64,000 nucleotides of DNA from Podarcis melisellensis (taxonomy: Eukaryota): assembly GCA_964234715.1 (NCBI GenBank), contig OZ174283.1; one strand, given 5' to 3'. This document shows positions 1 through 64,000 of the stretch, one piece after another. The number at the start of each line of letters is the position of its first letter. Position 1 is the first letter of the stretch. Made by a program: the position numbers and the translations under genes. The notes under the pieces are model-generated. The model saw nothing but the letters and a program-made list of their open reading frames with translations, ran no database searches and had not been told where the DNA came from.

Positions 1-562
1 TAAACACTCAAAAGTACAAAAAAGAGAGAAAAGAACATTGAAAATAAGACCAAAATTCCAACAAATGGACACTCATGATAAAGACTTACTTATCCAAATG
101 GGAAAGCCTATCAGAACTAAGATGCCCTCAATTGTTTCTGGAAAGTGGATAGTGGATGTCTGTCATATTTCAATAGGAATGCTATTCCACAGAAAATGGG
201 CGGCCCTGCTCCAAGTTACTGTAGAGTGAGCTTCTAAGATCTTTGGAACTTGTAGAAGAAACTCCACTACCACAGTCACTTTCCCCCCTAAATTACTCCT
301 CTCCCCTGCTTTGCACACACAATGTTTTAGCCTTTTCTCCTAGGGAAGATGCTCCAATCTTGGTTGTTCGTTTACAGCTCTATGCTATCCCTTTTTTGAG
401 GTGGAGCAACTATAATTGTAAACAGTATTCCAAATATGGCTACCTCATAGATTTGCAATGCTACCGATGAAACAAGTATACAGAATTGTTTTCCTGTTGT
501 GTACTCTTGCCATAAGATACACTGATGGATTCTGTTGTATTCAGAACCCAATATTATGCCCA

Positions 563-900
563 GATGCGGGTGGTGCTGTGGGTTAAACCACAGAGCCTAG
601 GGCTTGCTGATCAGAATCCCCACAAGGGGGTGAGCTCCTGTTGCTCAGTCCCAGCTCCTGCCAACCTAGCAGTTCTAAAGCATGAAGTGCTAGTACATAA
701 ATAGGTACTGCTCTGGCAGGAAGGTAAACGGCGTTTCTGTGCACGGCTCTGGTTCACCAGAAGTGGCTTAGTCCTGCTGGCCACATGACCCGGAAGCTGT
801 ACGCCAACTCCCTCGGCCAATAAAGCGAGATGAGCACCGCAACCCCAGGGTCGTCCACGACTGGACCTAATGGTCAGGGCTCCCTTTACCCTTTACCTTT
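563..900 (+). mobile_element. Sauria SINE (Squam1-type), B-box deleted
   Basis: GCGGGTGGTGCTGTGGGTTAAACCACAGAGCC head, ATAAATAGGTAC and GGCCACATGACCCGGAAG body motifs, (ACCTTT)n tail; homologous to four other copies in the window. Confidence 0.92.
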
Positions 901-1477
901 ACTCTTGCTATAAGATACACTGCTGGCTTCTGTTGTATGTAGAACCCAATATTGTGCCCAGATGTTGACTGCTTTTGCATGTGCATGCCTGGCCTACTTT
1001 GGTGATCCTATTTGTCTCTCCTCACAGTGGCCAGAAATAGCTTCTTTCCCACCTCATTTATTTGCATAAAAGGGCTGCAGACCTGAAACCGCTTAACTCT
1101 GGACCAGTTCCAGGTGACTGAACAGAGACTAGTCAAGTGTAAATTGTTTGAGGGTTCAGGCTTAGAGAGGCAGGAAACGTATCTCCTTAGAGTGTGAAAC
1201 TCCAAAAATAGAAACTCAGCTGCCATTTATAGTAAGGCTTACATCAGGTCACTGAATCATCTTGTATTTTATTCTCTCTCTTTTTACTTCTAACATAACA
1301 TGTAGCAGAAGTTTTTTTTAAGGGATCTTAAGTCAAAGCCTTTGAGCATGACCATACTTTCAAGACTGTATTTCATTTCTAACAGTAATAGGACTGGAAA
1401 ACAAAAAGATTTTTAAAAATGGTTTTAAGCCAAAGTCTTAATCTATGACTTGAGGTAAATCTGTTGAAGCTAGATTT

Positions 1478-1625
1478 ATAGAACCACAAAACTGTAGAGT
1501 TGTAAGGGACCATTAGGGTCATCTAGTCCAACCCCCTGCAATGCAGGATTTTTTTGCCCAACAGGAGGCTCAAACCCATGACCCTGAAATTAAGAATCTC
1601 ATGAACTATTGACTGAGCTATCCAA
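1478..1625 (-). mobile_element. tRNA-Lys(CTT)-derived SINE with CR1-type 3' tail
   Basis: Minus strand GGATAGCTCAGTCAATAG...CTTAATTTCAGGGTCATGGGTTTGAGCC...TTGGGC resembles tRNA-Lys; followed by GGTTGGACTAGATGACC...TTCTAT CR1 end. Confidence 0.8.
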
Positions 1626-2794
1626 CTAGGATCTTTGCACTTTTGATACCAGTTTTGCACTTTTGACTTCTCTCAACGACAGTATAAGATCTCAGTAGAT
1701 CTCAGAATGATAGTACTCACTGAAGGGGAAGAGCAGATCCATGCCTGCTGGCCTGTCCCCATAAAATCTGTCATTGCCACCTAAACATGGAGCAGAAGGG
1801 CACATCTGTAACAGGAACATGGTCTAAATGTTCAGTTCCTTTCCTAATGATCCCTAGCATGGAATTTGCTCCCCCCCCCAAAAAAAAACACAACTGCCAC
1901 ACACTGGGTCATGTGTGCTTCCCATCACACATTGCAGAATACTTTGGCGGTATGTCTAATCTCATGTTCCAGCATAACTGCATATTTAACTTTTAGATCC
2001 ATCATTTACATTTAAGAGAAAACATATCTCAGGCTGCTGTCTCTAGATATGGAAGGTCATTCAGAGGAGTGGAACATCTGTGTTTGCCAGAGTCATAGTT
2101 GCAGTAGTTCTGGTTGTTAGTAATGTGTTTTCCTACATGGAAATGGTGTCCATCACATTAACAGAGTTTCCCTTGAACTGCATGGCTGGATGGTTGTTTA
2201 AAATGATGCTACTTCGTTTAGAAGGATGCCAAAGTGTGTACACACAGATGATCCACTGCTCTGAATGCCCCATCATATCCAGATACAGTGGTTTGAGCTG
2301 TGTTTTCTCCCAAATACAAAGGGTGGATCTGAATGTTAACTATGCAGTTGTGCTGGAACATGAGGTTAGACACACAGTCAAAGAAATAATAAACTGTGCA
2401 GGAATCTGGAATAAAATAAACAATCCTCTAAAGATATATGTCCCATGGGCTTCAGAGGTTTTGATGCTGACAGCCAAATAATCTCTTCTGCTTACACAAG
2501 CAAATGGTAATGAACCCTTACTTCTGCTAAAGTCTTCACTGCAACAAAACAGTTTTCAGAGACTTAAACTGGGAATGTTGGGTTGTGTTCTGCATACTGT
2601 AAAGATACAGTTCTTCTGCAGCTCAGATGAAAACTACTTTGCTCTACTAACTTTGTAGAGGAACATACATTGAGTCAGTTCTAAAGCATCAAACTCAGCA
2701 CCACTGTCCTCTTCCACCAAGGCTGTCTCCTGATGACACTTGAACAACATATTATGTCTTTGTGACTTGCAGGAGGACTATCGTATATGGGCTC

Positions 2795-2950
2795 TTGGTT
2801 CATACATCTTAGTATTGTCTATACTGCCCACAGTGGCTATCCAGGATTTCAGAGAGGGGACATTACCACTTCTGCCTAGAGACACCAGGGACTGAACCTG
2901 GCTCCTGCTTGCAAAGCCAATACTCTACCACTGAGTTATGGCCCTTCCCC
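2795..2950 (-). mobile_element. tRNA-derived SINE (Squam2-like), degraded
   Basis: Minus strand GGGAAGGGCCATAACTCAGTGGTAGAG head; homologous to 54505-54668 and 56104-56265. Confidence 0.7.
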
Positions 2951-3529
2951 AATAAGGGAAATATATTTATGGCACATATGGATCACTGACCTATGCACAG
3001 TTATCTTGGACACAGATACTGGACATCGTATCTTCAAGGTATTTATGTACCTTGAAGGTATGGTGAGGAAAGACTTCACAGTGGACCTTTCCTTTATTCT
3101 CTCTCTCCTCTACTTATATTCTTTTCTGTCTGCTGCATTTTGACCTTCTACATAGCCTGTTGCCAGTTGAAATTTCCCAGCTTACAATGTTCCTTTTCAG
3201 CCTTAGGCCCCTCTTAACTTGTGAACATCCTTAAAACCTGATCTTTGTTTGATTCGATGGCTTTTGAACATCTGCATGTTCTCTAGTTAGAGGTTCATTT
3301 GGAATGGATTCATCTCCCATCCGGTACAGATGACCAAGCTGAGATGTCTGAATGAGAAGAGTAATTGACTTGGCAATAGTGCTTTCTCAAGCATTTCAGC
3401 AGCGACTATTTTGGCTTCTCCTTTAATACACCGGATATGCTGAAGGCAGTCTGTTTAGAAGGTGCTGCATGATCTGTGATCAGTTCCAGGTTCTCCTGAA
3501 TTAAAGACTGCTCTGATGATACAATTCAC

Positions 3530-4870
3530 TATTATTATTGAATTATTAATCACCTTCTAAAGCAGCATCTCAGGGTGATTTATACATCAGATAATTATAA
3601 AGAGTTAAAAGCACAAAAGCAAAGCTTTTGAAACAAGACTAAAATGCTAACAAGTGGACACTTGTGCTAGACACATTTATCTAGCTGGGAAAGCCAGTCG
3701 GGACAAAAATTGCTTTCTGAAAGTATGGATAATATCTTGACAGCAATGTTGTTCCACAGCACAGAGGCAGCCACACTAAAAGCCCTGCTCTGAGTTACAG
3801 TGGAGCAGGCTGCTGAGATGTATAAGACAGGGGTCAGCAAACTTTTTCAGCAGGGGGCCGGTCCACTGTCCCTCAGACCTTGTGGGGGGCTGGACTATAT
3901 TTTGGAAAAGAAAGAAAGATGCAAGAGCACCACGAGCTCCGGTGGCTGCTTACCTGTGTCTTGCTAGCAGCAGGGGCTGGCAGCGGCGGTGGAGGGATGA
4001 TGAGTGGCACGCAAAAGGGCTGCTTAAAATGGAATCTGCTCAAGTGCTGCTGCTGCTGGCACCAACAAAGCCCAGTCCCCTTCCTCCTTTAGGCAGGGCG
4101 GAGAGAAGCCAGGAGGAGGGAGGGAGGAGGTGCCACTGCTGATGTGAGGGAGAGGGAGGGAGAGGGATGGAGAGGGAAAGAACGCATGCGCTGGCGATCC
4201 ATGTGGCAATTCCCTGACTGTCCGTGGGCTGGATCCAGAAGGCAATTGGGCCTGATCTGGCCTGTGGACCTTAGTTTGCCGACCCATGGTATAATAAGAG
4301 ATAAGACATTCTCTCAAGTAACCTGCTCCTGAGCTGCATAGGGACTTACATGTGAGTACCAACACCCTGAACTTGGCATGGTGTTTTTTTGCAGGGAGTT
4401 ATTTGCTGGTGTTAGTTTGGCCCCACATGCAACCTACCCACTGTGCTTTGTGTCAGCTGCAGCCTCTGGAGCAAGACCTGCCTGCCCAGGAGGAAAACTG
4501 AGGCAGCTGCCATGGGGCCCCCTGCCATCTCCACCATCAGCTGAGAAATGGTGGGGGGGGTTTCTGGAGAGGTCTTCCCCAAAGTCTTGTGAGATCTCAC
4601 CAGAACCCATTGTCTTCGCTGCCACTTTGCCACTGTGCAACCTGCAGAGGAAGCGGGGTGGCAGGGGAGCATCACCTTCCTGTTTTGCCTCAGGTGGCAA
4701 AAAGGGATGTGCAGCCTCTGCTCCGGACCTTCCCCAAGGCTAAGCCCATATCGAGCGCATTGCAGTAATCCAAATGTGAGGTTCACAATGCATGGAAAAC
4801 TGTGGTTAAGTTATCCTGATCTAGGAATGCCTACAGTTGTCTTACCCACTGAAGTAGGAAAAAGGAGCTC
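3530..4870 (-). mobile_element. Old L2-type LINE remnant interrupted by younger insertions
   Basis: Minus-strand L2-like tail at 3530-3590 and ORF2-like pieces at 4300-4380 and 4745-4870 (GGATTACTGCAATGCG, LDYCNA); split by the hAT MITE at 3828-4288. Confidence 0.5.
3828..4288. mobile_element. Non-autonomous hAT DNA transposon (MITE)
   Basis: TIRs CAGGGGTCAGCAAACT / AGTTTGCCGACCCATG; 8-bp TSD GTATAAGA / GTATAATA. Confidence 0.88.
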
Positions 4871-6113
4871 CTAACTGCCAAGGTGTGCAACAATGGGAAA
4901 GGGTGTATTGCAACGAATCTGATGATAATTGTACTACCTGTTTATAGGAAGCTGTTTGCAATAAAATATTTTGATCTTACAGCCCAGTCCTTTGCATGGT
5001 GACTCTGAAATAAGTACTGATGAATTACATACAGCTTACTTCTAAGTACATGTGCATAGGATTAGATTGAAATCCCATGCTCACACCCTTAGAAGTAAGT
5101 CCTAGTTGCATCAGTGGGTCTTATTTCTGAGTGGATCTGGATTATACTTTAATTGTCAAACACATTTCCTCCAGGTAAGTCACACTGATTCTACAGGTTC
5201 TACAGAGATGATTTAAGAATTATGATCACCATATAACAACCATTTCTAAAATTTGCTATATCAAGCAATTGTCCAGGAACATTGTCTTTAAGTCCCCTCC
5301 CTGCTGATCTAATTCAATAATTCCTCCACATTGTTCCACTGTTAAATCTATTATTTCTATATACGCATATAAGTTAAAGCATGGTTAAGTGCACACTGGG
5401 ATATAACAAACTCAATTAGAAATTTGAATAGTGCAGATTCAGATAATGATGGTTACTAGATGTATCTGCTGAGCTTCTCAAAACAGCACATAGTAATTGC
5501 TTTGACTGAATCTAATATATTTCATAACCCATCTTTTCTCATTCAGCCTGCACAGCTCTGGGTGGGTCATCAGTGTTAATCACTACAATCTGCATGCAAG
5601 TCCAATATTCAAAGCACACACTCACATGTCTTTGAATTCCTGCTACTGCACTTAACCAATCTGACCTTTATCCATTACATTTGAACACCAGAAGGCACCA
5701 GTTTGGATCACTTCCCTATTGGTACGTTTCCTGCCAAGAGAAGAGTTTATTTAACCTTCATTTCCCAGTAATCATGATGGCCTCTTGCGGGTATGTATTG
5801 CAAGAAAACAGTAATTCCTTTCCTTAAGAGTCTGTCTTGGGTAATGAGCATCCTGTTTTTCATTGTCTCGATTTTTATTTTTATTTTAAATCTTTTTATA
5901 AGAGGGAGTTTAAGAAAGTATTTTTAATACCCATGGCAGGTTTTGGCCCTCTCCCCATTTATAGAAGCCTAGTTTTAGAATTGCTAGCTATTACCTCCAG
6001 TTTTTGATGGCCAATTTAATGATTACACTATAATCATTCCTTTTCACATAGGAAGAATCTTGGCCAGTTTTGCTCTTTAAGCCCCAACTATCCAGCTGCA
6101 ATACTGCCACTGG

Positions 6114-6114
<1 letters not shown>

Positions 6115-6153
<39 letters not shown>
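6115..6153. repeat. (TTA)n microsatellite
   Basis: Direct reading. Confidence 0.97.
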
Positions 6154-6854
6154 GTTCCAATACTACAGCTTTCCTTCTGGAATTGATTTTTGGTTTTTTT
6201 AAGTCAGTATCTTCAGAGACTGAGGAAGGATTTGGGCAGAAAGCTTATAAACTCTACTTTCATAATGTTCGTTTGGAGATGAGGATACCACATCCAAGAG
6301 GCAAGGTCAGCACCCCTGATGAAGATGTGGAATTGGAAAGATACAGATACACAGTTTATTGAAAGGACAGGAGTACTGGCAATAGCAGGACCAGCCTGTC
6401 CATGTGGCAGAGCAAGGCAGCTGCCTCAGGCAGAAAATTCTGAGGGGTAGAAAGTGGCTAGAAATGTGTGCCATGTGGTCTGCCCTGCAGCCTCTAAGCC
6501 AGCTTGCTGCCCTAAGGGTGTGGTGGAGGCCTCAGTTCCATCACCATCAACTACCAGTCTGGTTTCTACTTAGATTCTGTGGAGAGAATGGGGAATGCAC
6601 CATCTTGCCCTTCACATCAGGCGGGAAAATGGCTTGGGCCGCCCTGGACAACTTTGTCAGAATCCACCCCTTAATTGTTCTAATGGAATCTGGAAAATAA
6701 CAGTTGACTAGCGGGTTTAGAGGAGTGACAGCTCTCAGCACAGCCAGGGTGACTTTTGGGTAATTATTTTGGAATCATCTTCATCATAGCAACAGCAAAA
6801 ATCCTAAATGGAGTTATAAGCTGTGAAAATGCAGACAGAGGGTAGTTGAAACAA

Positions 6855-6897
<43 letters not shown>

Positions 6898-6903
6898 TAA
6901 TAA
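6855..6903. repeat. (AAT)n microsatellite
   Basis: Direct reading. Confidence 0.97.
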
Positions 6904-6988
6904 AAAATTCCTTCCAGTAGCACCTTAGAGACTGACTAAGTTACTTATTGGTATGAGCTTTCGTGTGCATGCACACTTTTTCGGATAG
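6903..6988 (-). mobile_element. Penelope-like element terminal fragment with decayed hammerhead ribozyme motif
   Basis: CCAGTAGCACCTTAGAGAC...GGTATGAGCTTTCGTGTGCATGCACAC abutting an (AAT)n tract; minus strand has hammerhead layout. Confidence 0.75.
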
Positions 6989-7474
6989 AGAGGATAGTTG
7001 CCACTCTTCCGAAATACAAAGGGGGCTCTAGAAAAGGCTTAATAACAACGCACGAATGATGAGCCAAAATGCTGAAGCCGGTGGGAACGGGAAGAGCAAT
7101 CGTGCCTGTTAAATATTTACCATGCAACTCTCAGAAAAGCCACTGACTAGAAAGGTGAGTCGATGTATTAATCAAAGTAAAGCAAACAGGTGAGCAAGTC
7201 CCTGGGAAGCAGCCAAGAACAGAGATGGAGAGAGCGAGAGGAATCTGGCCCTGGGCGCACACGCACATCCCTCAGGATGACTTCAGGGCAGCCTGGTTTG
7301 CATCAGCTGAAGCGTCTCCTTCGTCCCCCCATTGTCAAGGCAATCACGTCTCTGCCTCTGGTGTCGCCTCTCCCAGCACTGTCGCCACCGGCCCGCATGG
7401 CCCTGCCTTCCCCATCATTCGCAACCCCTCCCCTTCCCCCCTCCTACCCCGGCAGCATCCGAATTCCCTCCTCT

Positions 7475-7520
7475 GCTTCCGATTGGAAGCCACGCTCCGG
7501 GCCGCCGTCGCGATTGGCTG
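7475..7520 (+). promoter_or_regulatory. Two inverted CCAAT boxes (NF-Y) with overlapping ETS-type GGAAG motifs
   Basis: GATTGG at 7481-7486 and 7512-7517 (31 bp apart), ~175-210 bp upstream of the ATG; the first lies in GCTTCC-GATT-GGAAGC. Confidence 0.7.
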
Positions 7521-7690
7521 CGTTCCGGTGACACTCAAGAGGGCGCATCGAGGGAGGCCGGCGCGAGAAGCCGCTGCTCGCCTGCTCGCCGCCGTCCTCG
7601 TCTTCCTCCTCGCCTGCCTATATCCCCTCACGGAGCTGCTGCTGAGGCGGCGTCACCGCGCGGTCGCAGAGAGGCGCTCCGGCAGGCGCG

Positions 7691-7693
7691 ATG
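7691..7693 (+). CDS. GUCY1B1: GUCY1B1 exon 1 coding part (ATG only)
   Basis: GGCGCG ATG|GTGAGT donor inside the CpG island; joins phase 0 to the YGFVNHALE exon. Confidence 0.9.
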
Positions 7694-10600
7694 GTGAGTG
7701 CGAGGCGAGAGGCAGATGCGCCACAGGCTGCCGGGTCGCCTTTATTCGGGGAGGGGGAAAGCGGATATTTTGGCAGGGATGGGAAGGGAAGGATGCGCGA
7801 TAAGAAGCGCGGCGCAGGGGACGGGAATAGCTTCGGAGTGCAAAGCGGGTCGCGAGCGGGGAGATGCGGCCGCAGTTGGGGCTCCCCCACAGCCGCGCGC
7901 TTTTCTTTCCTGGGCACAGTCCACCTGGAAGAGGAACGGGGGTGTGAAGGGGGAATATTGGCACTCCGCTCCTTTCCCTTGCAGAGGAAGTACCCGGGTT
8001 GGTACCCATCCCCAAACCCCCCTCCTTGGCTTTGTGGTTTTGCCTGAAGCTAGGCGCTCCTGTAAGCACCATCCACCTGGAGCAGGTGAAACGGGGGGGA
8101 GGCGGGGGAGAGAATAATCGCCGCCATCCCTACCTTTCTTCCCCGTTTCTCGAACCCAACCCGGATTCGTCCCCGTGTTTCCACGCACAAGCACATCACA
8201 AGCTTCGCCCCCTTTGCGCATTTGAGAGCTTTCCACCAACGCGGCTTTCCCGCTTTCCCCCCTCTTTGGCAGTACGGATTCGTCAATCACGCTCTGGAGC
8301 TTCTGGTGATCCGGAATTACGGCCCCGAGGTCTGGGAGGACATCAAGTAAGTGGGCGCCGCTTTCACCTGCCCGAAGGGCGCGCGCGCCGGCTCCCCTCT
8401 CCTTCTTCCCGCGCCCTGTGAGGGAACGGCGCGACCTTTCCCGCCGCCTTCCTCCTGAGGGGACTCTTTTTCCCCTCGCCGGGTTCTCACGCTCCGAAGG
8501 GGCGCCGGCAGGAGGCCGAGGGAGGGAAGCCTCTCCCGGGGGAGAGAGAGAACGAGACGAAGGGCCAGCAGGGCGGCCCTGGTCTCCCGGGTCTTCGCAG
8601 CCGGCAGCGGGCCCGTGGGAAGAGGCGAAGCCAGCCGCCTCCACGAGACCCGGCTCCGCAGCTGGTGGGAAAACGAAGTGGGCCGCGAGGAGGAGGAGGA
8701 GGAGCAGGAGGCCTGTGGACTTGCCGCACTTCCCACGGCGGCTGCCTTCCAGGAGATGAGGGCCGTCGACTACCCAATGTCTCGCCTCGGCCGCCAGACC
8801 GCAGGGCAGGCCCCAGGCTCCTATGGGGCGCGCAAGCCCCGCTGTGCTCGGTTGGAGAATCGTAGAGTTGGAAGGGACCCCCAGGGTCGTCTAGTCCAAC
8901 TTCGTGCAATGCAGGAATCTCAGCTAAAGTATCCATGACAGATGGCCATCCATCTCATTTACAGCTGAGAAGGAAAATATGCCTTGAAAAGTCACAGTAA
9001 ACTCATACCTTACTTATCAAAAACACAGGAAAGGTCATAAACACAAGGATTGCAGGGTCTCTGGAACTCTTCTTGAAGTTTTTAAAAGCAAAACGGGGAG
9101 CCGTATTTGCGTGTCCATTGTTTACTATGCACACAAAAAGGAGTTTGGGAGAATCTGAAAGCTTAATGATGTTTGAGTTGGTTCTGATCATGATTATTAT
9201 CTTACTGTGGGCTCTTCATAGAACTGGCCTGTAAATTATTCTTCAGCAACCTCTCTGATTTCACACATGTTTTGTGAGTGTTGAAGATTAGCACCAAGAC
9301 AATATAAGCATATAAGAGGATGCTTTTCAATCAAATCCACATTCCCTTCCATGTAGGTTGCACAGTTCACAGAAATTGAAAAGGGCTTTTAAATGTGAGA
9401 TGAGTAATTGAAAGCGTGAGTTTGCTATGCATATATAAGGGTGAAGAGGTATTCTTGTGCTATATGCATTATGCTATCTGCACAGCCTTGCAGATTTGTT
9501 CTTTGTATTAATTCTCAAGAATGATCTCCATTTCCCCATTACTGAATTTAAAACAAAAACACCTCTTTGACATCATTCAGAAGCATATACTGAAACAGTG
9601 AACAAATATGGAATTTTGGAGCACATTGTCATCAGTATGCTGATGGCATACAGCTCTACATCTCCATAACATCTGACTCAGAGGCTGTGAAAGCTCTGGG
9701 CTGGTGTCTAAATGCAATGGTGGAATGGATGAGGGCCAATAACCTGCTTGAATTTTGCGAAGATATAGGCTCTTTCGATGGGTGGTTCCCATGTCCATCA
9801 CGTTACCTGTTCCAGATGCTGACAACTTTTTTATTCCATCAGCCTCATGCAGACAATTAAGAATACATTTTCCCACCATGGTTTGTTGATTTCTGAATTT
9901 AATTTTTTACATGATATTTATTGTATGGTTTTATGTAAAGTTGTTATAAACTGCCCTGAATTTTTTTTTTATGAACAGTGATACAGAAATAGTTTTTTAA
10001 AATAAACACGTAATCTTGAATTCACACACAGATGCATCTAGCTTCTCAGAATCACCATTTTGTATTTAATCAGTGCCTTTGGTCATGTGCAGAATGCATG
10101 TCTAATACCAGTCAGCCACTATAGCACAGTCAGTCCAGGGGGCCAACCTTGCTTTACAAAAATATCAGCTTACTTTAAGTATCATGCAAGGAAAGTGTGT
10201 CAAAGAGAAGAACTTAAGTGATACATCCTCTCTCAAATCTACTCTGCTCACATTCACTTTTTTTTTCATCCAAAGGGATGGAAAAGAGGAATGGAAGAGC
10301 AATTACGCCATCCCAGTGCTTTTATTTCCTTCCCAGAATCTCAGCAGACTCCATTTATCAATCATGATCCTGCAAGAGAGTGGCAGGGGGTAAAGAGAGA
10401 ATTTTTTTTTTAAAAAAAAGCAAAACGAAGTGCTATTCCTATTCCCATACAGTTCCATACATTCTAACGTTTGTAGCAGAAAAATGTACAGTGGTACCTC
10501 CGGTTGCGAATGGGATCCATTCCAGAGGTTAGGTTGCATCCCGAGGAATTCGCAACCAGAGGACCACTTCTGTGCATGCGCGCAGTGTGGTTTAGTGCTT

Positions 10601-13600
10601 CTGCGCATGTGCACTGCAAAACCCAGTAAAATACTTCTGGGTTTGCCGCGTTCACATCCCGAAGTTTACGTATCCAGAGGGATACGTAAGCGGAGATACA
10701 ACTGTAGTTCTTCTCAGTCTGAAATCATTCTGATCCTCAGAATGTGCTGCTTTCAATCAAAATTGAGCTAGAGGCTGCTGGCAACAAGGGTGATGTGATT
10801 ACTTGATATACATTTTATAACACTCACCTTGATTAGATTATCCATGCCTTTTCCTCCTTACGCATACCCCCGGTAAACGAAGAAGGAACTGGTGATTGCA
10901 GTCTTGGTATAGGCCCACCCACAACATCTTGGTTTATGCCCGCCAAAAATGCCTTTGGCCCATCTCCCGATGCTGAGACCCATAGCCTTAATTTGTTTTC
11001 AAATGGACACACTGTGGGGCAATCTGCAGTGAGCTTTTATTTTCAGAATGAAACTCATTTCTCAGTAAGTGCATTTCAGGGGCAAACTATGCAAGATTGT
11101 GTGTGGATTATGTAGGAAAAACAAGCACTCAGTCTCCATTGAGTCTAGAAAAAAACATGTGTATGCAGCCTCATGTCCTCCTGTTTCAGTTCCACCAAAT
11201 GACTGCTTCTACTTACAGAGGTTCTTCAGAAGAGGGGAAAGAATAGGTGGATGCTGCTCCATCACATGCTTCCCTGATTCTGCCAGGCTTGCGCCTTGAT
11301 TTGCATGGTGATCCAGTTGGGAACCTTGCTTTCTAAAGTCAGACTGCTCCCACCCTCCTTCATAAAGCGCAGTTACAATCTATCAAAAATTGTCAGGCCC
11401 CTGACACTGAAGGTGAGGTGAAAGAGAAGGAATTATGGAGAGAAGATGGAAGGATTTTGCCAGATTGTGCAGGAGTCAGGACAAGAGCAAAAGAAACACA
11501 CTGTATTTATTATTTATTATATTTAATAGCATTTATATACTATTTACTGTGCCCCCCCTTTCTCACATGTGACTTTGGCAAACAAGGCAAATGTATTTCT
11601 CTTGTGATAGCATAACACCTATGTATTCTTGTAGCTGTGAGCAGTGTGCTGAATAAGCACCTTGGAGAGATTATTTCCCCCCCTGCAGTAAGTGAACTAT
11701 GCTGTATATTTCTAATATGTAGTCTCTAACTCTTGTACTCTCATTTTCCTGACGTGAATTGTAATAGTGATGAAGTAGTGTGTATGGCTTTAATTCCTGC
11801 CAAGAACTGACATGTTTCTGATATATAGTTTTCTTAACTAAATTTGAGCTAAGCCTGGTATAAATTAGATTTGAATTATGCTACCTTAATTCTTGGAAGG
11901 AATGCATAGAGATGTCCATTTGGCTATAGCTGAATGTAGTCATTACAGTTGATAATATAATAATATTTTCAGCTGGTTAAGTCTGTCATTAGCATAAGAA
12001 ATAACAATACAATCCTATGTATGTTTTCTCCGAAGTAACATTAATTCAGTGGGGCTTTCTTCCAGGTGGATGTGTAGTCTAAGTTTCATTAAAATTCTCA
12101 AAGTAATGCAGTTTTCAGGCTTCAGACATGACCAACCACAAGAACATATACTATATTGATGCTAACAAAGAATTTTTTTCCGCTAAGGCAGAAATTAAAA
12201 AATGTACTTAAAAAAAATCTATAACAGCCACTCCTTATACATCATGTTCAAACTGACTAAGTTAGGACTTACATCATGGTACCAGAATTACTTACCTTGA
12301 AATTACAATAAAGCAAGAATTTTATCTCTGTGCGCACACAGATAGATGGATACACACACACACACACAGATGATGATACCAAATTTTATTTCATATTGAA
12401 TGTTTGTAGCCAAGTTGCAGCTTAGTTAGTTTTTATTAATTAGTAAATTTAATTTGTACTCTCACTCCACTGTCTCTTAGCCTTAATGGTCTCTCTCAAA
12501 TTTCCATTTAGTGATGGGAGAAACCCCACAAAGTAGAAATGATTCTTCATGCAACTATTAAGTTAAGTCACAGTCTAGGTCAGGGGTAGTCAACCTTTTT
12601 ATACCTACCGCCCACCTAGAATCTTGAAACACCCACTAGTGGGTGGTAGGGACCAGGTTGACAACTCCTGGTCTAGAGGTTCCCTGGCCCATTGTCCCCA
12701 AGAGCTGGAAAGTCATTTGGTCTTATAGTGCCATTACTTGTGCTTATGGAGTCCAAAAGCACATCTGATTTAGTAGCAATAGGATCCCATTACCAAGATG
12801 GCTGTCTCTGTATGGAATACCTTCAGTATTCTCCAGATTCATTCTTTGTTCCTTCTCTTCTACCTGACCACATCTGGTAATCAAGAACTCTGATGGCTTC
12901 TTCTAGACTTGACCTTGCTGCAAATAAATTTTTATTTATCTTATTCATAAAAAAATTATACACCACTTGATTGCCACCCCCTCAAACCTTTTCCATGATG
13001 TAAAACCATATTTGTAAAAGAAGGAATATCAGTGTATCTCTGTCTTTGAAGTGTTATATATGGAAGTTCATGACAAAACTACGTTTATTTATATCTTCAT
13101 ATTTATAGTCCACCTGATCTCACTGCATCAGGATGTAGCTGGATCAAAGGCTAGAGTTTCTCCTAGAATTTTCTAGCTGGACACAGTTAGCCATAGTCAA
13201 GAAGTGCCACATCAAGATCAAAGGCATGCAAGCAAAGGTCCAGAAAACAGATTAAATCCAGATGTGTGAAACCACAGAACAACCATTCTGCCAAGAAACA
13301 GTCTCAGAAAGGAAGGCTGGAAACAGCGGAGACATAGCAATCAGGTTTGGCTAGAGCAGTAGCATCCAGGGTTGAGTTTCATAACAGAATCCCTGAAGAT
13401 TTCGTTTCATTTGGTACTCTGCTCTTTTTGACCATGAAACATGGCCAGCAAAGAGATCCCATCTTGTCCTAACTAGCTTATTTCAGTAAGCTATCTTCAT
13501 ATGTTCCTTCCCCTGCCATGTCTATGTGTCAGACAACTTAAAATATAGTTGAACCAGGAAGTGACTAACTTAGAGCCATTAATTTCAGTGTGTCTACTCT

Positions 13601-16600
13601 GTGTAGAACTTAGTTGGATACAACTATCTGAAAGTCCTATTCAGATAATTGGTCTGCATGTATTCAAAGAACACATGAAAGGAGACCAGGGCTGCATGCA
13701 CCAGCCCTGTCACATACATTTAATCCTGTTGGTAGCTCCACTTCTGAATGCACAAAGATGTGAAGGAGGATTCTAAGCATGTTCAAAATCATCATGTGAA
13801 TGTCGGGAGTGAAGCAGATGGAATTTTTTGGGGGTGGGGGCAGAGCATGCGTCCCTTGCATGTGTTATTTGAACATGAGTAGACCTAATACTTTGGTAGT
13901 CCTAAACTCATCATACTCGGGAATGGCCCTGATTCCATGTAGATTCTAGGGCTATTGCATATTTGGTACCAGTATCTGTTATTTTTGGCCTAAAGTTGCA
14001 GAATAGTGCACGCTGCTTATCCGGCACCAGTTGAGACTAGCTTAATTTACCACTTAGCGTAATGCAGTGGTACCTTGGCTCAAGAACAGCTTAGTTTATG
14101 AACAACTTGGATTAAGAACGCTGAAAACCCGGAAGTAGGTGTATCGGTTTGTGAACTTTGCCATGGAAGCAGAACATGTTCCTCTTCCTGTTGAGTGTGT
14201 TCCAGTTGTAAATTGAGTCCCCCGCTGCTATGAAAAAGCACGTCTTGGTTTAAAAACGGACTTCCAGAACAGATTAAGTTCGTAAACTAAGGTACCACTA
14301 TATGTTGAATTTTGTTTTCATGCCTTTTTAAGTGATAAGGGCAAGCAATCAATTCTCTTCATTAAAAAATAAATCTGACCACAGTGAAAATGTAATGGTA
14401 ATAAAAAGTGATTTAGCATCCTCTCCTGCTCACTTCCCAAAATAACAGAGATATGTATGATGGGATCTTTGTAGCTTGTTAAAGTACAGTTGTCATATTT
14501 AGTCTTTAGGAACTTGGGGAAATTTGCCCAGCTGTAATAGTCTGTAGGTTTAGGCTTCTATACATAGAAAACATTTTGCTTCTGCTGAAAATGCAAAAGA
14601 GTTCTGTGTTTAGATTTTCCAAGACTTGCTAACACAACTAACTGTGTTTTGTACAAACCTCAGCAATATGTAGATGACAAGGTGATGCTCTGCAGTAAGA
14701 TGTGCATTTGGGGTTTGTGTGAAGGCTTGAGAACTTTCTTACCCGACGTGTCTCAAATGTTTTAGAAGCACACAGAAATTGACAGAAGCATAGTTGTCAA
14801 CTTTTCACTTTTTTAAAGGGAGATTCCGTTATTCTGAATAGGATTCCTCGCAAGAAAAGGGAAAAGTTGACAGCTATGCAAAAGTGTGACAGCATATCCA
14901 ATTTCTATTTACTAGAGTATACTCATCTGTATGCTGCAGCAATCTCCGAACTATGGAGGAAATACAACAGTGTTTATCAACCAATGGAGCAGACATTGTT
15001 GGTGGAATGGATTCCTGCCTGCGTATCCCCTGCAATCTTCTCCAGAGGGTGGGGGGAGGGATTGACTGGAGAGGTAGGAGAAGTCCCATTACACAAGTGA
15101 AAGTTTGCTCTTCCACTCAGTTGTGTGAATGGCTTTCTTAGAGTAAATTGCAAACACATGGGGAGGAATTTGTATCAGAACCCTCACATGGGAGTCAGAA
15201 GCTTTAGCCTTCAGGCCCCCATTGTTGTCCAAAATGGATTTGGCTCCCTGCATTTGCAATTTATTTGCATGGGGAGAAGCTCCCTTTTCTTGTGACTGGC
15301 ATCTTGCATATTTGATAATTCAAAGATGCTAAAGGATACTAAAAAGATACAAAAACTATTCAATTTCTGATGTTTATAATATTGTTACAATTCTCATCTA
15401 CAAAGGGGTATTTTTGGTGGGACCATAGAAGTCACTGTGTTTCAGCTGAATTTTAAAAAACTGCTCCATTTACTACTCCCCAGCATAATTTATCTGCACG
15501 CACTGGAAGAGTGAGTAGGATTTTTGCCTGTAGTCTTTTACTTTGTGCCCAACTTAAATGCAGTTTTAATGGCTATGAATAATCCATCCAGAATACATCA
15601 ATAGAACAATTCATTTCTTCTCAGTGGCGGAAAGAAAGTAGATTTAAATTGCATTTCATTGTAGCAGTTAGCCAAAAAAGATGAAAATGTATATCTAGGC
15701 TCAATATAATGCATATTTTTGCTCTTTGGAAAAGAATATTACCTGTGGTCTTCCTTGACTTGTAATTATATTTACTAAACAGGTATATTAACTAATCAGT
15801 CATGTCCATAATGGCTAGAAAAGTTGCTAGGGTGTAACAAAGGAGCCACATTTTCTGATTCCTCAGCAATAAAAGATTGATTAAATTAATGTGGTTAATT
15901 CCATTTTTAAACTTTTAATACTTTAAATACTTAAACTTTGAACATTTAAAGATGTGCACTGCAACCTTATATATGTCTATTCAGAGCTAAGCACCATTGA
16001 TTTCAGTGAGACTTACAGGTAAGTGTGTATAGGATTGCAGTCTTAAAGAGCTCAGTTGATACCATCAGTCGTTAGGTTCTTTCTGAACCATGTTCAGAGG
16101 TTCAAAATTCTTTGCAGAATCACAATGTGTAAAAACTAACAGCAAGAGCAGGGGAAATATTCCTCTTTCCCTCCGTGTTGGTACATGAAATTTAAATAGC
16201 TGAGTTGGACTTGGGGAGGACTGCATTTATGGTCTCTACTTTTTCACAACAGGTGATGTATCCTATGTGGCATCATTCAGAAATTCGGAATGTGGTATCA
16301 GTATGCTGATGACACCAAGTATTTTTGTTGCTGTCTTGATCCAGAAGCATTATTGGTAGTTCTAAGCCAGTACCTGGAGGCTATGATCAGATGAAAACTG
16401 AGCCAGAGAACGTACAGTTGCTGATAGCTTCCATTACGTAATATTAATGTGTTCAGCATTATATTAACATGCAGTTTTGAAGAGGTTGGGTTGCCCATTC
16501 TGGATGGGTCACACTGCCCTAGAAGCATCAAATTCATTCACATTTTAGAAGTGCTTGTCGACCCCATTCTGCTTCTGGATGTCTGTAACAAAGAGTGCTT

Positions 16601-17007
16601 TTAAGCAGCGGAGCTTTATTTGCTTGCTGCACGTGACTTGATCCTGTAGCACAAGAAACCTGCTATAAATATCCACAGTTTGGCAACCTCCTGTATTTTC
16701 ACTGTAAGAGAACTCTCCATGGGGCTACAAGCCATGTACTAAATGGCTATCTAGCTTTTAACTTGTACAGACTGTAAAGAGCTGCTCTTGCTTGACTTAA
16801 TTAGCTACTAGTGAGCATCTGTTAGGGGTAAGGTGTTAAACTTTACATTTATCTGTCTAATCAGTCTTACCCATGAGCATATTAATAGGGGATATTTTGC
16901 CAACTATCCAGTTCTTGCAGTTTATCATGGGCAAAGAAGGAATTGATGGATTCATACAGTTGACTCTCCCACAGATCAGGATACCCTCCCCCTATTTCCC
17001 CCCGACT

Positions 17008-17056
<49 letters not shown>

Positions 17057-17767
17057 TCCACATTTTCCGTACTTGGGAATTTATACAGGAATAGAAACTG
17101 TACAAATAAATTCTTATGTAGCATTACTAGATTTTAAAGCACGTAGCTAACAAGGTGAATATTTTTCCATCCCTATCACTTGATTTATTCATTTCATATA
17201 ATTTATATATGTCTTTTAACTAGAAATCCCAAAGCAGCATATAGCAATAGCAGTTTGAGATAACCTATATATACACAGCTTGTCTCTTGTTCATAGCAGC
17301 ATTTATGAAGCTCTGAATCAGGACAGTTGGTTCAGTGAAATTTGGGATGAAAACACTCAGAAAGGGGTGCATTTGGGATGAAAACACCCAGAAAGGGGTG
17401 CATGAGATTGAAAGGTTTACCTACCAGCAGCCTCTCAAAACTTCCTTTTAGTATCTACCCAGGAGTTCTTAAAGAAGTCAAATGTGAAATTGCTGATCTT
17501 CTAACAAAAAATTGTAGCTTGTTCCTAAGATCAGCCTCTATACCTGAAAACTAGAAGGGACCTCAGAAATCACAGCCCAATTAATGCCTCTTTCAGGAAA
17601 ACTGCTGAAAAGTACTGTATTAACAAAGACAAAACTCTCAAACATATAGAAGAACAAGTCTTGCTGAAGTCCTTTCTTGGTAACCTATTAGAGTTCTTTG
17701 ATACTGTCAACCAGCGTATAGATAGAGGTGATCTACTTCACACCATCTGCTTAGACTTTCAAAAAGC

Positions 17768-17801
<34 letters not shown>

Positions 17802-20800
17802 ACCTTACCAAAGATTTCCCGAGTTAGCTTAGCAGTTGTGGAATATGAGGAAAGGCTATCTTTTAGCTCAGCAACTGGTTAAGAAATAGGAAGCAGAGAG
17901 TAGAAATAAATGGACAGTTTTCCCAGTTGGAAGGATTCTTGTAGAAAGTAGAGTCACCCAAGGGTGGATACTGGGACTTGTTCATAAATGAGCAGTGAGG
18001 TAGAAAATTTGCTTAGGGTGGATTAAACCAAAAGGGGTAGTGAAGAGCTTCAAAAAGATTCTTCTGACTAAGTGTAAACAAGTTTAAAGTGCTGCACACT
18101 GGGACAAAAAAAGAGAGAGCTAAATTTTCAATGCTCATGAAAATTTGGTGGTGTTGGACCAGGAATGAGACTTTGGGTCATAGTGAAGAGCTCAATAAAA
18201 ATGTCAACCTAGTGTGCAGCAGATGTGAAAAAGGCAAATTGCATGCTCAGAATCATGAAGAAAGGGGTTGAAAATAAAATGCCAGTATTGTGATGCCATT
18301 ATACAAATCTGTGGGGTGATTGCACTTGGAATACTGTGTACAGTTCTGGTTGCTTCACCTCAGAAAGGATCTTGGCAGTGTTGGGAAATAGCAACAAAAA
18401 TGAGCAAGGGAATAGAGCAACTTCCCTGTGAGGAAAAGCAGCATCATTTGGGGGGGGGGTTAATTTAGAGAAAAGGAGTGTAAGATGAGTCATGAAATAG
18501 TGTGTATGCATGGTGGAGCAAGTGGACAGAGAAGTTTTTCATAACTCTAGAACCTGGGGACATCCCATAAAGCTGAATGTTAGAAGAGTCAGGGCAGATG
18601 AAAGTAAGTTCTTTATGCAGTGTGTATAAAATTATAGAATTCACTCCTACAAGAGGTAGTGATGGTCACCAGCTTAATGGCTCTAAACGGTTAGACAAAT
18701 TCATGGATAATTAAGGCTACCAATGCCAATTATCCACAATGGTGAGCTTCTACCTCAAATGTTAGAGGTAGTGTGCTTCTGAAAACCAGTTGCTAGGAAC
18801 CACTGGTGGAGAAAGTGCAGTTGCACTCAGGCCCTGGTTTTGCACTTCTCATTGGCTTCTGGTTGACCACAGCAGGAACAGGGGGCTGGGCCAGATGGGC
18901 CATTGGCTTCATCACAGGCTCTTCCTATATTCACCATGTTTGCAGACTGATTACTATTATTAAAGAAGAGTCATAAATATGGTTTCCAGTGTTGTGTAGT
19001 GGTTAAGAGCGGTGGACTCGTAATCTGGTGAACTGGGTTTGCTTCCCCACTCCTCCACATGCAGCTGCTGGGTGACCTTGGGCCAGTCACACTTCTCTGA
19101 AGTCTCTCAGCCTCACTCACTTCACAGAGTGTTTGTTTGTTGTGGGGAAAGAAGGGAAACAAGAATGTTAGCCGCTTTGAGACTCCTTCGGGTAGTGATA
19201 AAGCGGGATATCAAATCCAAACTCCTTCTCCTTCTTCTCTTCTTTTCTTTAATGAAGCATTCTTTTAAATTAATTTGTTTTATAAAGGAAGCTAATGTGT
19301 GTTAGGAATATTAACACACAGTTTATTTTATATGTTACATCTGATTTTTTAAAATACCGGTAATCAATAGATTATATGATTTTGAAAGCCAACATTAAGC
19401 ACACTCATGCACAGTCCAGAGAACCAGCAAAAATAGCCATGCATTCTGAGTGTTATAAATAGAACTATTTACTTTATGCAGAAAGTCAGTTCCTTGGACA
19501 GATTCCCATTTTTATTTAATTTTGTTACTCATAATTTTTTCCACTAACTGAATGTTTACAATATTTACAGAACCTTTAAGAATGAGGCGGGCAATACACC
19601 CAGCTTATGAAACATATATGACCTTGTGTTTGACCTACCAGTGGGGAAACTGGAGGTGAAAGAGAACAGGGCTTCTGTAACAATTGTGTAAAGGGAGCTT
19701 TGGCTGGTGCAGTTTGTCATATCAAACTGATAGAAGTTGAATTCCCCTCTCCTACACAATACGGCAGGTACTGAAACCCTGCCATCCTTTGCTTTTGTCA
19801 GCATAATTCCCCAAGTGGTATTTATGGAGAGTCACCCATGGCATCGATTCAGGGCCACACTGTGACCTCCAGTATGTGTCTGCCATGTAGAATTCAGGCT
19901 TTACTCTCATATTTTAGTTGCAAGCAAAATGCCTGCCATTTTGACAGATGAGGCTTGCAATCCATTGGGCTTCTGTGCTCCCTGCCCATTGAGGTGTCCT
20001 TTTCATTGAAGTTGGGGAGCCCAGTGTTGAGAAGAGGTCAAGTTTTGTTCTCATCGCAAAAGCATCCAGACATGCAGCACTTTACTTTCTCACAGAAATG
20101 AATGAATGCAGTTTGTTCCTCTAGTAAGCAAGAAAAGGATGGTGACATGTCGTGGGCAGCTCACTCTACTCTGTACCTTGGTGATGCTAATCAGTGGATA
20201 GCCCTATTTTTGCTTTCCTTTTTGATGATGCTAAACTGGTGTTTTTTAAAAAAATAAAAATAAAAAATAGATTAAAATTGCATTCCATTCTTCATAGAAG
20301 GAGCTCAGAGCAGATATATGCTTTTTATCAGTTAGGCTGACAGACCTATTTGCCCAGTGTGAGCTTCTTCAAGTGGGGAATTGTGCCGAAGTTGCCCATG
20401 TGGAAACTCAGTGCCTTGGCTGCAGCAACATGTTGAGGAAGGTCTGGAACACTTGTGTTGTGGTGGCAGGAATAGAAGCTTTCTTTGTAACAGAATGACT
20501 AACCTTTAGACGTGTGTTATTGTTATGGTGTTAGCACTGGTATCATACTCCAGCACACTATATACAGAGATCACCAAATATTTCACAAAATATGTGAACC
20601 CAGAGAGAGATCTTAAGTGACCAACCTTAAAGTTTTTCAAATTCCATATCTTCCCATGGTTGATGACCTCTAAGTGCTGTGCCTCTATCGTTTTGCCTTC
20701 TGGATTACCATGCTGTTGGTAAGTCAGTGAGATCCAACTATAGTGCCATGCACATACAGTGAGATGCAAAGCTTTGTGCTTCTATACAAAGGAGGAAGAT

Positions 20801-23800
20801 ATTCAGCCAATGTGGTGAGTTTGGATTCTTCTGGCAGCCAGTCTGTAATACATGAGGTTATGTTACATGCATGCATCTGTGTCTGTTTGGGGTTTATTCA
20901 GAGGTGAACATTAATCTGAATTGAGGTGACTTTTAGAAACCTGATTTGAAATGGCTGCATGATAGTATCTGTTGAACAACAAGGTCTACTTACACACAAT
21001 AGTGGCAAAAAGCCCAACAGAAACAATGCCTGACATATAAAAGCAACCTTGGATTTTTATTTTTTTTTAAGAACGTGTTTTAAGTGTCATACACATACGC
21101 AGGAAAAGTTTAATTGCAAGGGAATACAGTTCTGTGCTATATTTAATTGTTCATGGCAGCATAGTACGTAAGTTTTCCAGGGAAGCTTGAATATATTCAC
21201 ATCTATGAAGTTTGTAGCACTTTCTTTTACCCTTCTTACATTGTAGCCGTTCTATGTTGCAATTGCCCTCTTGGGAGCATTGCTACAAATGAGCTCTTCC
21301 TCTTTATATTAAACATTTATTGTAGGGAGTTTCATAGTGAATAGGAAATGTATTATAGATAAAATGTCAAGGTTATATGTCACAAGACTGAAAAGCTTCT
21401 AACATAACCATAAATCACAGTAAGGAGAAACACTGCAAGCTCTGAAGTTTGACAATGGTACGGCAAAAAACATGTATTGCGATCTGATTTGTGTGCTTGG
21501 ATACTTGCAGTAAAGTTTTACTTTACAGTAAAACAACCAGAGTGGCTTGACCTCAGCTGAAAATTGTATTTTCACCCCCCCCCGCATGATTTCATCCGAC
21601 CAAAGTTAAGAACTTTTATGTCCCATATTTACAATGTGAGAGTTGGTCACATATTTTAAAGCTCTCCCACTGACTTTAATACAGCTTAAATGAGCTTAGC
21701 TTTGTCTGAATTGTGTCCATTGAAGTGAGTTCTGCAAATTGATTTACATGTAATGCTAATCCAGACCTTGCCTTAGTACAAATGCACAAGCGTGATGGTT
21801 TCTGGAGAGGAGATCATGACCACTATGTGAACATGTAACCTCCAGCAGATAAAACACCCTCATGCTTTCTCTGCATTTTCCAGAGTAAGCTTCAAAACAT
21901 CTAGAAGTAGGGGAGAAATCAGATAAATTGGAAGAAAATGAGGACAGCCCTATCATACAGTAAGAAGAAACAGTCTGCTACGTGTGATAAAATTTAGGGA
22001 ACAGGTGAAGGTAGAAAGTGATGCTTGAACTTTTGAAAGTTTATCTTGGCTGTGGGGGTTGCCATTTGGAGCTCTGCTTCAAGCAGCAAAATCACCTGGG
22101 CACTGAGAGAAAAAGTGGTTGGATGCTGAGCAAATGATGTGGAGAAGGAGTGTCTCATTAGGTTATTTCCCAGGGTATGTACTTAGGGTTGAAACCTGAA
22201 GTCATCCTTTTTGCACATAGTGAAATTATGCTGCATATCCAAACTTGCAACTGAACTCTGTTGTCTCCAAATCCTCAGAGCTAAATGAACAATTCTTGCC
22301 CCCCCCCACTGTGGAGAGTGGGGGCCAAGAGAAAATGCCTTGATGAGTTAGACGTGGTCTGCAAGATGCCTAATTACTCTTGGCCTTGCTAGTCCTGTGT
22401 CCTTTTAATGGCTAATTCCTGTTAGCGTTTTAGCAGATACATTCTGCAAACTAGAAGGCAATGATGAAAATAATCAGTTCCTGTTACTTTTTTCATTCCC
22501 ATGTTCTTGTGACATATAAAAGCATTACAGGGTTTGAAAACAGTTGTGAACTATTTATTCATGGTTGTAAATTAATACCTCCACTATATATATAGTCTAA
22601 TACTTGGCAGATATTTTGTACATTGTGGAGAGCCAATACATTGTATTTAGTTACAGCACGGTTATCATAATAACATAGTATATTCTCAAAAATAGATGTG
22701 TTTTCAAAAGACAAGTTGATTATGTACAGAGATCTGGAGTTAAACTCGTTTGTTCGCCTTTCTAGAGCTGTTGTTAAGCTCCCTCCCCCTTCCATATACA
22801 CTTACTGGTTTTTTTGTACTTTAATCTAGTTAAGCACTGAAGCACACCCTGTTTTGAAAAGAAAGATGACACCAATCATAAATCACATTGTTTTTCTATT
22901 TGTTTGACTTGGCAGCCATTTTAAAAGAAAACCTCCCACACGTAGACATTAAAAGCTTGCTACTATACTGGATGAACTTTATGAGAAACCAACCTCAGCT
23001 GCAGATGGGAGTTTTCCAAAGATTACTGCCCAAGGGTAGTTTTGAACCAGCATCTTAAGACAATCACAGTTACTGATCTTATTACCTCAGTGTATAAGGA
23101 TTCCAATATTTCACCACAGTTATCACTAACTTTTGAAGATATTTTGCATTGAAAAGTATGGATGAAATCTCAGAAGACTATGACCCCCACAAAAGTTTCT
23201 ATTTTGAGATTTCAGCCTTACTTTCTATGGCAAGTTTTTTTCATGTATCTTTCCATGTGGTAATATTGCGAATATTCTCTTTGTAATACAGTATTTAGGT
23301 TTGGATCCAGACTTCCCCTTCTGCAGGTTCAAGGGCTCCTTTCATTGCAAATGGCTTCAAGATCCATTAGAGCTTCCCTATGGAAGTAGGACCCAGGGAG
23401 GAGATGCTTTTCATAGATTGTTCCCTACTGCTCCTTCCATTACCTGTCAGACTGTTCTAGGGGTATTCCAATCATACAGAGGAGATTTTTAAGAGTTACT
23501 GGGGGCTTCAGGGAGAAGGAGAGATTGACAAGAATCACCTTCTCCTCTTCTGCCCTTGGAAGTGTCCACTCTCTGGTGTTCTGCCCCCAGTGAGTCTGCT
23601 TTTAATCCCGAGTGAACCAAATATGAGAGATACAATGTGGTTGTGGCCAAGCAAGGTTTTGAAAACTCTCTTCAGGCCTGAATAAAACACTCTGTTGTGC
23701 ACGATATCTTGACTTATCCCTCTCAATTTCTTATGATTATATATCCATAACTGCTCCAATGTATTAATATCAACAGGACCACATGAGCCAACAGGCCAGA

Positions 23801-26800
23801 TTGGCATTTTAGTCTGCAATTCCTATTATAATCAGTGGGAATTGCACCATGTTCCCAAGAGTAGCTTTTCAGAAACATTGCAATGTATTTCAAAACAAAC
23901 AAAAATGCTTTTTCCCATGGAAAGTCCAAAGCAGACAGTACATGAAATAAAAATTAAAGGCTTTGCTGGGTTTAGCCATTGAATTTCTGTTGTGGGCCAT
24001 TTTACACGTAAACAGGATGCTAGTACTATTATAGCCATACTTAACTAGTGTAAATGTATTTTAATTTAAGACCAAGGTTTTTTTTATGTTGCTCACAACC
24101 GAAGTCTCACAGCCACCTGGTCTTGCATTGGACTTATTTCGTATCCCAGATGGTATAATGAGAAAATGGTGGTGGGGTGGGAAGGAAGTTGAACATGTGT
24201 GCGTTTGTGTGTGTCCTGTTATTGATGTCCTGATGTGTGTGTGTTAGAACATGGGGGAGCCACACCCACTTTGGCACATAGCCTCCAGAAGGAGATGCAA
24301 CCCTTTGCCAAAAAATGCTAACTCCCTCCTGTCCCTGTGTGCACACACACACAAATGCTTCCCCCTTGATCACTCTAATCCATGGACTAGATAGGATCGT
24401 TGAAGGGAAATCATATGTGTGCATGATTGTGTGGAAAGCAGAGGTGTTCAGTCATCCTTTACAAGTTTGCTTTCAGCAATCTGCAATGCCTGCCCTAAGT
24501 ATTCTGCAGGATCTTGGTACACCCCCATTGTTTTTTATCTATGCAAACCCTTACTGCAAACAATTAATGCTTCTTGTCCCTGTACATGTTCCCACAATTT
24601 AAAAATATTTAGAAAGTGTGTATCTACTTCAGAAATAGTGCCCTTGATTCGTTGCATTGTGACGCTCATTCCAAAGCAGACACAATGATATGAAGGGTTG
24701 GCTAAATGATATGTTAGTCCCATATTCTTTGTGATGACGTAGGATGAGATTGTCTACAGTCTGCTAAGGTTCAGGAATCACTGAGAGAGGATAGACATAA
24801 CCACCCTGCTTGTGATAACTGTTCATTCCTTCTCTTTTGTTTTACCCAATGCATTTTATTCTATTTTTTGGGCATAACAACAAACAGCTAAGGTCCACAA
24901 CTCTTACTTTTTTTTTTTAGTGTGGAAAGATGCACACAGTAAAACATATCTGAATACCACTCTATATTTCTAAGAAGTTCTGTCCAGCCTATTCTGATGA
25001 GTTAATCATTCTGACAGTGTCAGTTGCCATGTCCTGGCAAGCCAGCCTGTAGCAGCATAACCTGCTTATACCTCTCAGTTACATGCTACCTCCATGCCCG
25101 CAACCTCTTAATAACACCAAATTCATGTAGAGATATGTTTTCAATGGCCCATGATATGCTAGCAAATATTCAGAGGTGAGCACTTGTTTAAATCGTATCT
25201 GAGAAACTCCTATAAACTGCAAACCACGATCTCTCTGGACATTCCCATCGCAAAGGAAAGGAAGCTCCTCTCATTCCACACTCCTGGCAACACTTGGAGG
25301 GCAGTGAATTATTTATGTCATGCATTCTTTGTGAGATCATATGTCAGCACTGATTTGTGTATTCTAGCTATTCTATAGAATTGTATTATATTTTCTACAT
25401 GTATTCCTATTCTGCTTGGGGCATCGCTCATTTGTGCAGTTCTGCATGCAATTCCTCAGGCTTCACTGAGATGGTTTCTGGGCCAGCATTTTATCCAAGA
25501 AACTGAAATAATTTTTCCATTGACAATTTGCTCAAGCAATCTTTCCTTTTTGATGAGTACTTTCCAGCGATAACAACTTTTTGCTTGTCAGATGAGAGTT
25601 CTTTGATGCTCAAGTACTACATAGAAGTGAGTTGTATGAAATTACTGATGGAGCTTATTAGGCCCAAGGGCAATATGTTTGGAGGAGAGGGCATGCATCT
25701 ACATGTTCCAGTCTCAAACAAAAAAGTTAGTTACTATGATTACAACTGATTCCTTTTCTTTGGGAGTGGCATGTTTTTCTGGGTTCATTGCTACCTTGCC
25801 TTACTTTCAGCCCAAATGTTTGCATAAATAAAGCTGTGGCTTTTCATGCCATGCTACTTGTGTGTTCTGATTTATTGGTTGAAAAAAACAATGGAAGCAG
25901 GTGCAGGAGCCTGCAAGTTAATAATTAACTCCATTTATGGTGGCTATTGTTTTTAACATTTGTTTTCTTAAAAGTATCTTTTTCTTTTTATATATGTATA
26001 AAAGGTCATTTCTGACCAAGATGAACATAATATGGCTTTTCTTAAATGGGATATGCAATGAGGCGAACATGTCTTTTTCCATCATAACACTCCTCTAGGA
26101 AAATAGCATTTCCCCAGCATTTTGTTGCTAGGAAAAAATGCAAGTTTCTTGCCCTGCACAGCTGATAAATGTGGAATGTCTGGGATATGGATGAGTGAAG
26201 CTCCTAAGCACATCTTGACATTTGTAATACTGCCAAGTGATTAAGGAAACAACTCCTCATACTGTAGTTTGGGGAAAGTTTTAGATTCTGTTACTCTGGT
26301 AATTCTCCTTAATGGTGAGGCTGAATGCTGTTGTGTTATAGCACCTGAAAAGAGGGGTGGCTCATATAACTATTCACACACACTAAAATGGGATATAGCC
26401 ATTTCAGGACTTGCTTCTCTTCCTCCATTACTTCTTCAGTTGGTTGAAACCTGGATGTTTCTGAACAGACATCTTCCATGTGAGAGAATTAAGAAATTTG
26501 CCTTCCATCTGCAAAAAAACCCCTGCTTTCTGTCCACAGGATAGGGATGGATAATGATGTTAATAGTACCAAAGAACCGGGACTTGGCCTACTTTATTCT
26601 CTCCTTTTATCTGTTCATCAGCAGACAGAACAACAGTGCATTGCAGACTTCATTATACTTACAAAATTAGAAAATCAATCCAACTATTATACATTTCTCA
26701 TTTCTATATTGAAAAAAAGTTATCTAAAATGTTATAGTATCAGTACACTATCTCTTTCACTATCTAAAGTTTTTAAAAATTTGTAAGATCAAAATAATTT

Positions 26801-29800
26801 CTCAAGGTATTATTGAGGGAGCATCTTCCAGTTTTGAGCAATTAGTATGTTAAAGGTAAAGGTACCCCTGACCATTACGTCCAGTCATGGCCGACTCTGG
26901 GGTTGCGGCGCTCATCTCGCTTTATTTGCCGAGGGAACCGGCGTACAGCTTCCAGGTCATGTGGCCAGCATGACTAAGCCGCTTCTGGTGAACCAGAGCA
27001 GCACACAGAAACGCCGTTTACCTTCCCACCGGAGCGGTACCTATTTAACTACTTGCACTTTGGCATGCTTTCGAACTGCTAGGTTGGCAGGAGCAGGGAC
27101 CGAGCAATGGAAGCTCAACCCGTCACGGGGATTCGAACTGCCGACCTTCTGATCAGCAAGTCCTAGGCTCTGTGGTTTAACCCACAGCGCCACCCACATC
27201 CCAAATAGTATGTTAGCTGCTGATATAAAATGAAAACTGACTCTGTTTATTCCAGACTTCCTTCAAATAATTTAAGATTGCTGTCTCTGGATTGTATGGT
27301 ATCTTTATACCTAGCATACTCTGAACCTTCTCAGCTAATAAGCTACTGCAATATTTATTATTTGGCTATGTTTCCCACATACATATATTTATTTTATATT
27401 TTTGCTGTGCTTTGTTTTAGGCGGGAGGCACAATTGGATGAAGAAGGGCAGTTTCTAGTTAGAATTATTTATGATGATTCAAAAACATACGATCTGGTTG
27501 CTGCGGCAAGCAAAGTCCTTAGTAAGTATATCTTTATTTCCTTCAGCACTGATGAACATTTAAGGAAAAACTGAAGTTTACATGTAGTTAGTTCACAGTG
27601 TTTGTTGATTTGCATTAATGCATTTATTGCGTTGTAGTTTTTCATACCACACAAGCATCATGGGAATGTCAGTTTTCATTGCTAAAAGAAAGAGAAGGTG
27701 CTTGCATTTCAAATGCTTCAAAACAAAATTGAAGTACACAAAAATAGAACTCAGAGAAGTCTATGACAGTGGAATCTTGCAATAAAATATTAAAAGCCCG
27801 ATGCATTCATCTTCCTCAGTGCTGATTAGGAAGTATTAAATGTGATTTTTTTTTGTTCTGCATGGGGCTTCAGTGCCTTCATGTACTATATAATGCTTCA
27901 TGTTTTCTTTAGACCTTAACGCTGGAGAAATCCTTCAGATGTTTGGGAAGATGTTTTTTGTGTTTTGTCAAGAATCTGGTTATGACACCATCTTGCGTGT
28001 GTTGGGCTCCAATGTCAGAGAATTTTTGCAGGTAAGAAATATGTGGCAAACCATTAATGGTCAAATTCCAGTGTAATTTCTCGATGACAGCAGCAGCTGT
28101 GGCCCAGTGTGGCCTTGGGCAAACTTGAGGTGAGGAGGCAAAAACCTTCCAAGCATCTGGTTGGTCAGCATCATCGGCCCCAGCCAGTAAAGGGGTCCAA
28201 GGGTTTGGTCCATATGCCCACATGACATGGTAACCTCCAAAGGCAATGCAATCCAAAGGCAAAACCTACAACCTCCAGTGACATGGTAACCTCCAAAGGT
28301 TACCATGTCATTTATTGTTTCCTAGACCCCTCAGGGTTGTTGCATTTGGACCAGCATGTTTAGTAAAACCAAGTCTGTTGAGTTCCATGGGACTTAACTC
28401 TTGCAGTACATGTTCATTGAATTTCAAATGAGAAATCTATTGATTTATGGCTATTCTCTTAGGCAATAATTAGTGCTTTGCTGCACTGACTACCTATTCC
28501 ATAAAGAAACTGATTTTACAATTCACATTTAAGAACTGAATTAACACACTCATTCAGGAAAACCTACCTACCAGTTTGCATTTGTGCCATCTCAAGTTAA
28601 GGCTCCAGTTGCACACTAAATTATGCATGAACACATTCTTTAAATTAAAAGGAATACAAATATGTGAAACTTAATTTGAAAGGCAAGCAAAAAGAAAGAA
28701 AGAAATATAATTAGTATTTTAAAAAATATATACAATTCTGGAGCCAACTGACAATTCCCAGGTAAGATCCACCCTCTGTTGTGTGGGCAGGGCGGTCCCT
28801 CCCCCTACTTGGCTAATCCCCTGGCAACGCCTCCCCAGGTGGGATTGAGGTAGGTGGAGACCTCCAGGTTTCCAGCCTGGGGAGGGCGAAGCCAGCCCAT
28901 ACTGCCAGGAGCCGCATGGGATCTGGGGGGGGGGGCTGCATGTGACCATGCAAAAGTCGCCCCCATTTGATACAATTCTTCCTTTTTATATTATGTAGGG
29001 CTGAAAGCATTACTAATGGAAATACAAAGCAGAATGTTAAAGAGAGGCAGCTTTTAGATAAGTGCAATTTGAGAAATCCCAAGGGCATTATTATGTTATA
29101 ACCACACACACAAAAATCAATCAGACACCAAGTGGTGCTTAACCTAAGATACTTTAGGGAGTAGTTTATTTGCCTTCTCATATTTTAAAATTAGCAATGC
29201 AGTATATGTTCTATGGCATTTTACAGCACTCAAAAGAATTGCTTGCAGAATATGTTCTACAATGTGCCCCAGAGCTTATTTTTCCATTTTACGCTGCATA
29301 TACCCAAAACCTATCTACTTAAGGAACACACTGGCCAGTTTACATGTAACACGAACCCATGGCTAAGTGTGAACATGCAAGTAAAGTCATACCTCATGTT
29401 ATGGATGCTTCAGGTTATGTGTTTTTGGGTTACGGACCATGGGAAACCTGGAAGTACCAGAATGGGTTACTTCCGGGGTTTGCTGCTTGCGCATGTGCAG
29501 AAGTGCCGAATTTCAGGATGTGAATGCTGCGGGTTGCGGACGTGCCTCCGTCATAGATTACGTCCGCAAACCAAGGTTCCACTGTACTCTTGCTTACTGG
29601 CAGCGAACTCTGTGTTGGGAAGCCAGGTAAGGAACATGACTTCACCCCACTGGCTGCTACTGTTTGGGGTGAGTTTTAGCCCAGATGATGTTCTAGCCAT
29701 ATCTTTGCCCTACTGGCTCCATTTAACACCAGCCAATAAGAGCATGGGGCACTGACTTCCTTCTCCTCCCCACATTTTCACCTTTCACTGATCATAATTT

Positions 29801-32800
29801 GCATTTGCTCAAAGAACTGTATCCAAAATATTCCATTGGTTTGTTACTAATGTCTCTTACATTACCCCCCTTCCAGACTCCTACTTCCCACTTCCTTTTT
29901 GCTTTCCCCCCTCCCCTTTTGATGGACAAGCTGCCTTTGGAAACTCAAGAGCAAAAGGAACAGGTGCTGCTTAACCCAACCCCTTTCCTGCCATTTTCCC
30001 ATTCAAAATTTGCACCTTCCCAAGCTGCTTTTCCACCCATGGAGGAAAATATATCAGACCCCCGTATACTTTACCATTGTATGGGGAAAAGAAGCTAGCC
30101 TAAAGAGCTGCTATTATTTTGAGTGTTCAAATGGCAGAAAGGGAAACAGTTAATTAGCCCCTTCTCCCATCATTTCTCTGTTGAAGCTGGAAGTTGCTTT
30201 CCTGAAGTATTTACATGGCATGGTCATACATCTTTCACTTAAGCCCTAAGAAACTGTTAACATATCTTTCTGAGTGTCTATACACATGTGTACATGAACC
30301 TGTTATCTTAAACCCATGTCCATGTAGCTATTTCTTCATAGCATCTTGGAAAAATAGACCAATGAGCAGCTTAGTAAGCGTCCGATCCACAAGACTGAAC
30401 TGGAAGGAAGCAGAGAATGAAACAGCCTGAGTTGGGAATACTGAGCAAATTGGGGGGCTGAGAAGTACCCAGTTACAGAAAATGGACTTCCTGGTTAGTG
30501 GGGAATCATGGTACCCAGGGTAATTTTATTAAGGGCAGAACTGGCTAAAAGGGAAATTGAATGGCAAAAAGGCATGTGATGAGCTATCATTAGTTACCAA
30601 AATGATTCTTCCTGCTAGAAAGTGGCAGGGAGGTTACAAGGGGTCTCTGGGCCAATGAGACTACGCTGTGGTCTGCATTGGGGCATTTTCACAGGAAATG
30701 TAAATTTAGGCAATCCAATTTCCAGGAAAGGGTTTTACTGAATGGTGCTCTTTGATTACTGCCCAGAATTAATTTAATGCTAAGTAAGGTTTCTTACTTA
30801 ACATTAGATTTGACAAAAGTTTCAGGAACCAGTTAGAACCACATACACAAATTCTCCTGTACAGGCACCACTGTGAAGAGGATTCTTGAGAGGAGCCACT
30901 GGACTATCCCATAATACTAAGCTTGAGCTTTCTTTATTGTGAAAGGTTTAGCTTGAAATACGGTCACTTTCTCTGACTCCTTTGGAAGAGTGCCACGCTC
31001 CTTAGTCAGACAAAACCAAAATACAAGCGTAGTCTTGAGAGCGGAATTTCTCAGTAACAAAAGAGTCTTGAAACAGGCCTTTGGAATGGGTTGATCTTTC
31101 CCTACAGCCATCATAGTAATCCATTCAGACAAATGCATGGGTTAGTATGCTGGCTATTGATAAAAACCATCTCAATAAAATGTAAATTTCAAATAAGCAA
31201 ATAAAGTAAACCAGGAAGCTCTAAGCTGAGTTTAGCCCAAGGAATTAATTTACAAGATACTCATTTCCTTTGGAGACCTCCCAAGAGAAGAAGCAGCTGT
31301 TGAGGCTTTTCATTTCTCACAGAAAATAAAGTTCAAGCTATTTCCAAAGTTTTGAGGATCTGCAGATGCTCTGTAATACAGCTTGCTCTTATAAAACATT
31401 GTCATTATTTATTATGTTTTAAAAACATCAGCGCCCATATGAACATTAATGGCATTAGAAAATGCAGAAGGACGAGACAGAGCAGGTAGCAGTGCTTGTG
31501 CTACTGTATAGAGCAGAATTTGGTACAAATATTCTTCAGGCAGTTATGTTGCCTTCAAACATCATTCACTTTTCCAGTGAAAATGCTGGAAAAATAGGTT
31601 TTAATCATTTTCTGTTATTAAATAATCTCCTTACAGAACCTTGATGCTCTTCATGACCACCTTGCTACAATATACCCAGGTATGCGTGCCCCTTCCTTTA
31701 GGTGTACTGATGCAGAAAAGGGGAAGGGACTTATTCTGCATTACTATTCCGAGAGAGAAGGGCTCCAAGACATTGTAATTGGAATCATCAAAACAGTCGC
31801 TCAACAAATTCATGGCACAGAAATAGACATGAAGGTAAGTTGTAGCATAAAGTTTCACCAACTTTTCACATGCCACAAATATATATTCCACAGGTGCTTT
31901 AATACTGTTTAACTTAAAATATTTTGTTCCCAAAGGGAAAAAGAATTAACACCACATTCTCAATGTGCTGTTCTCCCATTGTTAGACATAAAAATGCACT
32001 GTGTTATGTGTTACATGCCTGTTTCCATTGCTCTAATTATTATAGTCAAAAGTTCAAGAGCTGATTTATAGAAGCAGCAGTAGTCCTAGGTCATGATACA
32101 GAATATTTATTCATTCCACGCTCTTTTCACAATGTTAAAATTTTCTCCAGTATCCACTTTATGGCAGCTTGGCAACTCACCACAACCCACCACTGTAGAA
32201 CTGTATACTTGGTTTTTTTTATGAAAGAGTGGATCAGAATGGTTTCAGCGTAGCCTAAACTAGTGTCCAAGTCAAAGGAATAGCAACAGGAATGTTAAAA
32301 AGTGAGATCTGCAACAAAGTGTTGCAGTGTATCCTCACCTGGTATCATAAAATGTGATACCAATAAGGAGGGAAAAGACACATGTTCGGATTTTTTTGTG
32401 GATTTTTCAGCAGGGCAATGCATATAAATGGATTTTATATATAGTCAAAATCATAGTGTGTCACAAAGAAGAGCGTTCAAATAGAGAATATAAGGCATTG
32501 GAGCTTGTATGATTGCAAGGCTCAAATTTTCCACGCTAGATGAACTGTGTACCAGACAGCTATGACAAAATCAAATTACAGCCTGCCACCAACACAGAGG
32601 CCATGTGAAAGTCAAAGTATGTCTAATAACTCAATCTATAGAATTGTGACACATAACTGTGAAAATACAAAAATACTAGCCAGTATGATCTGGAAGTAAA
32701 CACACGCAGCCTTTTGAGTGGATAAGAAATTAAAGGAACCAAAAAAAGTCTACATTGGAGTGGTACAAAGATTGGAACATACTCCTATCTTTGTTGGTTT

Positions 32801-35800
32801 CCTATTTTTCTTCACGCAGTTGGCAAAGAGTTTGTTTTGTCTACAGCCTTCATAGATTTCTATTTTTAAAAGGTTGGGATTTATTCATTTCTTTTGCTAA
32901 ATGTCAAGAAAATTATCACAATAGCACTAAACTCGGGGAAATTGCACAAAAAGTATTTAGCCTGATAAGACACCTAGAAATCAGAATCCTTGATACTCAT
33001 TTCACCTTGATTGTCACATTTAGCTTCAGGCAAAATGAACAGAGGCGGCTGTAGGATGGGAGACATGCAAGGGCAAAAGGACAGGCTATCACAATGTAAG
33101 GAAGATTGCCAAAATAGTTGATTTTTTAAATCATTTGACTTTCTCTGCATATTTTGGGGGCTTGCTATGATTTACATAGGGAATATGGATGCCCGCCACC
33201 ACAACATGGGCATGTGACATCACACACACTATGTGCAGTTGTGTGACATTGCACATTCACATTGCAGCGGCTGGCAGCAGCAGCAGTGGCTCCTCTTCGC
33301 AGCCAGCAAGGCACCCTTTTCCACAGGGAGGTGCTCAGATTCTGTCCCCATGTCTGAGTTTCCCCATTCAGAAAAGGGTACCTCGCTGGCTAACTCTGGA
33401 GGACAGAGCTGAACTTCTTCTCTCTTGGAGGCAACACCACTGCCACCTGCCGGCTTTTCTCAATGACTTTGTAGGTGCCCGGCTCCCACAATTATATTAT
33501 TGCGGGTGCCCAGGCACCAACGGCCCCCTGGAGTTGGCTCTTATGGTAGGGACCCTGACCACCTTTGACCTGAAGCAAGCAGACAAACAAACAACAATTT
33601 ATTGGCAAATGAGCCATAAACTATGGTTAATCATAACTAACATTTTTTTGAAACAAATCAGCTTCATAAATCAAGGTTTGTAGTTGGTTTGCTACAGTAA
33701 ACCATAGTACAGACATAATGGTTTCAGACGTAATTGAAGTGAAAGCTTCTCTTCTTCAGGGTGTCTCTGGAAAAGGGGAAGAGAGTTTGTGAAGGTTCAT
33801 TCCTATAGTGATAAACTGTAGTTTATTGTTACAGTATGTTTGAATGCCCTCTCACATTCCTTTCAGAGGAATACCACTGTCAGTCTGTTGCAGCTGAAAC
33901 AACAGTCTTGTGGGACCATAATGTCCAAAGGATTTATTCTGATACAAGCAGTTGTGGACTAGAATCCACTTTATCCTATGTAGTGTTAAATCAATGATAA
34001 ATCAATAAGTCTTTACGTCCCATAAGACAAAAACATCTGATGAGATGTTTTTGTCTCATCAAAGGACACCAATTTTGGTGAAGTGTTTCATTAGTGCTGG
34101 GTCTCTTTTGAAGCTGCCATTGATCTAAACTACTACAATTGTGCAGTGAGTTAAATTTAGCTTAGGAGCTTTGTTCTGGTTGTATAAGCCAGGAGCATAA
34201 TGTCTCTTTCAAAATCTAGTTGGCATATCTGTTCTTTTAAACCATAAAAGCACACACACCACCATCGTTTGTTATTGAGCTGCCTTGGAGTATGTTAAGG
34301 AAAGGTGGGCTATAATTTTTATACATAAAAAAGTCTGACCTAAACAGGGCTCCTTCTTTGCAAGCGAATTCCCTCCACTGCAACACACACACACACACAC
34401 TCAAAGGAAATGTATTCACGTAAAAATGCTGCTTCACATATATCCTTGCCTCTCCCACAAATCTCCAGTTCCATGACAGTAAACGATCACATACCTATCC
34501 TACTTAATGTGTTTTTCCTGAAAAAAGTGAAAACATAGGACATACTACACTATTGCTTAGCATTTTCAAAAGCTAACTTTAATGCAACACAATAGACATA
34601 AGCACAAAACAATATAAAACTATCAATGTTTCCCCAAAATCTAAAAATTGTTCTGAAGGCCTTTTGTAAAGAAGTTTGAAGGCATTTTCAAAACTCTCTC
34701 CCTTATAAATGCCACTTTTCACACAGCCAAGTGGGAACATCAGTTTTGCAGAAGATTTTATTGCAAAGCACAAGAGGAAGAATCTGCTAGATATCTCTTT
34801 GAGTGATTTGTCTTCATTTTTATTGCTGTTACCATGGTGAAAGAGTACGTACGCATGATTGGTTGACGTAACTTGGTAGCTAGGTCCACAGAGGGAAACA
34901 AAAATCAAACTTTATTCCTGGCTGTGTCGCTGCTGGTGATGCTCTTTCATTTATTTAATATTCCACAGTCGGGTGTTTAGCAAATTCCCGGACCTATTTG
35001 AAGTCATATAAAACTTGAGAAGCAAGGAGTTATCTAATTCTGCTTCTATGAACTTCAGATTTTTGTGTGTGTGTGTGTGTGTGTAACTTAAGTGTTTGAT
35101 TTTATGTTTTTTTAAAAAGACAATGTTATAAGTTACTTGAACATCTTTGAATAACAAGCAAATAACAAGTCTAATAAAAATAATAGTGTCATGTGTTCTA
35201 CATGAGGACGTTTGGGGCAGAAATTCAGTATTTGCAGGAGCAAGCCTCATTGGACTAAATGGAACTTGCTTCTGAGTAAACATGTAAGCAGCACAGGCAC
35301 ATATGTCTTGGTTTTAAGCGCCACCCCTCCTCAGCAGCATGTATTCTGCCAATCACATAATCTTTTTCAACAGACACTCAATTGCTTTCATTTTTTTCCA
35401 GAATACAACGGAAATGTTTCTATTGATTTCAGCTGTGCTTTGGATCAAGCACTCACTTATTTTTTAGTGTTCCGACTCCTTCATGTCCTTCCCTCTCCTC
35501 CTTTATCTCAATTGCTCTTATTCATTTCAATTCAGCTCTGTGAATTACAGTTGCAACTGTGCTATTATTGACACATACTCATTCGGTAGAGGTCATTGGA
35601 GACTGCAGAGCACTTGAACGAAACAGCAGATTGGTTTTCTGAAACTGTGGCGACTTGCTGCTGTTTAATAGTGGCAGTTTTTGAAACAGACTAGACAGTT
35701 TCATAAGTTTAGTGGCGGGGGGGGGATGCTGCTAGTATTCTGCAGGGACTTTTATAATGTACAAATCATTTGGCTTGCATGTTTTCTTTTGTTATATTTT

Positions 35801-38800
35801 CAGCATTGTCCCAGGAGGGAGGGACTTTGAATAGAAAGAGACCTCCCACCAATAAGCAATATTTGTTAACATTGCAGGCTAAGCACTTCAGCCATAATGT
35901 TTTTGTAAAACCTTTGTATTGTTTTTATTTTATTTTAATTAGGGCTGCAGTATTTAGTAAATTAATTAGTTGCATTAATAGAGTCAATAAACCTACGTCT
36001 TATCTAAAAAGGTGCAGCCGGTGAATTAGGCAGCAGATTATTTATATATTTTAAAACCCTTATTCATTTCCTGTTTTGATATTATTAAAAGCTGTGGGTG
36101 GCAGGCACCATCTTAGAAAAAACACCCCCCTTTTTATATCCCAGAATAATAAGATGGTGGAAGCTGTGACACGTGCATGTTTTCCTAAAAACTATCAAAG
36201 TGTGTTTCAGTAGCTTTGTTTTAATATACAAGTCTATGCAGATTTTATAAATTGATCAGTTAATAATCCCACTAATTTATAAAGTTAGTCATCTAAGATT
36301 CTGTTAATGAAGTGGCAGTCTATGTTTTAATGGATTATTAAAAGAGGGGTGAAAATATAATCAGGAAGTTTTTTTTTAAAGGCAGTTATATCTTGCCTGA
36401 TAAGATGAATTGTTTGATTTTCAAAATCTTGGCATTTAAAAGGGCATTGTCTGCTTTTCCACAGTCCTAATTATGAGACTTAACTACGATGGAGTGAACC
36501 ACAGGTGGAATTGGTTCAGTTAATTTTGGAACTGGTCTTGCCAGTTAATTGCTTCTGTAGCCTTCTGTGCTGTAAACTGGATCCCTACCCTTGGCTGCTC
36601 TCCATCTCGAGAAAGGAACTGAGAGTCTGACAAGACCTCAGAAGACTGGGGTAACTTTTAATCCACCTGGCCCTCATGCTATACCCTCCAGGACATGCAT
36701 CTTCCCGGGCTTGCTCCCACTTGAGTCACATGACCCATGTGAGATCACAAATCTGTGAGCTCGCAATCTCATGTGTTTCAGGGTGCCATGCTGAGAGCAC
36801 GATGTCCAAAACTCGCTTGTCCTGATTTGTCCCGGGGTAGTTGACAGGTGTGCCATGCATGGTGGTCAATACTTCTTAAAGTTGTGGCACTGCCTAGGGT
36901 TCCATTTCATTTCAAATCAGCCTTAGCCTTCAGATGGCCTGGAATGTATTTATTATTTCTTCTGCTGCTCAGTGGTCTGATGCTCTCACTGCTCTTTCTA
37001 CATTTGAACATAAGTGTCAATCTTCTTTGTATATATTAATTTGTATGTTTATGTCAGGATTGATGGAGCATTTTTTTAGTATTAATGTCAGCTGGTGATA
37101 TTTTTTTCTCTCTGCTATGTTTGCATTAAAAAATAAATAAAATGAACATATTTCTATATAGACATCCTGCTCAAAAAAACAATGAAACAGAGTTGTGGTC
37201 AATGGACCCTCAAATCCAGGGTCAAAATCTGGAATTATGAAAATCAAGAATAGCTCTTGTTCATTGCTATAGAAGAATAACCCTAAAAAAAATGTTTTAA
37301 AAAGTAAAATTGCCCATAATTGTTGTTGTAATTCGGGTTTTTTGTTGTTGTTATTCAGGTTATTCAACAGAGAAATGAAGAGTGTGACCATATTCAGTTT
37401 TTAATTGAAGAGAAGGAGTCTAAGGAAGAAGATTTTTATGAAGACCTGGACAGATTTGAAGAGAATGGCACTCAAGAGTCTCGCATCAGTCCTTATACTT
37501 TTTGCAAAGCTTTCCCTTTCCATATTATATTTGATAGGTATCTAGTTGTCACCCAGTGTGGCAATGCAATATACAGAGTCCTTCCACAGGTAAGAATTCT
37601 TATTTTACCTGAAAACCGTATACATTTTTATTCCTCGGTGCTCCCACTACACTCCTAGTATGCACTCCTAGAACTCTAAAAGACATTTCACATTAATGCC
37701 TTTAACTAATTCCATCTTTGTCTTCATAAAGTGTCATAGTCCTTCATTTCAACAGCCTTTTAACCAATATTTTAACATTTTTATTTTTAATTTATTTTAC
37801 ATCTGTTGGAATTGATCAAAGGTCTACATAGGTCCCAAATCCTTCCATATTTTGAGTCATATGACTCGTTAGTCAGATAGTTTATTAATGTGGTAAAATC
37901 TAGTACTGTGCATATGTGTTTGTGTGTCGGGGGGGGGGGTACTCCTCAACATTGTACTGATAAATTAGCATAGATAGAGCATTGGGAAACAGAATTCAAA
38001 TGCTACACATGATATAGAGTATAAATAACTTCAGGTCTTTGAAATGAAATTTGTCTGTCTCATTTATATTTCAGCTCCAGCCAGGGTATTGCAATCTTTT
38101 GTCAGTGTTTTCATTGGTTCGGCCTCATATTGATATTAGTTTCCATGGAATCCTCTCACATATCAACACAGTCTTTGTGCTGAGGAGCAAGGTAACCATA
38201 CTGTTCACCTGCCATTTTTCAATGATAATCATGTTTTACTTGGATAAACAATAGAACCTCAAATTTCTTTACCACATTTTGACATGTTTCTGCTTGGGTG
38301 AAACAGAAGTAAAAACAACCTTTGACTGCGGATAGCATTAAAGTAGTTTGTGGAAAGATATGAAAACATACAGACATAACTATGACACCTTTAGCTGCAG
38401 TTATGGGTTTTGGTTTTTTTCTTTACAAGGAAGGGCTGTTGGATGTGGAAAAGTTAGAGTGTGAAGATGAATTAACTGGAACAGAAATTAGCTGCTTACG
38501 CCTTAAGGGTCAAATGATCTACCTACCAGAAGCAGATAGTATTCTCTTTCTTTGTTCTCCAAGGTAAGCAAACACAGTTTGTGTATATTGCAGTGCATTG
38601 TTACAAAAACTTGTACAGTAACTCACATCTTACATGAGGGTTCGGTTCTAGGAGTCCACATGTATATCTAAAAATGCACAGGGGCGTGGGTGGTGCTGTG
38701 GTCTAAACCACTAAGCCTCTTGGGCTTGCCAATTGGAAGGTCGGCAGTTCAAATCCCCGCAATGGAGTGAGCTCCCATTGCTCTTTCCCAGCTCCTGCTA

Positions 38801-41800
38801 TCCTAGCAGTTTGAAAGCATGCCAGTGCAAGTTGATAAATAGGTACTGCTGTGGCAGGAAGGTAAATGGTGTTTCCATGCGCTCTGGTTTCTGTCACCGT
38901 GTTCTGTTTTGCCAGAAGTGGTTTAGTCATGCTGGCCACATGACCCGGAAAGCTGTCTGTGGACAAACACTGGCTCCCTCAACCTGAAAGCGAGATGAGC
39001 GCTGCAACCCCATAGTTGCCTTTCACTGGACTTAACTGTCCAGGGGTTCTAAAAATGCATAAAGCCAGGAACCTAGAGTCCCTCCCCCACCTACTTTCCA
39101 ATGCCCAGTAAGTTCTCGCCCAGATTTGGGGAGGAGGCTTTGCCTTACACTGCCTTCCCTAAGCCAAGTAAGCCCACAATCACAGCTCTGTGCAGGTGGG
39201 TCAGGGGGAAATGAATAAATGTAGGGTGGGCTTCCTCTGCTCTCCATTTGTTTATTTAACCCCCCCACCTGCTCCCCCCCCAAGGAGCTTCATGAAATGA
39301 TTTAGATTGGGAAAATGGTCAAAGCCTCTTTCTCACCACCACTGCTTTGATGGGAGGTCTAGACATGGATCTCCTTAATCACCTCTGTTTTGGCCGTTTG
39401 GCTTAAACATTTCCAGGACAACATTCTTCTGGCACAGTAACATAAGCCCATTAATGGCAGAACTTGCTAGTTTCAGATATAGTGATCTGCATCTGCTCTG
39501 TGCCTTCTTATTCCCTATAATCCTCTGTTATGATATGTGAAAGAAGGTCTTTGAGTAGCAGGCAAACTCACAGCACTATCACATCATGGTGTTTCTGTAG
39601 TGATTTTAATTGTTTGATCGCACTTCTCCATTCTCAGCTTTATCTCTCCTCCCTGTGTTGACAGGGTAGAAAAGGCGGCATATTCAGTGCATATTAAATA
39701 GTGAGGTAGAGGTTCTCTCTTACTTTGGAGTAGTGTCAAAATATATTTGCAAATTAACTTGATCAGTGTTTTTAATGGCTGTGCAAGACAAATCTGAGTG
39801 CCAGGTTTAACCCACCATTTCCCCAACTGGTCTTTTGATTATTTGTATTACAGTGTGATGAATTTGGATGACTTAACTAGAAGAGGGCTATATCTGAGTG
39901 ACATTCCACTGCATGATGCTACCCGTGATTTGGTCCTTTTGGGAGAGCAGTTCAGAGAGGAATACAAGCTGACTCAAGAGCTGGAGATACTAACAGACAG
40001 GCTTCAGCACACATTAAGAGCACTGGAAGATGAGAAGAAAAAGACAGACACGTAAGAGTTTATCTCTCAAGTTTACATGAGAAATGGTGGAAGTAGTGGA
40101 ATTATTTTCCGTCTTAACCTGTATTTTGAGGCTTCACAAACACATCTGATTTTGAATTGTCCTGTTAGTCAGTGACTCTTTACCGCATGCATTATTGCCA
40201 TAATTCTTGTATAATTATTAATGAACTTCTTGAATGGATGTCCCTGTCAACCTCTGTCTAAGATCTGATTCTGACCTATTAAAAGTTTTATATCATGCAT
40301 GTCCCTGTATTATTCCTCCCACCTTCTGTATTATGAGGCTGCCATTCACCTAATGATTACCAGTTTAACTTAGTGGAATAGTTAATATTTTATGAATCAC
40401 TATTATGAAACTATGGTGTTTCGTTTTAGAAATGTTGACATTTTGGTTTAAGAAGTTCCTACCTTGGACAGGATAGCCTTCTCAGTCTTGGTATCAGTGA
40501 TGTGGGGCTGACTCACACATCACACTGATTGTAGAGATACCAGCCACCAGAAGATTCCAGCAGGTGCATGCAGGTCCTTATTGTAATGGCGGCTGTCCAC
40601 ATTCTAAGCTGTTCTGAATGTCATAGGTAGGCCAGGAATCACTGTTTACAGTAGCGAGCATCTGACATAGTCACTGACCCTCTTTAATAGTTTTATGCCT
40701 TCTGACAATCTGAATATGATTACAAATTGGAGCTGGTATGTGAAAATAAGGACACAAACAAGTTAAATGAAAATTAATACCTATTAACTCATTCAGAATA
40801 CTATATTAAGTCACTGAATAGCTGTGTAAACTGTATTTCAGTGGGCTCAAAATGAAAGCATTCTGGAAGGCTTCATGTACTAATCTTTGAAGGAAAGCAT
40901 CCCCTTTTATTGTTATCTCCCTTCATTATCTTTCTTTTCTCTGTTTTCTTCCCTCTGTCTGTTTTCCCTCAACGTCTCATTAGCTTTTATGTCTTGGATC
41001 CTAATGTTTGTTTACTGGCACATAATCTATCTATCACAACCTGAATCAGTTGAGCTTTCAGAATAATAAAATATTTCTGGACACCACAAAAACTTAGGAA
41101 AAAGCTGGCTCGGGAGATCTTTGTTTAATTTGCGTGCACATAACTTAAGGGCTAAACAAGATTCACACAATTAGCAATTATTAGGGGTAAAAGGTTAACG
41201 CTGCATGTCAGGATTCTGATCTGTATCAGGGCCCACACACTTCCAATTTGCTTTTAAAAAGCCATTCACATAATTCCTAATTGTGTGAATGGCATCTCAT
41301 CTAGTCTGAACCATACAAACTAAGTACCTTTTATGTGTAGTCTTTAGAATGAAACATTTCGCTTTTTGTGAATATTGTGCTTTGCAATTTTTTTGGGTGG
41401 TGGTGGGGAAACAGTAAATAATAAAATGTGAGCATATAACCCTCTAGCTGATAATGGATATCTCTGCTGAAATATCAATTTATCCAGACTGGAAGTGCTT
41501 GTGGGTGTGTATATTCATCTCACTGTTGCTTGTTTGACCATAGGCATTGGTGACAAGCGAAATGAATACATATAACATGGTTAACTCTGTCTCTGTTGGG
41601 CCATTTTCATTTTTCTTAAAGCTATTGCCTGTCCCCAACCATTCTCCAGATAAATCTAGAGTATGTGACTTCTTTGCAAAAGATTAAGGGCACATTCCAT
41701 GGAACATTACGTATTTTTATGTACCATCAATTTCAACTACAGAGATTTAAGCACACGTCCTTAAGAGTTTAGCAGTGCTTTCTCATACCTATATAGTTTT

Positions 41801-44800
41801 GCCCATTTTATCTTTCAGTATTCTAGGAACATTTTTAATGCACACCAATGTCTGGTGCTTAAAGAGTATTACTTCTGCCATTAATAATTTTTTTAATAAG
41901 TGACTGTTGGAAACCTAAAATGTAAAAAATCCGCTTTCACATGAAAACCTCATTACACAAAAAAATGACTCATGTTTTTCTCTTCCTTTTTCTTTCTTTA
42001 CTATTACTATCCAACATTATGTAGCTTGCTGTATTCTGTCCTTCCTCCATCTGTGGCCAATGAGCTGAGGCACAAGCGCCCTGTGCCAGCAAAGCGCTAT
42101 GATAATGTGACCATACTTTTTAGTGGCATTGTTGGGTTTAATGCCTTCTGTAGTAAACATGCCTCTGGAGAGGGAGCCATGAAAATTGTCAATCTCTTAA
42201 ATGACCTTTACACAAGATTTGATATCCTGACTGATTCACGAAGGAACCCCTTTGTTTATAAGGTAAGCACCACTGCTTCATTTCTTATTTTTTGTTTGTT
42301 TGAGATAATGCTGCATTAAATGAAAATTAATGTAGAAACAGCCCTGTAATGATGAAATTATGAAAGAGGTGTATTATCTGAGCTCAGTTCTATGGAGTAT
42401 TAGAATTTCCCATTGATGCAATAATGGTTTAATTCTTGGCAAGAGAAAACATTGCACTGAAATAAATTTATTCTGAAGACAAAATAGCTGCATCAATGTT
42501 GATTACAGAAATTGGGGAAAGTGAGCTCCTGACTCCAAAACACTTTACTGATGCTTCTTTCTGAATCCAAATACCTGAGGCTAAGCTGTGATTTGTCTTA
42601 GTGTCATGTCCAAGTCGTGATTTGTCTCACTTGAGACAAGAAATCAGCTGTAGCCAAGGTTTGTTCTTTGTTTACTACTCATGTTTTGAGAAACAAACCA
42701 TAAGCCCATGTTCAGATGCTAAGCCAAACCATGGCTTACCTCTGGATAGTGTGCTAGTAGGAGGACTGAGAGAGGAATGCAGCCACTACAGTCTTTGCTC
42801 CAGGAACCTGCATGTTTACTTGTTCACAATTTGTTTGGGCCTCTCCCCACCCCTGATTTATTTTGTTTGTTTGATGCAACAATAGCTAGAACAGTCTCCA
42901 AGTGTTTTAGCTGATAGCGAGTTAGATAGATCAAGACTCTTGCCCCTGAAGAAGTTTGTCTTCTAAATGTATTTGGCTGGGTATATCATATGCTATAATC
43001 AATTATATTTTCCAATCTGAAATTTTGCTTGGGTTTCCTTTTTTGTTTATTTTTTGGTGCCACCCTTCCTTTCCTTCTTCATTAAGCTTTCTACACTAGG
43101 CCTCTACACTTGCTACCTATCTAAAAAATAATGTACTTTTCTCTGATTCTTCTATATTTATACCATACATTACTTTTAGAAAGCATCCTGTGATGGGGCA
43201 CAGATCAATGGGCTTCATCCAATGGAGTGCTAAGTTAAAGTCACTTGGCAGTATACTTGTGCTGCCGGAACATTGATACACATGGGAAAACACAAGCACA
43301 TTACTAAAGATGGTTGCACAACAGATTGCACAACAAACGTTTATTAGTGCAACTGTTGTGTTGGATTCCTTTGTTGTGCAACCTTTAAACTGTACCATCT
43401 CCTAGTGCAAGGGCCCTTTCTGTTTCAAAGGTATGGCTAGTGTTTGTAATAACACTGTTTCCATGTAACCAAGAAAATGGAATAACTTCCAACTTCACAT
43501 TTTATTAGGTTGAGACAGTTGGAGACAAGTATATGACAGTAAGTGGCTTGCCAGAGCCATGCATTCACCATGCACGTTCTATCTGCCACTTAGCATTGGA
43601 TATGATGGAAATTGCCGGACAGGTTCAAGTTGATGGAGAGTCTGTACAGGTTAGTAATTGACAACATGCTACTGGTCCAACTTACAAGTATGTGTAGCCT
43701 AGAAACCATGGGGCAAGATCGTACAAGACCAGTATTGGGCACTGATGCAGAATGCAACAGGGAATGGTTGAGGAATACCACCAAACTAAATATACTTCCA
43801 TGTGAGAATTAGTCCATATTTCTTCCCACCATTCTCATCAGTGCTTCCCCTTGATAGTGTGCATTGAGATTGGTGGTCTGGATCATGCTGAGGTTGTAAG
43901 GTTGTTCCTTCCCTCAAGACTGGTGCTTGGGACAGATGAAGGGGACATTTGGAGAATGTGGGTTGAGATAATACAGCAACATTGTTCCATCCTCTTGTAG
44001 GATAACTCTGTCTTTTGAAAGCTCTTTTGCTTAACAAGCACTCAGGTAGTGGCTTCACTTGTTTTATTTTTTTTAACAAAGTTTTATATATCCCTTTGTT
44101 GTAGTGAAGCTTCTAAGTCGTTTACAGAAATATTAAAATTACCAGGAAAACAATTTAGAAGTAGTTGTGCAATGGTTACATTCATCTCCCCACAAATGCT
44201 AAGCCACCTACCCACTACTTATGTAATTGTTTATTGTGCAAATGCAAAATTGCAATGCTGTATGCATTTCACTTCAAACAACTTGGTAACATCTTTTTAT
44301 TATTGTTACTGTTCATCTTTATTTTTGTTCATTTTAAAAGATAACAATAGGCATCCACACAGGAGAAGTAGTCACAGGTGTAATTGGCCAAAGGATGCCC
44401 CGTTACTGTCTTTTTGGAAACACTGTTAATCTAACAAGCAGAACAGAAACCACTGGAGAGAAAGGAAGAATCAATGTCTCTGAATATACTTACAGGTGAG
44501 AAACTGAGTGCACAGATGGCTTATAGCAATATCCAGAAAACAGCTTTCTTAGAACAATGGGCTCACTTTTTCATTTTTCATAACCACCTTATATCAGCTG
44601 GTTTTTTGGGGGGGGCACACTGCCAATACTTACCTGCATCACAGAGCAATTATAACCCCTGGCTGGGGAACAGTCAGAGTGGAGAGAGTATATCTGACAG
44701 GGTGGGAGATTTTTCTTTTTTGCTGTACCAACTCTAGGCTGCCACGATTGAGAGGTACATAGATTGTGACCTTTGGGAGATCTATAAGACTTTGGATCAG

Positions 44801-46477
44801 GCAGATACAAAATTGCTGGCAATTTGGGCCTTCCCAAAGGCTACCACAAGCAGGAAAAATGCTGCTGGAGGCTTCCTGTCTGACTGGGTACAATGAGGAT
44901 CTCCGTAGTGATGGAGCTCTCCCCTGTCATCAGAGATAATAAGAAGGTCAACTCTTCCAAATCCTAAAACCCTCCAGCTGCAAAGATCAGGGGGTTACAG
45001 TTGCATTGTTAGTGTGAGCAATTATTCCATATGGAGAAAGACAATCACCTTCAGATACTCTGGGTGTTATAGTCTCTTTAAGACATATTCTGACATCTTT
45101 AGTGTATTGCAAGTCTTGGCCCGAAAGCACTTCATGAAAGTGTATTTTGCAATTAATCATTTAGTTATATCTCTTTTTATTTGCAGGTGTCTAATGGCTC
45201 CTGAAAATTCAGACCCACAATTCCATCTGGAACACAGAGGTCCCGTTTCCATGAAGGGTAAAAAAGAACCAATGCAAGTTTGGTTTTTGTCCAGAAAGTG
45301 CACAGAGACAGAGGTATGACTAATCAAAAAGTGCTTTTAAAAAGAAGATGCACAGAATATGTATGAACAGTCAGACTCATGACAGACATTATTTTTCTTG
45401 CAAAATTCAATGTTCCCTCGAAGAAATTAACCTTCTTTTTTAAACCCATTAATATATTTCTTGACAATATATTAATTTGTCCCTGGTGTTTATGCATTTG
45501 TTAGAAATCAGGCTTTCTGCTTCAAAAAGTCAACGAGAGAGCACTAAGTCTTTAAATTTTAATCTCACACACTTTCTATGTCCTACTTTGCTGGAACTGG
45601 TATTATGCAATGTCTGTGCCTAGGAGTAGCAGAAATTTCTGACCTTGCTTCTCTTCATTTAAAATGATATTGCTGTCAGTCACCTGTAATATGCACACAA
45701 CATCCCCTTAGTATTTGTTTTCAGAAATGGATTGATTTTACCAAAACATATTTGCAATTTAGCCTTACGTAAAATTGAAAGCCACTATTTGCTGAAGCTC
45801 TAAAGTTGAAAACTCTTCACTCCAAATAAATTGCTTTAAAGTGGTAAAGTGCATAGTAATTATGGCATCCTAATGAGCAGGCTTTACTATAGAGCAATAG
45901 ATTTATATTCTAACAGATTGTGAACTGCTAGCAGAAGTAGCTAACTAATTGCTTTAGTGCGCAGTCCTAACCCCTGCCTTGCTGGGATGGAGCTTGAAGA
46001 AGCTGCACAGCCAGTGCTCCATCCCTAGTGCTCATGCCATCCAAGGCAAAAGAAGGGGGTGGCAGGAATAAAATGTCCCTCTCAGAGAACCTGCCTGAAT
46101 TGGGCCTATTGCTGCCCTACTGCTGGCATATGACAGCAGCAGAGTCCTGTTTTAAAATGGGAATTTTCTCAAACATCAATATTGTGGAATGTTCCAGATT
46201 CCACAAGGCAATTGGAGACCTCCATGAGGAGGTATTTTCTTATTTTATAGGAATTGAAACTATCAAGTGCGCTTGAGAGTAACTCCCATGGTTAAATATG
46301 GGTTAGTGTCACTACCAAGATACATAAAGTATGTGCTTCCTCAAACACCGTTTTAATTTGTTGCACCCATGTGAGAATATATTTTAACTTTTCACACATT
46401 ATTACCACAAGCTCAACTGTTTCCTTTTCAAACTTTTCTCGCATGCCTTCAAGGATGTAACGCATGATGCTAACTGA
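7691..46477 (+). CDS. GUCY1B1: Soluble guanylate cyclase subunit beta-1, whole gene span (14 coding exons, 1860 nt, 619 aa: H-NOX, PAS, coiled coil, cyclase)
   Basis: Exons join in frame through GT-AG introns (3+74+101+119+198+231+117+134+198+238+141+155+127+24 = 1860 nt) to give [28 protein letters not shown]...[17 protein letters not shown]. Heme ligand H105, YxSxR (Y135/S137/R139) and catalytic-domain E473, C541, N548, R552 are all present. Confidence 0.98.
8273..8346 (+). CDS. GUCY1B1: GUCY1B1 exon 2
   Basis: ctctttggcag|TACGGA...ATCAA|gtaagt; [25 protein letters not shown]. Confidence 0.97.
8856..8957 (-). mobile_element. CR1 LINE 3'-end fragment at the edge of the CpG island
   Basis: AGAATCGTAGAGTTGGAAGGGACCCCCAGGGTCGTCTAGTCCAAC; same terminus as 1478-1550. 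Confidence 0.75.
9600..9990 (+). mobile_element. L2-type LINE remnant
   Basis: [17 protein letters not shown] (YADD-type RT motif) at ~9615-9667, then L2-like TAAACTGCCCTGA...AAATAA end. Confidence 0.6.
10489..10704. mobile_element. Tc1/mariner (Tigger-like) MITE
   Basis: TA|CAGTGGTACCTCCGGTT...AAGCGGAGATACAACTG|TA. Confidence 0.85.
12581..12670. mobile_element. 90-bp hAT-type MITE
   Basis: TIRs CAGGGGTAGTCAACCT / AGGTTGACAACTCCTG; 8-bp TSD GTCTAGGT / GTCTAGAG. Confidence 0.8.
14065..14300. mobile_element. Tc1/mariner (Tigger-like) MITE
   Basis: CAGTGGTACCTTGG...CTAAGGTACCACTA|TA. Confidence 0.82.
15958..16042. repeat. ~85-bp imperfect palindromic MITE-like repeat (best copy of a dispersed family)
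   Basis: ACTGCAACCTTA...TAGGATTGCAGT inverted ends; similar degraded copies near 4980-5145, 12007-12080, 13575-13665, 28355-28420, 35195-35290, 49667-49757, 58230-58340. Confidence 0.65.
16230..16760 (+). mobile_element. L2-type LINE RT remnant
   Basis: [16 protein letters not shown] at ~16272-16319, degraded downstream. Confidence 0.65.
17010..17053. repeat. (AT)n microsatellite
   Basis: Direct reading. Confidence 0.98.
17341..17402. repeat. 31-bp tandem duplication
   Basis: TTTGGGATGAAAACAC(T/C)CAGAAAGGGGTGCA twice, one mismatch. Confidence 0.95.
17450..18932 (+). mobile_element. Degraded 5'-truncated CR1 LINE (RT remnants + 3' UTR)
   Basis: Broken RT motifs (...NLLEFFD...DRGD...[24 protein letters not shown]) with stops and frameshifts; CR1-type 3' end; (CA)n inserted at 17771-17798. 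Confidence 0.88.
18985..19248 (+). mobile_element. CORE-SINE (Squam3-type): tRNA head, CORE, L2-like tail ending in (CTT)n
   Basis: TGTAGTGGTTAAGAGC A-box, GCTGGGTGACCTTGGGCCAGTCA CORE motif, GCCGCTTTGAG...CTTCTCCTTCTTCT tail. Confidence 0.85.
26853..27202 (-). mobile_element. Full-length Sauria SINE in GUCY1B1 intron 2
   Basis: Reverse complement of the same family with intact GTTCGAATCC B-box; TSD TAGTATGTTA at 26843-26852 and 27206-27215. Confidence 0.95.
27421..27521 (+). CDS. GUCY1B1: GUCY1B1 exon 3
   Basis: ttgttttag|GCGG...CTTA|gtaagt; [33 protein letters not shown]. Confidence 0.97.
27913..28031 (+). CDS. GUCY1B1: GUCY1B1 exon 4
   Basis: ttctttag|ACCTT...TTGCAG|gtaaga; [40 protein letters not shown]. 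Confidence 0.97.
29425..29584. mobile_element. Partial Tc1/mariner (Tigger-like) MITE
   Basis: Internal GCGCATGTGCAGAAG motif shared with the 10489 copy; ends CCAAGGTTCCACTG|TA. Confidence 0.72.
31637..31834 (+). CDS. GUCY1B1: GUCY1B1 exon 5 (His105 heme ligand at 31652-31654, YxSxR motif)
   Basis: ccttacag|AACCTT...ATGAAG|gtaagt; [23 protein letters not shown]...LHYYSEREG...EIDMK. Confidence 0.98.
33865..34030. mobile_element. Degraded Penelope-like terminal-repeat fragment
   Basis: AGTCTGTTGCAGC...AGTCTTGTGGGACC...GTGGACTAGAATCCAC stem, followed by a partial inverted copy; related to 60400-60490. Confidence 0.5.
35064..35084. repeat. (GT)n microsatellite
   Basis: Direct reading; further (CA)n tracts at ~12352-12368 and ~34383-34400. 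Confidence 0.93.
37359..37589 (+). CDS. GUCY1B1: GUCY1B1 exon 6
   Basis: ttattcag|GTTATT...CCACAG|gtaaga; [19 protein letters not shown]...[30 protein letters not shown]. Confidence 0.97.
38075..38191 (+). CDS. GUCY1B1: GUCY1B1 exon 7
   Basis: atttcag|CTCCAG...AGCAAG|gtaacc; [39 protein letters not shown]. Confidence 0.97.
38430..38563 (+). CDS. GUCY1B1: GUCY1B1 exon 8
   Basis: ctttacaag|GAAGGG...CCAAG|gtaagc; [44 protein letters not shown]. Confidence 0.97.
38681..39047 (+). mobile_element. Sauria SINE (longer subfamily) in GUCY1B1 intron 8
   Basis: Same head and body motifs; TSD TCTAAAAATGCA at 38667-38678 and 39048-39059; tail missing. Confidence 0.93.
39854..40051 (+). CDS. GUCY1B1: GUCY1B1 exon 9 (end of PAS, coiled coil)
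   Basis: attacag|TGTGATG...GACAC|gtaaga; [32 protein letters not shown]...EDEKKKTD. Confidence 0.97.
42025..42262 (+). CDS. GUCY1B1: GUCY1B1 exon 10
   Basis: atgtag|CTTGCTG...TATAAG|gtaagc; [38 protein letters not shown]...NPFVYK. Confidence 0.97.
43509..43649 (+). CDS. GUCY1B1: GUCY1B1 exon 11
   Basis: ttattag|GTTGAG...GTACAG|gttagt; [47 protein letters not shown]. Confidence 0.97.
44341..44495 (+). CDS. GUCY1B1: GUCY1B1 exon 12 (cyclase signature)
   Basis: ttttaaaag|ATAACA...TACAG|gtgaga; [51 protein letters not shown]. Confidence 0.97.
45187..45313 (+). CDS. GUCY1B1: GUCY1B1 exon 13
   Basis: tttgcag|GTGTCTA...ACAGAG|gtatga; [42 protein letters not shown]. Confidence 0.96.
46454..46477 (+). 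CDS. GUCY1B1: GUCY1B1 terminal exon 14, coding part (DVTHDAN*)
   Basis: Pyrimidine tract ...ttccttttcaaacttttctcgcatgccttcaag|GAT GTA ACG CAT GAT GCT AAC TGA; 7 codons + TGA, the same length as and similar to the recalled human ETKQDDD* end, giving 619 aa. Confidence 0.75.
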   Translation, partial: DVTHDAN

Positions 46478-48430
46478 GCCAGGCGAAATGCAAGAGGACA
46501 AAGAACAGAGTGGAACACTGTGTCCTGCCACTAATACAGCCTGTTTGTAATTAGATGTGACTGCTGTTGCTACATTTGTGTCTCTTCTGTTTGTTCATCC
46601 GAACTGTGCCAAACAATAACATTTTCACTAAGCTCCTCTGCCCCCCCCACCGTGTTGCTTTTTGGTCACTCCCCTTTTGATATTGTAGTAGGTCTTCTGT
46701 GGGTCTGTGTATCTCAATGTCTTTGGTCTCCCATTCTTTATCTAACACAAACTTTTTCACATGCCATAAGGGATATAGTGCTTCACACATATGCTTCTCA
46801 TCTACATCTTTAGTGACTAATCACCACGATCTTTATGATGCTGTAACTCAAACTGTTTCTGCGAGGGAAAAAATTCCAATTGATAGCAAGCATCATGAGC
46901 TCAGAGAACTGATATTTTTATAGCCGTGATTTGGCATTTTGTTGTAAAGTTTATACTAATCCATCTGCTTTCCTCCAATCTGCTATTGTGAAATATTGCA
47001 GTTTGTTCTAGAAGGTAGCTTCAGTACGCTGGTGGTTGCTCTTTTACTATGTATTGACTGTCTGCTGATACAACATACGCATTTTGTACATGGAAGAGAA
47101 GGGTAGGTTGTTTAATATTATGTTATAGTAGGAAATGTGAGTCAATTTCTGTTCTAAATCTAATTGTGTTCTGTCCTATTTCTCCTACTGAATTCTGGGG
47201 GTAAAGATGATTCATGCATACTTGCATAATAGGTTGTTGGACAACTTTTAATATAATGCATAATGATATTATTACTTTTTAGACCAGGGGACATTTCAAA
47301 GAAAAAATTGGATACCCAACCTTGAGGTCCATAATAATGAAGAATTTGGGGGGGGGGGGCTTTATTCTGAAATTCAGAAGTTTATTCTGAAATTAGGAGA
47401 CCTATAATAAGTCACAGGTCTCTGTCATTCTGCTTCTTGCAAGGCCCATACAGAGGCATTGGCAGAGTGTCCCATGTGACATATACAGTATAGGCATGTG
47501 CAAAATGACCCTGAATGCACAGCATGGTTAGGCTACAAAGCATGGATTAGGCAAATAGCTGTTCCTCCCCACAAAAGTATCCAAGAATACAAGTAAGATT
47601 GTTATTGAAGAAAATGTCATGCTTTGTACTTTTTAAAGGAAGAAGTCACTCTCCAAAGGCACTAGGAATTTTAAAACATTAGGCTTCTACCATACAGTCT
47701 TTTCTGTTGCCCTGTCCCTTTGGGCAGAGCACCAGGAATGGTCAGATGTTCACTATGCAAGAAGCCTATTTCCACAATTAGCATGGTGGCAAAACCCGCT
47801 GTGCATTCTTGAAGATTCCCCTTGAAATTTGCTTTCCCCAGGATCTGGTCAGAATGCTCTCTTGGGTGAAATTGAGGCAACGGTATTATTTTATAGTATT
47901 TCCCGATAAGTGAAAGATATGTTTTGGATATAGTTACCAAGCCTTGTTTTATTGCTTGAAAAAAAAAGTATGTCCATTATTATATAAAGAACCTTCATTA
48001 TCCAGGTTCATCATATGTGTGCCTACATAGACCCGTGTAAATGTGAGCTGCACTTGTATTTTTATGAACTTCTGATTATCTTGTATTCCAAACCTGTCAG
48101 AACTAATGAGCTCAGTTTAGATATATTGTAGGAATAATAAAATGACTCCTAATTCATTTCATATTTTTTGATGATGCCTTTATAAGATATGAACATGTAC
48201 ATATATGTATATATACATAAATATGAATGTAATGTATAAAATTTGTCAGTCTCTAGTTTATATACATATATATATCTAATCAACATAAAATATATGTATA
48301 AATGTTTTATGTTAAGGTGTATACGGAAGGTCTTTAAATTATGGGCTTTTTCTCACTGAAAGGGTTTCTCCCTGTGGAAAACCATATGTTAATATTGGAA
48401 ATGGTATAATAAATACAATTTATCCCCTAT
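46478..48430 (+). other. GUCY1B1: Probable GUCY1B1 3' UTR with candidate poly(A) signals
   Basis: AT-rich sequence after the stop; AATAAA at 48136-48141 and 48408-48413. True 3' end cannot be fixed from sequence. Confidence 0.45.
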
Positions 48431-51400
48431 CTTCTGAATTAAGTCTCCCTTATTTAAGTAGATCATAATCCAAGGGTGTGGAGTCTTAGGCCCTGCCTCA
48501 CATATGAAGAGTTTTTGCCTGGCCAGAATGTGTCCTTGAGTGATGCCTCTTGCTTGTTCGGATGGCGTTTGTGAGTTCGCATAGAAGCTAGCCTGCTATA
48601 GAATGGTGAATGTTTACATGTATTGCTCCTCCCACTTTTGCCTCTGCCCCCACCAACCATTGGCACATGATGCATAGAAGATTGGACAGAAGTGAATGTG
48701 GCCCTCAGGCTGAAGAAGGTTATATTCACCCTTGTTGTAGCCCATGGCTTGATTGCAGACTCACTGAATCCGTAGGCTGCATTCCATTGCAAACTATAGA
48801 GCTGAGATTTTGATGGTTGATTTCCAGAAATCTATGAATCACGCACCCAAAAAATCTCAAGAATTTTATAGGCCAGATTGGGCCTGCTAGTGTATGACAT
48901 GCTGCATTTGCTTTAGGGTCTATTTGGATGCTCTGCTAAGTGAGAAGAAAGTGTATGTGAGCCCTGCTTTCTCTGTCACCACTTTTGCATCTCCTAGGAA
49001 GGGGAGGTTTCCCTCCTCGCTACTTTAGTAGAATCTTCAAAGCCAGCCTGTTTATAATAGAGCTTAAATTTGTACTGTAATAGCACACATCTTTTCATTT
49101 TGCATTATTCATTTAGGTTCCAGCCCCAAACACACTTACTTAGGGGACTGATGCCTGAGTGTTCAAATTTGTGTGCTATGTTGGCTGAGGTCCATATTTT
49201 CATTGAACTTTATGTTCCAAAGGAAAACCTTATTAGAACCAAATACTAGAATTTTCCACACCTGCAAAACAAGCAAACAAAAAAGAAACTCACATAAGGT
49301 TAGTTTCCATAAAAGTTAAAGCAGCTCAGTATATTTTATTTTCTTCCAGCATTGCAATCTATAATACTGCATCAGAACTGCAGAGCTGATTAATGCCAGA
49401 AACAGCTGCTATCAACAACAGTTCAAAGTCTTTAAAATGACAGGAATGGTAGCTGCTAGAGACAAATCATGGTGGGTACAAGATACGAAGAGCCTTAAGG
49501 TTTCCAGCACCATCGTTCCTTTAACATTGGTGCAAATCTATTACACACTTCTTAATTATAACCATGCTTCTGGGGGCACTAAATGGCTTTTGAAAAAAAG
49601 ATGCTCCGCGCTCTCATTTTAAATTCCTGTTTGCAACTGTCTGAACCATGCCATCGATAGAGCTAACAGTACAATCCTATGAATAATCCCTTAAAAATAA
49701 ATCATTTTGAGTGCAATGGGGCCAACTCCGAACTACGTGTATATAGAAATGCACTGTTAATCAGATTCATTGTAGCATGGCATAACAAGTAGCTTAGGTT
49801 GTGCAGTGCTGCCCATGTTACACACTCAGTTCTGTCCTCTTAAGACCACCACTAACTCATCACTGCTTGATGACTTGTTCTTCAGCAGGCAATTGAGTGA
49901 GATAGCCAGCCAGTTCCGGCCAGCAACAAGTAAGAATTGCTGCTATCAGGACACTAGTCCACAAGCACAAGAGTTGCTAGAGGATGACCCCAGGAGGACC
50001 AGCCAGGGGAAAGCTGCCACTGCCTTCAACCCCCCAAAATCTGCCTCACTCTGCCTAATGGTACAGTTGGCTGAGTTGTTTGCACTATAAAAACTGAAGT
50101 GGGTCTTTCCCTCATTTCTGTAAAAATTCACAGGTATCCACTTGTCTATAAATTAATAGCCAATGTGAAAATGCTGAATGTGAGTGGGTTGTAAAGTTAG
50201 AAATAAAACAATAACTGACATACAGGGTTTAAATAGAAGTCATGTCAAGATACTGGGATTCCACCAACTTTGTGCTGAGCTAAAACAGTACACTTCACAG
50301 AACGGAAGAAAAGGATATGCATAGCAGCAAATGGGGAGAGCTTGTGCATACTTGTGAACACTTTTTTAAAAAAATGGAGCATATCTAACTTCCCAGTAAT
50401 AATTAGGTTCTTGCAATGAAAATGCAAGTTAAGTTTAGAGGTATGGGGAAGCCTGATACTGAGAATAGCTGATATCAATTCACAACATATTTGAATTTTT
50501 TGAAAGGTCATTTCCTCACTGCTTTCGAGAAGTTCTGTGAAAAACCACATGCAGACATATGTTCCAGAGTTCACACTCTGAGGTGAGATCAGGCAGTTGC
50601 AATGAAGATGGTTGCTAAGCCAAAACAAAAACAAAACAAAACAAAAAACTCAGTTTCATTTCTAAATAAGGAAGGATATATTATTGTCCTGAAGCCATAA
50701 TATTGTATAATTAACGGGATTTTAAAAAGTCAGTAAAAGACCCAGCAGACAATCTATTCAAAGCATATTGGCATTTTAGAATGGAGGACCGGCTAGAATC
50801 AATACCTATTGTAAAAGTCATGTTCTCTCTTATTCAGCTGGCCTGTTTGAGTTGTCATTATGGTATTTAACCATTAGTTGATGTGTCCTTCTGCTGTGTG
50901 CTCTTGCTGGCATAATCAATTCTGCTGTACAATGTTTGTACCTCAAAACTGGCATGACATAATTAAAACTATTTTGAAGTGGTGAGGTGTTTACTGGTGA
51001 CTCAGATTTTGGTGCTGATATTACAAACTGTGTCATAAAGACAATTCTTCATATAAACAGAACTGTGCAGTGGCTTGTTTAAAACCTGAAAGTATTTAAA
51101 TAAATGGATGCTCTACTAGACTGAAGCCTTCCTGCATATTTCCCAACAGCCCCTGTGTGCACCTATAGCATCTGCATGCATACAGGGACTTTTTTGATCT
51201 TTGTTTTTGACTTGCACTTGATGCCACTCTTGGAGTTACCCTGACTTTCAGGAGCAACATTTCAGGGTATGTAAATAGCTTCTGTGGGAAACCTGGCCTT
51301 TGGATCCCAATCTGTTTATTTTAACTGAACAGTAAACAGTAAGCTCCACTGATCACTGGTTATGTTTGTGTGACTTTTTGAGTTAGCTAAACTATGGCAG

Positions 51401-51662
51401 AAAGTCACAGACTGTGCTGTTACATTTCAAGAGGTGGCAGTGTCCTCCACAGGCTAACTGTTGTACAAGTGCCGTAGGCTGTCATGATGTTTCCCTTCAG
51501 TCCTTAAGGATTTCAAAGAACTAATTGTTCAGCTGAAAAACAGCAAAGCCAAACCACTTACTAGTTCAAAATAAGTCGCACATCCTACATGCCATCATCA
51601 TGTTGTGCTCCTTCAGGAGAAAGTAATGGAAAATATAATAATAATCCTCAAATTAAGGTAAA

Positions 51663-52025
51663 GTGGGTGGCACTGTGGTCTAAACCACTGAGCCTCTTGG
51701 AAGGTCAGTGGTTCAAATCCTCGTGATGGGGTGAACTTCTGTTACTCTGTCTGTCGCAGCTTCTGCCAACCTAGCAGTTCAAAAGCATACCCGTGTGAGC
51801 AGATAGGTACCACTGTGGTTGGAAGGTTAACGGTGTTTCCATGTGCTCTGGCACTTGTCACTGTCCTCCGTGCACCAGTAATGGTTTAGTCATGCTGGCC
51901 ACATGACCTGGAAAGCTGTCTGTGGACAAACGCCGGCTCCCTTGGCCTGAAAAGCGAGACAAGTGCCGCACCCCATAGCTGCTTTTGACTGGACTTAACC
52001 ATCCAGGGGTCCTTCACCTTTACCT
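51663..52025 (+). mobile_element. Sauria SINE (longer subfamily), intergenic
   Basis: GGGTGGCACTGTGGTCTAAACCACTGAGCC head, CACCTTTACC tail. Confidence 0.92.
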
Positions 52026-52154
52026 AATCCTCTTGAAGGGGATGTAGCTGCTTTGCATACAGGTTTAGTTCCGTGTCTGGTAATTTAAGGCAGGAGTGCG
52101 AAAGGCTCATTCATGAAACCCTGGAGGGCTACTTCCAGTCAGCATAGTTATAGT

Positions 52155-52763
52155 CTTATGGGTGCTAGAATTTAGTAATTAAGGTTTGGGGTGTGAAAGC
52201 TAATTTGCTTGGAGGTGATACCTAGACTCGTGTGTATTTAAGCCAGAGCCAGTGTGTATCTAAGCATGTGCTAGACCTTGTTAATCCTTTAACTGAGCCA
52301 AGTGTAAAAGCTAATTAAGGAAAATTATTTTATTTTGAGATGATAGCCTGGGGATGAGCTGTTTAGGCGACTCAAAGGATCAAAAGCAAATCTCATTTGC
52401 AAATGAGTGGGTTTTGTCCCTCCCTCAACTTGAGGGTTTAGTTTAAAAGAAAATGCCAGTGTTTTGGGAAACAGTAGAGTTCAGAATGGCAGCAGAGTTA
52501 CTAAGCAGGGGCTGGAGAGAGAGTCAAAAAGTAGGATGCTGATGTCTGTTTTGAATCCAATGCTATGGCTGTGGGAGAAGCCAAAGTCTCTTCGAATGTA
52601 ATGCTCCATGGTAGACTTAGGTTGTGTATATGTGTAAATAAATCATAAAGACACCACAATCTCCACTGTGCCTCATTGTCCAAAAGGAAACACAGACCCT
52701 GGGTTGAAGTGCATCTGCAACTCCTGGAATCTTGCACCACTCAGAGATTGGGGTGGCTTATAA
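52155..52763 (+). mobile_element. Probable solo LTR
   Basis: ~600-bp block with a TATTTAA-type box, AATAAA at 52637, LTR-like U3/R/U5 composition; termini degraded, no internal ORF. Confidence 0.45.
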
Positions 52764-52894
52764 TGGTGTAGCGTTAGCCTTGTATGTTCTTGATTAAATT
52801 CTGTGTTTGAAGCTATGTGGGTTTGACAGGCTTGCATGCACCTGGAACATCGCAGAGGTCCATGGAGAAATAGCGGGGTACAAGGAAATATCTA

Positions 52895-53119
52895 CAGTGG
52901 TACCTTGGGTTACATACGCTTCAGGTTACATACGCTTCAGGTTACAGACTCCGCTAACCCAGAAATAGTACCTCAGGTTAAGAACTTTGCTTCAGGATGA
53001 GAACAGAAATCGTGCTCCAGCGGCATGGCGGCACCAGGAGGCCCCATTAGCTAAAGTGGTGCTTCAGGTTAAGAACGGACTTCTGGAACGAATTAAATAC
53101 TTAACCCGTGGTACCACTG
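52895..53119. mobile_element. Tc1/mariner (Tigger-like) MITE
   Basis: TA|CAGTGGTACCTTGGGTTA...TAACCCGTGGTACCACTG|TA. Confidence 0.88.
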
Positions 53120-54504
53120 TATTTGGGAAGATCACAGCAAAAATGGTACCTAGGTACAGCAAATGGACCATGTTCACTTTGAGGAATGGTGCCATCTCCA
53201 GAGTCCCTTGTACGGTCGGTGGTATTGAACAAAGTCCTTGTGCTTCTTGAAATTAATCACAAGATAGTCTCGTGTCTTGGGCCTCTTTTGTTGCCCAATG
53301 ATTTTGGAATTCAGTATAAAAATGGTTTTCTTAAAGGAAAGAGGTAGTTAGAGCCACTAGGTTGGACAAGTTGCGCAAACAAATATAAGGTTATCAGTAG
53401 TTGCTTCCACTGCTGAAGGCAATATGTCTACAGCTGCAACAATATTTACACAGCATTAATAACCCAGGCTTTAACTTTTTAAAGAAATGCCTTCTTAAAT
53501 TTAATGTGTCATGGTATTACTGAGACTGAAGAAATGTTGCTTTAAAACAGCTCCCTTAAGCAGCTGCATGCATTTTGGTAGATACTCATCAACACAGATC
53601 AAAATGAAGAGGACTGATGGTTGTGATATCAATAAAAGACACCATGTTTTACATATCTGTAAGTTTGGGGAAACAGCTGTTTCTTTCTCCCCCCCTCCAC
53701 CCAGCCTTTGTGTGTATGTGCTTTCCGGCAAGGAATGTGATCTAACACTTGGTATTCTAAACAGATAATAAAAATTAGGATCCAAATCCAAGCAACTAAA
53801 AATGTCAACCGCTCTCAAGAAAATGTGTTCCTGTGAGTATTACCTAACACTCTTAAAAAGAGTTCCAGTGAAACCTGAATCATGGAAGTATTTTGAAACT
53901 TCAGTATTTCAGACAAATATCACGACAGGAAAGATGTTCAGAATTAGCAAGATGTCCATCAAATGGTGAGGATACACAAAGAAAGGTGTAGATATGTAGA
54001 CTGAGTTTAGGTGAGATGGAAATGGAAGCGCCTTATCATTTGGTCAGCATACTGTACCCATTTCTGCTCACTGGAGCATTTCAGTTGATGGTAAAATATG
54101 ATAGCTGAATCCAGGTGTGTGCACACGCATGCACACACCTTTCTCCTGCCCCAGGTCCATATGCACCTGGCTATTCAGAAGAAATGTGTCTTTTAGAGCC
54201 CAGAGCAAGACGCCACTCTGATTGTTTGGATCAAATGTTAATAAGTATTAAAGATATTACAACTCAAGCTGGGCCAGATACACACCCACACCCACTCTGT
54301 GAAATAATATTTATTTTTTGTGGGAGAGGAGGAATTGAAGAACTTTCAAGTGAAGGTGTGCCTGTCCTCGAAGATGAGGTAGTTGAGGGATTTGTTTTTC
54401 CTTTTTAACAGAAAAAAGCTGTATCACTATTTCAGCTGCTCCCTGAGGCATACCTTTTGTAATTCAGGACAGAATTCCGCATGTGAACAGGGCTATATAG
54501 CTTG

Positions 54505-54668
54505 ATGCTATTGGTCCTTCTAGCTCAGCACTGTCTACACAGATTGGCGGAGGCACTCCAGGATTTCAGGTAAGAGTCTTTCCTAGCTCTTTCAGAAGAC
54601 AGTGGGTATTAAACCTAAGGCCCTTTTGGATGCAGAACAGATGCTCTACTACTGAATTAAAGCCTTCT
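54505..54668 (-). mobile_element. tRNA-derived SINE (Squam2-like)
   Basis: Minus strand TTCAGTAGTAGAGCATCTG head and CCTGAAATCCTGGAG...GTGTAGACAGTGCTGAGCTAG body. Confidence 0.7.
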
Positions 54669-56103
54669 GGCAGGCGGGTGTGGGAACCCTCAGCCACATT
54701 GTCTTTAAAGCACGCCCAGGCATTCCTGGAAGTTCTTTGATTTTGCATACCCCAAAGATTAATGCAGTCTGGGGGGTGGATGAGGTGTGTGTGTTCATGT
54801 CCTTACAAATGCTGAGCACTAAATACAATGCTAAAATAAAATGTCAGAGCCACAGGATGGGAAAAAGGAGATGACAACAATGAGACAACACATGAATGGA
54901 CATCCTCAGTTCAGTTTAGGCACCTTGGACAGTTTTGTTTGAACTTTGTGTATACAGATATGGTATGTCCCCTGTGAATCTTCATACACTGTCAGTTTGA
55001 TATTGTGTCTGTGGAACAAAATACTAGTAATGCAGTTTGTTTAAGCTAGTAGGTTTCAGAGTTACCTCAGGGTTGAGTTGGCAATACCTGTCAACACAAA
55101 CAAGGACATTTAGGCCATATAAACACATTGAGTCCAATGGATCATGCACTGATGTTTCTTTGAAGAAAAGTCATTGCAAAATCACAATTCTGCTACCATT
55201 TACATCGTCACTTTTCTCTCAGTGAAAGCAGAGAATGGCAAAAATCCATATTTCTGAGTAACATGGGCTACATTGCGCATAGGGTGGGTTGGGTCCTACT
55301 TTACAGAGTTGAGCCTTGATTTGAAGGGCTGTCGGAGGACAGTCCTCTATTTGAATAAGTCATTTATTTGGCCCAAGTCCAGTTTAAAATTAAGAACTAT
55401 ATGGAGGGAGACTAGGCCCCTTGGCAGTGAGCACCAGGACATCAGACTAAGAAGACTCACAGCTCACCTGATCTTCCCCTTACTGAACACCATAAATGTG
55501 GCTTCACTGGACTGCAGTGTCAGTAGTGAGCACAAAAAAGTACCTATGGATATTGTGTGTTTTAAAGATTATTCTTTACATAAAAATATCTCATTTTATT
55601 CTGGAAAAAGAGAAAGCTAAGTAGGACATCTGCTGGTCATAAATTGCAATTAGGGATTCTCCAATCTAAAGCAAACACTTCCCCTCAGCTATATATTTCC
55701 CTGTTGGGGTGTGGATGAGTTGGCCGTCTATAACAATATATTTTAAATTCTCTCTAACAAAAGGGTTTTTGCATTATGTGAAATGTTGCAGCCATGTCCC
55801 TTTTTTAAACCTTTGATTAAAGTATTACTATTTTTATAATGTCTATAGTTTCTACTTTATATTATTCACTTGCTTCAGAGATTAATTTCCTAAAATTGTT
55901 GAGGTCTGGTTCTAGAACTCAAACCTGCTTTGAAGCAATACCCTTTGACTTGGAAGGCCTGTGACCATGCCACCATCTTCCATATATCTAGAAAATCTCT
56001 TTAGGAAGCTTTTCAAGGATTTGCTGTCTGCAGTGCAAGGCGGAATGGGAAAACTGAAGCATTCTGAAGCTGACTATAATGCTGCAATGCAACTCTAAAA
56101 TAT

Positions 56104-56265
56104 GGAAGGGCTTTCTTTCCGGAGTAGAACACCCAGGTCCAATCCCTGGTGTCTCCAGGTAGAGCTAGGAACAGCTCCTGCCTGAATCCCTGGAGAGAGC
56201 TGCAGCCACCAGTGTGGACAATACTGAGTTATATGGACAAAAGGTCTGACTCAATATAAGGCTTC
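56104..56265 (+). mobile_element. tRNA-derived SINE (Squam2-like)
   Basis: CCAGGTCCAATCCCTGG B-box-like, CCTGAATCCCTGGAG...GACAATACTGAG...GGTCTGACTCAATATAAGGC. Confidence 0.7.
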
Positions 56266-57439
56266 TAAGGAAAGGCAGGAGGAGAAAAAAGGCAGCAGGT
56301 GGAGATGCCTGAGGTCCTATATCTCTATGGAAGCATGAGCACATAGCATTTAGTAGTGGCAGAGTGATTTAGTGGGAAACCCTCGCTCCAAATCATTCTT
56401 CCTTCTGTGTAGAATCATGACCTTCACCCAACAGCGAGCATTATTGGTCTGCAGTTTGCTATGCTAGTCCAACTTGACTTTTGCATGCGAAAATTAGCAG
56501 CCTATCCCAAATGAAGCAGAATTCACAGTGGATTATAATTTCAGTTTGCACCTTTATCAGGTTCATTAGTACAGTCTTGCATCATCAAATACACACTCAT
56601 GTGCCAATCATGCTCACATGTGCATATGCCTATTATGTGTTCAGCTGTACATCTAATAATCATGAATTTACTACATGACTACATCTCATGCCCATCTTGA
56701 CTACTGAATGAAAAGGAACTTCCTTACCGAAGGATGGAGGTAGAGGCATCCTTTTGAACACCCGCTAGCCTTTAAGTGGCAGGATACATGGAAGTTGTGT
56801 CATAAATACATCTTCAGAAATAAAAATGGCCATTTCAAGAACTCCTATCAACATGGGCATTCTCAGATGCCTTCATTTGAGACGAGAACCAAGGTAATTC
56901 ATATTGAATCCATGACCTCCATCAGTCTTGTCTTGGCCAATTTTGGCTCTTCAGTTGAGAAATTTCTGGAAAGGAGCAGGGCAGGTGGGGAAGGAAGCTA
57001 CCACCCAGAGGGATAGCAATGGTGGAGGACCTTTCCAAGCTTAGGAGAATTCTAGGACACCCCTCCCCACTCAGTTTCCTATGAAAGTTATCCAATAAAA
57101 CTTAGAGAGAGTGAACCAATTATAAGTTGGGATGGGGGAAGTGTCATTTTGTGCACTCCAATGAGAATTAGGCACACCTACATCCCCTGACATAAATGTG
57201 GACTAATGTGAATTCTATTGCACACGAGGTAATTCTGTGTTCTCCGTGACGGTGCAGACTACCAGGATAAGTAAGCCCTGCATTCATAAATACTTGCCTT
57301 CCCTAATATCTGTTTTCTGGACTTGCATCAGAGAAATAAGTATGAACTGAATACTGTTTTATCTTGCATTATTTTCAGAAGGAAATGCCATTTACTGAAA
57401 ATAAAACTTCACCTTCTTCCATTCCCTTTCTGCAAGCCC

Positions 57440-57630
57440 TTAACATTCTTGTATTCTTCGTTTGTGTGTTTGTGCATTCTGATCTGTTGTATTCCAGTTG
57501 GGCACTTCTGGTGCTTTCAGTAGAAGAAAGACACACATCCAACAGAAGTTGGTGAAAATATATTCCACAACCTCTATGATCGTAATCATACTGGCTCCAC
57601 AAAACAAACCAAGTTGGCCACCAACATCAG
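57440..57630 (-). CDS. ASIC5: ASIC5 terminal exon coding part (TM2, GAS selectivity motif, C-terminus)
   Basis: minus strand tcattacag|CTGATGTT...GAATGTTAA; ADVGGQLGLFCGASMITIIEVVEY...RIQEC*. Confidence 0.95.
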
Positions 57631-60600
57631 CTGTAATGAAAGAAATAGAGAGATTGGTCCAGCTATTCTGTGCCTCTATATTCTATCTACATTAGTATGA
57701 TTTAATTCTATCTAAATGTGTTCAGGATTGGGATGCTAGCCTTCAGTCTTGAAATCACTGACACACTGAGTGAAAGCCAACTGTGGCTGCCCTCTAATGA
57801 AATGGACTTATGTCATCACAATGGGACTTCCCCTTCCTATCCTCCCTCCTGTAACCCCAACATGCCCCCCAAATATGCTCCAGAACATTCCAGAAAGCAT
57901 TTGGATGGTGGGGCAGAGAGCAAGGGGAAGTCCCTTGCTGAAACAGAAATGTACTTGCACAATGTTGAATAAGATCCATTTCAAAACTCAATAAATTTTG
58001 TGCTTCAGATACAAAATACTCACCAGAATGACCACTTCCGTTATGCAACCCTGTTGAAATCTATTAATAACTTCTGTGGGCCCAAAGTGAAACTAAAATA
58101 CTATACACACTTACTTATTGAACATAGTGGAAATTACTTCTAAATAAATATTATTGTGCTGTAACCTAGTGTAATACAAGACTTGATTCTTCTGTTAGCA
58201 AACAAATAGAAACGTATTATATAGAAATACTGGGTGATATTCAACTGTTTTTTTTTACTCAGAGTAGACCCACTGAAATTAATGACCCTAACTTAGTAAT
58301 GTTTATTGATTCTATTCTGAGTAAAAACAAACAAACTATCCACTATATACTGCCCACTGTTGAATACCATCCGCTGGTAAAGATAGTTATATCTCATGAT
58401 CCAAATAATGCTAATTAAGAAAACAGTGATAGTGTGATGCAGCATAGAAGTAATTATGTCAACAACTACTTCATTACTGTGATCACACAGAAATGTAGGG
58501 TTTTTGTTGTTGTTGTTTTAAGTGCATTTGGGTCACTTACCAAGTAGCTCAGATACACTCAATGCCTTCTGCTGCCGGGTCATTTTGTAATTCAAATCAT
58601 GATATCTAATGTCAATATATACAAGGTTACGCCTATGGATAATAAAGGCACACTTTTATTATGCAATTGTATTACTATTTATTATCATCATGATGATCAA
58701 TCTAGCCATCACCATCTGCAGAAAATACTATTCATGCTTTAAACAAAGTAACAATAATCCAAAATCGTGGGGAGGTGGAGAGAACATAGAATTTGATTCT
58801 GCAGCACACTCAGGAGTGTTTTCACATATTATAAAGTCAGCCTAAACAGTTCTTACGAGCCCCTGTGTCTTCTCATAAGAAATATCTCAATGGGAAGAAG
58901 GGTAACTTCCAATGGGAAGCAGGCAACTCTTATGCATAGAACCGATTATCCAGGTAGGCAGGAAGACTGAATAATGTCCTTGGTTTTTTTTAGCACACAT
59001 CTACAGGTTTTTAAAAAAATAAATATGAATCTAAAAATATAATGTCTGGATATGACAAACAGATAAATGCCTGGGAACATGAATGTTTCATTTAGGTACA
59101 TGTGCCAAAGAGATAAGGTCAGCAGAAACTCTGGGCTGAGTGTACACTTAGTGGCAACCCTCATTGGTTGCTGCAAAATGTACTAAAATTCCTAGGATCA
59201 CTAGATAACAATGAAAAATGACACCATTGAAACAGTAAGTATTTACTTACTCAGTTCAAATGATTGCTGATGACCAGCTTTGAGTGCTTCATCTTGGCCT
59301 AGCTATTTCTTAAATTCTGAGCTAATAGTTTTCTTTTTTATGACCGTTTAGTTGAACCATTAAATTTTGTTTAATAAATCAGTGTTAGGCAATCCTAGCT
59401 CTAAAAATGAAGGCTCAACTCACTCCTTTCTTCAAGGACCTTCTCCATTTTAAACCTGTTGCATTATAATTACCATAATGACCCTGCTAATGGATCCCAC
59501 AGTTTGGGCTTCCTGAGGTAGCTGAGGCAATACCACAATACATATTTGGAATAGGGCTGTAAATAGTTGAAACTACCTTTTAAAGTTTCTGAAAAATCAA
59601 TGGATGACTATTAGTTAATTTATGATGTTAAACTCATTAATATGTTTGTTTGATCCTGACTGGTTAATCACTTGGGAACAGAAACATTTCCCTGTAATTT
59701 GTCATGCTTCAGTGACTAATTGCTAGATAGTACCCCATTTGTGAACAGTAATCAAATGTCAGAAGGAGTAAAATTAAAATGTTGTTATGAAGACACCATC
59801 GCACAGGGTGGGGAAGATCCATAGCATTTCTAACTTTCATGAAAACAGCTGCAATTTTGATCAGTGGGAAAAAGACAGTCACAGAACCAAGAAATTACAC
59901 AAAACGAATGAAATGCCGTGAAAATCCCTGAAAGGAGAAGTAATCGACTATAGAATTAAGCTAAATAACAAAAATCAAAAAGTTTAAGGAAAAAATTAAC
60001 CTAGAATTCTAGGCATTTCATATGTTTTGTGCAATTTTGATCAGAGCAGTGGCAATGGGGGGGCATTCCTCTACTCCCACCCGCTGCCAAGTAGAGCTAA
60101 TAGTAGATTAGAAAATGTCACAGGAGGAACAGAGTTAATAACTTTCCCCCAAGCCATAGCCTCCTCTAGCTCCATTAAATTTACATTAGGGGGAAATGTG
60201 AGATCTAAGCACAGATCTACTGTAGTTTGATCTTCACAAGATTAATATAACATAATCATTAATAAAACTTCTTTTAGTGTTGATAAAATCAGAGACCTTT
60301 CCAGTGATGATGAAGATAAACTAAGGAGTCCTCATCTATAGAAGAGTGAACTTTAAAATTTATATTGGATTATAAACATTTTTAAAGAGGCTGTGATTTA
60401 TAAGCTTATGTTACCATAAATCTATTAGCTTTTTTCAAAGGTGCCTCTGTGTTTTTGCTGTTGCAGGGCAACATAACTACCCTTGCAGAAGTGATATGTT
60501 TTTTGCTTTTGTGGGGGGTGGGGATATTGGGTGAAGAGATCAGAGATCCCTGACTCAAAACGTTTTCAAAAAGTGCTGCTATATGTTTTACTTTTGGGAG

Positions 60601-62410
60601 ATTTTATTGTTTTATATTGTACTATATTGTAGTTTTGTATTATATTGTACACACAGGTCCTGCTTTCCAAACACAATGTGTTGCCTGGAAATCATTCGTT
60701 AGGCAAGCATTCACATAATGAGTCCACAATTTCCAAAGATTCCTATGGGAGCATTTCTAATCTGGATTTTTTTCTGATCTCTCCCCTGCTTTTTCAATGG
60801 GTTCTTTCTGTAATGGCTGCAGGCAACCAGCAAAAGAAAGGCAAAGAAAAAACAATTGTCCTGCTGTCTGATCTTGCTTGCTCCCTACTTGTCACCAACC
60901 AGCAAAGCAAGGAAGAAAAGAAGTAGGCAAACTCTGGCTATTCAGATATCTGAATCTGTGGTGTGTGTATAGCAAGGTTTGGGCATAATTATTTATGTTT
61001 GGATAAGTGAATTTTCATATAGCGAAAAGGCAGATATTGGGACTTGCATACCTTGTAGTTCTCCCAGTTTATTGTTTAAAGGTAAAGGGACCCCTGACCA
61101 TTAGGTCCAGTCATGGACGACTTGGGTTGCGGCGCTCATCTCACTTTACTGGCCGAGGGAACCGACATTTGTCTGCAGACAGTTTTTCCGGGTCATGTGG
61201 CCAACATGACTAAGCCGCTTCTGGAGAACCAGAACAGCACACAGAAATGCTGTTTACCTTTCTGTTGGAGCGGTACCTATTTATCTACTTGCACTTGATG
61301 TGCTTTCGAACTGCTGCTTTAGTATTAAGCAGTATATAGATATATGAAATAAATAATAAAATAGAAGCCTTTGAACTAGTAATTCTTTGGGTTCAACATC
61401 TCTTGAATATGTCTTCAGTTTGGTTAATAAAGGTTGCTCTTGTGTAAAACACATTTCTTGACAGCATGACAATGAAGAAGAAAAGTACCTGATATATTCT
61501 GGACGTTTCTTCAGCTTTGTAGAAAGAAATTTCAAAGCCTTTTCACTTTCGAAAGTTGAATAGGAAATGGTGGTTGGATAATCTGTTTCCTCACAAGGCA
61601 CAGGGCAAGTGGAATTATGTGTTCCTGCTGTACACAATCCTGCGAGCTCAATTTTATCTAAAATGGGAACCAATTTCAAACATAAATGCCCACTCTAGGC
61701 GACTTTCATGTTCACCACCAACTGCAAACAGCCGTAGTGAAATCAACAAAAAATAGACTGAGTTTATCATCCCAAGCAAATGAGTTAATAAAGCATAATA
61801 AATATTATATTATATTGCAGGATTTGGTGATAATTTGAATCTATGTCAGCAGCCTTACATTCTAAGTCGCAGAAAGATGGTAGTGTGTGATTTCCCACTA
61901 AAAATAGGTGCCTGTATTTTACACTGAATTTCTTCAGCATTTGGAACTTATGAAATCAAACCAAAACTGTACAGATGATTGGAAGAGTACATTTAGAATG
62001 TTATTTATGGTTTGTCTAAACACAACTTTCAGCTGAGATCATTTAAAGTATTCGAGAAAAATCAAGTCCTCTCCTGTCCCTAATAAACTGTTGCAGAGGC
62101 TAGCCATTGCAGAGGCTAGCCTTGCTTCCCATTAGCAGAATATCCCAGGCTATGGGATTTCCCCCTAAGCCTGACTATCCTGGTGCAAATGATGCTTTTG
62201 TGTGACTGGGATTCCACAGGTTGGTAAAAATGTGAGACATGCCCCCAACCCCACTGGTCCAGCTGGTTGCCAGTTGCAGACGTAATCACTGTGACATGGC
62301 CCTGTCTGGTACCTATGAAACAGGCTCTAGTATTTGACTTTGGCTTTACTTACACAGTTCAGGAGAAACACAATTGTAAAATTTGTCCAAGTCACATTCT
62401 GTACCATTTC
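57440..62410 (-). CDS. ASIC5: Acid-sensing ion channel 5 / bile acid-sensitive ion channel (BASIC), last four coding exons; gene continues beyond the window end
   Basis: Spliced translation GNGTECDLDKFYNCVSPELYKIELAGLCTAGTHNSTCPVPCEETDYPTTISYSTFESEKALKFLSTKLKKRPEYIRRNLVYIDIRYHDLNYKMTRQQKALSVSELLADVGGQLGLFCGASMITIIEVVEYIFTNFCWMCVFLLLKAPEVPNWNTTDQNAQTHKRRIQEC*: ENaC/DEG thumb cysteines, TM2 with GAS filter; convergent position next to GUCY1B1 as in other amniotes. Confidence 0.95.
58541..58632 (-). CDS. ASIC5: ASIC5 92-nt penultimate exon
   Basis: minus strand tccatag|GCGTAAC...CTACTTG|gtaagt; RNLVYIDIRYHDLNYKMTRQQKALSVSELL. Confidence 0.94.
60400..60490 (+). mobile_element. Degraded Penelope-like terminal-repeat fragment
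   Basis: AAGCTTATG...ATAAATCTATTAG...AAGGTGCC...TGTTTTTGCTG pattern. Confidence 0.45.
61078..61314 (-). mobile_element. 5'-truncated Sauria SINE in an ASIC5 intron
   Basis: AAAGGTAAAGGGACCCCTGACC...GTGCTTTCGAACTGCT matches the 3' two-thirds of the family. Confidence 0.9.
61489..61657 (-). CDS. ASIC5: ASIC5 169-nt exon (third from last)
   Basis: minus strand cattttag|ATAAAATT...TATCAG|gtactt; KIELAGLCTAGTHNSTCPVPCEE...RPEYI. Confidence 0.94.
62354..62410 (-). CDS. ASIC5: ASIC5 57-nt exon (fourth from last)
   Basis: minus strand ttgaaaag|GAAATGG...GAACTGT|gtaagt; NGTECDLDKFYNCVSPEL. Confidence 0.9.
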
Positions 62411-63863
62411 CTTTTCAACAGGTATGAAGAAGAGGGAGTGGGGAAGGAGAGAAAAACACAAAGACAAAGGTATCAAAACACACATTTGAATCCATCTGTT
62501 TGGTAAACCAATAATAACCAATAAGCAAGTGATCCCAGCAAGTAAAGCAAAGAATTCGATACCTGTATGTATCAACCTGAAGCTCATGTAGAAACACTCA
62601 AAGCACCTGAGCTGAGGATGGGCAATCTTTTTGCTATTTGAGGCTGCATTAATTTTACCCTGGCTTTTGACACCTGAGAAATATATCTTTAGTACCCATC
62701 CTCTTAGCAATTTTAATGTTGTGTTTTTATATGGCTGTATCTCACCCCGGACACCTTTGGGCAGGTAAGAAATGCAATTCATCATCATATCATCATCATG
62801 ACATCATCTGATGGTAGTATGTTAGGGACTGGATACGCAGAGCTGAACCTCTGGTGGGCAGGCTAGCTCCTTGATTCACCTATTGCCAACTCCTTTTCTC
62901 TCTGTTCCACAGGAGGACTGCTTTGGCAGAGACAGAACATTCTTGCTGAGAGCTTTTGAAAATAAGGTGAGGGGTACATGAGAGCTATATTAAACCCTTA
63001 GGCTGCAGGTGGCCTGTTTCTATCCTAATGGTTTCGTTATTCAGCTGTCATTTATGCACGAGGTGATTCCTTAAGCAGTTAAGGACTTATCTTTGAAACT
63101 AAGCTTTCTGAGACTACATTTCAATCCCTCCCCCTTATGCCGAGCAGCACTGATTGCTTCTGCTGGTTCAGCTGTCCTTCCTCTGGCCACCACTGATGGA
63201 GTGATACTTTTGTCACTCTGCCAGTGCAGAACATTTGGGTGGGTGAAAGGCATGTTGGTGGTATTCCTGCTAGCAGAGCCTGCCAGAAAGCCTCCAAATG
63301 GGCCATTCCAACTGCAGGGATGAAACTGAGCTGGCTCTGGATCCATTGGATCCCAAGCTGCTCTCCCAGCTGATACTAGCTGGCATTGGTCCTAATCTTG
63401 GCCTGGATCTGCAGTAACCTGAAGCTGATACAGGGATTGGGCCTGATCTGCCTGCCCTTTTGCCTTCTGCTACCATCGCTGTGAGCAGCCAGGCTGTGGA
63501 TGTGGCAGTACCTCCACCGCTCTGCAGAGGCTCAGAGGCAGCAGGCAAAAGTTTGGGATGCTCTGCCTGCATAGAAAGTAATCCATAAAGACTCTACAGC
63601 AATGTCATATGCTTGCATGCTGTGCAAGGGGAGCAGGGATGGGAGCACTAAGCCCCACCTCCCATTGCCCTACAAGTCAGGGAGGGTGAAAGGGTGAACC
63701 GGGGAGTTCTTTCTCCTTGTACTGTTAGGAACCCTGCACAATAAGGGTTCCAAATTGTGTGAGGAGCTGCCGCGAGTCACTTCAGACCTTTGCCTTTTTT
63801 CCGCCCTCCCTGCTTGTGCATAGGTTTTACTAGTGAGCAGATAGCTCAAAATTGGCTAAAGGC

Positions 63864-64000
63864 AGCACTTTTTTTCTGGGGGGATGCATACCCCTAAACA
63901 TTTTGGGAATCTTTGTACTTTTGTCCATTTACTGTATTTAAAATATAAAATGGTGATTTTCTTGAGTCAAAATGAGAGTACCCCTAAACATTTTTAAGAA
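63864..64000. mobile_element. Non-autonomous DNA transposon, cut by window end
   Basis: CAGCACTTTTTTTCT start; internal direct repeat TACCCCTAAACATTTT (63889 and 63978). Confidence 0.5.

Follow-up and report, generated by a model that had tools for sequence, protein, structure and literature searches.

Inverted Sauria-type SINEs flank exons 3-8 of a lizard GUCY1B1 gene and could pair in the pre-mRNA, in a layout no more than expected by chance

Two Sauria-type SINEs in opposite orientation flank exons 3-8 of GUCY1B1 in the window analysed here (the whole stretch of DNA, 64,000 nt), and their transcripts could pair in the pre-mRNA as a long, imperfect duplex. At the level of sequence, the structural preconditions for a circular RNA of exons 3-8 (E3-E8) hold, with complementary repeats near both splice sites, no intronic competitor, and a stop-free circle whose length is a multiple of three (3n). 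The inverted layout around exons is no more than chance expectation, and the two SINEs, which are independent and fairly old insertions, are probably neutral passengers that give rise to a low-level by-product circle at most.

Judged from its exons, the host gene is GUCY1B1, which encodes sGC beta-1 of the nitric-oxide receptor. Exon 5 was identical to human sGC beta-1 residues 100-165 at 66 of 66 amino acids, including His105 and Y135/S137/R139, and Pfam searches made exon by exon returned the domain order HNOB, HNOBA, Guanylate_cyc, which bears out both the name given to the gene by the initial annotation and its placing of His105 and the YxSxR motif within the exons of the circle. Exon 1 lies in a CpG island, with ATG/GTGAGT at 7691, and exons 3-8 are located as follows:

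27421-27521, plus strand: exon 3, 101 nt, start phase 2, would-be back-splice acceptor
27913-28031, plus strand: exon 4, 119 nt
31637-31834, plus strand: exon 5, 198 nt, with His105 and Y135-S137-R139
37359-37589, plus strand: exon 6, 231 nt
38075-38191, plus strand: exon 7, 117 nt
38430-38563, plus strand: exon 8, 134 nt, end phase 2, would-be back-splice donor

AG/GT sites were found throughout, and the upstream intron is 19,074 nt long. With frames and split codons checked one exon at a time, exons 3-8 summed to 900 nt with zero in-frame stops, starting and ending in phase 2, and the codon at the predicted back-splice junction, AG/G, reads AGG and gives P-R-R-E. Exon lengths, total, phases, junction codon and open frame were all as had been claimed.

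Five Sauria-type copies were placed in the window:

26853-27202, minus strand: SINE S1, in GUCY1B1 intron 2, antisense to the gene
38681-39047, plus strand: SINE S2, in GUCY1B1 intron 8, sense to the gene
563-896, plus strand: further copy, ~7 kb upstream of the CpG-island exon 1
51663-52022, plus strand: further copy, downstream of exon 13
61077-61315, minus strand: further copy, downstream of exon 13

The head of S1 (27202) lies 218 nt short of the acceptor of exon 3 (exon start at 27421), and that of S2 (38681) lies 117 nt past the exon 8 donor (exon end at 38563), so that both heads face exons 3-8; the opposite orientation, coordinates, strands, gaps and heads of the pair had been described correctly. 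Sauria SINEs have a tRNA-derived 5' head and a 3' region in common with the Bov-B LINE. A Box B-like stretch can be made out by eye in each copy (GTTCGAATCC in S1, GTTCAAATCC in S2), and no tRNA match was found in S1 or S2, either in Rfam at E<=1 or by ARAGORN. A stretch of Podarcis muralis DNA given in a supplement of PMC13295347 is a close match to the SINE core and tail, and Sauria SINEs are characterised by a 3' end of (ACCTTT)n and by a short target-site duplication (TSD) with T as its first nucleotide in SINE orientation (PMC13295347). S1 carries an (ACCTTT)2 tail, with the terminus ...GGGGTACCTTTACCTT, and the copies at 563, 51663 and 61077 also end in an ACCTTT-type tail, while S2 is without it and is truncated at GGGGT. 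Read from the sequence, the TSD of S1 is 10 nt long (TAGTATGTTA, at 26843-26852 and 27206-27215) and that of S2 12 nt (TCTAAAAATGCA, at 38667-38678 and 39048-39059); in SINE orientation both start with T, as in Sauria SINEs (TAACATACTA for S1, and S2 as given). S2 differs from S1 in subfamily, having 17-nt and 12-nt insertions in common with the copy at 51663. The separate TSDs and the different subfamilies show S1 and S2 to be two independent insertions, and CpG decay (20 versus 8 CpG) together with a mismatch of 21% between them indicates that both are fairly old.

S1 and S2 had also been described as the only two Sauria SINEs in the transcription unit. This stands from exon 1 to exon 13, and only there, because exon 14 and the 3' end with its poly(A) site were looked for in the window and not located, and two more copies lie downstream of exon 13. 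Candidates for exon 14 at 46454 and 53582 were weak and were rejected. Between exon 2 and exon 13 the introns contained no significant inverted pair besides S1 and S2, except for a 23-nt match of (CA)n with (TG)n.

The complementarity of the pair, put at roughly 80% by the initial annotation, is fairly but generously described by that figure: identity was 74% over 365 columns with blastn, 78.6% in ungapped columns, and 71.6% when gaps were counted. Including G-U pairs, 85.5% was pairable, and four ungapped blocks of 51-106 nt each were 80-86% complementary. Cofolding gave -511.7 kcal/mol and 291 intermolecular pairs, with a ddG of -270 relative to the two self-folds; shuffled controls gave -186 +/- 8.5. 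The duplex that had been expected on folding is predicted to form, and to be far stabler than the controls.

The layout and the open frame turned out to be ordinary. Two SINEs placed randomly in the introns of GUCY1B1 come to lie inverted and in different introns flanking exons in 34% of cases, and in 10.5% the enclosed exons are also 3n. A 3n, stop-free circle is possible from 34 of the 78 contiguous exon blocks of GUCY1B1 (44%), and endless ORFs in the host frame already occur in 14% of human circRNAs (PMC9242994). The E3-E8 frame is indeed stop-free over 900 nt, and it is so because exon phases are conserved; the emphasis placed on it as a notable endless frame is not borne out, and the 'endless ORF' is trivial and adds almost nothing.

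From the SINEs, their orientation, their pairing potential and the exon arithmetic, I infer how RNA processing might be affected. After S1 had landed antisense in intron 2 and S2 sense in intron 8, a long, imperfect duplex of about 290 bp could form in the pre-mRNA and would place the exon 8 donor beside the exon 3 acceptor, which is the known inverted-repeat route to back-splicing. This route is antagonised by DHX9 unwinding and ADAR editing, and back-splicing is less efficient than linear splicing (review PMC11263572). The circle, if formed, would most likely be a low-abundance splicing by-product without a meaningful protein product, and some in-frame skipping of exons 3-8 and editing of the paired SINEs by ADAR may go along with it. 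The chance that the E3-E8 back-splice junction would be detectable in deep total RNA is put at somewhat less than even.

Some features speak against a mere by-product: the repeats are unusually near both splice sites, there is no intronic competitor, and the upstream intron is long. In mammals, closeness of repeats to splice sites, an absent competitor and a long upstream intron favour efficient circularisation, and the circle could therefore exceed a trace by-product. The same features and the strong predicted duplex would support an abundant, lineage-specific circGUCY1B1 that measurably cuts linear beta-1 mRNA or acts as a regulatory RNA, as would the circRNA that the human orthologue yields in platelets (PMC5660143). 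However, back-splicing is generally inefficient (PMC11263572), S2 lies 11.5 kb further downstream and intron 2 could have been gone for minutes by the time it is transcribed, and most circRNAs are regarded as splicing errors in a preprint (bioRxiv 10.1101/2023.11.08.566217), so that an abundant circle seems improbable. That the circle is read by rolling-circle translation to give tandem 300-aa H-NOX/PAS repeats is scarcely credible, even though the 900 nt contain zero stops and five in-frame AUGs and translation of rolling-circle ORFs is possible in reporters and, in a few cases, endogenously (PMC9242994). A purine at -3 together with G at +4 occurs at none of the five AUGs, and the predicted product would be without H-NOX residues 1-25 and without the end of the PAS/HNOBA region (of the 216 positions in the HNOBA profile, it reaches only to about 135), and therefore likely to misfold and be degraded. 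Rolling-circle concatemers undergo rapid proteasome degradation (PMC9242994), and abundant AUG circRNAs gave no evidence of translation (PMC6487579). The wider claim that the pair makes GUCY1B1 an efficient circRNA producer in the lizard lineage, with an E3-E8 circle noticeably lowering beta-1 output or translated into H-NOX/PAS concatemers, is very improbable.

Pairing might instead mainly drive linear skipping of exons 3-8, yielding an in-frame E2-E9 beta-1 isoform that lacks the heme-binding domain and the greater part of PAS. The end of exon 2 and the start of exon 9 are both in phase 2 (junction codon AA/T), and in C. elegans zip-2 complementary repeats in introns favour exon skipping alongside back-splicing (PMC8330042), but loss of six strong constitutive exons would be rare, and little probability is given to this outcome. 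That the SINEs are without any effect on GUCY1B1 RNA processing, with the duplex failing to form or being undone by unwinding or editing and no circle being made, is unlikely but carries appreciable weight: such duplexes are opposed by DHX9 and ADAR (PMC11263572), intron 2 may be removed co-transcriptionally long before S2 is made, and the layout is expected by chance. Nevertheless, long repeats near splice sites support at least some circularisation in published minigene work (for a general review, see PMC11263572), and the length of S1 and S2 and their closeness to the splice sites should do the same here. Neutral passengers with a low-level by-product circle at most are the preferred reading.

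If the circle were shown, it would add one more case of a lineage-specific SINE leading to a lineage-specific circRNA, here in the squamate NO receptor gene, which would be useful to comparative circRNA biology and would change no concept. The description of the sequence in the initial annotation is correct and its circle prediction generic, and the main value of the locus is as a warning: an inverted SINE pair around a stop-free 3n circle arises repeatedly by chance in genomes rich in SINEs and deserves little weight without junction reads.

Literature searches found nothing under the names circGUCY1B1 or circGUCY1B3, and nothing usable on squamate circRNAs. The arrangement resembles mammalian circularisation by inverted Alus (IRAlu) or reverse-complementary matches in its internal coding exons flanked, near the splice sites, by SINEs in opposite orientation, in its long though imperfect predicted duplex and in its long upstream intron. 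In contrast to IRAlu systems, S1 and S2 are squamate Sauria-type SINEs of ~350 nt from different subfamilies with an identity of only 74-79%, and the lizard circle is a prediction from sequence. The human GUCY1B3 (GUCY1B1) circRNA reported in platelets (Maass et al., 2017, PMC5660143) comes from the same host gene, with exon 5 100% conserved at the protein level, but whatever repeats flank the human exons would have no relation to Sauria SINEs, and only a predicted circle stands on the lizard side. The predicted E3-E8 circle is like circPSAP, circPFAS and circABHD12 (Fan et al., 2022, PMC9242994) in being 3n with a host frame stop-free across the junction; the mass-spectrometry and reporter evidence is theirs, whereas in GUCY1B1 this property is common to 44% of exon blocks.

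GUCY1B1 (human alias GUCY1B3), the gene for the nitric-oxide receptor subunit sGC beta-1, lies on the + strand of the window, with AG/GT sites at all listed boundaries of exons 2 to 13 (E2-E13).

Exons of GUCY1B1 in the window
8273-8346, + strand, E2, 74 nt
27421-27521, + strand, E3, 101 nt
27913-28031, + strand, E4, 119 nt
31637-31834, + strand, E5, 198 nt
37359-37589, + strand, E6, 231 nt
38075-38191, + strand, E7, 117 nt
38430-38563, + strand, E8, 134 nt
39854-40051, + strand, E9, 198 nt
42025-42262, + strand, E10, 238 nt
43509-43649, + strand, E11, 141 nt
44341-44495, + strand, E12, 155 nt
45187-45313, + strand, E13, 127 nt

Exon translations searched singly gave the domain order HNOB, HNOBA, Guanylate_cyc, and in a protein comparison 66 of 66 residues of E5 were identical to human sGC beta-1 100-165. 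His105 and Y135/S137/R139 fall inside E5 and hence within the E3-E8 block, as had been claimed. Exon 1 most likely ends at ATG/GTGAGT (ATG at 7691-7693), within a CpG island at ~7000-9000. Exon 13 ends GAG/GTATGA, and reading through this donor (45187-45320) gives ...TETEV and then a stop; no canonical final coding exon (exon 14) or poly(A) site was found in 45.3-64 kb of the window, where 46454 and 53582 are weak candidates, and the SINE copy at 51663-52022 may be intragenic. Among 24 sequencing runs, none is on record as RNA, and 18 are contigs whose RNA status was guessed. For 37300-45400, of which exons make up 16.6%, 25-28% of sampled words were present in four runs of one study and 16% in four others; the extra words in the first four could be retained small introns, pre-mRNA or capture DNA.

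Using blastn, one repeat family was found in five copies, a density of one per ~13 kb.

SINE copies in the window
563-896, + strand, SINE copy
26853-27202, - strand, SINE copy in intron 2 (S1)
38681-39047, + strand, SINE copy in intron 8 (S2)
51663-52022, + strand, SINE copy
61077-61315, - strand, SINE copy

S1 and S2 each carry their own target-site duplication (10-12 nt) and are therefore independent insertions. Both duplications start with T in SINE orientation and S1 has an (ACCTTT)2 tail, and an ACCTTT tail and T-starting duplications are features of Sauria SINEs (PMC13295347); a Podarcis muralis stretch in the supplement of that paper matches the core as well. The tRNA-like head was recognised by neither Rfam nor ARAGORN, with a box B-like motif alone visible. 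The alignment separated two subfamilies, one comprising S1, 563-896 and 61077-61315, the other S2 and 51663-52022, two copies that have 17-nt and 12-nt insertions in common. A direct repeat of ~65 bp (502-566 and 900-964, ~91% identical) brackets the copy at 563-896 and is far longer than the duplications of S1 and S2. Upstream of GUCY1B1, an Rfam tRNA match (2877-2945, - strand, 38.4 bits, above the gathering score) lies ~5 kb from the promoter and was not called by ARAGORN; a tRNA pseudogene or the head region of some other SINE family may explain it. Also upstream, an inverted repeat of 142 nt (1942-2083 and 2242-2383, 80% identity, arms ~160 nt apart) may be a hairpin-forming transposon remnant.

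The initial annotation had described S1 and S2 as an inverted pair around E3-E8, and this observation was confirmed, including coordinates and distances: the heads point toward the exons, 218 nt (S1) and 117 nt (S2) from the splice sites, in introns of 19,074 nt upstream of E3 and 1,290 nt downstream of E8. Its figure of roughly 80% complementarity is fair, if on the high side: identity was 78.6% in ungapped columns (85.5% of positions pairable with G-U allowed) and 74% by blastn (over 365 columns), and a repeat search gave four ungapped complementary blocks of 51-106 nt at 80-86%. Cofolding gave -511.7 kcal/mol with 291 intermolecular and no intramolecular pairs, 270 kcal/mol better than the two self-folds, with a longest unbroken helix of 35 bp; shuffled partners gave -186 +/- 8.5 kcal/mol. 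On thermodynamic grounds, S1 and S2 should thus be able to pair. Window self-comparison found no within-intron competitor repeat in the introns from exon 2 to exon 13, and no other significant inverted pair there except (CA)n at 17769-17791 (intron 2) and (TG)n at 35064-35086 (intron 5), perfectly complementary over 23 nt; this simple-repeat match brackets exons 3-5 and is probably meaningless.

The layout is not special. Two SINEs placed at random in the introns of this gene fall in different introns and opposite orientations 34% of the time, and also bracket a 3n block in 10.5%. Examined exon by exon for frames and split codons, E3-E8 do total 900 nt with phase 2 at both ends, a back-splice codon AG/G and no in-frame stop in any exon; 34 of the 78 contiguous blocks among exons 2-13 (44%) are likewise 3n, none with a junction stop. 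A consequence of the exon phases, the stop-free frame adds no further support for the predicted circle (38563 joined to 27421); the interpretation proposed in the initial annotation is a generic prediction.

I consider it probable that these are two neutral intronic SINEs, which may yield a low-level by-product circle of E3-E8 and may also cause some editing or exon skipping; under this reading, a detectable E3-E8 junction has somewhat less than an even chance. That the SINEs are without any effect is rather unlikely, and an abundant, regulatory circle is improbable. The same low weight is given to an isoform that skips E3-E8, a corollary absent from the initial annotation: E2 and E9 would join in frame (junction codon AA/T), and skipping, like circularisation, can be favoured by complementary repeats (PMC8330042). 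A rolling-circle protein has next to no likelihood. Its predicted product, a junction Arg plus residues 27-325, would be without the first 25 H-NOX residues and end at ~position 135 of 216 in the HNOBA profile, and of the five in-frame AUGs (27939, 27951, 31682, 31829 and 38514) not one has both a purine at -3 and a G at +4. Rolling-circle products of endogenous circles proved scarce and frequently subject to proteasomal degradation (PMC9242994). On these grounds, a functional concatemer is very unlikely.

The features of the S1/S2 layout are those tied to repeat-driven back-splicing in mammals, against which stand the lower efficiency of back-splicing than linear splicing, unwinding of duplexes by DHX9 and their modulation by ADAR editing (PMC11263572). 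Two findings in human likewise speak against anything special here: 14% of circRNAs have a host-frame rolling-circle ORF, a stop-free 3n frame across the junction (PMC9242994), and a GUCY1B3 circRNA is reported in platelets (PMC5660143).
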